NCBI GenBank assembly: GCA_964604915.1
Contig: CAZSAA010000003.1
Span: 1 to 41,941 of the forward strand
From: an uncultured Gammaproteobacteria bacterium
GTDB lineage: Bacteria > Patescibacteriota > Patescibacteriia > Patescibacteriales > UBA12465
Length of the DNA stretch: 41,941 nt
Direction: 5' to 3'
Shown in pieces: positions 1 through 41,941 of the stretch (position 1 is the first letter of the stretch; every line of letters starts with the position of its first letter). A model generated the notes under the pieces. That model did not search any database. It was not told the origin of the DNA and was given only the letters and a program-made list of their open reading frames with translations. A program made the position numbers and the translations under genes.

Positions 1-1
1 G

Positions 2-72
2 CTCGGGGGCAAGGATTCGAACCTCGATAAGCAGGACCAAAACCTGCTGTCCTACCGTTAGACGACCCCCGA
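2..72 (-). tRNA. tRNA-Gln (anticodon UUG)
   Basis: The reverse complement folds as a cloverleaf. Acceptor is TCGGGGG/CCCCCGA (U1-A72, as in bacterial tRNA-Gln). Anticodon stem is GCAGG/CCTGC with loop TTTTGGT (UUG). T arm is CGAGG-TTCGAAT-CCTTG. No encoded CCA. Confidence 0.85.
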
Positions 73-88
73 ATGATGATATTGCTAT

Positions 89-117
89 ATGATAACCAAT
101 CTCTTCCCGCTCGTCAA
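89..117 (-). promoter_or_regulatory. Candidate sigma70-type promoter for tRNA-Gln (TTGACG-17-TATCAT)
   Basis: On the minus strand, TTGACG (112-117) and TATCAT (89-94) are separated by 17 nt. The -10 lies about 16 nt upstream of the tRNA 5' end. Confidence 0.4.
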
Positions 118-121
118 TTCC

Positions 122-1030
122 CTAGACCTTGGAATACCGCCGGGCTGCTAACCAGCTGGCCACTCCATTTATCACGAAAATGAGCAAGAACTGCAGGCCG
201 AAAACGGCCCAGAAGTTCTCGGTGAAGAAGGCGATAAGGTTGACGCCGTAGTCACTGAAAAATACCTCCAGATAGGGCTGCAGAACGGTCAGGAAGGGGA
301 AAAAGACGCAGATGGCGATCAGGACGGAAATGAGAGAATAGACGAAGGCCGAGATGAAATACGGCATGTAGATGAAGTAGTTGGAAGCGCCCACTAGCCG
401 CATTATCTCTATCTCCCGCCTGTGGGTATAGATAGCCACGCGGATAGTGTTATAGGCAACCAGGAGACTTGTGAACATGAAGATGGCAATCAGAAACCAG
501 CCCACCTCATTTATCCGCTCCGTCACGTAATTTATCTTCTCTAGTATCACTGAATTATCCGCAAAATCCCGCGATTCGATGATATCGCTGTCTATCTGCT
601 GCAATTGGGCGATAAGCATCGGAGAACGGGCGGTATCAGCTGGCATGATGGCTAAACTGGGCGAGAGCGGATTACGTCCCAATTCCTTGAGGGCCTGCAG
701 TATCTCCGGATTATTGCTGTATTTCTCCCGGAAAGAGGCAAGCGCCTTCTCCTTGGAGACATAGGTGATGGAACTTACTTCCGGCAAGGAAGCAATTTGC
801 GCCCGCAGAGCGCTTATCTCTTCTTCGCTAGCGGCCGGATCCATATACAAACTGATATCTATCTTCTGCTTTACCGCCTCAATAGCGCTGTCGCTTATCG
901 TCTGCACGGTGAGCAGCACATTTATCGACAAGAGCGCGAGTAGCAAGATGGTGACGGTGGCGACCGAGAGCCAGCCGTTACGGACGATGTCCTGGAAACT
1001 GAATTTTATTACCCTGAATAATCCTTGCAT
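122..1030 (-). CDS. ftsX: Cell-division ABC transporter permease-like protein FtsX
   Basis: 302-aa ORF with an N-terminal TM helix, a large extracytoplasmic loop and three C-terminal TM helices. It lies 10 nt downstream of ftsE. Confidence 0.85.
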   Translation of the reverse strand: MQGLFRVIKFSFQDIVRNGWLSVATVTILLLALLSINVLLTVQTISDSAIEAVKQKIDISLYMDPAASEEEISALRAQIASLPEVSSITYVSKEKALASFREKYSNNPEILQALKELGRNPLSPSLAIMPADTARSPMLIAQLQQIDSDIIESRDFADNSVILEKINYVTERINEVGWFLIAIFMFTSLLVAYNTIRVAIYTHRREIEIMRLVGASNYFIYMPYFISAFVYSLISVLIAICVFFPFLTVLQPYLEVFFSDYGVNLIAFFTENFWAVFGLQFLLIFVINGVASWLAARRYSKV

Positions 1031-1040
1031 ATGAAAAAAA

Positions 1041-1724
1041 TTATAGCAGATACTTCCCTTGCTTCTGGTCGCTTATCACCCTCCCCTGCTCCATGGTGAT
1101 GACCCGCCGGTGCAGGCGATTGACGATCTCCTTGTTATGGGTAACTAATACTACGGTGGTGCCGAAGCGGTTTATCCGGATGAGCAGGTCGATGATTTCG
1201 TCCGCGTTGATAGCGTCCAGGTTGCCGGTCGGCTCATCAGCCAAAAGTATCCGAGGCTGATGCACCAAGGCGCGGGCGATAGCGGCCCGTTGCTGTTCGC
1301 CGCCGGAGACTTCGTGGGGATAGCGCCCTTTCTTGTCTTCGAGTCCCACTATCTTCATGACGCTCCCGACCACCTTGTCGATCTTCTTGCGATCTTCGCC
1401 GCAGACTTCCAGGGCGAAGGCAACGTTCTCCTTCAAGGTCTTCTTAGGGAGGAGCTTAAAGTCTTGAAATATGACGCCTATCTGACGCCGCAAGAAAGCG
1501 ACTTCCCGTTTAGGGAGCCTGGTAATATCCCAATCGCCCACGATGACCTTGCCTTCGTCCGCCCGCTGTTCACCGATGAGGAGCTTGACCAGGGTAGTTT
1601 TGCCAGCGCCGGACTGACCGACGATAGAGACAAGCTCGCCCGCCCCGATCTCGAGACTGACGTTATCGACTACCTTATTCTTATGCTTGGTATAATACTT
1701 GGAAACTCCCTGCAGGCTGATCAT
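1041..1724 (-). CDS. ftsE: Cell-division ABC transporter ATPase FtsE
   Basis: Walker A GQSGAGKTT, ABC signature VSGGEQQR, Walker B ILLADEPTGNLD, H-loop VTHN. The 227-aa size is typical for FtsE. Confidence 0.9.
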   Translation of the reverse strand: MISLQGVSKYYTKHKNKVVDNVSLEIGAGELVSIVGQSGAGKTTLVKLLIGEQRADEGKVIVGDWDITRLPKREVAFLRRQIGVIFQDFKLLPKKTLKENVAFALEVCGEDRKKIDKVVGSVMKIVGLEDKKGRYPHEVSGGEQQRAAIARALVHQPRILLADEPTGNLDAINADEIIDLLIRINRFGTTVVLVTHNKEIVNRLHRRVITMEQGRVISDQKQGKYLL

Positions 1725-1728
1725 ATGT

Positions 1729-3264
1729 TTAGTCGAGCATGGATAGCCCGTAGCTTATCATCTGCTCATTATCGGTGAGGCTCGATGCCTTATCTTTAGA
1801 ATTGAAGTTTATCGCGATCACCTTCCTGCCCCGGCTATCCTGCGCCTGGGTCATCAGGCAGTATCCCGCTTCATGGAGATAGCCAGTCTTGGAGGCTAGG
1901 ATATCATATTTGCTGGAGCTGATAAGCGAATTAGTATTGGTGAGCGTATGCAGCTCCTTAGTGTTTATCGTCGAGAAAGAATAGCGCCAAGTGCTGGCCA
2001 CCTTCTTGAGGAGGGGATTATTGAACGCTTCTCTGGTTATTATAGCATACTCGTACGGAGAGCTCACGTTCTCAGGCGAGAGGCCGGTCGGTTCCACAAA
2101 CTTAGTGGAGGTAGCGCCCCAAGCCGATACCGTCTCGTTCATCCTGGCGACGAACGCCTCGCGACTCAGGCCGCTCGCGCGCACCAGGGTCTCCACCGTA
2201 TTATTGGCTGAACCGACCAAAGAAGAATATAGCAAGTCCTCGAGGGTCATGGTTTCGCCATCATCCACCTTGAGCCGGGCTGATTCCCATGGTTCGCAGT
2301 ATAGGTAGTTCCACTGTTCATCCTTCACGCTATAGCCCACGACGTTAGAGAGAGTGGGACGAGTGGAGAGAAAAACGCTGGCGGCAACCACCTTGCTCAG
2401 GCTAGCAAGCGGCGCTATCTTCTTGGCGTCCTTCTCCCAGAGCACTTCTCCGGTCTCGGCATCGACTACGATGCCCGAAGAAGCGGATATCTGCGGGCCC
2501 TCGGCCGCCTGTGCCGCTACCACCGGTTGGTTGGTCGGTTCTATCACCTTCTGCGGCTCGATCTTCACGTTGATAATACCGGCTCCCAGGCTGGCGATCT
2601 TAGCAAATGCCACCTTATCAAGATCGATTACCCGATCAGGATGGGCTTTGCGATCAGGGCCGAAATCATTAACCGTCACGGTCACTGATTTCCCGTTATC
2701 GACATTATACACCTTGAGTATGGTTCCTTTCTTGAAATCCGGCGACGCGGCGAACAAGCCGCCCTTATAGGCATACCAACTCGCCCGGCCCACGGTCATC
2801 ACTTCGGTATTGGCCAATACCGCTAATTGGGCATATGGCAGCGATAAAGTCGCCGTTACCACGTTATTCTTCGGATCATCGCTCCCTATCACCGGCTTCC
2901 AAATTTGGGCGTTGCGATCAAAAAAGAATATCTGCTTGTAATTGGCATTATCCTCATACTTGATACTTATCTGATAGCTAGCGCCGGCGGCTAGTCCGTT
3001 CTTGAAAAAATCTACTTGGTAGATCGGGCTCACTAGCCTATAGTTCCAGGGCAGGGGAAGCTCGCCCTCATATTCCTTGATCTCCAGCTTATCCGACGCA
3101 GCCGCTTTCTCGGGCACGGATACCAAAATGCCGCCAGCATCGAAGTTGGCGCTATATGGCTGGCCTGGCACTAGGGGAAAGACTTGATTAGCTGCCAAAG
3201 CGCCCGGGGACGAAAGGGGCAAGATGATTATCGCCGCTATTATCGCTATTATCGTATTTTTCAT
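1729..3264 (-). CDS. Secreted fusion protein: RlpA-like double-psi beta-barrel domain plus S11 D-alanyl-D-alanine carboxypeptidase (PBP5-like)
   Basis: Signal peptide MKNTIIAIIAAIIILPLSSPGALA. RlpA-type block GRASWYAY...VTVTVNDFGPDR...RVIDLD. C-terminal penicillin-binding motifs SLSK (SxxK), SAN (SxN) and KTG. The stop lies 4 nt before the ftsE start. Confidence 0.8.
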   Translation of the reverse strand: MKNTIIAIIAAIIILPLSSPGALAANQVFPLVPGQPYSANFDAGGILVSVPEKAAASDKLEIKEYEGELPLPWNYRLVSPIYQVDFFKNGLAAGASYQISIKYEDNANYKQIFFFDRNAQIWKPVIGSDDPKNNVVTATLSLPYAQLAVLANTEVMTVGRASWYAYKGGLFAASPDFKKGTILKVYNVDNGKSVTVTVNDFGPDRKAHPDRVIDLDKVAFAKIASLGAGIINVKIEPQKVIEPTNQPVVAAQAAEGPQISASSGIVVDAETGEVLWEKDAKKIAPLASLSKVVAASVFLSTRPTLSNVVGYSVKDEQWNYLYCEPWESARLKVDDGETMTLEDLLYSSLVGSANNTVETLVRASGLSREAFVARMNETVSAWGATSTKFVEPTGLSPENVSSPYEYAIITREAFNNPLLKKVASTWRYSFSTINTKELHTLTNTNSLISSSKYDILASKTGYLHEAGYCLMTQAQDSRGRKVIAINFNSKDKASSLTDNEQMISYGLSMLD

Positions 3265-3272
3265 AGGTTTAA

Positions 3273-3302
3273 TTGACTTTTAACGGCCGCCGCCGTTATA
3301 AT
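3273..3302 (+). promoter_or_regulatory. Candidate promoter of the tRNA-Gly/tRNA-Thr pair (TTGACT-18-TATAAT)
   Basis: TTGACT at 3273-3278 and TATAAT at 3297-3302 with an 18-nt spacer. The -10 ends 13 nt before the tRNA-Gly 5' end. Confidence 0.6.
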
Positions 3303-3315
3303 GTTAATGATTTAT

Positions 3316-3387
3316 GCGGGTGTCGTATAATGGTTATTATGCAAGCTTCCCAAGCTTGAGACGGCGGTCCGATTCCGCTCACCCGCT
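3316..3387 (+). tRNA. tRNA-Gly (anticodon CCC)
   Basis: Acceptor GCGGGTG/CACCCGC. Anticodon arm CAAGC-TTCCCAA-GCTTG. T arm GGCGG-TCCGATT-CCGCT. 72 nt, no encoded CCA. Confidence 0.85.
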
Positions 3388-3395
3388 CTGATAAG

Positions 3396-3468
3396 GCCAG
3401 GATAGCTCAGTTGGTAGAGCAACGCACTCGTAACGCGTAGGTCGTGGGTCCGAATCCCATTCCTGGCT
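3396..3468 (+). tRNA. tRNA-Thr (anticodon CGU)
   Basis: Acceptor GCCAGGA/TCCTGGC. D arm GCTC-AGTTGGTA-GAGC. Anticodon loop CTCGTAA on stem ACGCA/CGCGT with one A-C mismatch. T arm GTGGG-TCCGAAT-CCCAT. Confidence 0.85.
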
Positions 3469-3473
3469 CAAGT

Positions 3474-3498
3474 AAAAGGGCGCTAACCGCGCTCTTTT
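3474..3498. terminator. Bidirectional hairpin terminator between the tRNA pair and the FtsB-like gene
   Basis: AAAAGGGCGC-taacc-GCGCTCTTTT forms a 10-bp stem with one G-U pair. A/T runs flank it on both sides. Confidence 0.55.
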
Positions 3499-3509
3499 AG
3501 TATACAAAA

Positions 3510-3944
3510 CTATCGCTTGATATCGCCGAAGAAATACTGGAGCCAAAGCGAGAAATTGCTCAAGCCCGACGGATTATCATCCGTCTCTCCTATCAAGGTG
3601 GAAGAAGCTGTTTCCTGGATCACCACCACCGTTTCGCCGGGTTTCTTGAGACCGAGGTTTAGTCTCGCCTGCTCTTCCAGCGAAGAGTTGGACTGGACGT
3701 AGCTGAGCATCTTGTCGAGCTCGGCATTCTGCTTCTCATACTCGGCAATCTCCCGCCTCACTTCCTCAATCTCGCGATCGATGGCTTGCTGACGATTCTG
3801 GTTCTTTGCTAAGGGCCAGATCACCAAAGCCAATAACGAGAGGGCAACGATCGCCACGAAACGCTGGCTGCTAAAAAAATTCAGCCAGAAACCGCCATGG
3901 CCAGGCTTGAGATAGGTTTTTTGTTGGCTTTTTTCCTTATCCAT
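3510..3944 (-). CDS. Septum formation initiator (FtsB/DivIC/FtsL-like) membrane protein
   Basis: 144 aa with a single TM helix (FVAIVALSLLALVIWPL). This is followed by a coiled-coil (IDREIEEVRREIAEYEKQNAELDKM) and the LGLKKPGE motif common in FtsB/DivIC. Confidence 0.7.
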   Translation of the reverse strand: MDKEKSQQKTYLKPGHGGFWLNFFSSQRFVAIVALSLLALVIWPLAKNQNRQQAIDREIEEVRREIAEYEKQNAELDKMLSYVQSNSSLEEQARLNLGLKKPGETVVVIQETASSTLIGETDDNPSGLSNFSLWLQYFFGDIKR

Positions 3945-3947
3945 ATC

Positions 3948-5531
3948 TTAGCGTTCTTTAGGGGTCACCCAGAAACCCATATATTTGCCTTTCATCAGGC
4001 GCACCTGGGCATCGAGGCAGGGCAAGGCGCCAAAGAGCGTCACGTTTATCGGCACGAATACCCACTGCAAGACCATTATAACACTTTTCCAAGGAGAATA
4101 TCCCTTGGGCCGCTTGGGCAGCAGAAGATTGGAGAATATTGCCGACAGTACCAACCCGATCATGGCCATGTTCATCAGATTACTGGTTATCTGCGGCAGG
4201 TTACCGGACAAGACCGTACTGTTGAAGCGCTCGCCGCCAAGCAATACCGGCAGCCAGCCGATGACGCCGACGATGAGGGCGTTAGTCGCCCAGGAATGAA
4301 AACCGTATATCTGGATGAGAATGTGTTTGATAAGCACGAGTCTGCCTTTCCGCGGCCAGCCCTTGGTATTGCGGAACAGATTAAAGAAAAGATATGGGAG
4401 ATTCTCCGCTCCCCAAGCCCAGCGCCGCTGCTGTTTATATAGGCTAGCGGCCGTCTTGATGAAGTTCTCATCTAAAGTAGCGTCCATGGAGATGAATAGG
4501 TATAGCGGCTCGACCCGATATCCCCCCCTATAATACAACAAGCAATTCCAAAAAATGCGGGAATCCTCGCTCACCATATTGGTCGGCCAATAGCCGATAT
4601 CATGCAAGGCGCGAAAGGTCATGGAATGGGAAGAATAGGTGACCAGCTTTTCCTGCCGGATACCCATGATCATCTGCCAGAAGGTGTTGGAAGAGGCGGC
4701 TACGCGCGAGAAGAACGGTGCCTGCCACATATTATTATTATATACCGGGATAGGCTGATAGCTAGCGCGGTGCGGTTGCGAAACAGTGAGGAACTTATGT
4801 GTCAAACAGAAAAAATATTGGTCGGAGATGACGGTATCGATATCGAAGACGCTCACCAGGATGCGGTCATAGTCCAGGCCGCGCGGATCAATGATTTCAC
4901 GAACCGCCTGCCTGGCTGCCCAGGCTTGATTAGCTCCCTTGCCCTTGAGCTCGCCGACTATTCCCTGCGGATGGAAGGTAATGAGGAAGTTAGGGAAGAT
5001 AGTGCTAAAACGCTCTCTCATCGCCACTGCCTTTTCATTAGCCGATTCACCGGCCCGCTCTTCCATTGCTAAGACCACAATGAGGCGGTCATTGGGAAAA
5101 CGATCATTGGCCACCGATTGGAGGCAAGTAGCAAGAATTTCCGCGCTTTCGTTATAGGTCGGCAGAATGACCAAATGCCACAGATCGTTCCAAGCTACGC
5201 CTTGGCGAGCCAAGGCCTCTGGCTCTACTTCTTGACCATACTCGCCTCTAACTAGAGCCTGGCACCTAGCCTCCCAATCAATCTTCTGGTTACGTTTGAT
5301 CTTGCGGAAGGAGGCAATAGTATATATTGCCAAATATACGACCAGAAGCAGCCAATATACATCGAAAGCGATGACGATAAAGGCGGCCCAGACCGGCTTG
5401 GCGTATGAGAGGACCGCCAAAAATAACAAGGTGCCTAAAGAAAAGGCGCCGGGAAACATTTCCAAGGCGCGATAGAGTCTATGGTCTTTGCCAGTTAATT
5501 CGGTCGCTTTGCCGATTTTGAGATAGTCCAT
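3948..5531 (-). CDS. Membrane-embedded family 2 glycosyltransferase (processive beta-glycan synthase-like)
   Basis: N- and C-terminal TM helices. GT2 motifs are PTYNES, DID (DxD), SEDSR and the processive-synthase signature QRRWAWG (QxxRW). Confidence 0.75.
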   Translation of the reverse strand: MDYLKIGKATELTGKDHRLYRALEMFPGAFSLGTLLFLAVLSYAKPVWAAFIVIAFDVYWLLLVVYLAIYTIASFRKIKRNQKIDWEARCQALVRGEYGQEVEPEALARQGVAWNDLWHLVILPTYNESAEILATCLQSVANDRFPNDRLIVVLAMEERAGESANEKAVAMRERFSTIFPNFLITFHPQGIVGELKGKGANQAWAARQAVREIIDPRGLDYDRILVSVFDIDTVISDQYFFCLTHKFLTVSQPHRASYQPIPVYNNNMWQAPFFSRVAASSNTFWQMIMGIRQEKLVTYSSHSMTFRALHDIGYWPTNMVSEDSRIFWNCLLYYRGGYRVEPLYLFISMDATLDENFIKTAASLYKQQRRWAWGAENLPYLFFNLFRNTKGWPRKGRLVLIKHILIQIYGFHSWATNALIVGVIGWLPVLLGGERFNSTVLSGNLPQITSNLMNMAMIGLVLSAIFSNLLLPKRPKGYSPWKSVIMVLQWVFVPINVTLFGALPCLDAQVRLMKGKYMGFWVTPKER

Positions 5532-5589
5532 ATTTACGGTATTTATTATAGCAGAACAGCCGAAAAATACAAAGATGGAAAATTATCGT

Positions 5590-5618
5590 TTGGTATAAAT
5601 AAAAATTCGCGGTACAAT
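5590..5618 (+). promoter_or_regulatory. Candidate promoter of the pilin gene (TTGGTA-17-TACAAT)
   Basis: TTGGTA at 5590-5595 and TACAAT at 5613-5618 with a 17-nt spacer. It lies about 40 nt upstream of the ATG at 5657. Confidence 0.4.
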
Positions 5619-5656
5619 ATATCTATACCGTTTATATGGCCTATTTTTGATGTAAT

Positions 5657-6154
5657 ATGAAAAGAAAATATCAACCAGGTTTCACTCTCATCGAATTACT
5701 AGTCGTTATCGCCATTATCGGCCTTTTATCAACTATTTCCATCATTGCCCTAAATCAAGCCCGGTCGAAAGCCAGAGACGCCAGACGGGTAGCTGACGCG
5801 CACCAATTAACCAATGCCATCGACATGTATTATAATCAATATGGCGAATACCCGCCGCTAGTGGAAGGACAGGCGTTAGGATATGAAAATAGTTCTAACA
5901 ACACCTTCATGCATAATCTGGTTACCGCTGGCTTCCTATCCTCTGACCTGAAAGATCCGTGGAATAATAAGACATATTTTTTCTACTACTGGTTTTCAGT
6001 GGATTATAGTTATGTAAACACGTATTGCGGTGCTAATGGGAAATATCTATTAAGGATAGCTCTGGAAAACAATACGCCTCTAGACGGTTTCGCGGTCAAT
6101 TGCGTTTCCCAGACTCCTGCTTCGGGTTATTGCCGTTGCATCTGTTTCTACTAA
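5657..6154 (+). CDS. Type IV pilin / pseudopilin with prepilin-type N-terminal cleavage-methylation signal
   Basis: Class III signal MKRKYQPG|FTLIELLVVIAIIGLL with Glu at position +5. 165 aa. The C-terminal globular part has several Cys. Confidence 0.85.
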   Translation: MKRKYQPGFTLIELLVVIAIIGLLSTISIIALNQARSKARDARRVADAHQLTNAIDMYYNQYGEYPPLVEGQALGYENSSNNTFMHNLVTAGFLSSDLKDPWNNKTYFFYYWFSVDYSYVNTYCGANGKYLLRIALENNTPLDGFAVNCVSQTPASGYCRCICFY

Positions 6155-6176
6155 TCATCTTTTTTATCTAAAAAAG

Positions 6177-6215
6177 AAAAAACCGGTCCATATTATACGG
6201 ATCGGTTTTATGTTT
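6177..6215 (+). terminator. Rho-independent terminator after the pilin gene
   Basis: AAAACCGGTCC-atattatac-GGATCGGTTTT forms an 11-bp stem with one G-U pair, followed by TTTTATGTTTT. Confidence 0.6.
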
Positions 6216-6232
6216 TCAATAATTTTTTCTGC

Positions 6233-6703
6233 CTACCATGGACACAGGAGCGAAATCGAATCTTGCTCGACTTCCTCCGATCCCCAGACATAGGCATGAG
6301 ACATCCAAAACCGGCGGGAATCCCGGAAAACAAAAGGGGCTTCCCAAACTTCAGTCGGCCTCATCTTGCCAAAAAATGCCTTGATCAGGACATATGTCCT
6401 GAATTCGTCGCCTTTTTTCAAGATAAGGCTAAGACAATTAGTATCTTCCGGCTCCCGATCCTTGACGAACCGCGATAGGCCGGATTTCCCGATTCTCCTG
6501 GCATAGACTATCAGGTCATGCCTCGTAGTATCTACACAGTAATCTTTCCCGATAATCTCGGGAAAAATCACCTCCTCCCTGATATATTGCCGTCCCAGCC
6601 CCTCTATTGTCGCTAGAGCTTGGGGCAATAGATCAGCTACTCCTGCTTGGAGAGCGCCATCCTCTATCGTGACTTTCTCTCCTGAATATAAAAAGAACTC
6701 CAT
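6233..6703 (-). CDS. Hypothetical protein (last gene of the ATPase-exonuclease operon)
   Basis: Open frame of about 156 aa from ATG 6703, which is preceded by AAAGGGA. The ORF track begins at an upstream GTG at 6724. I recognise no motif. It lies 19 nt downstream of the exonuclease gene. Confidence 0.55.
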   Translation of the reverse strand: MEFFLYSGEKVTIEDGALQAGVADLLPQALATIEGLGRQYIREEVIFPEIIGKDYCVDTTRHDLIVYARRIGKSGLSRFVKDREPEDTNCLSLILKKGDEFRTYVLIKAFFGKMRPTEVWEAPFVFRDSRRFWMSHAYVWGSEEVEQDSISLLCPW

Positions 6704-6743
6704 TGAGTTCCCTTTATAACACACTTTAGCGATAAAATCAAGG

Positions 6744-7322
6744 CTAGATGCTTAGTCCATATTTTTCTTTCAGGCCGAACAGACAGCGCCCACAGGCAAA
6801 GACGTCAACCATGGCGTCATGAGCATCATCGAATTTCTCACTGAAAAGATGCTGGTGCAAGTCGGAAAGCGTAAACCATTTATAGCCTCCACGCCCGTTG
6901 CTCACCTTGATAGTGCTAGAGCTGAGCTTCATAGTACATAGCTTGTTAGCTAACAGAAAGACGTTGGGCATGGCCAGGCGGAACAATTCCGCCCCCACAA
7001 TCTTCTCATCAAAATCGACGTTATGCCCAACTATATGTCGGGCGCGGGAAATCTCCTTGACGAAGATATCCAATATTTCCCGTAGTGGCTTCCCTTCAGC
7101 CAAAGCCTTTTCCGTGCTGATCCGATGCACTTTGGCCGCATCAGCCGGTATCACGAAGCCCTCGGGCTTGATGATGTGGTTGTGATAGTCCCAACGGTTA
7201 CCCTCCGCATCATACCACGCCCAAGCCAACTGGACCAAGCGCGGCCAATTAGCTGAATCGGATATCGGAGCGTTATAGTTCCGGGGCAACCCGGTAGTTT
7301 CGGTATCGAATACTAAATACAT
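6744..7322 (-). CDS. DnaQ-like DEDDh 3'-5' exonuclease
   Basis: Exo I LVFDTETTG, Exo II GHNVDFD, Exo III HDAMVDV. A 192-aa stand-alone domain. Confidence 0.85.
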   Translation of the reverse strand: MYLVFDTETTGLPRNYNAPISDSANWPRLVQLAWAWYDAEGNRWDYHNHIIKPEGFVIPADAAKVHRISTEKALAEGKPLREILDIFVKEISRARHIVGHNVDFDEKIVGAELFRLAMPNVFLLANKLCTMKLSSSTIKVSNGRGGYKWFTLSDLHQHLFSEKFDDAHDAMVDVFACGRCLFGLKEKYGLSI

Positions 7323-7328
7323 AAATGT

Positions 7329-9290
7329 CTAAAGCTTTATCTCCTTCCCCTCTTCCATCGGCCGGGCGCCCCCTTCATCTATAACATCTCGCCTCTCTTC
7401 TCTTGGCGGTTGAGGCGAAGCTGGCGCTTCTTTTTTCTCTCCCTCCGCTTCAAGCTCCGGTTTAGCTACCCGCTTTTCTTGAACAATCTTGCGGCCGCGA
7501 AAATCAACCGGACTCACTTCGGAAAGCGCGCTAAGAAGCATCTCAGCTGGACTTTGTTGCTCGGGCATATGCGTCTCTTCCTTAGCTGCCTGAAGCTGTG
7601 AAGGACGGAAAGGCGCAGCCGGACGCGTTTGCGGCCGGGCCGGACGGTTATCTTGGTGATTACTTGTTCGATTATCTACCCGACGGTCATTATTGGAAGG
7701 CGCATTATTCGCGCGCATGTCCCGATTGCTACTATCGACCACATTAGCTGGGCGTTCTAAACTACGCCGACTATTTTGCATAGGGGGGCGCTTGCGGCTC
7801 GCCACCATCTGATCGCGCTCCTCCTTCTTCATGCTTAGGCATTGGCGGCAGAAGACCGGACGGATGCCGTCCGGCTTGAACCTAGTCTCAATCTCCGTAC
7901 CACAAGCGTCGCAGATAGCGCGATAGGTGGGACCGTCAAGGGGAGCGGGCGAATATGGTGTAGCCGGTCGCGCTCCCGGTGTCCGAGCTGGCGCCGCAGC
8001 ATTTATACTATCGCTATATTCCTCATGCCAACGGATTATCTTCTCTTCCACCTCTGCTTTCGGCGTAGCATATTGCTGCCGAGAATATTGGATAACCTTG
8101 CTGGTATTGCCGGTCTTATACTCGCTGGGCAAGGGCGGCAAGCCGCGTGCCGAGAAAGGCTCAGAAGCGACGCCATCGATCATAAGCTTGAGACACATCT
8201 CGTATTTAGGCAGATTGACGATATCTTCTTCAGTAAAGGTGGGGGTGAACTCCTTGACCAATTCTTCAGCATCAGCCGCGCCAACCCGGAACACAGCCAA
8301 AGTACCAACGTTGCCGAATACGGCCGCCTTGACGGTATCGCCTAGCTGCTCGATATATTGATGGGCTAGAGTCAGATCCAAGCGATATTTACGGGCCTCG
8401 GACAAAATGTTGGCAAAACTGTCGGTCGAAAAATTCTGGAATTCATCGATATAGAGATAGAAGTCCTGACGATCCTGTTCCGGAATATCGACCCGGCTCA
8501 TGGCGGCTAACTGAATCTTGGTAATCATCATGGCGCCGAGCAAGGCGGAGTTATCTTCGCCGATGCGCCCCTTGCTCAGGTTCATGATCAGGATCTTCCG
8601 GTTATCCATTATCTCCCGCAAATCAATGGTAGATTTTATTTGGCCGACGATATTACGCATGAAGGCGCTAGAGAGGAATTGGCCAACCTTGTTCTGGATA
8701 GGGGAAACGGCTTCTGAGGCGAATTTATCGGCATAGGAAGCGAACTCTTTCTCCCAGAAGGACTTTACTACCGGATCAGTGATATTGGAAACCACCTTCT
8801 TGCGGAAGGCCTTGTCGGAAAGCATACGCACGACGCCCAACAGGGTCGAGCCAGGAAAATCCAAAATCGCCAAGATGGCATTGCGCAAAATATATTCTAG
8901 ACGAGGCCCCCAAGAATCGGCCCAAAGCTTCTGGAAGACGCCGATCAGTCCCGAAGCCACCAAGTGTCTCAGATGAGGGTCGACCTGTTCGACCACATTG
9001 AAGGCGATCGGGAAGTCGATATCGGACGGATTGAAGTATACGACGTCCTTGATGCGGCTATCCGGAATGTATTCGATAATTTTCTCGGCCAGATCGCCGT
9101 GCGGATCAACAACACCGACGCCGCGGCCAGCTACGATATCGGAGATAATCATGTTCTCCAAGATAGTCGATTTGCCCATGCCGGTCTTACCAATCAGATA
9201 CATATGACGCCGCCGGTCATCATTCTTGATGCCGAAAACCTTATTCTGATTACGATAGGTTGTCTGGGCGAAAGCGGCGATGTTAGACAT
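7329..9290 (-). CDS. Soluble VirD4/TraD/TrwB-like P-loop ATPase with C-terminal CxxC-x17-CxxC zinc ribbon and basic disordered tail
   Basis: Walker A GKTGMGKST and Walker B FYLYIDEFQNF. The ARKYRLDLTLAHQY block is typical of coupling-protein/TraG-D_C-type ATPases. No TM helix. C460-x2-C463-x17-C481-x2-C484. The last ~170 aa are rich in R/P/N/Q/E. Confidence 0.7.
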   Translation of the reverse strand: MSNIAAFAQTTYRNQNKVFGIKNDDRRRHMYLIGKTGMGKSTILENMIISDIVAGRGVGVVDPHGDLAEKIIEYIPDSRIKDVVYFNPSDIDFPIAFNVVEQVDPHLRHLVASGLIGVFQKLWADSWGPRLEYILRNAILAILDFPGSTLLGVVRMLSDKAFRKKVVSNITDPVVKSFWEKEFASYADKFASEAVSPIQNKVGQFLSSAFMRNIVGQIKSTIDLREIMDNRKILIMNLSKGRIGEDNSALLGAMMITKIQLAAMSRVDIPEQDRQDFYLYIDEFQNFSTDSFANILSEARKYRLDLTLAHQYIEQLGDTVKAAVFGNVGTLAVFRVGAADAEELVKEFTPTFTEEDIVNLPKYEMCLKLMIDGVASEPFSARGLPPLPSEYKTGNTSKVIQYSRQQYATPKAEVEEKIIRWHEEYSDSINAAAPARTPGARPATPYSPAPLDGPTYRAICDACGTEIETRFKPDGIRPVFCRQCLSMKKEERDQMVASRKRPPMQNSRRSLERPANVVDSSNRDMRANNAPSNNDRRVDNRTSNHQDNRPARPQTRPAAPFRPSQLQAAKEETHMPEQQSPAEMLLSALSEVSPVDFRGRKIVQEKRVAKPELEAEGEKKEAPASPQPPREERRDVIDEGGARPMEEGKEIKL

Positions 9291-9298
9291 ATGAAGCT

Positions 9299-9529
9299 TT
9301 AATTAGAGAAGAAAGGAAGATAGGTATTAAGGAATCCGCTGATTATAGGGGGGAGATAGATGACGCCGAGAACGACTGGGATGGCGATGAGCAGCAATCT
9401 CAGCCCCGACATCCGTTTCTGCCAGAGGATAAAACGGCGGATATCCGCGATATCTCGGGTTAATGCCTCTAAACTAGCTTGATTATCGCTAATCAATCTA
9501 GCCAGATCCGGTTTTTCTTCATTTTCCAT
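9299..9529 (-). CDS. Small membrane protein (hypothetical)
   Basis: 76 aa with a charged N-terminal helix and one long hydrophobic segment (LRLLLIAIPVVLGVIYLPPIISGF). The stop lies 8 nt upstream of the ATPase start. Confidence 0.5.
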   Translation of the reverse strand: MENEEKPDLARLISDNQASLEALTRDIADIRRFILWQKRMSGLRLLLIAIPVVLGVIYLPPIISGFLNTYLPFFSN

Positions 9530-9532
9530 ATA

Positions 9533-10255
9533 TTAGCGGCGGACTTGGCAGTTAGGCACGAATCTTTGGCCTATCTTCGCCAAATCATCCATTTTAACGG
9601 CGGTAAACGCCTGTTTGTTACGGAAAGAACCATTTACCAATTCCGTATCAGACTTGAAATCTTGTAGGTACCAGGCCCTTGCCCCTTCGATAAGGCGACC
9701 CATCGCCTCGATATCTTCCTCGTTGAGGAGCTGCGGTACGAGCGTACTGCGAAATTCATAGGGCAAGCCGCTCTCCTTTATAATTCTAACACTTTTTTCC
9801 AAACGAGGTAAATCGACCGGGGCGCCCACTACCTGTTCATACTTATCCAAAGGCGCCTTGATGTCCATAGCGATATAATCGATCAACTTCTCTTTTATCA
9901 GATATTCCAACATATCCGGATTAGTACCGTTACTATCGAGTTTAACGTCGTACCCCAAATTTTTAATCTGCCGGATAAAATCTGGCAAATCCGGGTGCAA
10001 GGTGGGCTCCCCACCGGTAATCACTACTCCATTTAATTTTTCTTTCCGCTCGGCTAAGAAAAGAAAAAGGTCATCTTGGCTCCAGCCGAGATAACCTTTC
10101 TCTTTTATACTATCGCTTGATTCTGACCGGGGCCAGACAAGCTGGGGATTGTAACAGAAGTGGCAGCGGAAATTGCAGCCTTGGGTGAAAACTATCGCTG
10201 CCAAATGGCCGGGATAGTCGATTAGGGTCAATTTTTCTAAACCTCCGATTCTCAT
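9533..10255 (-). CDS. nrdG: Anaerobic ribonucleoside-triphosphate reductase activating protein (radical SAM)
   Basis: CNFRCHFCYN (CxxxCxxC) cluster motif, GGEPTL, about 240 aa. I prefer the ATG at 10255, preceded by AAAGGTGGGA, over the track's GTG at 10273. Confidence 0.85.
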   Translation of the reverse strand: MRIGGLEKLTLIDYPGHLAAIVFTQGCNFRCHFCYNPQLVWPRSESSDSIKEKGYLGWSQDDLFLFLAERKEKLNGVVITGGEPTLHPDLPDFIRQIKNLGYDVKLDSNGTNPDMLEYLIKEKLIDYIAMDIKAPLDKYEQVVGAPVDLPRLEKSVRIIKESGLPYEFRSTLVPQLLNEEDIEAMGRLIEGARAWYLQDFKSDTELVNGSFRNKQAFTAVKMDDLAKIGQRFVPNCQVRR

Positions 10256-10325
10256 AGTATTATCAGTTCCCACCTTTCCGCGGCTTAGAAGATTGCCCCG
10301 ACCAAAGGCGGGTATTTATCCTCCT

Positions 10326-10490
10326 TTAGCGGTTCTCGCAGCTGCAATCAGCCACCTTGAAGAAGCGCCTATCCTTATACTCGGCCGCTTTGCCTTTGTT
10401 ATAGTTCTTGACCGGGGTAAGCCATCCTACCACGCGGCTATATACGATGCACTCTTGGCGCTCTAATTTGACTGGACTCATATCCTTCAT
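10326..10490 (-). CDS. Stand-alone 54-aa ORF encoding the class III RNR glycyl-radical domain
   Basis: Not in the ORF track because it is shorter than 60 aa. Translation is MKDMSPVKLERQECIVYSRVVGWLTPVKNYNKGKAAEYKDRRFFKVADCSCENR. The block VYSRVVG(W)LxPVxNYNxGKxxEYxDR matches the conserved C-terminal glycyl-radical region of NrdD (RxxGY...WNxGKxxE). The ATG is preceded by AAGGATGG. Confidence 0.7.
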   Translation of the reverse strand: MKDMSPVKLERQECIVYSRVVGWLTPVKNYNKGKAAEYKDRRFFKVADCSCENR

Positions 10491-10544
10491 AGGCTATAAT
10501 TCCCATCCTTTACAGGATAAAGGAAAAATTACCTGTTAATTAAT

Positions 10545-10573
10545 ATTATAGATTAATTTTGCTGTTCCCGCAA
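10545..10573 (-). promoter_or_regulatory. Candidate internal promoter (TTGCGG-17-TATAAT) at the 3' end of nrdD
   Basis: On the minus strand, TTGCGG (10568-10573) and TATAAT (10545-10550) are separated by 17 nt. It straddles the nrdD stop codon and lies about 55 nt upstream of the small glycyl-radical ORF. Confidence 0.35.
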
Positions 10574-13500
10574 ACTGAATTCCGCTTCGATCTCATCCCC
10601 CTTATAGCCCATCTCCTCGTCGCATTTGGGGCAATATTTATGTTCACCCGATAGATAGCCGTGCTTGGGACAGATAGAGAAGGTCGGGGTGATAGTGAAA
10701 TATGGCAGCCTATAGTTCTCGACGATACGTTTGACTAGATCCTTGGCAGTATTACCGTCAGGCAGGCGCTCGCCGATATAGCCATGAAGGACCGTGCCGC
10801 CGGTATACTTGGTTTGGAGATCATCTTGCAAGTCGAGAGCGGAAAACACATCTTCGGTAAAGCTGACAGGCAGATGGGAGGAATTGGTGTAATATGGATC
10901 CGCCCCATTATCCCTGACCGCCTTGTCGTTAGCGCAGATGATCTCGGGATACATTTCCCTATCCTTCTTGGCAAAACGATAGGTGCAGCCTTCCGCCGGG
11001 GTCGCCTCCAAATTATATAATATCCCGGTCTCTTCCTGGTACTTGAGCAGATGTTCCCGCATGAAGTCCAGGATTTCCTTGGCGAAGGCCTGTCCTTCGT
11101 CGGTGGTGAGATCCTTACCCAACAAGTTCAAGCAAGCCTCGTTCATACCATTGATACCGATAGTGTTGAAATGATTCTGCCAGTAGGTATTGAAGCGCTC
11201 CTTGATCTGGTCTAAATAATGACGGGAATACGGGTACAGTCCGTCTTCGGTGAATTTTTCAATCACCTTACGCTTGATACGCAGGCTCTCATCGCCCAGG
11301 TTCATGAGCCGCAACAGGCGCTGCTTGAATTCCTCCTTGTCTTTCGAGAGATGGCCGAGACGCGGCAAATTGATAGTGACGACGCCTAAACTGCCGGTGA
11401 GAGGATTAGCGCCAAATAGGCCGCCGCCTCGTTTGCGCAATTCGCGGTTGTCGAGACGTAAGCGGCAATTGTGAGTCAAGATACCGGTGGTACCGACGGT
11501 AAAGACCGGTTCACCGTTCTTTACCTCGAAACAATAAGCAGTGTTATTGCTTATTTTCTCTATCCGTTTAATCTTGACCCAGAGCCGCTTGGTTTTAGTA
11601 TCTTTAAACCAAACCTGTCCGTAATTACTCCGATTCAGCTGATAGAAGAGTACGGCGTAATTCGCTTCCTTGCCAAAGCGGCCTACCCGCTCGTCTTTAT
11701 AGATACTAGTCGCTGTGCCCAAAGTAGCTGCCAACATATTCAAGGTCTCCCTCATCTTTACGGAAGAAGTATAGATACGATGACGATTACCTCCGTCGGT
11801 ATCATAGTGGCCAGCTAAAACCGCTTGGCGGAAAGCAAGACTGGTACCGAACAATCTAGCGCGATAATGCTTATCCCTCTCCTTCCCTTCTACGAAATCT
11901 CGACAAAGGCCGACTGCGGCAGCTGAATGAATCTTAAGACTAACCAATTTAGATTTATCATATTCCTTTATTACGCTAGCCGCCCCGAAGTAATCGATCG
12001 CAATCTTAGTCAATTTAGTAATTACTTTAGGTTTAAAAGTCTTCTCTAATGAGAAAACTACGGTGACGTCTCCATCAAACGAGCCGTCCCCAGCATAAGC
12101 ACCGACTAGATACCCTAGATCGGGATTACCGCCTTCACCATTATAGGCATTCAAAGAGTATGGAAGATACATTCCGGACGTTAACTCACCTCCCTTTAAG
12201 ACTGCTTGCTTAGCATCCTTATTTGCCTTAATGAAATTAAGGTGTTCGGTAGTCATCTTTATCTCATGACCGTTATCCAAAACCACTTTGATCATTGACT
12301 GACGCAAGAAACGATTAAAATGTCCTTTGACAAAACGCCCATCACTATAAATTTCATATTCCTCTTTTGATCCGTTACCATTAAAGATATTTTTGATCTC
12401 ACAATACTCCAAACCTCGCCCGCGAGAAGAGCGTATGAGCACTTTCTCATCACCGGCCAAAGGACACATAGAACGCGCGTCATCAGGGTTCATGTCAGAA
12501 TTGACGAAATTCGAGAAATACGGGATGCCATATTTAGCAGTCATCTCCCACATCGGCTCGAGCGACTTGCGACTCCAATCGAAATTCTTATCGATGTTAT
12601 AGGTTGGGATCGGAAAACTAAAGACACGTCCGGTAGAGTCGCCTTCCAGCATGACCTGAGCAAAAGCTTCATTGAATAGGTCTATTTCTGGCTGAAAATC
12701 CTTGTATTTTTCCGGCATCATCTGCCCACCGACAATAGCGTTCTCTTCACCCAGAGTTGGCGACGGAGTGACATCCAAGGTCACGTTGGTAAAGGGGGTC
12801 TGGAAACCGACCCGGGTCGGGACGTTCACGTTGAACATGAATTCCTGCAAGCCCTGCTTCACTTCCTTGAAACTCAGGTTATCATAACGGATGAAAGGCG
12901 CTAGGAAGGTGTCGAAATTGGAGAAAGCTTGAGCACCAGCCGCTTCGCCTTGCAAGGTATAGAAAAAATTGACAATCTGACCCAAGGCACTGCGGAAATG
13001 CTTAGCCGGCTTACTCTGCACCTTCTCGCCGACGCCGCCAAAACCGCGGATGAGCAGGTCCTTGAGATCCCAGCCGCAACAATATGGAGCGAGCAAGCCG
13101 AGATCATGAATATGAATATCGCCATTGACGTGTGCCTCCCGGATTTCCTGAGGATATAATTTATTGAGCCAATACCGGGCAGAAACGGCGGAAGCGACGT
13201 AGTTATTGAGGCCTTGGACGGAAAAGCTCATGTTGCTATTCTCCTTGAGGCGCCAATCGGCGCGACCTAAATAATCCTCCATCAGCTTCTCTTCAGCTGT
13301 GAGATTATTAATATCACGCAATTGGCGGTGCTGTTCGCGATAAAGGATATAGCTCTTAGCTGCTTTGATCTGATGGTTCTCAATCAGAGTCTCCTCCACG
13401 ACATCCTGTACTTCTTCCACGGCCGGAATGCTATTCTTGTGGAACTTCTTGTTAAGCAAAGAGATGGCCTTATCGCTGATCTTCTCAGCGAGAGACATGT

Positions 13501-13612
13501 CCTCGATATCCACTGACATCAAAGCATTAAAAATTGCCTTAGTGATCTTCGCTTGGTCGAAGTCGACGATGTCGCCTGAACGTTTGCGAATCTTGGTGAT
13601 AGCTTCCGACAT
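10553..13612 (-). CDS. nrdD: Anaerobic (class III) ribonucleoside-triphosphate reductase large subunit, intein-containing, lacking the terminal glycyl-radical segment
   Basis: N-terminal ATP-cone (aa ~5-95). NrdD core blocks are LAPYCCGWDL, TLQGEAAGAQAF and the RSM|CRLRLD finger-loop region interrupted by the intein. C-terminal zinc ribbon is CPKHG...CPKC. The ORF then stops before any RxxGY motif. Confidence 0.9.
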   Translation of the reverse strand: MSEAITKIRKRSGDIVDFDQAKITKAIFNALMSVDIEDMSLAEKISDKAISLLNKKFHKNSIPAVEEVQDVVEETLIENHQIKAAKSYILYREQHRQLRDINNLTAEEKLMEDYLGRADWRLKENSNMSFSVQGLNNYVASAVSARYWLNKLYPQEIREAHVNGDIHIHDLGLLAPYCCGWDLKDLLIRGFGGVGEKVQSKPAKHFRSALGQIVNFFYTLQGEAAGAQAFSNFDTFLAPFIRYDNLSFKEVKQGLQEFMFNVNVPTRVGFQTPFTNVTLDVTPSPTLGEENAIVGGQMMPEKYKDFQPEIDLFNEAFAQVMLEGDSTGRVFSFPIPTYNIDKNFDWSRKSLEPMWEMTAKYGIPYFSNFVNSDMNPDDARSMCPLAGDEKVLIRSSRGRGLEYCEIKNIFNGNGSKEEYEIYSDGRFVKGHFNRFLRQSMIKVVLDNGHEIKMTTEHLNFIKANKDAKQAVLKGGELTSGMYLPYSLNAYNGEGGNPDLGYLVGAYAGDGSFDGDVTVVFSLEKTFKPKVITKLTKIAIDYFGAASVIKEYDKSKLVSLKIHSAAAVGLCRDFVEGKERDKHYRARLFGTSLAFRQAVLAGHYDTDGGNRHRIYTSSVKMRETLNMLAATLGTATSIYKDERVGRFGKEANYAVLFYQLNRSNYGQVWFKDTKTKRLWVKIKRIEKISNNTAYCFEVKNGEPVFTVGTTGILTHNCRLRLDNRELRKRGGGLFGANPLTGSLGVVTINLPRLGHLSKDKEEFKQRLLRLMNLGDESLRIKRKVIEKFTEDGLYPYSRHYLDQIKERFNTYWQNHFNTIGINGMNEACLNLLGKDLTTDEGQAFAKEILDFMREHLLKYQEETGILYNLEATPAEGCTYRFAKKDREMYPEIICANDKAVRDNGADPYYTNSSHLPVSFTEDVFSALDLQDDLQTKYTGGTVLHGYIGERLPDGNTAKDLVKRIVENYRLPYFTITPTFSICPKHGYLSGEHKYCPKCDEEMGYKGDEIEAEFSLREQQN
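11468..12466 (-). mobile_element. Intein (333 aa) with LAGLIDADG homing-endonuclease domain inside nrdD
   Basis: Starts at Cys383 (CPLAGDEKVLIRS, block A). Block B is TTEH. The two dodecapeptide motifs are LVGAYAGDGS and VLAGHYDTDG. Blocks F/G are AYCFEVKNGEPVFTV...GILTHN, followed by +1 Cys716. Codons at both junctions were checked against the DNA. Confidence 0.9.
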
Positions 13613-13627
13613 GGGAATTTTGCAAGA

Positions 13628-13659
13628 TGATAGATATTTCCTCCTTAAGATATCTATCA
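13628..13659 (-). promoter_or_regulatory. Perfect 10-bp hairpin presenting the nrdD Shine-Dalgarno in its loop
   Basis: Minus strand reads TGATAGATAT-cttAAGGAGGaa-ATATCTATCA. The 5' arm overlaps the nrdR TGA stop. The nrdD ATG is 16 nt downstream. Confidence 0.45.
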
Positions 13660-14127
13660 GCTCTTCTTATTAGTTTTTACCTTTATCAATTTATTAAGCT
13701 CTTTCTGGAACTCCGCCGCATCCTTGAAGGACTCATAGACGGAAGCGTAGCGGATATAGGCCACTTGGTCCGCCTTCTTAAGGTGGCGCATGGCGATAAG
13801 GCCTATCTGGCGGGAAGTCACTTCCGCCTGTCTGAGCTTCTGCAAATCCCGCTCTACGGCGTGGATAAGCTTCTTGAAGCCATCTTCGGTAATCGGGCGC
13901 TTCTCAAAAGCTTTCTTTAGCCCGCCCGCCAGCTTCTCGCGATTATAACTCTCCCGCCGTCCGTCGCGCTTAACTATCATCAAGTCCAAGAGCTCTATTT
14001 CCTCATAGGTGGAGAACCGGAAACCGCACTTTAAACATTCGCGCCGCCGCCTGATAGACAAGCCATCGATAGCTACGCGCGAGTCAACGACCTTAGTGTC
14101 TTCGAAATAACAGATGGGGCACTTCAT
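13657..14127 (-). CDS. nrdR: Transcriptional repressor NrdR
   Basis: N-terminal zinc ribbon MKCPICYFEDTKVVDSR...CLKCGFRFSTYE followed by an ATP-cone. 156 aa. Confidence 0.92.
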   Translation of the reverse strand: MKCPICYFEDTKVVDSRVAIDGLSIRRRRECLKCGFRFSTYEEIELLDLMIVKRDGRRESYNREKLAGGLKKAFEKRPITEDGFKKLIHAVERDLQKLRQAEVTSRQIGLIAMRHLKKADQVAYIRYASVYESFKDAAEFQKELNKLIKVKTNKKS

Positions 14128-14139
14128 AATTGCTTAATA

Positions 14140-14187
14140 ATACAACATTTTGTGCAATTAACTGAGATATACCACTAAATATTGTGT
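14140..14187 (-). promoter_or_regulatory. Tandem NrdR boxes
   Basis: On the minus strand, ACACAATATTTAGTGG (14172-14187) matches 14 of 16 positions and GCACAAAATGTTGTAT (14140-14155) matches 12 of 16. The reference is the NrdR-box consensus acaCwAtATaTwGtgt. Centres are 32 bp apart, the usual tandem spacing. Confidence 0.7.
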
Positions 14188-14196
14188 TCACGTACA

Positions 14197-14225
14197 ATTG
14201 TAGCAAAAAGCAGATAGAGGGTCAA
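14197..14225 (-). promoter_or_regulatory. Promoter of the nrdR-nrdD-nrdG operon (TTGACC-17-TACAAT)
   Basis: On the minus strand, TTGACC (14220-14225) and TACAAT (14197-14202) are separated by 17 nt. NrdR box 1 starts about 10 nt downstream of the -10. Confidence 0.6.
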
Positions 14226-14242
14226 CGCCCGTTTTTATGGGC

Positions 14243-14267
14243 AAAAAAGCGCCTTTGACAAAGCGCC
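14243..14267 (-). terminator. Second hairpin plus T-run downstream of the Fic gene
   Basis: Minus strand reads GGCGCTTTGTCAAAGGCGC followed by TTTTTTG. Confidence 0.45.
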
Positions 14268-14310
14268 GGCAATTCTGTGCATAACTTAAAAGCATAAGAT
14301 ATGGAATGGG

Positions 14311-14353
14311 AGAAAAATCAATCACTGCGGGCTAAAGACCGCAGTGATTGATT
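14311..14353 (-). terminator. Rho-independent terminator of the Fic gene
   Basis: Perfect 15-bp inverted repeat AATCAATCACTGCGG / CCGCAGTGATTGATT with an 8-nt loop. On the minus strand it is followed by TTTTTCTCCC. Confidence 0.75.
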
Positions 14354-14387
14354 AAAACATCTCTCGTCCTGAGCTAGTCGAAGGGCA

Positions 14388-15458
14388 TTATTTGACCTTA
14401 TACCTCGTACTTCTCCCCGCCCCCAACCTCTCAATTTTCTTCATATCAAGCAATTTATTCAAAACTTGGAGTATTGTGACAGTCGGCATATTCAAAGCTT
14501 CCCGGATTTCCTTCGGAGTTATTTCTTTCTTCTCTAAAATAAAATTCCAGACTGCCAATTGCTTTTCTGAAAGCAAAGTTTCAATCCTTTCTTTCTGGCT
14601 CAATCCAACGGCCATCTTCGCCTGATCGCGAATAACTTCCAAAAAAAACAAAAGCCACGGGATTATATTTGGTTCTTCGTCCTTCAATGTCTTCTGACTT
14701 TGATTGAGCGCCAGATAATAAGCATCTTTGTTATCTTCAATAAATTTCTCATGAGAAACATACGGCACAAAATCATAGCCGGTTTTTAACAATAACAAAT
14801 TCGTCAACACGCGCGATGTGCGACCATTGCCATCCTGAAAAGGATGGATCTTTAAAAATTCCAAAACAAAATTGCCGACAATCAAAAACGGATGGATTAA
14901 TTTTTCTTCCAGTGCCTTTTGTGTCCATTCAACTAGCTCATTCATTTCTTTTTGAGCCAAATGCGGAGGCGTTGGTTCGAATAAAATGCCAACAATATTT
15001 CCGCTCTTATCATAAGCTGCAACTGTATTATCGCCGAATTTATATTTACCTAAATGCCCTTGATCTTTATCGGAATATTTCAAAAGCTCTTTATGAAAAT
15101 GTTTGATAGTATTTTCACTAAATTTTATAGTTTGCCAAGCCTCAAAAATATTTTCCAGTAGCTCTTTATAGCCGGCGACTTCCTGCTCATCGCGGGTATT
15201 AAATTTTTGGACTTTGAGCCCGCTTTTAAATAACCTCTCAATTTCTTCATTGGAAAGTTTAGCGCCTTCAATACGCGTTGAAGATCCGGCTGAAGTTATC
15301 ACGGTTGATCTTTTAAGCACGGTCAAAATCTGGGGAGACAAAGTCACTCCCGCAGTCCACATGCCCTGGGAACGCTCAATTTCAGATATAAAACCCTGAA
15401 TCTTTTGTGCTTGGGGAACGTCTTTAAAATTAAATCTTTTAATAAATTTGTCGTTCAT
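14388..15458 (-). CDS. Fic family protein (AMPylase-type, class II autoinhibited) with C-terminal winged-helix-like region
   Basis: Core motif HPFQDGNGRTSR, which matches HxFx(D/E)GNGRxxR. The N-terminal inhibitory motif STRIEG matches (S/T)xxxE(G/N). 356 aa. The gene is visibly more AT-rich than its neighbours. Confidence 0.88.
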   Translation of the reverse strand: MNDKFIKRFNFKDVPQAQKIQGFISEIERSQGMWTAGVTLSPQILTVLKRSTVITSAGSSTRIEGAKLSNEEIERLFKSGLKVQKFNTRDEQEVAGYKELLENIFEAWQTIKFSENTIKHFHKELLKYSDKDQGHLGKYKFGDNTVAAYDKSGNIVGILFEPTPPHLAQKEMNELVEWTQKALEEKLIHPFLIVGNFVLEFLKIHPFQDGNGRTSRVLTNLLLLKTGYDFVPYVSHEKFIEDNKDAYYLALNQSQKTLKDEEPNIIPWLLFFLEVIRDQAKMAVGLSQKERIETLLSEKQLAVWNFILEKKEITPKEIREALNMPTVTILQVLNKLLDMKKIERLGAGRSTRYKVK

Positions 15459-15550
15459 ATAAATTTCTGGATTCCCGCCGGAGTTTATCCCGTTGGATAA
15501 CGGGGCGGGAATGACAAAGGAAAATTATTCAAATATATTATCTATATGTA

Positions 15551-15574
15551 ATTATATGCGATTATATGCGATTA
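15551..15574. repeat. Short tandem repeat (ATTATATGCG x2.4) upstream of the Fic gene
   Basis: Reads attatatgcg attatatgcg atta directly in sequence. Confidence 0.8.
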
Positions 15575-15583
15575 ATCAAATAT

Positions 15584-15615
15584 AAAAGAGCCGTATTCAC
15601 TATACAGCTCTTTTT
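15584..15615 (-). terminator. Rho-independent terminator of ftsZ
   Basis: Minus strand reads AAAAGAGCTG-tatagtgaata-CGGCTCTTTT followed by ATATTT. Confidence 0.6.
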
Positions 15616-15636
15616 ATACTAATATTTTAGCTAATA

Positions 15637-16878
15637 TTACATCATCTTCTTCCGAATGAAGGCCGGCACACTCAAGTCATCATCTTCATCGTCACTTTTC
15701 TTCGCTCGATTGTCATTCTCTTCCGGCGCTGGCTTGGGGGTAGCCGGCTTCTTCTCGATGAGCGGCTTTATCGGATTCTTGATAAAATTGCTAACCCGAT
15801 TCCCTTCTTTCTTCTTTTCCGACCAGATATCGGACATATCTGCCTTCTCTTTTTCCTTTTCCTGTTCGCTATTGATGAAAGTATTGGGAGAATAGGCGCG
15901 CAGTTCCGACGACCCATCCTTGCTCTTACCATCGAAACCGGTCGCAACCACCGTGATCTTTATCTGGTCCTTCATGTCTTCATTGATGACCGCGCCGAAG
16001 ATGATCTTAGCCTCTTCATCGGCCGCCGAAGTGATCACCCTAGCCGCTTCACTAACCTCGTTCATACTGAGGTCGACGCCGCCGGTAATGGTGAATACGA
16101 TGCCGCGCGCCCCGTCGATCGACATATCGAGCAGGCTGGAATTAATAGCCATCTTAGCCGCTTCAACTGCTCGATTCTCACCGCTCGCCTGGCCGATACC
16201 CATCAAGGCGCTACCGGCATCCGCCATAACTGCCTTCACGTCAGCGAAGTCAGCGTTTATGATGCCAGGAACGGTGATTATTTCCGCAATACCCTGCACG
16301 CCTTGGCGCAAGACATCGTCAGCGATATTAAAGGCATCAAGCAATGAAGTCTTCTTATCGATTACCTGTAAAAGCTTGTCATTAGAGATAGTAATGATAG
16401 TATCCACCTTGTCAGCTAGTTCAGCAAAAGCCCGGTCAGCAATGTTACGCCGCTGGCCGCCCTCGAAGATAAAAGGCTTAGTAACGACCGCAACGGTAAG
16501 AGCGCCCAGGTCATGGGCGACTTTAGCCACTATTGGCGAAGCACCACTACCGGTACCACCACCAAGGCCGCAAGTCACAAATACCATGTCGCAATCCTTG
16601 AGCGCTTCCTTGATCTCATTTTCCGATTCTTCCGCCGCCGATCGCCCCAAGTCAGGATTCATGCCAGCACCGAGACCCTTGGTGACTGACTTGCCGATAT
16701 GGATCTTTTCCTTAGCTTTGTTGTAATGCAGGGCTTGGATATCAGTATTTATCGCCACGAATTCGACGCCTCTGATGCCGCTCTCGATCATACGGTTAAT
16801 GGCGCTGCCTCCCCCACCGCCGACGCCTACGACTTTTATCTTTGCGAAAGTTTCGATATCTGGTTTCACTTCTGCCAT
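15637..16878 (-). CDS. ftsZ: Cell division protein FtsZ
   Basis: Tubulin signature [12 protein letters not shown] and N-terminal [15 protein letters not shown]. It has a long acidic/basic linker and the conserved C-terminal peptide [12 protein letters not shown]. Confidence 0.95.
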
Positions 16879-16888
16879 ATATGAATGA

Positions 16889-18151
16889 TTAATTTTGTCT
16901 TGGAATGATTTTTTGCCAAATATTCTTGGCTTTCTTCAGGACCGAATCGAAGCCCTTAAAACCGCCACCGCCCGTATTTTCTGAATAATAGTTATGGCCC
17001 CACATGACTAGGCCGAGAGCGGTAAGGAACTCTGGGTTCTTTACCTTATCTATCACAATGTTCACGTTCTTGCAAACTCCCATGGCGGCGGGCAAGCGTA
17101 ATTGCTTCTTAGCTAAATCGATGAGACCCTCAAGTTGCGCGCCAGCACCGACGAATATCGCTCCCGCTGGCAACATGCCCGAACGATCAATCTTCTTTAA
17201 TTCATTATTTATCTTATCTAATATCTCCTCTACTCTCGCCTCAATTATCTCAGCTACATATTGGCGGGAAATAATCTCGATATCGTCGTTTATCTCCTCT
17301 TCTTTCACTAATTGGGACACATCTACTTCATCTTCCTTAGAGAACAGTTCCGGTAAGCAATTGCCGTATTCTTTCTTGATGCGGTCGGCCAGGTTGATCG
17401 GGCAACGGAGGCCGATAGCGATATCGGAAGTGATATGTTCGGATCCGATTGGCAAGATAGCGGTATGGAGAAGATTCCTCTCTTCGTATACTGCCAGAGA
17501 AGTGGTCGAAGCGCCAATGTTGATAAGGACTACGCCAAGCTCTTTCTGCTTGGATGATAACACCGCTTCCGCCGCGGCAAGCGGCGATAGCACCAAATCC
17601 TCTATTTCTAATCCGGTCCGATATATCGCTTTGGTAAGGTTCTTGATCTGAGTACTTAATCCTTGCACGATGAGGGTCTCCACTTCCAGCCTGATGCCGC
17701 TCATGCCGATGGGGTCCTTGATATCGGACTGATTATCGACAGCGAAACGGACAGGCAAGACATGGAGGATCTCATAGTTTACCGGCACGGCTAGGGCACG
17801 CGCGGCTTCGATTGCCCGATTGATATCGGTATCATTGATCTCGCCATCGCTCTTACCGACGGCTACTACGCCTTTACTGCGGTCGCACTTTATATGAGGA
17901 TCATTGATTCCGACCCAGACATTCGACAGAGGGACCCCCACTAGACGCTCGGCTTTTTCTAGGCAAGCGGAAATAGAAGAGGTAGTTTCTTCGATGCTGT
18001 TTATTATTCCCTTGCTAACGCCGGAAGTAGGGGAAGATACGGCGCCGATAACCTGGAGGTCCTGGCCGGTCGGCGTATCTATTTTTTGCCCTATTACCAA
18101 ACGAATAGCCGACGAACCGATATCAAGGCCGGCAATAATCTCATCTTTCAT
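16889..18151 (-). CDS. ftsA: Cell division protein FtsA
   Basis: Actin-fold phosphate motifs GLDIGSS and [11 protein letters not shown]...VGAGAQL. 420 aa, directly upstream of ftsZ. Confidence 0.9.
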
Positions 18152-18196
18152 ATGATATTAAGTGATATTAATAATTATAATGGATTTTTCCAATAT

Positions 18197-18991
18197 TCAC
18201 AATACGAGCAGGCTCAAGTACCAAGACACTATCTGTTCCCCGAAAAAGAGGGAAATCAGCCCGCCTATGGCCAAAAATACCCCTAACGGCAGCCTATCTT
18301 TCCTCCCCTTCTTCCCTAGTGCCATTAACGATAATCCCACGGCTGCCCCTAAAAAATATGACAAAGCTACCAACACGAGCCATTGCCCGATATTCGGGTA
18401 CATCAGCGCTAAGGCGGCGCCCAGCCAAATATCTCCTTCCCCTATCCCCTTCCGCTTAGTGAGCAAAAATTGGGCACCGAAGAACAACAGGGAGATGATA
18501 AATGTCTGCGCCAAGGACAACCAAGAAACTCCAGCGATAAGGTGGAGTGCCGCCACCAACAAGGCGGCTGGCACGATTACCGCATTAGATATCAGGTAAT
18601 ATTTGGCGTCAAAGACGAAACTAAACAGAAGAGTGGCGGCTATCAGACTGGAAATAGCGGAATGAAGCCAAAATTCACCAGTCGGGAAAAGAAAGGGGCC
18701 ATAGATGTGGTACTGGTATAGGAACACCGCCAAGAAGATGAGCCCGGCCACTCCTTCCACGGCCAAGTAATGCCAAGGGATGCGTGCTCGGCAGGAGCGG
18801 CAGCGTCCGCGCAAAAGCAGGAAACTAAAGATTGGAATATTGTCATACCAAGCGATAGTGTGGCGGCAAGCGGGACAAATAGAGCGGCCGGACAAAGAAA
18901 TGTCTTCACCCAAACGCCAGACCAAACTATTTATCGCACTGCCGACAATAAGGCCGAACATTAAAAAGACGAAAGCTAGATAGATATCCAT
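18197..18991 (-). CDS. pilD: Type IV prepilin peptidase (A24 family)
   Basis: Polytopic membrane protein. N-terminal Cys cluster CPACRHTIAWYDNIPIFSFLLLRGRCRSCRARI. Catalytic-Asp region GIGEGDIWLGAAL. Confidence 0.85.
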   Translation of the reverse strand: MDIYLAFVFLMFGLIVGSAINSLVWRLGEDISLSGRSICPACRHTIAWYDNIPIFSFLLLRGRCRSCRARIPWHYLAVEGVAGLIFLAVFLYQYHIYGPFLFPTGEFWLHSAISSLIAATLLFSFVFDAKYYLISNAVIVPAALLVAALHLIAGVSWLSLAQTFIISLLFFGAQFLLTKRKGIGEGDIWLGAALALMYPNIGQWLVLVALSYFLGAAVGLSLMALGKKGRKDRLPLGVFLAIGGLISLFFGEQIVSWYLSLLVL

Positions 18992-19000
18992 ATATGAAAG

Positions 19001-21112
19001 CTAGCGGTTGTCTTCGATAGACTGGCTAGCGGTTATCCACGCCGAATCATCTGGGAAACGGGTACGCCCCCATGCTATATATTCAGCGGCGCGGTCAAAG
19101 TTTCCTTGGAGAAAATAGGTGTCGGCCATACCCTTGATTGCCCGAGGGTCATTGACATCGAGAGCTAAAGACTTACTAAAATAATCGCGCGCCGTTTCCA
19201 GTCTGGATTGCGCCACATAGGCCTGACCAATATAGAGATAGACGTCGGATAAAAAGGAGGCCGCCTCATCGCCGTGATCACTAGAAAACTCCACCCGATG
19301 CGGATCCGGCGCATTGAGTGCTGCCATATACAACTGTATGACCGCGCCATCATAATTGCCTTGCTCCAAAAGATACCGGCCATAACGGTAATATCCGAGT
19401 GGCAAGTGGGTAGAAAAAGATTGAGCGTGGATAAAGAGCCTAGACGCTTCTTCCCACTTCCCCATCCTCCCTAAAGCCATTGCCTTAAGAAGAGAGGAAT
19501 TGAAATTCGTTTCCGGTAACAGCAGAGAGGCATCCTCAAACCGCTTCGTATATACCGTCTGACCCAGGTCTAAACGCTCCCAAGATAGTTGGACATAGGC
19601 GAAGCGATAAGCATCGGAGAACGAAGGATATGTTGGCGTAGCAAGCAAACGCCCATATTCTTCATCAGCTTTAACATAGTCCTGTTTAGACGCCGCGACA
19701 TACACCCTGTTCATAAGCACATCAGCTCGCCACACGGATAATTCGAAAATCAAACCACAAGCCGCCGCTCCGGCTGCTAGCAACCAACCCCAGGCGGACC
19801 ACTGCTTAGCTCTTGATAATGATATGGCTGGAACCGGCGTACGGGATGCTACCAGGCAAGCCGCAAAAAACCAAAGATAGATGAAATTAACTACCGTAAT
19901 GAACCCAAAAAGTAAAGAAATGACATAAGCGGATACGGCGAGAAATACAGCGTCTTCCTGGGCGCCTCCTTGAAAATGGCCAGATAATTTCCGCCAGCGC
20001 CAGAACCAAAAAATGAAAAATATCCACCCTATCATTCCGAATGACAAGGAAAGATCTAGGACTATATTGTGCGTCCGATCCGGCACGGTATTTATCTCTT
20101 CAGCTAAAGCCCAATCCACATCATAGGAGGCCATCATCACTTCCCCTATACCTGGCATCCCATAACCTAGCAGCGGCCTGTCCATCAGGGCGAAGGTTCC
20201 GGCCTCCAGGAAATTCACCCGAGCGGCCGCCGAGCCATTCTGTAAGCTTCCGAGGCTAAGACGGCCAGGATTAACCATGATGAAAACGGCGACGATAAGA
20301 GCTAAGCCGATGATAGCGATGGCCATCCCCTTGCGTCCAAATAATCTCATAGCTTTGCCCCGCTTCCGCCAAGCTAAGATAAGCAGTCCGGCGATAAGGC
20401 CAATGATAGCCGCTCGAGAGGAGGTGAAAAAAAGAGCGAATAGCTGGAAGATGACTGACGCCGACGTCAAGATACGCCACCAACCACGCTGGGAATAGGC
20501 CAGATAGGCCGAAAGCGGCAAGGACAAGAGGAGAAAGGCCGCTAAAAAATTAGGTTGCCCTAAAGAAGAGAAGGCGCGCGAAAGCAAAGCGGATTCTTGC
20601 CAATAGAGAAAATCAAAACCGAAAAACTGGCTGATTCCGTAGAGAGATACCAGGGAAGCTGATAAAGAGATGGCTGGCGCAGCCCGACGCAAGAGAAAAT
20701 CGGCTTCGCGTCTCAATGATAGATATGGCAACAAGAAACAGAACCAGATAAACAGCGCCCAGAAAGAAACAACGCCATCTTGCCGTTCCGGCGAACCGAA
20801 AAATATAAGGGAGAAATCCCCTGACAACCAGGCAGAAACAGTAAGGTAAAGGCCGAACAACAAAGGAGGAACTAGCCAAGCATAATGGTGGCGGAACCAA
20901 GTTTGTACCTCTGCTCTCGCTTTAGCGTCAGACACCAGCCACAGGGAAAATACGATAATAAAAGACGCCCCCAATAGCTTGAACAGGGAAAATTTAACCA
21001 ACTCGAAGACGTTATAGGCCGGCGGCAGCACTCCGAAGTAAATAGGAATAAAAAAGACCGTCAGGATAACCAGGCCTATACTCAACTTAGAAAACATTTT
21101 AGGAAGCGCCAT
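19001..21112 (-). CDS. O-antigen ligase/polymerase-like (Wzy_C) polytopic membrane protein with C-terminal TPR repeats
   Basis: About 12 TM helices with the Wzy_C-type loop (TSSRAAIIGLIAGLLILAW). The C-terminal ~230 aa consist of TPR-like repeats (YYRYGRYLLEQGNYDGA, YIGQAYVAQSRLETARDYFSKSLALD). Confidence 0.7.
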   Translation of the reverse strand: MALPKMFSKLSIGLVILTVFFIPIYFGVLPPAYNVFELVKFSLFKLLGASFIIVFSLWLVSDAKARAEVQTWFRHHYAWLVPPLLFGLYLTVSAWLSGDFSLIFFGSPERQDGVVSFWALFIWFCFLLPYLSLRREADFLLRRAAPAISLSASLVSLYGISQFFGFDFLYWQESALLSRAFSSLGQPNFLAAFLLLSLPLSAYLAYSQRGWWRILTSASVIFQLFALFFTSSRAAIIGLIAGLLILAWRKRGKAMRLFGRKGMAIAIIGLALIVAVFIMVNPGRLSLGSLQNGSAAARVNFLEAGTFALMDRPLLGYGMPGIGEVMMASYDVDWALAEEINTVPDRTHNIVLDLSLSFGMIGWIFFIFWFWRWRKLSGHFQGGAQEDAVFLAVSAYVISLLFGFITVVNFIYLWFFAACLVASRTPVPAISLSRAKQWSAWGWLLAAGAAACGLIFELSVWRADVLMNRVYVAASKQDYVKADEEYGRLLATPTYPSFSDAYRFAYVQLSWERLDLGQTVYTKRFEDASLLLPETNFNSSLLKAMALGRMGKWEEASRLFIHAQSFSTHLPLGYYRYGRYLLEQGNYDGAVIQLYMAALNAPDPHRVEFSSDHGDEAASFLSDVYLYIGQAYVAQSRLETARDYFSKSLALDVNDPRAIKGMADTYFLQGNFDRAAEYIAWGRTRFPDDSAWITASQSIEDNR

Positions 21113-21127
21113 AGTGACTCCATCATA

Positions 21128-21156
21128 GCAAAAAAGGGCTTCCAGTAGAAGCCCTT
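21128..21156 (-). terminator. Rho-independent terminator after secF
   Basis: Minus strand reads AAGGGCTTC-tactg-GAAGCCCTT followed by TTTTTGC. Confidence 0.6.
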
Positions 21157-21176
21157 CTTTCCTATATCATCTCTGA

Positions 21177-22079
21177 TTAGCGGCGTTGCCACTTCTCGAA
21201 ATAGACTAGCAACGGGCTAGCGACGAAGATCGAGCTATAGGCGCCGGAGAATATGCCGATGATAAGCGCCAGGACGAAATCTTTGATCGAATCGCCACCG
21301 AAGATAAAGACGGCGATAAGGGCCAATAAGGTGGAAAAGGTGGTATTAAGAGAACGCCATAACGTCTGGTTCAAGCTGGTATTGACGGTAGTCGGGAAAT
21401 CAGAATCGCTCTTCGGCAAATTCTCGCGGACGCGATCGAATACCACAATGGTATCATTGATACTGTAGCCGAGGACAGTGAGCAAGGCGACGACGAAGGT
21501 GGAATTGACTTCCACTCCGTAGAAATGGCCCAGCACCGAGAACACACCGATGGTAATCAAGATATCGTGGAACAAGGCGATAACCGAAATTAGCCCATAC
21601 TTCCAGGAAGCGACCGGTTTGGACACTTTTTGGAAGGCAAAAGAGATATATACGATGATGATAATGAGGACCAAAATGAAGATCCAAAAGGCTTTGCTGC
21701 GTAATTCTTGGCCGATGGACGGGCCAATGGAATCGAATTTCAATTCTTCTAATTGGCCGTGGGAGGCTTCCAAGCTTCTCAAACTCGATAGCGCGGCCTG
21801 ATGGGTCGGCTCATCGGTATTACTGAAACGGATGATGACAGAATTCCCTTCTGAAGGCTGGATGACAAGGCTGCCCAACCCGCTATCCTTCACCGCGTCT
21901 TGGATCTGGGCAACGTTAGGTTGGCTGTCAGCGAAATTCAATTCCATTAAGCTGCCCCCAGTAAAGTCTAGGCCGAACTTGAGACCCCACATCGAGAGGA
22001 AGACGACACACACGACCATTATCAGGGAGGATACCCAGAGCCAGAGAGCCTTATACTTGATTAGGTTTAAGTTTTTCAT
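21177..22079 (-). CDS. secF: Protein translocase subunit SecF
   Basis: 300 aa with six-TM SecF architecture. Conserved blocks are LDFTGGS and YSINDTIVVFDRVRE. Lies directly downstream of secD. Confidence 0.9.
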   Translation of the reverse strand: MKNLNLIKYKALWLWVSSLIMVVCVVFLSMWGLKFGLDFTGGSLMELNFADSQPNVAQIQDAVKDSGLGSLVIQPSEGNSVIIRFSNTDEPTHQAALSSLRSLEASHGQLEELKFDSIGPSIGQELRSKAFWIFILVLIIIIVYISFAFQKVSKPVASWKYGLISVIALFHDILITIGVFSVLGHFYGVEVNSTFVVALLTVLGYSINDTIVVFDRVRENLPKSDSDFPTTVNTSLNQTLWRSLNTTFSTLLALIAVFIFGGDSIKDFVLALIIGIFSGAYSSIFVASPLLVYFEKWQRR

Positions 22080-22084
22080 ATGCT

Positions 22085-23605
22085 TTAAGATCTTGATTTC
22101 TTAACCCCCATTAGCCATGGGTATTTCTCCAACCATTTATGGCCGAAGAGTTTCATCAGGGTGCGGGTGACTACTATGCTGCTAAACATCGACACCGAGA
22201 CGCCAATAAACAAGGTGGCCCCGAAACCCTTCACTAACCCGGTGCCGAAAGTCATTAACACGAAGCAAGTAAGGATAGTGGTGATGTTGCCATCGCGGAT
22301 AGAGGGCCAAGCGCGTTTGAAGCCTTCATCGATAGCCACGCTAAGCGGCTTCTTGAGGCGTAATTCCTCTTTCATCCTCTCGAATATCAGAATATTGGCG
22401 TCAACTGCCATACCGATGGACAGGATGAACCCGGTAATACCCGCCAGGGTCAGAGTAACCGGTTCCTTGGCGTAGTAGATGAGGAATAGGGCGATAACCA
22501 AAAACATCAGGACGGAAAGGATGCCATCGAATATCTTGAGCTGGTTGAAGACGGAGGCGAATAGGAATAGGAGCAGCAAGATGAAGAGAATGGAGAGCCA
22601 GAAAGGCATTACCTTGAAGATCGACAGGACTACCAAGACATAGATAAAGAGCGAGGCAATAGACACAAGTCCTGGGAAACGGTAGAGCAAGAGCATGAAC
22701 AGAGCGACAAATAGGAAGCCGTAAAGTCCGGCCATATAACTGTTCTCAATCGACTGCTGCCCTAGCGAAGCGCCCACGATTTGCTGGCTCACTAAATTAA
22801 TCGGCACTGGCAAGGCGCCGTCTTTAAGCCGCTGCACAAGCAACTTGGCATCCTGGACGTTGAAATTGCCGCTGATAATCGCTTGCCCGCTCGGGATCTC
22901 GCTGGAAACGGTAGCGATCTCGATCGGATAGCCATCCAAGAAGATGGCGATCGGCTGGCCGATACTGCGGCCAGTAAGCTCCTTGAACTTATCCGCTCCT
23001 TCCGCATCAAATTCTAAAGATACTTCTGGCGAACCGTCGTTAGGGTTGAACTGCAACGAAGCCGTAGTCAGGTATTTGCCAGTAACTTCGGTATTCTTCC
23101 AGACCGGTTCAGTTGAAGAGGCAGTGGTAAGTTCTGCGTCTATCTCCCTAAATTCCAACAAAGGCGTAGCGCCGATAGTCTCGATCGCCTGTTTGACGTC
23201 CTTGATGCCGGCTAGTTCCGCTATCACCCGATAATTGCCGGAAATAGTACGGTTGATCTGGACAACCGGCTCACTGACGCCGGAAACGTTAACGCGGCGC
23301 TCGATGCGGTCACGCACGCTTTCTAAATCGCTCATGCGGTCGCTCTCGGCAATACCGGTAAGGTCAGCCTCATAGACCAGCTGGGTGCCTCCTTGAAGGT
23401 CCAGTCCGAGCGTAAAGGGCCATTCCGGCACATTAGGCAATGATACGACGTGGCCAGTCTTCTCGGTCAGCCAATCGGCCGCCCGATTATAGTAATTGCC
23501 GCCAGCAATAATGAAGGCTAGCAAGGCAAAAACGACCACCAGCATCCAGGTCGTACGGAACTTCGCTTTTGCAGATTTGGGGAAGAACCCCTCTTTCTTT
23601 AACAT
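22085..23605 (-). CDS. secD: Protein translocase subunit SecD
   Basis: 506 aa with an N-terminal TM and a large periplasmic-type domain. Conserved blocks are LGLDLQGGT and GMAVDANILIFERMKEE. Confidence 0.9.
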   Translation of the reverse strand: MLKKEGFFPKSAKAKFRTTWMLVVVFALLAFIIAGGNYYNRAADWLTEKTGHVVSLPNVPEWPFTLGLDLQGGTQLVYEADLTGIAESDRMSDLESVRDRIERRVNVSGVSEPVVQINRTISGNYRVIAELAGIKDVKQAIETIGATPLLEFREIDAELTTASSTEPVWKNTEVTGKYLTTASLQFNPNDGSPEVSLEFDAEGADKFKELTGRSIGQPIAIFLDGYPIEIATVSSEIPSGQAIISGNFNVQDAKLLVQRLKDGALPVPINLVSQQIVGASLGQQSIENSYMAGLYGFLFVALFMLLLYRFPGLVSIASLFIYVLVVLSIFKVMPFWLSILFILLLLFLFASVFNQLKIFDGILSVLMFLVIALFLIYYAKEPVTLTLAGITGFILSIGMAVDANILIFERMKEELRLKKPLSVAIDEGFKRAWPSIRDGNITTILTCFVLMTFGTGLVKGFGATLFIGVSVSMFSSIVVTRTLMKLFGHKWLEKYPWLMGVKKSRS

Positions 23606-23733
23606 AAATTTTTACAAAAAACCAAAAGCCGGGCTATCCGCCGCACTGCTGAGGTTTATGCTAGTTCTATAACTTCCTACATCTTAGAATAAAGCCGTTA
23701 AAAAATCAAGAAAATGCTGAAGTTAGCGGCATT

Positions 23734-23762
23734 TTGCCAAAAACCGGTAAATATACTATAAT
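23734..23762 (+). promoter_or_regulatory. clpP promoter (TTGCCA-17-TATAAT)
   Basis: TTGCCA at 23734-23739 and TATAAT at 23757-23762 with a 17-nt spacer. It lies 27 nt upstream of the ATG. Confidence 0.6.
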
Positions 23763-23789
23763 TTATTACCTAAACAATATAAAAAATTT

Positions 23790-24371
23790 ATGCTTATACC
23801 AACCATTATCGAGAAAGACGGCCAGAGCGAACGCGCCTACGACATCTATTCGCGGCTGCTCAAGGACCGTGTCATCTTCCTAGGCGAGCCGATTGACGAC
23901 CACGTCGCCAATATCGTAATTGCGCAATTACTCTTCCTAGCGGCCGAAGACCGTGACCGGGAGATAAAATTCTATATCAATTCTCCGGGCGGATCCGTTT
24001 CCGCTGGATTAGCCATCTATGACACGATGCAGTATATAAAATGTGACATCAGCACTATCTGTGTCGGCATGGCTGCTTCCATGGCTTCGGTATTACTGGC
24101 GGCCGGCGCCAAAGGCAAGCGCTTCGCCCTACCTAACAGCGAGGTAATGATTCACCAAGTGATGGGTGGCACGGAAGGCCAAGCTTCTGACATCAAGATC
24201 CATGCCGAACACATCTTGAAAATTAAAAGCAAGTTAAATAAGATTCTCGCCTTTCATACCGGCAAGACTATTGCCGAAATCGAAAAAGATAGCGACCGAG
24301 ATAACTTCATGGACGTCGAGAGCGCCAAAAAATATGGCTTGATCGACAATATCATCAAGAAAGAATCCTGA
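23790..24371 (+). CDS. clpP: ATP-dependent Clp protease proteolytic subunit
   Basis: 193 aa. N-terminus is IPTIIE...[11 protein letters not shown]. Catalytic Ser context is GMAASMAS and catalytic His context is MIHQ. Confidence 0.95.
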
Positions 24372-24404
24372 TTTTCTCCGTTTACCTCTATCCGAAGAAA
24401 GAAT

Positions 24405-24435
24405 AAAACCCCCTAGTGATAGGAGGTTTTGTTTC
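24405..24435. terminator. Bidirectional terminator between clpP and the surface-protein locus
   Basis: AAAACCCCCTA-gtga-TAGGAGGTTTT with one mismatch. T-runs follow the stem on both strands. Confidence 0.55.
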
Positions 24436-24457
24436 AAAAGTAAAGAAAAGTGACCAG

Positions 24458-25540
24458 TTATGCGGCTATATCAGCGTTTGAGGAATAATCAACCTGCAAA
24501 CTCTGGATCATCAGCTGGAAGAGCTGGAAATAATCGACCTGACCCTCACTTACCGGGACGAAAGATAATATATAGATATTCTTATTCGCCTCGTCAGTCA
24601 GATAAACGGTCATACCGTCAGCGCTGTATATCCCCTGGTTATTACCGTCGGTACGGATGAGACGATTCTGATCGAAAGTATCAAAGAAAGAAAATTCTTG
24701 CCGATACCAAGAAATGATATCTTGTTTTCTGGTATTATCTTGCACGGAAATCTGGATCAAGGACCCATCCGGAACGCTAAAGATGGAAAAATAATCTCCG
24801 CCAATATTCTTCTGTCCCCAAGCTTTAGGATACATTACCCGATAGCTATAAGTATCATTCAGGTAATATCCGAGAACCCCACTCTCCCCGATCTTGCCGG
24901 GGCCAGCCGGATTATAGCCATTGCTTATTTCCGCCAGATCAGCATATGAGTCACTATCCGAATCCGCCAGATATTGACTGGTTCCTAGCGCCGATTCGCT
25001 GATATCGCTCAAGCCATCGCCATCGCTATCCTCCCCTACGGAAATCGAAACACTTGAAGAGGCAATATCATCAATAATATTAATGGTAGAGGTAGCTATC
25101 TCTACGGTTATGCCGTCACTACTTGAAGCAATGTTATCAGAACTAGACGCAGTCTGGTTATTGATACTCCCATCGGGTGTAGAGGTCGCGGATATGGCGT
25201 CTTCGTCGTCAGGCACCGTCACCTGCTCATTGTCAGTCGTCTGTTCTTGTACGGCCTGGCTACCGCTGTCTTCGGGCTTTACCTGTTCCGAGGCCGAATC
25301 GGAGTTAAATATCATCTGATAACCGAAATAGGCCAGGACCATGATCAAAGCGGCGCCGACTAGGATGATTACCAACCCCACCTTCTTATACGAACCGCCC
25401 GTCTGAGCCGATCGTGGACGTGAAGCTGCCTTAGCTGGTGCCTTATCCTCCGAAACCGGCATGTTATGTATCAAAAAATCTAGTTCTATTGGCTGATCGG
25501 CCGGATTTTCCTCCGCTTTTTTCTTCTTCAAGAAACTCAT
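24458..25540 (-). CDS. Single-pass membrane protein with TSP type-3-like Ca-binding repeats and an unknown C-terminal domain
   Basis: I prefer the start at ATG 25540 (MSFLKKKK). One TM helix (VGLVIILVGAALIMVLAYFGY), then a Ser/Thr/Asp-rich linker. Repeats are DSDGDGLSDISE and DSDSDSYADLAE, then NGYNPAGPGK, then a ~140-aa C-terminal domain. Confidence 0.7.
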   Translation of the reverse strand: MSFLKKKKAEENPADQPIELDFLIHNMPVSEDKAPAKAASRPRSAQTGGSYKKVGLVIILVGAALIMVLAYFGYQMIFNSDSASEQVKPEDSGSQAVQEQTTDNEQVTVPDDEDAISATSTPDGSINNQTASSSDNIASSSDGITVEIATSTINIIDDIASSSVSISVGEDSDGDGLSDISESALGTSQYLADSDSDSYADLAEISNGYNPAGPGKIGESGVLGYYLNDTYSYRVMYPKAWGQKNIGGDYFSIFSVPDGSLIQISVQDNTRKQDIISWYRQEFSFFDTFDQNRLIRTDGNNQGIYSADGMTVYLTDEANKNIYILSFVPVSEGQVDYFQLFQLMIQSLQVDYSSNADIAA

Positions 25541-25716
25541 ATCAGGGAAAATAATATGAAAATGAGACAGGCAACTATTATCCCCCCGCCTATCACCCAA
25601 AACAAATCATGGCTATTATCGCTAGAATCGCTCTTCCCCATGACGTGGAGATTGAGCGATTCTTTCTTAACCGACTGCAGGTTATTCTTTTTTTCGCCGT
25701 TCTTGTTTCCGTCCAT
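25537..25716 (-). CDS. Unlisted 59-aa small membrane protein, ATGA-coupled to the downstream gene
   Basis: Translation is MDGNKNGEKKNNLQSVKKESLNLHVMGKSDSSDNSHDLFWVIGGGIIVACLIFILFSLI, checked codon by codon. The TGA stop overlaps the ATG at 25540. It fills an otherwise empty 186-nt gap. Confidence 0.5.
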   Translation of the reverse strand: MDGNKNGEKKNNLQSVKKESLNLHVMGKSDSSDNSHDLFWVIGGGIIVACLIFILFSLI

Positions 25717-25726
25717 AAGAGCATGC

Positions 25727-26434
25727 CTACGCCCCTAACTTGCCTTCACCGTTCGGATTATAGCCATTGCGCACCTCTTCGAGGTCCGAATAAGTATCGC
25801 CATCGGTATCGACAAGGAGAGGGTTAGAATTATACACCTTCACTTCTTCATAATCAGACAATCCGTCGCCATCGGTGTCAGCGGCGGTTATATTAGTACC
25901 GAGCATCTGCTCCTCGATATCGGAAAGAGCGTCGGAATCAGAATCCAAGCCAGGATCGGCCTGTACGGGTGTAGAGGTGGCGATCGGCTCGGTGCTGGTA
26001 GCGGTAGAGGTAGCGATTGGCTCGATAGTGATAGGAGTAGAGGTGGCTTCACCGACAGTCGGCTCTTCTATCACTGGCGCCACATTGTCAGGCTGGTTAT
26101 TAGTGGCGTTGTTACCGTTATTATCACCCTCGACTATAGGATTCTCCGCCTTATCGCCAGCAAAGAACTTGGTATAGGCCAGATAGGCGGTCAAACCGAC
26201 TACGACCACTACCAAAATGATAAAGCCGACCGCTTTCAGGTTCAATCCCTTTTTTTTAGCGCCATCCTGTGGCTCGTCTGGTGCGGTAATCGAGGAAAGT
26301 CCGCCTGATCCAACGTTAACCGGTTCCGCCTTGACGGCTCTAGAAGCGGGCGACGAATTATCCGCTTCAGTTTCGGCGAAAATATCGTCTACCTTATTCC
26401 CTCCTTTTTCTTGTCCATTGACGTTATTAAACAT
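25727..26434 (-). CDS. Single-pass membrane protein with three C-terminal TSP type-3-like Ca-binding repeats
   Basis: Polar N-terminus, TM helix (AVGFIILVVVVVGLTAYLAY) and an (E)PIATST low-complexity linker. Repeats are DSDSDALSDIEE, DTDGDGLSDYEE and DTDGDTYSDLEE. It ends in NGYNPNGEGKLGA. Confidence 0.7.
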   Translation of the reverse strand: MFNNVNGQEKGGNKVDDIFAETEADNSSPASRAVKAEPVNVGSGGLSSITAPDEPQDGAKKKGLNLKAVGFIILVVVVVGLTAYLAYTKFFAGDKAENPIVEGDNNGNNATNNQPDNVAPVIEEPTVGEATSTPITIEPIATSTATSTEPIATSTPVQADPGLDSDSDALSDIEEQMLGTNITAADTDGDGLSDYEEVKVYNSNPLLVDTDGDTYSDLEEVRNGYNPNGEGKLGA

Positions 26435-26461
26435 ACGGTTTTTATTTTATTCTTAATTACT

Positions 26462-26770
26462 TCATTTTATTTCCGATAAGCTCTTGATGATATCGCTATC
26501 GGAATTTATCAACTTATAAGTCATGACCTCGCCGGAAGCATTCCGCTCTAAAACTTGTACCGTTTGTCCTTGACTGATATTCTGAGCGGCTTTTTCTTGC
26601 TCATCCATCATCTCCACCCTGAAAACGCCAAGGTCTGGCTGTGTTATTGGCGGACGCTGACCTGACCGGATACTGAGCCGACCTAGATAAATCATTACGA
26701 TGGCGGCAATAAGGATAACGCCAATGGCCGATAAGATGATTATGACGCGTTTTTTGTCTCCTTTGTCCAT
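26462..26770 (-). CDS. Small membrane-anchored protein, paralog B (hypothetical)
   Basis: I prefer the ATG at 26770 (MDKGDKKRVIIILSAIGVILIAAIVMIYLG). This removes the 59-nt overlap of the longer track ORF. The C-terminal block QVLERNASGEVMTYKLINSDSDI is shared with the upstream gene. Confidence 0.6.
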   Translation of the reverse strand: MDKGDKKRVIIILSAIGVILIAAIVMIYLGRLSIRSGQRPPITQPDLGVFRVEMMDEQEKAAQNISQGQTVQVLERNASGEVMTYKLINSDSDIIKSLSEIK

Positions 26771-26777
26771 ATGATTA

Positions 26778-27116
26778 TCATTCGCTAATCTGGCTATATG
26801 ACTCGACCGGGTAATATTCGCTCTGTATATCTTCATCGCTATTTATTATCTTATACGCCGATATTTTTCCGGTTTCATCCCGTTCCAATACTTGTATACG
26901 CAGCGTAGAATTAATATTCAAGGAACGTTTTTCTTCTTCACTGAGATACTCCGCCTCTCCCAGGGTCACTGGCTGTTGGATTTCGCCGATTGGCAAGTTC
27001 GGATCAGGCTGATCAACCGGAGATTGCTGCTCCGGAAAAGCGAATATCAGATAACTAGAAATACCTAGACATATAACCAATAATCCCAAAAGGCTGTATT
27101 TTAGCGTTTTATTCAT
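26778..27116 (-). CDS. Small membrane-anchored protein, paralog A (hypothetical)
   Basis: 112 aa with an N-terminal signal/anchor. The C-terminal block is IQVLERDETGKISAYKIINSDEDI. Confidence 0.6.
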   Translation of the reverse strand: MNKTLKYSLLGLLVICLGISSYLIFAFPEQQSPVDQPDPNLPIGEIQQPVTLGEAEYLSEEEKRSLNINSTLRIQVLERDETGKISAYKIINSDEDIQSEYYPVESYSQISE

Positions 27117-27195
27117 AAATATTGCCTAAATTACCTTATAGACACTTTGATTATATCATCTTATATTCTTGCTAACAAGGATTATGGCGATTCAA

Positions 27196-30100
27196 TCAAT
27201 AATAATCTGGATAACCGCAATCATCAGGACAAGTATAGCTATCTTCATCATCCAAAGATTCGCAATTGCCATCGCCACACATCGGTAAATAACCGCAATC
27301 CTGCTCGCAGTATGAGCTATTCTCGTTACCGCCAGACAAGTCGCAATAACCGTCCCCGCAATAATATGAATTTTGATAGGAGTTTCCGCAGTCCTGATAG
27401 CAATAGCCATTATCCTCGCCATAATTACAGATACCGTCGCCGCAGTAACCAGAGACTACACAAGACCCGCAATCTTGGGAACAACTGCTACATTCTTCTC
27501 CCGTGCTGGAGGTACAGATACCATCCCCGCAATAATAGTTATACACGCATTTACCTGACGCATTGACTATGCCGCTAGCGGTGGTATATCCCAGAGTCAT
27601 CCGGCAAGCATCCCCATAACAACGATTGACATAACTATTGTCACCGCAACGATAGATATCACGATTATGCCAGTGGCTATTCTTGCAACTATCTTTACCG
27701 CCGGTATCCCCGACATCCTTAGGCCCATAGTCATTGCAACCGGACGGACAAGTTGGATTATCGATACAATCCGGATTATCCTTAGCAGTCTTGATAGAAC
27801 ACCCGTAGCTAGCCAAGACATCTCCTTCTTTGTAAGTAAACGCACTCACTGTCTCTAACAAGCTCCAGCACTTCTTCTCACACACCTTATTATTACACTT
27901 ATATCCTTCATCACAATCACCATCAGCTAAGCAGCCCACGCAGGCTTTGGAATTGGCGTCATATACGCCCTCGGTACAGATGCAGTTCTCCTCGCTGATA
28001 GTAACCGTGCCATCGTTGCATAATGCCTTAGCGCCGCAAGAGCCGTTGGTTATCGCTTTGATCGCTTGCTTAGTATCGTTATGGTTCATTTGGTCATAGG
28101 CATAGCCACTCACGTTGCCCGCAGCGCAAGTAGCATAAACACAAGCATCATAGCAGCCGTAGTTTTCCTGATACCAGGCTCCCCCGACCTTCAAATATCC
28201 ACTATTGCAGACCAGATTAGCATTGGAAATGGAAATTGCGGAATTATTGCAGGTCGCTGTTGCCGTCCAAGTACCACCATTGGCGCGATAGCAGGCTGAC
28301 CTAGTCACTGACTGGCTGCCACCATTATTCAAAGAGCTGTAGACATAACCGTCCTTGGTACCGGCCGGACAGAAGAAACTACAACCGATAGTGTTATACT
28401 TACAGGCGGCCGTGCAAGCTAAAGTGCCGCCAGCAAACCCTAGGCTAGAGCAAGTCTTGCTACCTATAGCACTGCCATCGCACTCTTCGCCCGATTCGAG
28501 CTGGCCATTGCCGCAAACCGGGACGGCCGGAGCCGGAGCGCTGCAGCCCGAAGCATCAAGCTGGCAAGCGGTGCACTTAAGGCTACCATTAGGGGTAGCG
28601 GCATTGACCGAAGCGCAAGTTTTGCCGCCAAAATTAGTGCCATCGCACTGTTCCCCCGTCTGAATTATACCATTGCCGCAAACCGGGGCGTTGGGGTCAG
28701 TGGCGGAACAGCCAGAAACGTCAATCTGACAATTAATACACTTTAGAGTACCATATGGCTTCGAAGAATTGACCGAAGCACAAGTGTTATTCCCGAAATT
28801 CGTACCTTCACATCCTTCCCAGGACTCAAGCTTGCCATTACCGCAAACCGGGGCGTTGGGGTCGGTGCCGGAACAACCAGAGGTGTCATACCGGCAAGAA
28901 TTGGAACACTTGAGCGTGCCATACGGAGTGGCAGCATTGATAGAGGAGCAAGTCTTACTATTTAAAGCACTGCCGTCGCATTGTTCGGAAGTCTGGTTGA
29001 TTATGCCGTCGCCGCAACTGGCGGCAGGAGTCTGCGTACTAGGGTCAGTTTGACAACTGCCATTGTTACAGATCTGGCTAGAGGAACAGCAAACACCAGA
29101 ACATAAGGACTTGCCATTGCTACAGAGGCAATTCGAGGAATTATAGCTACAATCCGCATTACAGCTTACCGAACCGCTAGTGCCCGAGAAAATGCTTGAG
29201 CAAGAAGCGCCGGTAAACGAGGCGTAGTCACAGCTTTCGTTACCAGAAACCTTGCCATCGCCGCAAACAGGAGTGCTAGGGTCAACCGAGGAGCAGCTGC
29301 TAGTATCGAGCGTACAAGAAACGCACTTCAGGTCGCCATACGGCGTACCGGAATTAACCGAAGCGCAAGTAGAATTAGAGGCGAACAGAGTGCCATCGCA
29401 AATTTCTCCGCTATCGATTTTACCATTACCGCAAACAGCAGTCGGATCTTCCGGCTGGGCAGGCGTACCGCAATCCGCCTGGCAATTGTTAGTGGTTTCC
29501 ATGTTTACCTGGACATTGGTGCCAGGGGAATATACCCTAGCTTGGCAATAGCCATCGCCGCAGTAACCGCCATAACCGCCGGTCTTGGCGCCAAAGACAC
29601 AATAACCATTAGTGGTGATAGGGTATGGCGACGTCGCTATCTTATACCCATCGGGTACGCAGCCATATTGTTTAGAAATGCTACTGCCACTAACGGTGGT
29701 AGAGACGCCAGCCGTGATATCGCACTGCTCATACCCGTTATTAGCCAAGCCGCCCTTACCCTCCGAATTGGGCGCTTGCAAAAGACCATCACCACAATAC
29801 GTATTGACTTTGAGTGGGATAGAGGCGGAGTTGGCTGAGCCCTTGGCGTCGGTAGCGGAAAGGATCATGTTATATGTCCCTAACACAGACGCCTGGCCGC
29901 TGATAGCATACTCACCATTGCTCTGAATAAGGGAGATGCCAGCCGGATTACCAGCCAGGCTCATATTATTAAAACAAGAGGAAGTCTGATCGCCGATACG
30001 GCAATAATAACTAGAAGAAAGCCTAGCTTCGGCCGGACATTGGACGTTAAGGCTGTTAGCACCAGGATGGAGACGGATAGCGAATTGCTTTTCCGAACAT

Positions 30101-31761
30101 GACCCCAAGGAATCACAAGCCCTGATCTTATAGCTAAAGCTCCGATCCTGATCGCTCAAGGAAGCAGATGGAGTAAGCGAGAGGCTATAATTAGACCTCG
30201 ACCCCTCAATCGTGTTTATAGTATTAACTCCAGCCAAGATGTCCGGCGAAGCATTGACTTTGGTAATAGTAAGCGTGATCGGTTGGTTATCATCCAAGAC
30301 ATAGAAGGAATAATTTAGCGGAGTGCTGGCACAAGAATAATAGTAGTCCAAGTCGCCAGCCTCGATCGAGGGGGCAAAATTCACTACTTCTTTCTTTACT
30401 TTGACCGTGAGGTTGGCCCGGATAATCCCACCGCGATTATCAGAAACGACTAATACTAACGGATAATCGCCAACATTTCCAGCCTTGGCCGCATAGACCA
30501 GCTTCTTATTAGCATTGCCGCTCATGTCCTTCAAGATCGGCGCTCCGCTCCAGCCTGTCCAGGTTGTACCCGAAGTTTCGAGCTGCCAGGACAGAGTATC
30601 TCCATCTTCATCACTGAGCTCAATATAGCCATTAAAAGCCTGATTCTCTTCTCCCTGCAAAGAAACTTCCACTAGTTGCGGCGCATGATTAGAAAAAGGG
30701 ACGCTAGGATCAAGATCATCTGGATCGTCGCCCGGCGTGATGGTGGAAACGACGGAATCTATATAATCTCCAACGCCCGTAACCTGACAAGAATGGTCGC
30801 CGAGCTCGCTTGAAGCCGTATCATACCCTAGAGCCCCGGATTCCATGAACGAACACAGCTCATATGATGTTCCGTTGCGATTGGCCGAATAGACGAACAG
30901 ATAGCTGTCTTGAGGAATTTCCAGGTTAGAAGTAGTAAGGGGAAAATAAAAACGAGAAGTAGAGGCGTTCCAACAACTCAAGGGGTCATGCCCGGGGCAA
31001 GTCGCTAGACGGTTAATCGGATCGACGTAGGACGAGGCCAAGGACAATGATTTCAATAACGAGGTGTTCCAGCTAGGCCAAGTAGAGAGGGTGAGGTTAG
31101 GAATATAGGTGCCAGCAGCCAAAGTAGGATAGTTTCCTTGACTAGTGTTATACGCGGCCAAGGAATATTTTAGATCCTCGATCATACCTAAACGCTTGAC
31201 GTCACGTATGACTTTGGATTTCAAGCTATCGCAATATAACCCATCGGGACAATCGCCATCCCCCAAACAATTCTTAGGCGTTGTCAGCTGGCAACGTTGG
31301 TTAACGCAGCTATACCCGTCCTGGCAGGCGCCTTCGCCGCTACAAGATATGGATGAGATAGAACAAGTGCCACTAGTACCGAGATTCTCATTAAATTTCC
31401 AATGCGAAACTATCCGCCCTAAGATATCTGTCGTTTCTTCCGCTTGGTCCTGGTTATAGGAGATAAGATAGACGTTCGTACTGATAATCTTGGAAGACGG
31501 ATCGACCGAAGCGGCATTTACATAGATGGTGCGGCCATTGCGGATAGCCGGATAACCATCCACCGTCATAGACTGAGGCGACCCGCCTATGCCTTTGAGC
31601 TGATACCACTTGGCGATGCTGTAGTGGTTAGGGTTGGGAATGATCTTTACCGCGATCGCATCGGAAGAGCTGGCCGAAAATACCGCCGCTTTCATAGCGA
31701 ACAAGGATACGGCTACCACCGCCAAAGCTATCAGCAAATATGCCTTTGAGTTTAGCTTCAT
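27196..31761 (-). CDS. Giant secreted cysteine-rich protein (1521 aa) with Ig/cadherin-like segments and Cys-rich repeat arrays
   Basis: Uninterrupted 4.5-kb ORF with a signal peptide (AYLLIALAVVAVSLFAMKA). It contains a pilin-like YP segment (LAAYNTSQGNYPTLAAG), beta-rich segments, six CG(N/D)G...CDG repeats and four C-terminal CGDGxC repeats. Confidence 0.8.
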   Translation of the reverse strand: MKLNSKAYLLIALAVVAVSLFAMKAAVFSASSSDAIAVKIIPNPNHYSIAKWYQLKGIGGSPQSMTVDGYPAIRNGRTIYVNAASVDPSSKIISTNVYLISYNQDQAEETTDILGRIVSHWKFNENLGTSGTCSISSISCSGEGACQDGYSCVNQRCQLTTPKNCLGDGDCPDGLYCDSLKSKVIRDVKRLGMIEDLKYSLAAYNTSQGNYPTLAAGTYIPNLTLSTWPSWNTSLLKSLSLASSYVDPINRLATCPGHDPLSCWNASTSRFYFPLTTSNLEIPQDSYLFVYSANRNGTSYELCSFMESGALGYDTASSELGDHSCQVTGVGDYIDSVVSTITPGDDPDDLDPSVPFSNHAPQLVEVSLQGEENQAFNGYIELSDEDGDTLSWQLETSGTTWTGWSGAPILKDMSGNANKKLVYAAKAGNVGDYPLVLVVSDNRGGIIRANLTVKVKKEVVNFAPSIEAGDLDYYYSCASTPLNYSFYVLDDNQPITLTITKVNASPDILAGVNTINTIEGSRSNYSLSLTPSASLSDQDRSFSYKIRACDSLGSCSEKQFAIRLHPGANSLNVQCPAEARLSSSYYCRIGDQTSSCFNNMSLAGNPAGISLIQSNGEYAISGQASVLGTYNMILSATDAKGSANSASIPLKVNTYCGDGLLQAPNSEGKGGLANNGYEQCDITAGVSTTVSGSSISKQYGCVPDGYKIATSPYPITTNGYCVFGAKTGGYGGYCGDGYCQARVYSPGTNVQVNMETTNNCQADCGTPAQPEDPTAVCGNGKIDSGEICDGTLFASNSTCASVNSGTPYGDLKCVSCTLDTSSCSSVDPSTPVCGDGKVSGNESCDYASFTGASCSSIFSGTSGSVSCNADCSYNSSNCLCSNGKSLCSGVCCSSSQICNNGSCQTDPSTQTPAASCGDGIINQTSEQCDGSALNSKTCSSINAATPYGTLKCSNSCRYDTSGCSGTDPNAPVCGNGKLESWEGCEGTNFGNNTCASVNSSKPYGTLKCINCQIDVSGCSATDPNAPVCGNGIIQTGEQCDGTNFGGKTCASVNAATPNGSLKCTACQLDASGCSAPAPAVPVCGNGQLESGEECDGSAIGSKTCSSLGFAGGTLACTAACKYNTIGCSFFCPAGTKDGYVYSSLNNGGSQSVTRSACYRANGGTWTATATCNNSAISISNANLVCNSGYLKVGGAWYQENYGCYDACVYATCAAGNVSGYAYDQMNHNDTKQAIKAITNGSCGAKALCNDGTVTISEENCICTEGVYDANSKACVGCLADGDCDEGYKCNNKVCEKKCWSLLETVSAFTYKEGDVLASYGCSIKTAKDNPDCIDNPTCPSGCNDYGPKDVGDTGGKDSCKNSHWHNRDIYRCGDNSYVNRCYGDACRMTLGYTTASGIVNASGKCVYNYYCGDGICTSSTGEECSSCSQDCGSCVVSGYCGDGICNYGEDNGYCYQDCGNSYQNSYYCGDGYCDLSGGNENSSYCEQDCGYLPMCGDGNCESLDDEDSYTCPDDCGYPDYY
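27211..27537 (-). repeat. Four C-terminal CGDG(I/Y/N)C ... C.(Q/D)DCG mini-modules (aa 1409-1517)
   Basis: The four copies are YYCGDGICTSSTGEECSSCSQDCG, GYCGDGICNYGEDNGYCYQDCG, YYCGDGYCDLSGGNENSSYCEQDCG and PMCGDGNCESLDDEDSYTCPDDCG. Confidence 0.8.
28378..29439 (-). repeat. Six ~55-aa Cys-rich repeats (VCGNGxxExGExCDG...TC(A/S)S(V/I)N..TPYG(T/D)LKC..C..D.SGCS), aa ~775-1128
   Basis: The repeats read directly from the translation. Adjacent copies share near-identical DNA, for example ccgcaaaccggggcgttggggtc at about 28680 and about 28840. They resemble the CGNG...EECDDGN myxococcal Cys-rich repeat / DUF4215 type. Confidence 0.8.
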
Positions 31762-31780
31762 ATCGTTATATATCTTTTTA

Positions 31781-34700
31781 TCATTTGACTATCTTACTCG
31801 GCCAAGCGGCTCTCACGCTCTCATTCCCTGAATCGTCACGGGCGGAAATGGCAAAATAATGATCACCCGAGGAAAGCTTAGCCAAATCAAGTTCCATCTT
31901 GTTCGTCGCCTTGCCCGTGGCTTCAAAATATTCGACATAGGTTCCTGCCGCCACGCCGTGGTAGACGCGGTATGAGACAGTGTCATCAGTATTAGCCGTC
32001 CAAGAGAAGGTGAGCTTCGAAGCATCAATCGATACTGAGAAATCTATCGGTACGGCTGGCTTCTGCTGGTCGGTCGGTACGACCGAAAGCTGCGCCGATA
32101 ACTGACTTTCCGCTTTAGCCGCTGAAACAGCAGAAATGCGGAAATAGTACCTTGCATCATTCTCTAGTCCCGTAAGGCTAACCTGGCATTGGTAATAATC
32201 ACCGGGCTTAGGATTAGCGGGCGTACAGGCAGAGAGCGGCGATACATCCTTATTACTAAAGGCGGCATCTCCCTGCTTCTGATAGTATATCTTATACGTT
32301 CCTAGCTTGGAAGCGTCTGTCTGATACAAGATGTCGGCCGGACTGCGCCAAGCGAGTTCGATTGCGCCACCAGTTTCCCGGTCGCTAGCCGAGAGCAACT
32401 CTACCGGACTCGGCAGGCTCTCCCGGAAGAAGTATGATTCCTTGAGTACGTTCCAGACGCAGATACCGTCAGCGTTGCCGTCTCTATCTTCGTCATTACC
32501 ACAAGCAGCATATAATTCCGAGCAAGGATTCCCATTATTAGTGCAAGCTAACTGGTTTCCTGTACCGGTAATGACGGCGGGGTTGATGATGGCCGGCAAG
32601 TCATCCTGACTGCCGCCTTGGCCATTATCGCGGCAGTAATAGAAGGCATAGCCGTAGCCGGAACAAGCACCGCCCGTGGAATTATCGCAATTATCCTTCC
32701 AGGGCGTCCAAGTGCCATCATTATTTACCGTCGGCCACGGATTATCGCAGATAAATATATACACCGGAGCGCTATAGCGATAGCTATCGCCGCCCAGATA
32801 ATAGTTGCAGCAATTTTCCGGGCAACTAGGCCCGCTACAGGAACAGGAGTCGCTCTCGCAAGATTCGCCTTTGAAACGAGCCATCGACACCGTAGCGCTG
32901 ACATAAGTATTACCATCGCTGATACCTTGGTTCGCTCTCACTAGTCGATAGTTACCTGGAGCGCCGGCTAAAACGTTGATCTTGACCAAACTCTCGCCGT
33001 CCGGGCTGTTCCAACTCCAATCCCAGGCATAGCCAGTTACCTGATGCAATTCTTCGCCGGATGAGCTATAGGCATGAGCGATAAAGAGCTTATCGCCGTC
33101 GTTCTGATTATCGAAATTATCCGCCTGCCAGTTCGAATCGTCCTCATCGATATGATTCTCGGTGGTCTGGAAGAGATATGAATAGGGATCGACACTCACG
33201 CTGGCGATATTACATATCCCGTTATTATCGCTCTGATTAGGCAGGGTGGAAAAGCGCATGATATAGGAATTGGGGAAAGATTGGCCGTTGAAGGTCATGC
33301 TTCCGCCCGAAATATAAGCGCTTCCGTTAAGCGGAAGATAACCACGTCCGTTCATCCCTATCCCCCAGGACGATAGCACGCCAGAATTGCTGTCTAAAGC
33401 CGCATCGCCTTTGATAATCGCATAATATGCCGTATCGGCCGCCAAAACTCCTATAGGTTGGATCGAAACGGCACTCTTGGATCCATCACCCTCGGATGCG
33501 AGGCTAGCTGGGACTAGGCAATAGAAGTTAGCGCTGGTATCGGCGGATACTGCCTGGCCGAAGATATCCTTAACGAAGGCAAGTACCCTATAGAATACCC
33601 TGGCAATATAACTATCGCTACCTCGAGCGGTATTGATGCCACCAAGTGCGGTGCCGCTAGGACATGCCTCATCGCCGGCGCTACGCTCCTCCAGTAACAG
33701 GACATTCCCGTCTAGGCTGCTGAAAGCCAAGCTCTGATTAAAGGGCACGTTTATCACCGTATTGCGACAGACGTTATCCTGATTATTGGCTGGAGATACC
33801 GAGTCTTCTTCCACTTGCGGCCGGGCACGGCAGCAGGCTCCGCTATCGCAACCGACCGAAGCAGCGTCGCCGCAATCACTATCAAGTGAACAGCCGCAAC
33901 AGAGGCCACGGTTCTCACCGGAACAGGGCGCTTGATTAGCTAAGCAACTCAGGTTCTTAGTGCCAGGCAGGTTGCACGAATCTTCATTGCTGACATCGCA
34001 ACAGCAGGCCCCACATTCGCCGGTACTACCTTGGCTGCCCGAATCGGCCAGGCAAGCGAAAGGCGACGCGCATAGGCCAAGGGCGCAAGAAGAAGGTTTC
34101 TGATCATCCTGGCAACTCATGCCGACAATAGAAGATCCGTTGTTAGCGCAAGCGCTCTGGCAACTTATCATCCCCTTGAACCTTCCAGTAGCGGCTGGGA
34201 TAGAGTTACATTGGTTAGTATTGGGCAAGCAATCATAATAGGCGCAAAAAGCACTCTCATTCAGGCGCGTGCCCTTGGAACAAAGGCTAGTAGCCTGATC
34301 AAAGCAGCAGCCGGAAGCCGCCTGACAACTAGTAACATCCCCGTCAAACAGTGAACAATAATTCTTGTTCGAATCCAACTTACAGCCATCATTGCAATCA
34401 TCTAAGGTCGAGAAATAGCCGACTTTGAGAGGATTAGAAGCAGCGCATAGTCCGGACTCATCGGATTGGCAGTCATAATACGCACAATAGCCATAATCAG
34501 GATTTGAAGCATCACTGGTAAGGGCGGTGCCATTACCGGACCGACACGCGTCATCGCTAGGATCGAGATTCTGCTTCGCGTCGAAGCAGCAAGCTTCAGC
34601 ATAAACGGAACAAGCCGCCCTATCTTGGTCGAAATCAGAACACTTTATACACTCATCTCCAACCATAATATCGCAATCATCTTCGTCGCCGGATAGCCCG

Positions 34701-36811
34701 GTATCGAATTTCCATTCGAACACGGAAGCCGGCGCGGCGATAGCGCAATCGGCCAGGCTGTCAGCGCAACGTCCGGCTTTATAGGTATTTTCCCCGCAGC
34801 AGACCTGGTTAGAGCAATCCCCGTCCGATTCGCACTCCCCGACCGCAAAGTTCAAGCTATTACTATCGAGATTATCCCGCCTAACTAGCAAGGGGCCGGT
34901 GACCGCGCCTTGCGGCACCTTGATCTCCAGCTTATCCGCATCACCGTCCTCCTTTACGACGGAAGAGGTAGCGACATTCTTAGAAAAAACGATAGCAGCG
35001 GCCTGCCCTTTATTACCGAAATTCTCACCCCATAGACTTATAGGATTGCCGATTTGCCCGGTAGTCGGCTTTACCTTACATAGGCTAGGCAAGAGATCAA
35101 GGGACGGATCGACTCGAAAACGATTGACTGCCAGCTTATCAGCATTAACCTCTTCACCCCCCTTGCTTATGCGCAAGGAATAGTTGCCATCCGCTATGCC
35201 TTCCGGTACTTTCACTATTATCTGATTGTTCTCCCAGACCGAGTCCAGACATTGCTCCGGGAAGCGGTAATCCGCTTCCGTCTCGCCGAAATAGACATGG
35301 CTGCTACCGCGCACCGAGCCGAAACCACTACCATAGATCGTAACATATTGACCGGCCTTGCCGCTGCGCGGCTCGAAAGAAGATATATAGAAATCGGAAG
35401 CAGAATCGTAATTTTTAGAAAAATACAGATAGTTGCTATATTGATTGACCCCGCCCTCCGTGGTAGACACGAAACTAGAGACCTCGCCGCCCTTGATATT
35501 TGGCACTTTAGCTGTACCGACAAATCCTAACGGATCAATGAAGCTAGAGTATAATCCTTTGGCATTATCCTCATAATCCCCGAAATAGGCGTCGGCGCCA
35601 CTAAGACTAAGGCCATAATATGAAACATCATCACTAAGATCACCGGATTCAGGATTGAGCTTGCATAATCCAGGCCGATCAATGGAATTAACCACGAAAT
35701 CGGCTAAACGAGGACCACGCTCATCATCGGTAGTATCAGTATTATCACCACCGCGCGTGACACTAATTGCTCCAGCTCTGGCTGAAGGCGGCACTACTAC
35801 TACGATCTGGGTATCACTCCAATTATTGCCGCATTCCGGATTGAGGCTCTGCGGGAAAACGGCGATAGCGTCATCGCCTCCATCCTGGCTATTGCCCAAG
35901 AAAGTCACCTTTCCCTGACCGTCAGCATTATCACCGAAGTTCTTGCCGAAGATACTGATGATATTGCCGGATGCGCCGTTAGGAGTAATGGCGTCACAGG
36001 CCGCACCGCCGCAATCCGAAGCGTCTTCGCAAGCCTTATCATTATCATTACTACAGAAACCGCCTATCGGACTCATTCCCTTTATCACTGGCGCGCCGAC
36101 GCACTGGCAGCTTTCCGTATCGCAAGACAGGTATTCCGAACACAAATCGTCATCTGCGCTGCATGTATCCGCATCGCTAGAACAAGCATCGCCCAGATCG
36201 CCCTGCGCTTCGCAGGCACAAGTATCAGTATTGCAAGTATAGCCATCGGCGCAGATCGAAGCATTAGCCTGGCAGCCAGAGCTAAGACTGCTGTCGCAAG
36301 AAGTCTCGACATTGCCACTGCTGCAGTCAGACCCGAGGCATGGCCCCCAGCTGCCGCCAATACAGGAAATACGTCCGCCGCAACCGCAGGAAAGGAACTG
36401 GCCGGACTGGCAAGAACCGCTTCCGCCGCCATTGCCGCCGTTACTAGTGCCTAGCAGTTGATTAAGGACGAACGTAGCGATACCCCAAGCGGACAATATT
36501 ATGACAAGGCCGACCACGCCGTTCTTGAGGACCTGCTTTGCCCTATCGATCTTATCACTCTCGCCGTTGCTGGTGAGCCAGATGAAGCCGCCCCAGAGAA
36601 CGATAAGCAAGGCGATAGTCCCGAGAGCTAACATCGCGATATTTATTATCCTCCCGACTGTTTCCCGCGGATCAGTATTGCTAAGTCCGATCGATTCGTC
36701 TATCACTTCTAGGCCTAAATCGGCAGCCAAGGCTTGGCTCGCCCCGAAAAATAGGGAGAATATCCCGACACCTAGTGCTAAGGTTATAAGTATCTTCTTC
36801 ATTTTGTTCAT
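31781..36811 (-). CDS. Giant surface protein (1676 aa): VirB2/TrbC-like N-terminal module, Cys-rich regions, IPT/TIG-like, Big_5-like and two FN3 domains
   Basis: Uninterrupted 5-kb ORF. Domain calls come from motifs, detailed in the sub-features below. Confidence 0.8.
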   Translation of the reverse strand: MNKMKKILITLALGVGIFSLFFGASQALAADLGLEVIDESIGLSNTDPRETVGRIINIAMLALGTIALLIVLWGGFIWLTSNGESDKIDRAKQVLKNGVVGLVIILSAWGIATFVLNQLLGTSNGGNGGGSGSCQSGQFLSCGCGGRISCIGGSWGPCLGSDCSSGNVETSCDSSLSSGCQANASICADGYTCNTDTCACEAQGDLGDACSSDADTCSADDDLCSEYLSCDTESCQCVGAPVIKGMSPIGGFCSNDNDKACEDASDCGGAACDAITPNGASGNIISIFGKNFGDNADGQGKVTFLGNSQDGGDDAIAVFPQSLNPECGNNWSDTQIVVVVPPSARAGAISVTRGGDNTDTTDDERGPRLADFVVNSIDRPGLCKLNPESGDLSDDVSYYGLSLSGADAYFGDYEDNAKGLYSSFIDPLGFVGTAKVPNIKGGEVSSFVSTTEGGVNQYSNYLYFSKNYDSASDFYISSFEPRSGKAGQYVTIYGSGFGSVRGSSHVYFGETEADYRFPEQCLDSVWENNQIIVKVPEGIADGNYSLRISKGGEEVNADKLAVNRFRVDPSLDLLPSLCKVKPTTGQIGNPISLWGENFGNKGQAAAIVFSKNVATSSVVKEDGDADKLEIKVPQGAVTGPLLVRRDNLDSNSLNFAVGECESDGDCSNQVCCGENTYKAGRCADSLADCAIAAPASVFEWKFDTGLSGDEDDCDIMVGDECIKCSDFDQDRAACSVYAEACCFDAKQNLDPSDDACRSGNGTALTSDASNPDYGYCAYYDCQSDESGLCAASNPLKVGYFSTLDDCNDGCKLDSNKNYCSLFDGDVTSCQAASGCCFDQATSLCSKGTRLNESAFCAYYDCLPNTNQCNSIPAATGRFKGMISCQSACANNGSSIVGMSCQDDQKPSSCALGLCASPFACLADSGSQGSTGECGACCCDVSNEDSCNLPGTKNLSCLANQAPCSGENRGLCCGCSLDSDCGDAASVGCDSGACCRARPQVEEDSVSPANNQDNVCRNTVINVPFNQSLAFSSLDGNVLLLEERSAGDEACPSGTALGGINTARGSDSYIARVFYRVLAFVKDIFGQAVSADTSANFYCLVPASLASEGDGSKSAVSIQPIGVLAADTAYYAIIKGDAALDSNSGVLSSWGIGMNGRGYLPLNGSAYISGGSMTFNGQSFPNSYIMRFSTLPNQSDNNGICNIASVSVDPYSYLFQTTENHIDEDDSNWQADNFDNQNDGDKLFIAHAYSSSGEELHQVTGYAWDWSWNSPDGESLVKINVLAGAPGNYRLVRANQGISDGNTYVSATVSMARFKGESCESDSCSCSGPSCPENCCNYYLGGDSYRYSAPVYIFICDNPWPTVNNDGTWTPWKDNCDNSTGGACSGYGYAFYYCRDNGQGGSQDDLPAIINPAVITGTGNQLACTNNGNPCSELYAACGNDEDRDGNADGICVWNVLKESYFFRESLPSPVELLSASDRETGGAIELAWRSPADILYQTDASKLGTYKIYYQKQGDAAFSNKDVSPLSACTPANPKPGDYYQCQVSLTGLENDARYYFRISAVSAAKAESQLSAQLSVVPTDQQKPAVPIDFSVSIDASKLTFSWTANTDDTVSYRVYHGVAAGTYVEYFEATGKATNKMELDLAKLSSGDHYFAISARDDSGNESVRAAWPSKIVK
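31784..32416 (-). other. Two C-terminal fibronectin type III domains (aa ~1466-1676)
   Basis: First domain: PSPVELLSA...AIELAWRSP...YKIYYQ...YYFRISAVS. Second domain: PIDFSVS...LTFSWTAN...YRVYHG...HYFAISARDDSGNES. Confidence 0.65.
34847..36094 (-). other. Three IPT/TIG-like domains (aa ~240-655)
   Basis: PVIKGMSPIGG...IISIFGKNFG...KVTFLG, then ISSFEPRSGKAGQYVTIYGSGFG...HVYFGE, then LCKVKPTTGQIGNPISLWGENFG. Confidence 0.55.
36452..36811 (-). other. N-terminal T4SS-pilin-like (VirB2/TrbC-like) module of the 1676-aa protein
   Basis: The signal peptide ends ALA|ADLG. Next come helix 1 (RIINIAMLALGTIALLIVLWGGFIWLT), the loop SNGESDKIDRAKQVLKNG and helix 2 (VVGLVIILSAWGIATFVL). Confidence 0.6.
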
Positions 36812-36826
36812 ATTAAATCTGCCCGA

Positions 36827-39460
36827 TTATTGACAATTGCCATCTTCATCAAGTTGATTGGTAGCCGAACCGAAGCAGCAGGACGGATTCTCGTCATCCG
36901 CTGTGCAGCTTAGGCCGGAACTGGGCTTGAAACAATTCTGATAGATATCCTTGACGCCGGAACCGGCTTGAACGCGATAGGTGACCGAATCAAGGAACCG
37001 TGAATGACCGATGGAAATGCTAGTAATATCCGGCTCGTTATCAAGCGGGAAAGAATCAACGTTTTGGCTGCTTATCCAATATCCGACTGTGCTGTCGCCG
37101 CTAGAATATATATTTATCCTCTTCTGCGCCGCCGTAACGCCATTTATCGTCGTTTCTACCGCACCGGTCTTGAGCGTGGAATTCATCATCAAGGCACTGA
37201 AGTTAAGGTTGATACTGCTTTCAGTCATGATGCCCTGGGTACCGCTCTCTGGTTCGATGAAGGTGATTTGCGGGGCATCTATCTGCGCGCTATCCGTCAG
37301 GAAGAACGACCACCGGTAGCTATCGCCATAGACGCCATTCTGATTGTTTTCATAATAATAGGTGAGGGGGCCGCTGGCGTATCCGTTTCGATTGCCATCT
37401 AAAGAATTGAGAGCAGCATCCATCAGCCCGCTCAAAGCGGTAGCGCTGGAGAGTGGATAACTATGGCCCGCTCCGTCCTGGCAAGACTGGCGGCTTCCAT
37501 TCGTCAGGCACTGGTTATATGAGCCGAAAGCTTGGCAATCAGCATCGGATGAGCAAGCCAGCAAGGAAGCGGCCTGAAGCTGAACGGCCAAATTAGCGCC
37601 TTTGGGCAAGCAATATATCTTCTCGCCACAGCTATTGAGCCCGCATTCTTGGTCGGAAATAAACTCGACGGTCTTGAAAGAGCTGCTCAGAACAAACTTA
37701 CCTGGTACAAACGTGCCGACACAAGCGCTATTGCGGCAATCATAGGAAAGACAGTCGCTCGCCTGGGAACAGTATACCCCCGCGCCAGCCGCGCCGCCAT
37801 CCGCGTTTACCACTTTCATATACGGCGCCATCTCGAGAGAATCACCCGATAGGGTAAGGGGGTTCATGGCTTCGGAAAAATTGATCTGGATTACTGAGTT
37901 CATCGGCTTGTCCTTTATCCCGCTGACTTGGCTGGCCGAAGAAGCGTCTTGGCCGCCAGACATAGCTATCACCTTCACTTTCTCATCAGAACTCGAAAGT
38001 GCGATATTATTACCAGTCACACCGGCTACCTTAGCGGTGACTACCACCCGATTGCCGCTTACCGAAGGATATACTGCCGGATTACCGCTTAGCTTGGCAT
38101 ATATATTAGCGACTAGCCCGCTTATCGAGCAGCTATCCGGGCGAAGGATATTCATGCCGGCATTGGAATCAGCGAAAGTATAGATAAGGTTATCGACACT
38201 AATAGTATCAGCTGCCTCCATAGGCCGAACCTTCACGTCCCAGGAATTACCTGCTTCATAGGCGGAGACCGAAAGACTGAAGATGCCGGCGAAAGAAACA
38301 GATTTCTGACTATCGAAAGCCGCCGATCCTAGATTTTCCCCAGCCGAAGATAACTGGACAGTCTTGCCGTCGACAGCGACGGTAGCGACAAAATCAGTAA
38401 TCGTCTGGTTATATGATCCGTCGACTTGGACTTGCGCGTCATTGTCACCACTAATCCGATTGACCGATACTAATTTAGCCGGAGAATATACCGAAGGGCA
38501 ACCACTGACTTCGAAATAACCGGAAGCAGCCACAGCTGATACTTGGACAGTTAAAGAATCCCGCCCACTGTCAGGTGCCGGGAAGACACCGCCCGATAGT
38601 ACCTGGGGTGGCGTCAGGTCCAACTTGTCGCTCACGGTAAAGGACCACGACATCGAATCACTGCTACAACTGGCAAAGATAGATTCACCGTTAGAATTAT
38701 TGATACCGTTACCCAAAGTAACGGAATAGTCGGTCTTGCCCGTACTCTCACCTAAATAGGTATCGGGCGTAATCACAAATATCCGCCGATCAGGACTGGC
38801 ACTCACGCTAGCTGAGATATTTGATTCACCATCGGTACGGCTAAGATTAAAATTGTTGGTGTTGAGACGGCGACAAGTGGCGGAGCAGGCACAGGCCGCG
38901 CCAGATTCATCTTGACAGACCGAAGCTAGGTCAATATCTTCCTTGAAATTAACCATGACTACGGTATTGCGCGGCACGTCATTCTGGCCAGGAGCCGGAT
39001 AGACACTCTCTATGCTGCAGGAACCAAGAGCCGAAGTCCCAAAAGAAGCCGGCCGATACCCATTTGATAGCGTCATGCTACCATTATTAGTTTCGTTGCC
39101 GCTAAGCTTGCTGATGATAAAAGTAGCAATACCCCAAGCCGAGAGGATGATTGCTAAGCCAATGACGCCGTTTTTGAGTAGTTGCTTAGCCTTATCGATC
39201 TTAGCGTCTTCGCCCTCGCTGGTCATCCACAGGAAACCGGCATAGAGGATGACCACCAAGGCGATAGTCGACAAGAAGCCTAGGGCGATCTGGATTATCC
39301 GACCGATGATAATACGGGGGTCGGTGGCGGAAAGACCGATAGACTCATCAATCACTTCCGTGCCTAAATCCGCCCCCAAGGCTGGAAAGGTAAATAAAAA
39401 CAAGGCCAACAGAAATGGGGCGAATATTCCGGCCAAAATTTTTGTGCTGCGTTTTACCAT
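36827..39460 (-). CDS. Large surface protein (877 aa): VirB2/TrbC-like N-terminal module plus Big_5/SbsA-Ig-like and Cys-rich domains
   Basis: Uninterrupted 2.6-kb ORF. Big_5-like blocks are IESVYPAPGQNDVPRNTVVMVNFKEDIDLASV and PMNSVIQINFSEAMNPLTLS. The C-terminal third is Cys-rich. Confidence 0.8.
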   Translation of the reverse strand: MVKRSTKILAGIFAPFLLALFLFTFPALGADLGTEVIDESIGLSATDPRIIIGRIIQIALGFLSTIALVVILYAGFLWMTSEGEDAKIDKAKQLLKNGVIGLAIILSAWGIATFIISKLSGNETNNGSMTLSNGYRPASFGTSALGSCSIESVYPAPGQNDVPRNTVVMVNFKEDIDLASVCQDESGAACACSATCRRLNTNNFNLSRTDGESNISASVSASPDRRIFVITPDTYLGESTGKTDYSVTLGNGINNSNGESIFASCSSDSMSWSFTVSDKLDLTPPQVLSGGVFPAPDSGRDSLTVQVSAVAASGYFEVSGCPSVYSPAKLVSVNRISGDNDAQVQVDGSYNQTITDFVATVAVDGKTVQLSSAGENLGSAAFDSQKSVSFAGIFSLSVSAYEAGNSWDVKVRPMEAADTISVDNLIYTFADSNAGMNILRPDSCSISGLVANIYAKLSGNPAVYPSVSGNRVVVTAKVAGVTGNNIALSSSDEKVKVIAMSGGQDASSASQVSGIKDKPMNSVIQINFSEAMNPLTLSGDSLEMAPYMKVVNADGGAAGAGVYCSQASDCLSYDCRNSACVGTFVPGKFVLSSSFKTVEFISDQECGLNSCGEKIYCLPKGANLAVQLQAASLLACSSDADCQAFGSYNQCLTNGSRQSCQDGAGHSYPLSSATALSGLMDAALNSLDGNRNGYASGPLTYYYENNQNGVYGDSYRWSFFLTDSAQIDAPQITFIEPESGTQGIMTESSINLNFSALMMNSTLKTGAVETTINGVTAAQKRINIYSSGDSTVGYWISSQNVDSFPLDNEPDITSISIGHSRFLDSVTYRVQAGSGVKDIYQNCFKPSSGLSCTADDENPSCCFGSATNQLDEDGNCQ
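39101..39460 (-). other. N-terminal T4SS-pilin-like (VirB2/TrbC-like) module of the 877-aa protein
   Basis: The signal peptide ends ALG|ADLG. Next come RIIQIALGFLSTIALVVILYAGFLWMT, the loop SEGEDAKIDKAKQLLKNG, and VIGLAIILSAWGIATFII. It is in the same register as the 1676-aa protein. Confidence 0.6.
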
Positions 39461-39478
39461 TTATTTTGAGCAAAACTA

Positions 39479-39487
39479 TGCTATAAT
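39479..39487 (+). promoter_or_regulatory. Candidate extended -10 promoter (TGCTATAAT) for rel
   Basis: TGnTATAAT lies 53 nt upstream of the ATG at 39541. Confidence 0.4.
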
Positions 39488-39508
39488 TGTTTGTATCGCT
39501 ATGGTTAG

Positions 39509-39517
39509 ATTATACCA
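39509..39517 (-). promoter_or_regulatory. Candidate extended -10 promoter (TGGTATAAT) for the surface-protein locus
   Basis: On the minus strand, TGGTATAAT lies about 48 nt upstream of the ATG at 39460. Confidence 0.4.
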
Positions 39518-39540
39518 TAAAGAATAAATTTAGAAAATAA

Positions 39541-41022
39541 ATGAACATCGAGAGCGTCGTCAAAAAATTCTTGCAGAACCATCCCAAGGCGGAAGTCGAG
39601 ATGATAAGGCTTGCCTATGAATTCGCCGAAAACGCACATCGCGACCAAGCGAGGAAAAACGGCGAGCCATACATACAGCATCCGCTCCACACCGCCTATC
39701 TGCTAGCGGAAATGAAGGCTGACCTGCCCACGGTCATTGCCGGCATCCTGCATGACGTGCCGGAGGACACGGAAGTGACACTCGAGGATGTCGGACATAA
39801 CTTCGGCGAAGAAGTGGCCACCTTAGTAGCTGGCGTCACCAAACTAGGGAAGATAAAATACCGAGGCATCGAACGGTATCGGGAAAACCTCAAGAAAATG
39901 TTCCTAGCCATGTCCACCGATATCCGGGTAATATTTATTAAATTCTGCGATAGGCTACATAACCTCCGCACCCTCGATTCCCTGCCCGGGCCCAAACAGC
40001 AGCGCATCGCCCAAGAAACCTTGGAAATATACGCCCCCATCGCCGGACTGATCGGCATCTGGAAACTGAAATGGCAGATGGAAGACCTCTGCTTCAAGTT
40101 CCTCTATCCCAACAAATTTAACGAACTGGAGAACCGCTATGAAGTCGAGAAGAAGACGGAGCGTAACCAATTCTTCCAGAAGATAAGGAATATCTTGGCT
40201 CCCAAATTGGAAGAGGCTGGTATCGAATATGAGATAGAAGTCCGTTTCAAGCACCTATACAGCATTTACCAGAAAATGCAAAAGAAGGAGCGCAAGTTCG
40301 ACGAGATATATGACGTGTTCGCCCTCAGGGTGATCGTACCGACTATCAACGATTGCTATAAGGTGCTTGGCATCATTCATACCCTCTGGAAGCCCAAGAC
40401 TAACCGTTTCAAGGATTATATCGCCGTGCCCAAACCCAACGGCTACCGCTCCCTCCATACCACTATCTTCGGTCCGGAAGGCAAGGCGACTGAATTTCAG
40501 ATCAGGACGCAGGAAATGCATGAAGAAGCGAACTACGGTATCGCCGCCCACTGGTATTACAAGGAAAAGACACCCGGTGGCGACAAGCAGCAACCCGCCT
40601 GGGTCAAAGAGATAATCGATATCCAGAAAGAGGTAACCAGCACCAGCGAATTAGTGAAGAATGTAAAGCTGGATATCTTCCGTGACCGCATCTTCGTGTT
40701 CTCGCCCAAAGGTGACGTCTTTGAGCTCCCGGAAGGGTCGACACCAGTGGACTTCGCCTATGCCGTCCACACCAACATCGGCAACCAAGCTATCGGCGCC
40801 ATGATAAACGACAAGATCGGCAAGTTAGACCAGGAACTAAGGAATGGCGACATCGTGGAGATAATCACCCAGAAAGGCCGTATCCATCCCAACAAAGATT
40901 GGCTCAAGTTCGTCAAGACCAAACACGCCCGGGAAAGGATACGGCAATTTGCCAAGAAATCCGCTTTCGAGAATATCAAAAAATTCTTCCCGGGAACGGG
41001 AAAAAATAAGGATAAGAAATAA
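39541..41022 (+). CDS. rel: Bifunctional (p)ppGpp synthetase/hydrolase, short RelA/SpoT homolog (HD + synthetase + TGS, no ACT/RRM end)
   Basis: HD motif is HRDQARKNGEPYIQHPL...ILHDVPEDT. Synthetase blocks are RFKHLYSIYQKM, DVFALRVIV and YRSLHTT. TGS block is IFVFSPKGDVFELPEGSTPVDFAYAVHTNIG...NGDIVEII. The protein ends at 493 aa. Confidence 0.88.
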   Translation: MNIESVVKKFLQNHPKAEVEMIRLAYEFAENAHRDQARKNGEPYIQHPLHTAYLLAEMKADLPTVIAGILHDVPEDTEVTLEDVGHNFGEEVATLVAGVTKLGKIKYRGIERYRENLKKMFLAMSTDIRVIFIKFCDRLHNLRTLDSLPGPKQQRIAQETLEIYAPIAGLIGIWKLKWQMEDLCFKFLYPNKFNELENRYEVEKKTERNQFFQKIRNILAPKLEEAGIEYEIEVRFKHLYSIYQKMQKKERKFDEIYDVFALRVIVPTINDCYKVLGIIHTLWKPKTNRFKDYIAVPKPNGYRSLHTTIFGPEGKATEFQIRTQEMHEEANYGIAAHWYYKEKTPGGDKQQPAWVKEIIDIQKEVTSTSELVKNVKLDIFRDRIFVFSPKGDVFELPEGSTPVDFAYAVHTNIGNQAIGAMINDKIGKLDQELRNGDIVEIITQKGRIHPNKDWLKFVKTKHARERIRQFAKKSAFENIKKFFPGTGKNKDKK

Positions 41023-41040
41023 AGCCCCTTTCGGGGCTTT
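41021..41040. terminator. Bidirectional terminator between rel and rpsU
   Basis: AAAGCCCC-tttc-GGGGCTTT, with T-rich tracts following on both strands. Confidence 0.65.
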
Positions 41041-41043
41041 ATC

Positions 41044-41277
41044 TTATCTCTGCGGATTGCTTTCGGGTAATTTTCCGGTCTTTCTCAAGTATTCATTCTT
41101 GGCACTAAGCTGCAAGCTCTTGAGCGCGTAGATTTTCTGTTGGCGCTTAGTCTTCTTGGCGCTGTAGTGCTGGATAGCTCTAGCCTTTTCCAAACGTTTG
41201 TTGTTCTTCAGGCCTCGCTTGAATTTACGCAAGAAACTTTCGAAACTTTCTCCCGGCTTCCTTTTAAAGTCAGCCAT
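41044..41277 (-). CDS. rpsU: 30S ribosomal protein S21
   Basis: From ATG 41277 the protein reads MADFKRKPGESFESFLRKFKRGLK... The ESFESFLRKFKR block matches the S21 signature (compare E. coli ESFDSALRRFKR). It is a small basic protein. Confidence 0.8.
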   Translation of the reverse strand: MADFKRKPGESFESFLRKFKRGLKNNKRLEKARAIQHYSAKKTKRQQKIYALKSLQLSAKNEYLRKTGKLPESNPQR

Positions 41278-41941
41278 ATAATCCACCTTCCTTTCTATTA
41301 TTTAATAAATTAACTTTCTTCAATAATTTGTCCTTGATCTTCTTGAAGGCGACCACTTCCTGGACGCCTGATTCCATATCACGAAGCTGGATGGTCTCAT
41401 CCATCACCTCTTTCTTCCCTAAGATCAAGCTGTATCTAGCGTGTAATTCCTGGGCTTCCTCCATCTGTAGCTTGAGACTATCGACGGCGAAAGACTGGCG
41501 TACGCTCATGCCCGCATTACGGAGTTCCTCGAACAGCAATAATGCCTTTATCTTCGCTTGGTTGCCCAACTGCGCGATGAATATCAATTCCTCATCCGGA
41601 TCGCCCAAAAATATATTCTTGTCCTTCACTTTGGCCACGGTCCTCTCCAAGCCAATCGCGATACCAACGCCAGAAACCGATTGCCCGGCCAACTGTTCGC
41701 CCAGGTAATCATAGCGTCCGCCGCCAGCTAAGGCAAGCTTTCCTTGAATCTGCCCGTTTTCACTCACCGGCCAGATCTCGAATACAGTATCATTATAATA
41801 ATTCAGGTTACGGACGAGATACGAATCGAAATTATAGGGGATATTGAGCTCGTCTAGGTATTCCATGACTTGCTTGAAGTGTTCCCGGCTCTCGTCCGAC
41901 CAATAGTCAGCGATTTGCGGCGCTTCGAGCTTCATCTTGAC
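41270..41941 (-). CDS. hisS: Histidine--tRNA ligase, C-terminal part (5' end beyond the window)
   Basis: Class II motif 3 / HisRS-specific block LAGGGRYDYL...GVGIAIGLER followed by an anticodon-binding domain. The frame stays open to the window edge. It overlaps the rpsU start by 8 nt. Confidence 0.85.
   Translation of the reverse strand, partial: VKMKLEAPQIADYWSDESREHFKQVMEYLDELNIPYNFDSYLVRNLNYYNDTVFEIWPVSENGQIQGKLALAGGGRYDYLGEQLAGQSVSGVGIAIGLERTVAKVKDKNIFLGDPDEELIFIAQLGNQAKIKALLLFEELRNAGMSVRQSFAVDSLKLQMEEAQELHARYSLILGKKEVMDETIQLRDMESGVQEVVAFKKIKDKLLKKVNLLNNRKEGGLYG

Follow-up and report, generated by a model that had tools for sequence, protein, structure and literature searches.

A separately encoded glycyl-radical peptide and a probable two-polypeptide anaerobic ribonucleotide reductase in Patescibacteria

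A class III (anaerobic) ribonucleotide reductase (RNR) built from two polypeptides is, with a probability that we put at roughly 0.8 from sequence comparison, encoded by a locus in a 41,941-nt stretch of DNA (the window, meaning here the whole stretch that was analysed): a large subunit, NrdD, that ends after its zinc ribbon, and a peptide of about 50 residues, encoded by a gene of its own, that carries the glycyl-radical loop. This split arrangement is conserved across many ultra-small bacteria, the evidence for it consisting of metagenome-assembled genomes (MAGs) or metagenome sequence, and is apparently undescribed so far. No description of a split NrdD radical domain was found in the open-access literature, and neither Pfam, NCBIfam nor PHROGs holds a dedicated model for the small protein, in agreement with the remark in an earlier note on this DNA that such an arrangement was not known for NrdD.

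On the minus strand, the genes of the locus follow each other in the order nrdR, nrdD, a 54-aa open reading frame (ORF), nrdG and a 76-aa membrane ORF. The repressor of RNR gene transcription, NrdR (13657-14127, minus strand; Pfam Zn_ribbon_NrdR and ATP-cone), is encoded directly 5' of nrdD, a position that is the same in related loci, and the radical-SAM activase gene nrdG (9533-10273, minus strand; TIGR02495 NrdG2, 205 bits against a cut-off of 131) adjoins in all related loci compared. The single-pass membrane ORF located 3' of nrdG (9299-9529, minus strand) is a conserved neighbour, with syntenic counterparts of 81-93 aa and 25-30% identity in three related loci (L001, L004 and L007); a Pfam search of this ORF gave no match, and its belonging to the split-NrdD system is uncertain. 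Judging from the surrounding genes, the window is a normal part of a chromosome from a genome of Patescibacteria type; these genes include ftsX and those of a DD-carboxypeptidase, a GT2 glycosyltransferase, RNase T and a TraG/VirD4-like ATPase, further ones being ftsZ, ftsA, pilD, secDF, relA/spoT and those of giant pilin-like surface proteins; no second RNR gene was found within it.

According to profile matches, nrdD (10553-13612, minus strand; 1019 aa) encodes an ATP-cone, a catalytic barrel, an intein and a zinc ribbon, without a glycyl-radical loop, and scores well above the cut-offs of the models concerned (NF006126, 1009 bits against 548; TIGR02487, 507 against 326; PF13597, 588 against 26). 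The last conserved element of this large subunit is the zinc ribbon CPKH...CPKC (10622-10672, minus strand), which aligns with the C...H...CPVC of T. maritima NrdD and is followed by a C-terminal tail of 22 aa, DEEMGYKGDEIEAEFSLREQQN (10556-10621, minus strand), the coordinates and the translation both agreeing with the end point given in the earlier note. Fused relatives carry CPKCVIEQRAEVYSRVVGY in place of this split-type tail. The R-[VI]-x-G-[YFW] motif is not on the large ORF, and RVVGW is found on the separate 54-aa ORF. The intein (332 aa with a LAGLIDADG domain; 11468-12463, minus strand), recognised through matches to Pfam Intein_splicing and LAGLIDADG_3 plus TIGR01445 and TIGR01443, is inserted between the two cysteines of the finger loop (ARSMC|CRLRL), which is uninterrupted (ARSMCCRLRL) in intein-less homologues. 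As the loop is interrupted in this way, the finger-loop cysteines of the window NrdD depend on splicing. The first residue of the intein appears to be Pro, not Cys, and judging from the sequence this particular copy of NrdD would be inactive if a Pro-initiated intein cannot splice; its exteins are intact, with about 79% identity to relatives.

The small ORF (10326-10490, minus strand) encodes an autonomous glycyl-radical peptide, MKDMSPVKLERQECIVYSRVVGWLTPVKNYNKGKAAEYKDRRFFKVADCSCENR, of 54 aa when read from the first ATG. Relatives conserve the second ATG as their start (MSP, 10481), leading to a 51-aa product, so that the 54-aa ORF reported earlier is real but its start is to be moved. The core of the peptide, RQECIVYSRVVGWLTPVKNYNKGKAAEYKDR, corresponds to the Gly loop and C-terminal segment that ordinarily form the last ~35 residues of a single-chain NrdD. 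The predicted glycyl-radical residue is Gly22 in RVVGW (codon 10425-10427, minus strand), an invariant column in the alignment (A1) of small-ORF homologues, where Y17-S-R-V-V-G22, P, GK, E and R are invariant, and its aligned counterpart in T. maritima NrdD is the Gly of RIVGY. The residue following the radical Gly, usually Tyr, is Trp here and nearly invariant as such in the homologue alignment; GY and GF split forms exist elsewhere. The small ORF is under purifying selection: over the 36 codons of the core, pS reaches 0.82 (saturated) and pN 0.15, with a median dN/dS of about 0.10. The peptide modelled alone with AlphaFold2 is mostly coil at low confidence (mean pLDDT 60.6, Gly region below 50), a prediction that fits a segment folding only on its partner.

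Taken together, the two ORFs tile one NrdD. They are separated by an intergenic spacer (10491-10552, minus strand) of 62 nt to the first ATG, or 71 nt to the conserved one, and because of this 62-nt distance they lie in different reading frames; further stops in the nrdD frame within the spacer, and a TAG two codons 5' of the first ATG of the small ORF, are present as the earlier note had described. Out of the 562 positions of Pfam NRDD, the large ORF covers those up to 529 and the small ORF 531-562 (E = 9e-7, above the gathering score), confirming the proposed match to the NrdD C-terminal block, and the small ORF accounts for positions 649-683 of the 684 of NCBIfam PRK08270, both profiles being covered end to end by the pair. 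A similar partition is obtained with individual proteins. On T. maritima NrdD (4COI, 651 residues), the large ORF aligns up to residue 610 (CPVCGK) and the small-ORF profile on 616-645 (YMRIVGYLVPV...), and on the nearest fused homologue recovered (P0323, 70% identical, 409 residues), the large ORF aligns through the CPKC at 369 and the small ORF on residues 364-408. In fused relatives, 5-6 residues link the zinc ribbon to the Gly loop (CPKC-VIEQRA-EVYSRVVGY), the corresponding sequence in the window being CPKC-DEEMGY...(22 aa)-stop-spacer-MSPVKLERQEC-IVYSRVVGW. The two homologous blocks are kept apart by about 155 nt without homology, and the break is therefore not a one-base shift.

The same split is found in related genomes. 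A protein search with the small ORF returned 120 homologues, all stand-alone and 41-87 aa long, and the contigs of three of them harbor nrdR, nrdD (683-704 aa, without intein), the small ORF, nrdG and a small membrane ORF in this order, the flanking synteny of the window being common to two of the three. A scan of one genome per species detected at least 586 stretches encoding a relative of the small ORF. Among the best 80 of these, almost all are labelled Falkowbacteria, Parcubacteria/Paceibacterota or Patescibacteria (the "uncultured Gammaproteobacteria" labels of several relatives look wrong), and for 79 of the 80 the motif is contained in an ORF of 46-79 codons that is bounded by stops and begins M-[S/A/T]-P (the ORF of locus L067 extends to 129 codons with an N-run inside). 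Every one of the 76 evaluable species genomes, meaning those of the best 80 loci with a readable upstream gene, has an nrdD that ends 9-57 residues past CPKC, followed by a separate M[SAT]P ORF. Across 79 unique loci, peptide length is 44-54 aa, the spacer ranges from 10 to 249 nt (median 77), and the phase relations 0, 1 and 2 occur 38, 19 and 22 times. Searching with the C-terminal half of the large subunit gave a comparable picture, as about 90 of its best 120 homologues end likewise, fused forms among these 120 starting at rank 46 with 70% identity or less. The comparison with related genomes that the earlier note had called for thus recovered the split in at least 76 species genomes, nearly all from Patescibacteria, with two adjacent genes jointly covering one RNR chain across the clade.

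To what extent is the small gene independent of its position next to nrdD? In a Pacearchaeota (DPANN) MAG (L095), a 44-aa ORF is located between nrdD and nrdG, and in the contig L097 a 50-aa ORF comes after nrdD and nrdG; the small ORF of L096 overlaps nrdD at its end, next to a class II RNR, and that of the viral contig L162 lies immediately 5' of a shortened nrdD ending CPKCEAEG. At three further loci (L092-L094), a 48-aa peptide of the GY type, found on 14 contigs, is encoded in the dcw cluster between rsmH and a 114-aa ORF, and no nrdD was called within the 10 kb examined around it. Searching 1.84 billion representative proteins with a profile gave 4674 matches at E <= 1e-3; the best 150 are almost all short, Met-initiated and of GW, GY or GF type, and about twenty of them include the zinc ribbon, which represents a second break point. 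These other gene orders and unlinked copies, together with the 76 or more genomes, the variable spacer and phase and the purifying selection, uphold the proposal of the earlier note that the locus encodes a two-gene enzyme, not an indel artefact.

Stand-alone proteins of this type have also been observed on viral contigs. A scan of IMG/VR with zinc-ribbon-plus-Gly-loop proteins retrieved 320 relatives, and the best 80 of these loci include about 69 stand-alone ORFs (45 with the zinc ribbon and 24 without it), nrdD or nrdG being present within 4 kb only in L162, L173, L174 and L176. Neighbours of such phage orphans in two long contigs comprise endolysins, a helicase, a nucleotidyltransferase and a radical-SAM protein. 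A tblastn search of GenBank phages with the zinc-ribbon-type stand-alone protein gave two weak matches.

Related spacers are AT-rich (mean 18.6% GC), and the one in the window contains the hexamer TATAAT (10545-10550, minus strand). The earlier note had placed there a possible TTGCGG-17-TATAAT promoter (10573-10545), of which the -10 element is supported by comparative enrichment, whereas the -35 element matches at only three of six positions and the pair does not pass a promoter scan. An exact TATAAT occurs in 43 of 80 unique related spacers, compared with 20.5 +/- 3.7 (maximum 30) when they are shuffled with dinucleotides preserved, a statistic computed on spacers that are not phylogenetically independent, and the -10 hexamers cluster 8-26 nt or 42-94 nt 5' of the ATG. 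This enrichment makes a separate promoter for the small gene plausible, and suggests that it may be transcribed separately from nrdD. The idea that a Shine-Dalgarno (SD) motif is sequestered in a hairpin (10506-10524, minus strand) found no support: both elements are present, but the fold is non-significant (z = -1.65, with 12 of 200 shuffles folding equally well), an SD-like motif is found in 10 of 80 related spacers, and a hairpin over the SD is not conserved in relatives. An Rfam search of the spacer at E <= 1 matched no intron or other RNA family, and related spacers cannot be aligned and have no element in common; an intron remnant or a known RNA element in the spacer was rejected on these two grounds.

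In the mechanism that we propose, the large subunit would provide the ATP-cone, a ten-stranded barrel with its Cys-Cys finger loop (following removal of the intein) and the zinc ribbon, and the peptide would supply the Gly loop and C-terminal segment. NrdG would take a hydrogen atom from Gly22 of the peptide; predicted to be disordered when alone, the peptide would dock, by homology to fused enzymes, in the barrel of the large subunit beside the zinc ribbon, the two chains presumably assembling non-covalently. The glycyl radical would then generate a thiyl radical on a finger-loop cysteine, as in fused NrdD. With a large subunit that itself lacks a radical loop, the peptide would be an obligate small subunit, a protein-borne radical cofactor. 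Possible gains include cheap replacement after oxygen cleavage, or an easier access of the activase; if the peptide is indeed transcribed separately, a peptide cleaved by oxygen could be replaced without remaking the ~78-kDa subunit, an advantage in replacement or repair that is speculative. Canonical single-chain NrdD proteins (T4, 1H7A; T. maritima, 4COI/4U3E; Prevotella copri, 8P23) agree with the split form in the identity and order of their domains, in the NrdG partner and in the sequence family of zinc ribbon and Gly loop, but on their one chain 5-6 residues separate these last two elements, where a stop, a spacer and a new start intervene in the split form.

How does this arrangement compare with known autonomous radical domains? 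The only validated autonomous glycyl-radical proteins are GrcA/YfiD of E. coli and Y06I (vs.6) of phage T4, both serving pyruvate formate-lyase (PFL) (PMC8683613, PMC13450708). They resemble the peptide described here as small stand-alone carriers of a glycyl-radical loop that use the radical-SAM activase of their partner and act in trans with a large core, two properties predicted here from the adjacency of nrdG, and a phage-borne version also exists for GrcA (PMC8683613, PMC13450708). The parallel with GrcA/YfiD drawn in the earlier note is thus valid for an autonomous glycyl-radical protein, but not for its role and type, as the present peptide would be obligate and not a spare, and is of the NrdD type, not the Gly_radical/GrcA type. 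GrcA replaces the radical domain that PFL has lost to oxygen, while the partner NrdD never has one, in this locus as in the 76 related genomes, and GrcA consists of 127 aa and contains a folded Gly_radical domain of the PFL type (PF01228, TIGR04365), compared with about 47-51 aa, predicted to be disordered alone, for the peptide. Membership of the peptide in the GrcA family was considered and rejected, since it matches NrdD models only, with no PF01228 or GrcA-model match at E <= 1.

Other RNRs are encoded in pieces. The class II enzyme NrdJa+b of Pseudomonas aeruginosa also has its C-terminal module in a separate adjacent gene and forms a conserved subclass in which both proteins together are active (PMC5704485), but it belongs to a different RNR class with a different cofactor (AdoCbl), and NrdJb is a cysteine-rich zinc-finger domain for terminal reduction, not a radical site. 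In the Aeromonas phage Aeh1, the RNR catalytic chain is likewise encoded by two ORFs (NrdA-a and NrdA-b) with function kept, RNR genes being frequent targets of mobile elements (PMC3653736, PMC3045599). The Aeh1 split was caused by the homing-endonuclease gene mobE, still present, and falls inside the catalytic body, in contrast to the NrdD studied here, whose spacer has no mobile-element gene and whose break isolates the radical loop alone. Fragmented phage nrdD genes are also on record (PMC3653736), among which those of phage phiAS4 are recent breaks, 97% identical to the intact gene, and not a conserved architecture. None of these three cases isolates the radical loop. In class I RNRs, a conceptual analogue, the radical is also stored off the substrate-binding subunit, but the beta subunit is a ferritin-like metalloprotein with long-range radical transfer, where the carrier proposed here is a short peptide inserting into the barrel.

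Is the fission of any use to the cell? It may be real, with pieces that reassemble, and nevertheless neutral, a tolerated break in a flexible linker, fixed by drift in symbionts with small populations, with no role in repair, replacement or regulation. Drift is strong in CPR and DPANN genomes, the break falls exactly in the short linker between zinc ribbon and Gly loop, and RNRs tolerate breaks, as exemplified by NrdJa+b and Aeh1 NrdA-a/b (PMC5704485, PMC3653736); moreover, a neutral fission would yield the same sequence pattern as a replacement or repair advantage. We nevertheless give neutrality less than even odds. The split has been kept over a deep divergence, as indicated by the saturated pS, and recurs at more than one break point (the small protein either including the zinc ribbon or lacking it) and in different gene orders; -10 hexamers are enriched 5' of the small gene. 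Stand-alone NrdD-type radical domains are also abundant on phage contigs without a nearby nrdD, suggesting that a radical domain acting in trans has a use of its own. The recurrence with two break points, these phage domains and the -10 enrichment lean in favour of a function.

Far less probable is a model in which the peptide is a strict GrcA-like spare, or a regulator or decoy of NrdG, the large subunit obtaining its radical in some other way, such as on the Gly that its DEE-I-G-Y tail contains. The tails of the split forms, 9-57 aa long across the 79 unique loci, do start mostly with DEEIGY, DEEIGF or DEEMGY, a conserved DEE[IM]G[YF] motif in which a Gly precedes an aromatic residue, and the unlinked and phage-borne copies resemble spare parts. 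But the conserved part of the tail is limited to these first six residues, without the R-V-x-G context and the P...N.GK..E..R block that are invariant in all NrdD radical loops, the Gly is itself replaced in several relatives (DEERSQ, DEEKNQ, QEKGI), and the profile positions absent from the large subunit are supplied only by the small ORF.

Could the two ORFs instead be joined during expression, by frameshifting, readthrough, bypassing (as in T4 gene 60), RNA splicing or split-intein trans-splicing? Introns, inteins and homing endonucleases are concentrated in RNR genes, the nrdD of the window carries an intein, and phage nrdD genes are often interrupted (PMC3653736). Such a joining is hardly credible when phases vary from locus to locus, spacer length varies 25-fold with no alignable element, and the small gene is found after nrdG, before nrdD or elsewhere in some lineages, a situation incompatible with co-translational joining; frameshifting, readthrough, bypassing and splicing are ruled out by this variability. 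The spacer, in which Rfam recognised nothing, is also too short at 62-71 nt (10 nt in one relative) for a group I or II intron, the NrdD tails are unconserved past DEEIGY, and no Hint motifs exist in the tail or in the 6-10 residues preceding the homologous block of the peptide.

That faulty sequencing or assembly, or else a recent frameshift, accounts for the split, nrdD being a pseudogene or really a single ORF, has a negligible probability: one window alone would be compatible with an indel, MAG assemblies do carry frameshifts and many relatives are labelled "partial" by NCBI, but the same break is present in all the evaluable species genomes and in many independent metagenome contigs, with multiple stops in addition to the diversity of spacers and phases, a conserved ATG-Ser-Pro start, lineage-specific tails beyond the zinc ribbon and the additional ~155 nt, and the closest relatives are all split under a selection (dN/dS ~0.10) that is not relaxed.

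The two-polypeptide enzyme that we favor has several implications, the most immediate being for annotation. Pipelines flag such nrdD genes as partial or as fragments, and the ~50-aa gene is often overlooked or given a wrong name, so that metabolic reconstructions may misjudge the sole route to dNTPs in CPR and DPANN organisms. An obligate RNR radical subunit of ~47 aa may exist across much of Patescibacteria and in at least some DPANN archaea, and NrdD-type autonomous glycyl-radical proteins may form a widespread and so far unrecognised class, comprising this subunit, unlinked bacterial copies and, in many phages, orphan genes for a zinc ribbon plus Gly loop; for these two propositions taken jointly, we consider the odds evenly balanced. 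The viral copies suggest phage-borne NrdD-type radical domains analogous to T4 Y06I, which would represent a new class of auxiliary genes, and both phage and unlinked copies could re-arm or hijack a host NrdD after oxygen damage. That further spare-part proteins may exist beyond PFL was put forward as a speculation by Andorfer et al. in 2021 (PMC8683613), and a 2026 review retains formate lyases as the only kind of glycyl-radical enzyme (GRE) with spare-part proteins (PMC13450708). The re-arming of a host NrdD would, if true, be the first spare-part or radical-cofactor system for a GRE other than PFL, and this family of small peptides makes the question directly testable for RNR.

More generally, a class III RNR would here converge on the logic of class I, with a separate radical-bearing subunit, and fission has occurred repeatedly at the junction between zinc ribbon and Gly loop. 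During the activation of GREs, the radical domain must exit the barrel and enter the activase, and a natural system with this domain as a free peptide of 5-6 kDa would be an ideal minimal substrate for studies of activation, docking and radical transfer.

The C-terminal ends of both halves of the split enzyme carry recurrent features. The tail of the large subunit, NrdD without its Gly loop (10556-10621, minus strand), opens with a conserved DEE[IM]G[YF] motif, as do most tails of the related split loci (L010-L089, the best 80 of at least 586), and this motif is found at the start of the tail in split forms only; among the longer large-subunit tails, one subset has a conserved end (...ER.II.AIA). 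The DEE[IM]G[YF] tail may be where the glycyl-radical peptide or NrdG docks, or it may be what is left of the former Gly loop. The peptide itself finishes in a Cys-containing ADCSCENR (10329-10349, minus strand), and in this and related loci Cys pairs (CC, CxC or CxxC) terminate many peptides and large-subunit tails, two or more Cys being present in one or other C-terminus at 24 of the 79 unique loci. In this they recall class I and II RNRs, which have redox-shuttle tails. The window NrdD has a finger loop of the Cys-Cys type.

Between these finger-loop cysteines (ARSMC|CRLRL) lies the NrdD intein (11468-12463, minus strand; NrdD aa 384-715), whose first residue is Pro and not Cys according to alignment with intein-less homologues and with TIGR01445, profile position 2 corresponding to aa 385. 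It resembles class 3 inteins in this Pro start, in the Cys of block F (AYCFEV) and in the THN of block G; the Trp expected in block B of class 3 inteins was not seen.

NrdD-type radical domains also occur away from nrdD. A 48-aa NrdD-type glycyl-radical peptide (GY), present on 14 contigs, is encoded in the dcw cluster (L092 5001-5147, L093 4167-4313 and L094 1632-1778), in the order mraZ, rsmH, peptide gene and 114-aa ORF, with no nrdD in the 10 kb seen. Among viral loci (the best 80 of 320 IMG/VR relatives), about 69 hold stand-alone orphan domains (e.g., L100 3986-4294, L117 3932-4279), 45 of them with a zinc ribbon. The neighbours, read in two long contigs, are phage-like (endolysin, helicase). 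Neither nrdD nor nrdG occurs within 4 kb, the exceptions among the 80 being L162, where a truncated nrdD is preceded by the small ORF, L173, L174 and L176. No PHROG family was found for them in PHROGs.

Elsewhere in the window, a Fic/DOC-family gene between ftsZ and nrdR (14388-15458, minus strand) is probably a lineage-specific insertion, because it is missing from two otherwise syntenic relatives (L001, L004). Three very large ORFs (1521, 1676 and 877 aa) lie within 27196-39460 (minus strand); in two of them a T4SS-pilin-like N-terminus precedes Ig-like, TIG or fn3 domains, and such ORFs encode typical CPR surface proteins. The Patescibacteria-type locus and its synteny recur in many MAG records from binchicken co-assemblies titled 'uncultured Gammaproteobacteria bacterium' (L012-L014, L017, L019 and others), whose taxonomic labels look wrong.

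Inside nrdG, a weak Rfam match to ctRNA_p42d (10057-10101, minus strand; 26.7 bits, gathering score 50, E = 0.011) is most likely due to chance. Directly after nrdG comes a single-pass membrane ORF (9299-9529, minus strand) that has no Pfam match. Counterparts occupy this position every time in three relatives (L001 6917-7186, L004 6961-7206, L007 7035-7316); the four proteins (76-93 aa) are 25-30% identical, with I..P...G...LP conserved, and may belong to the RNR locus as an additional component.
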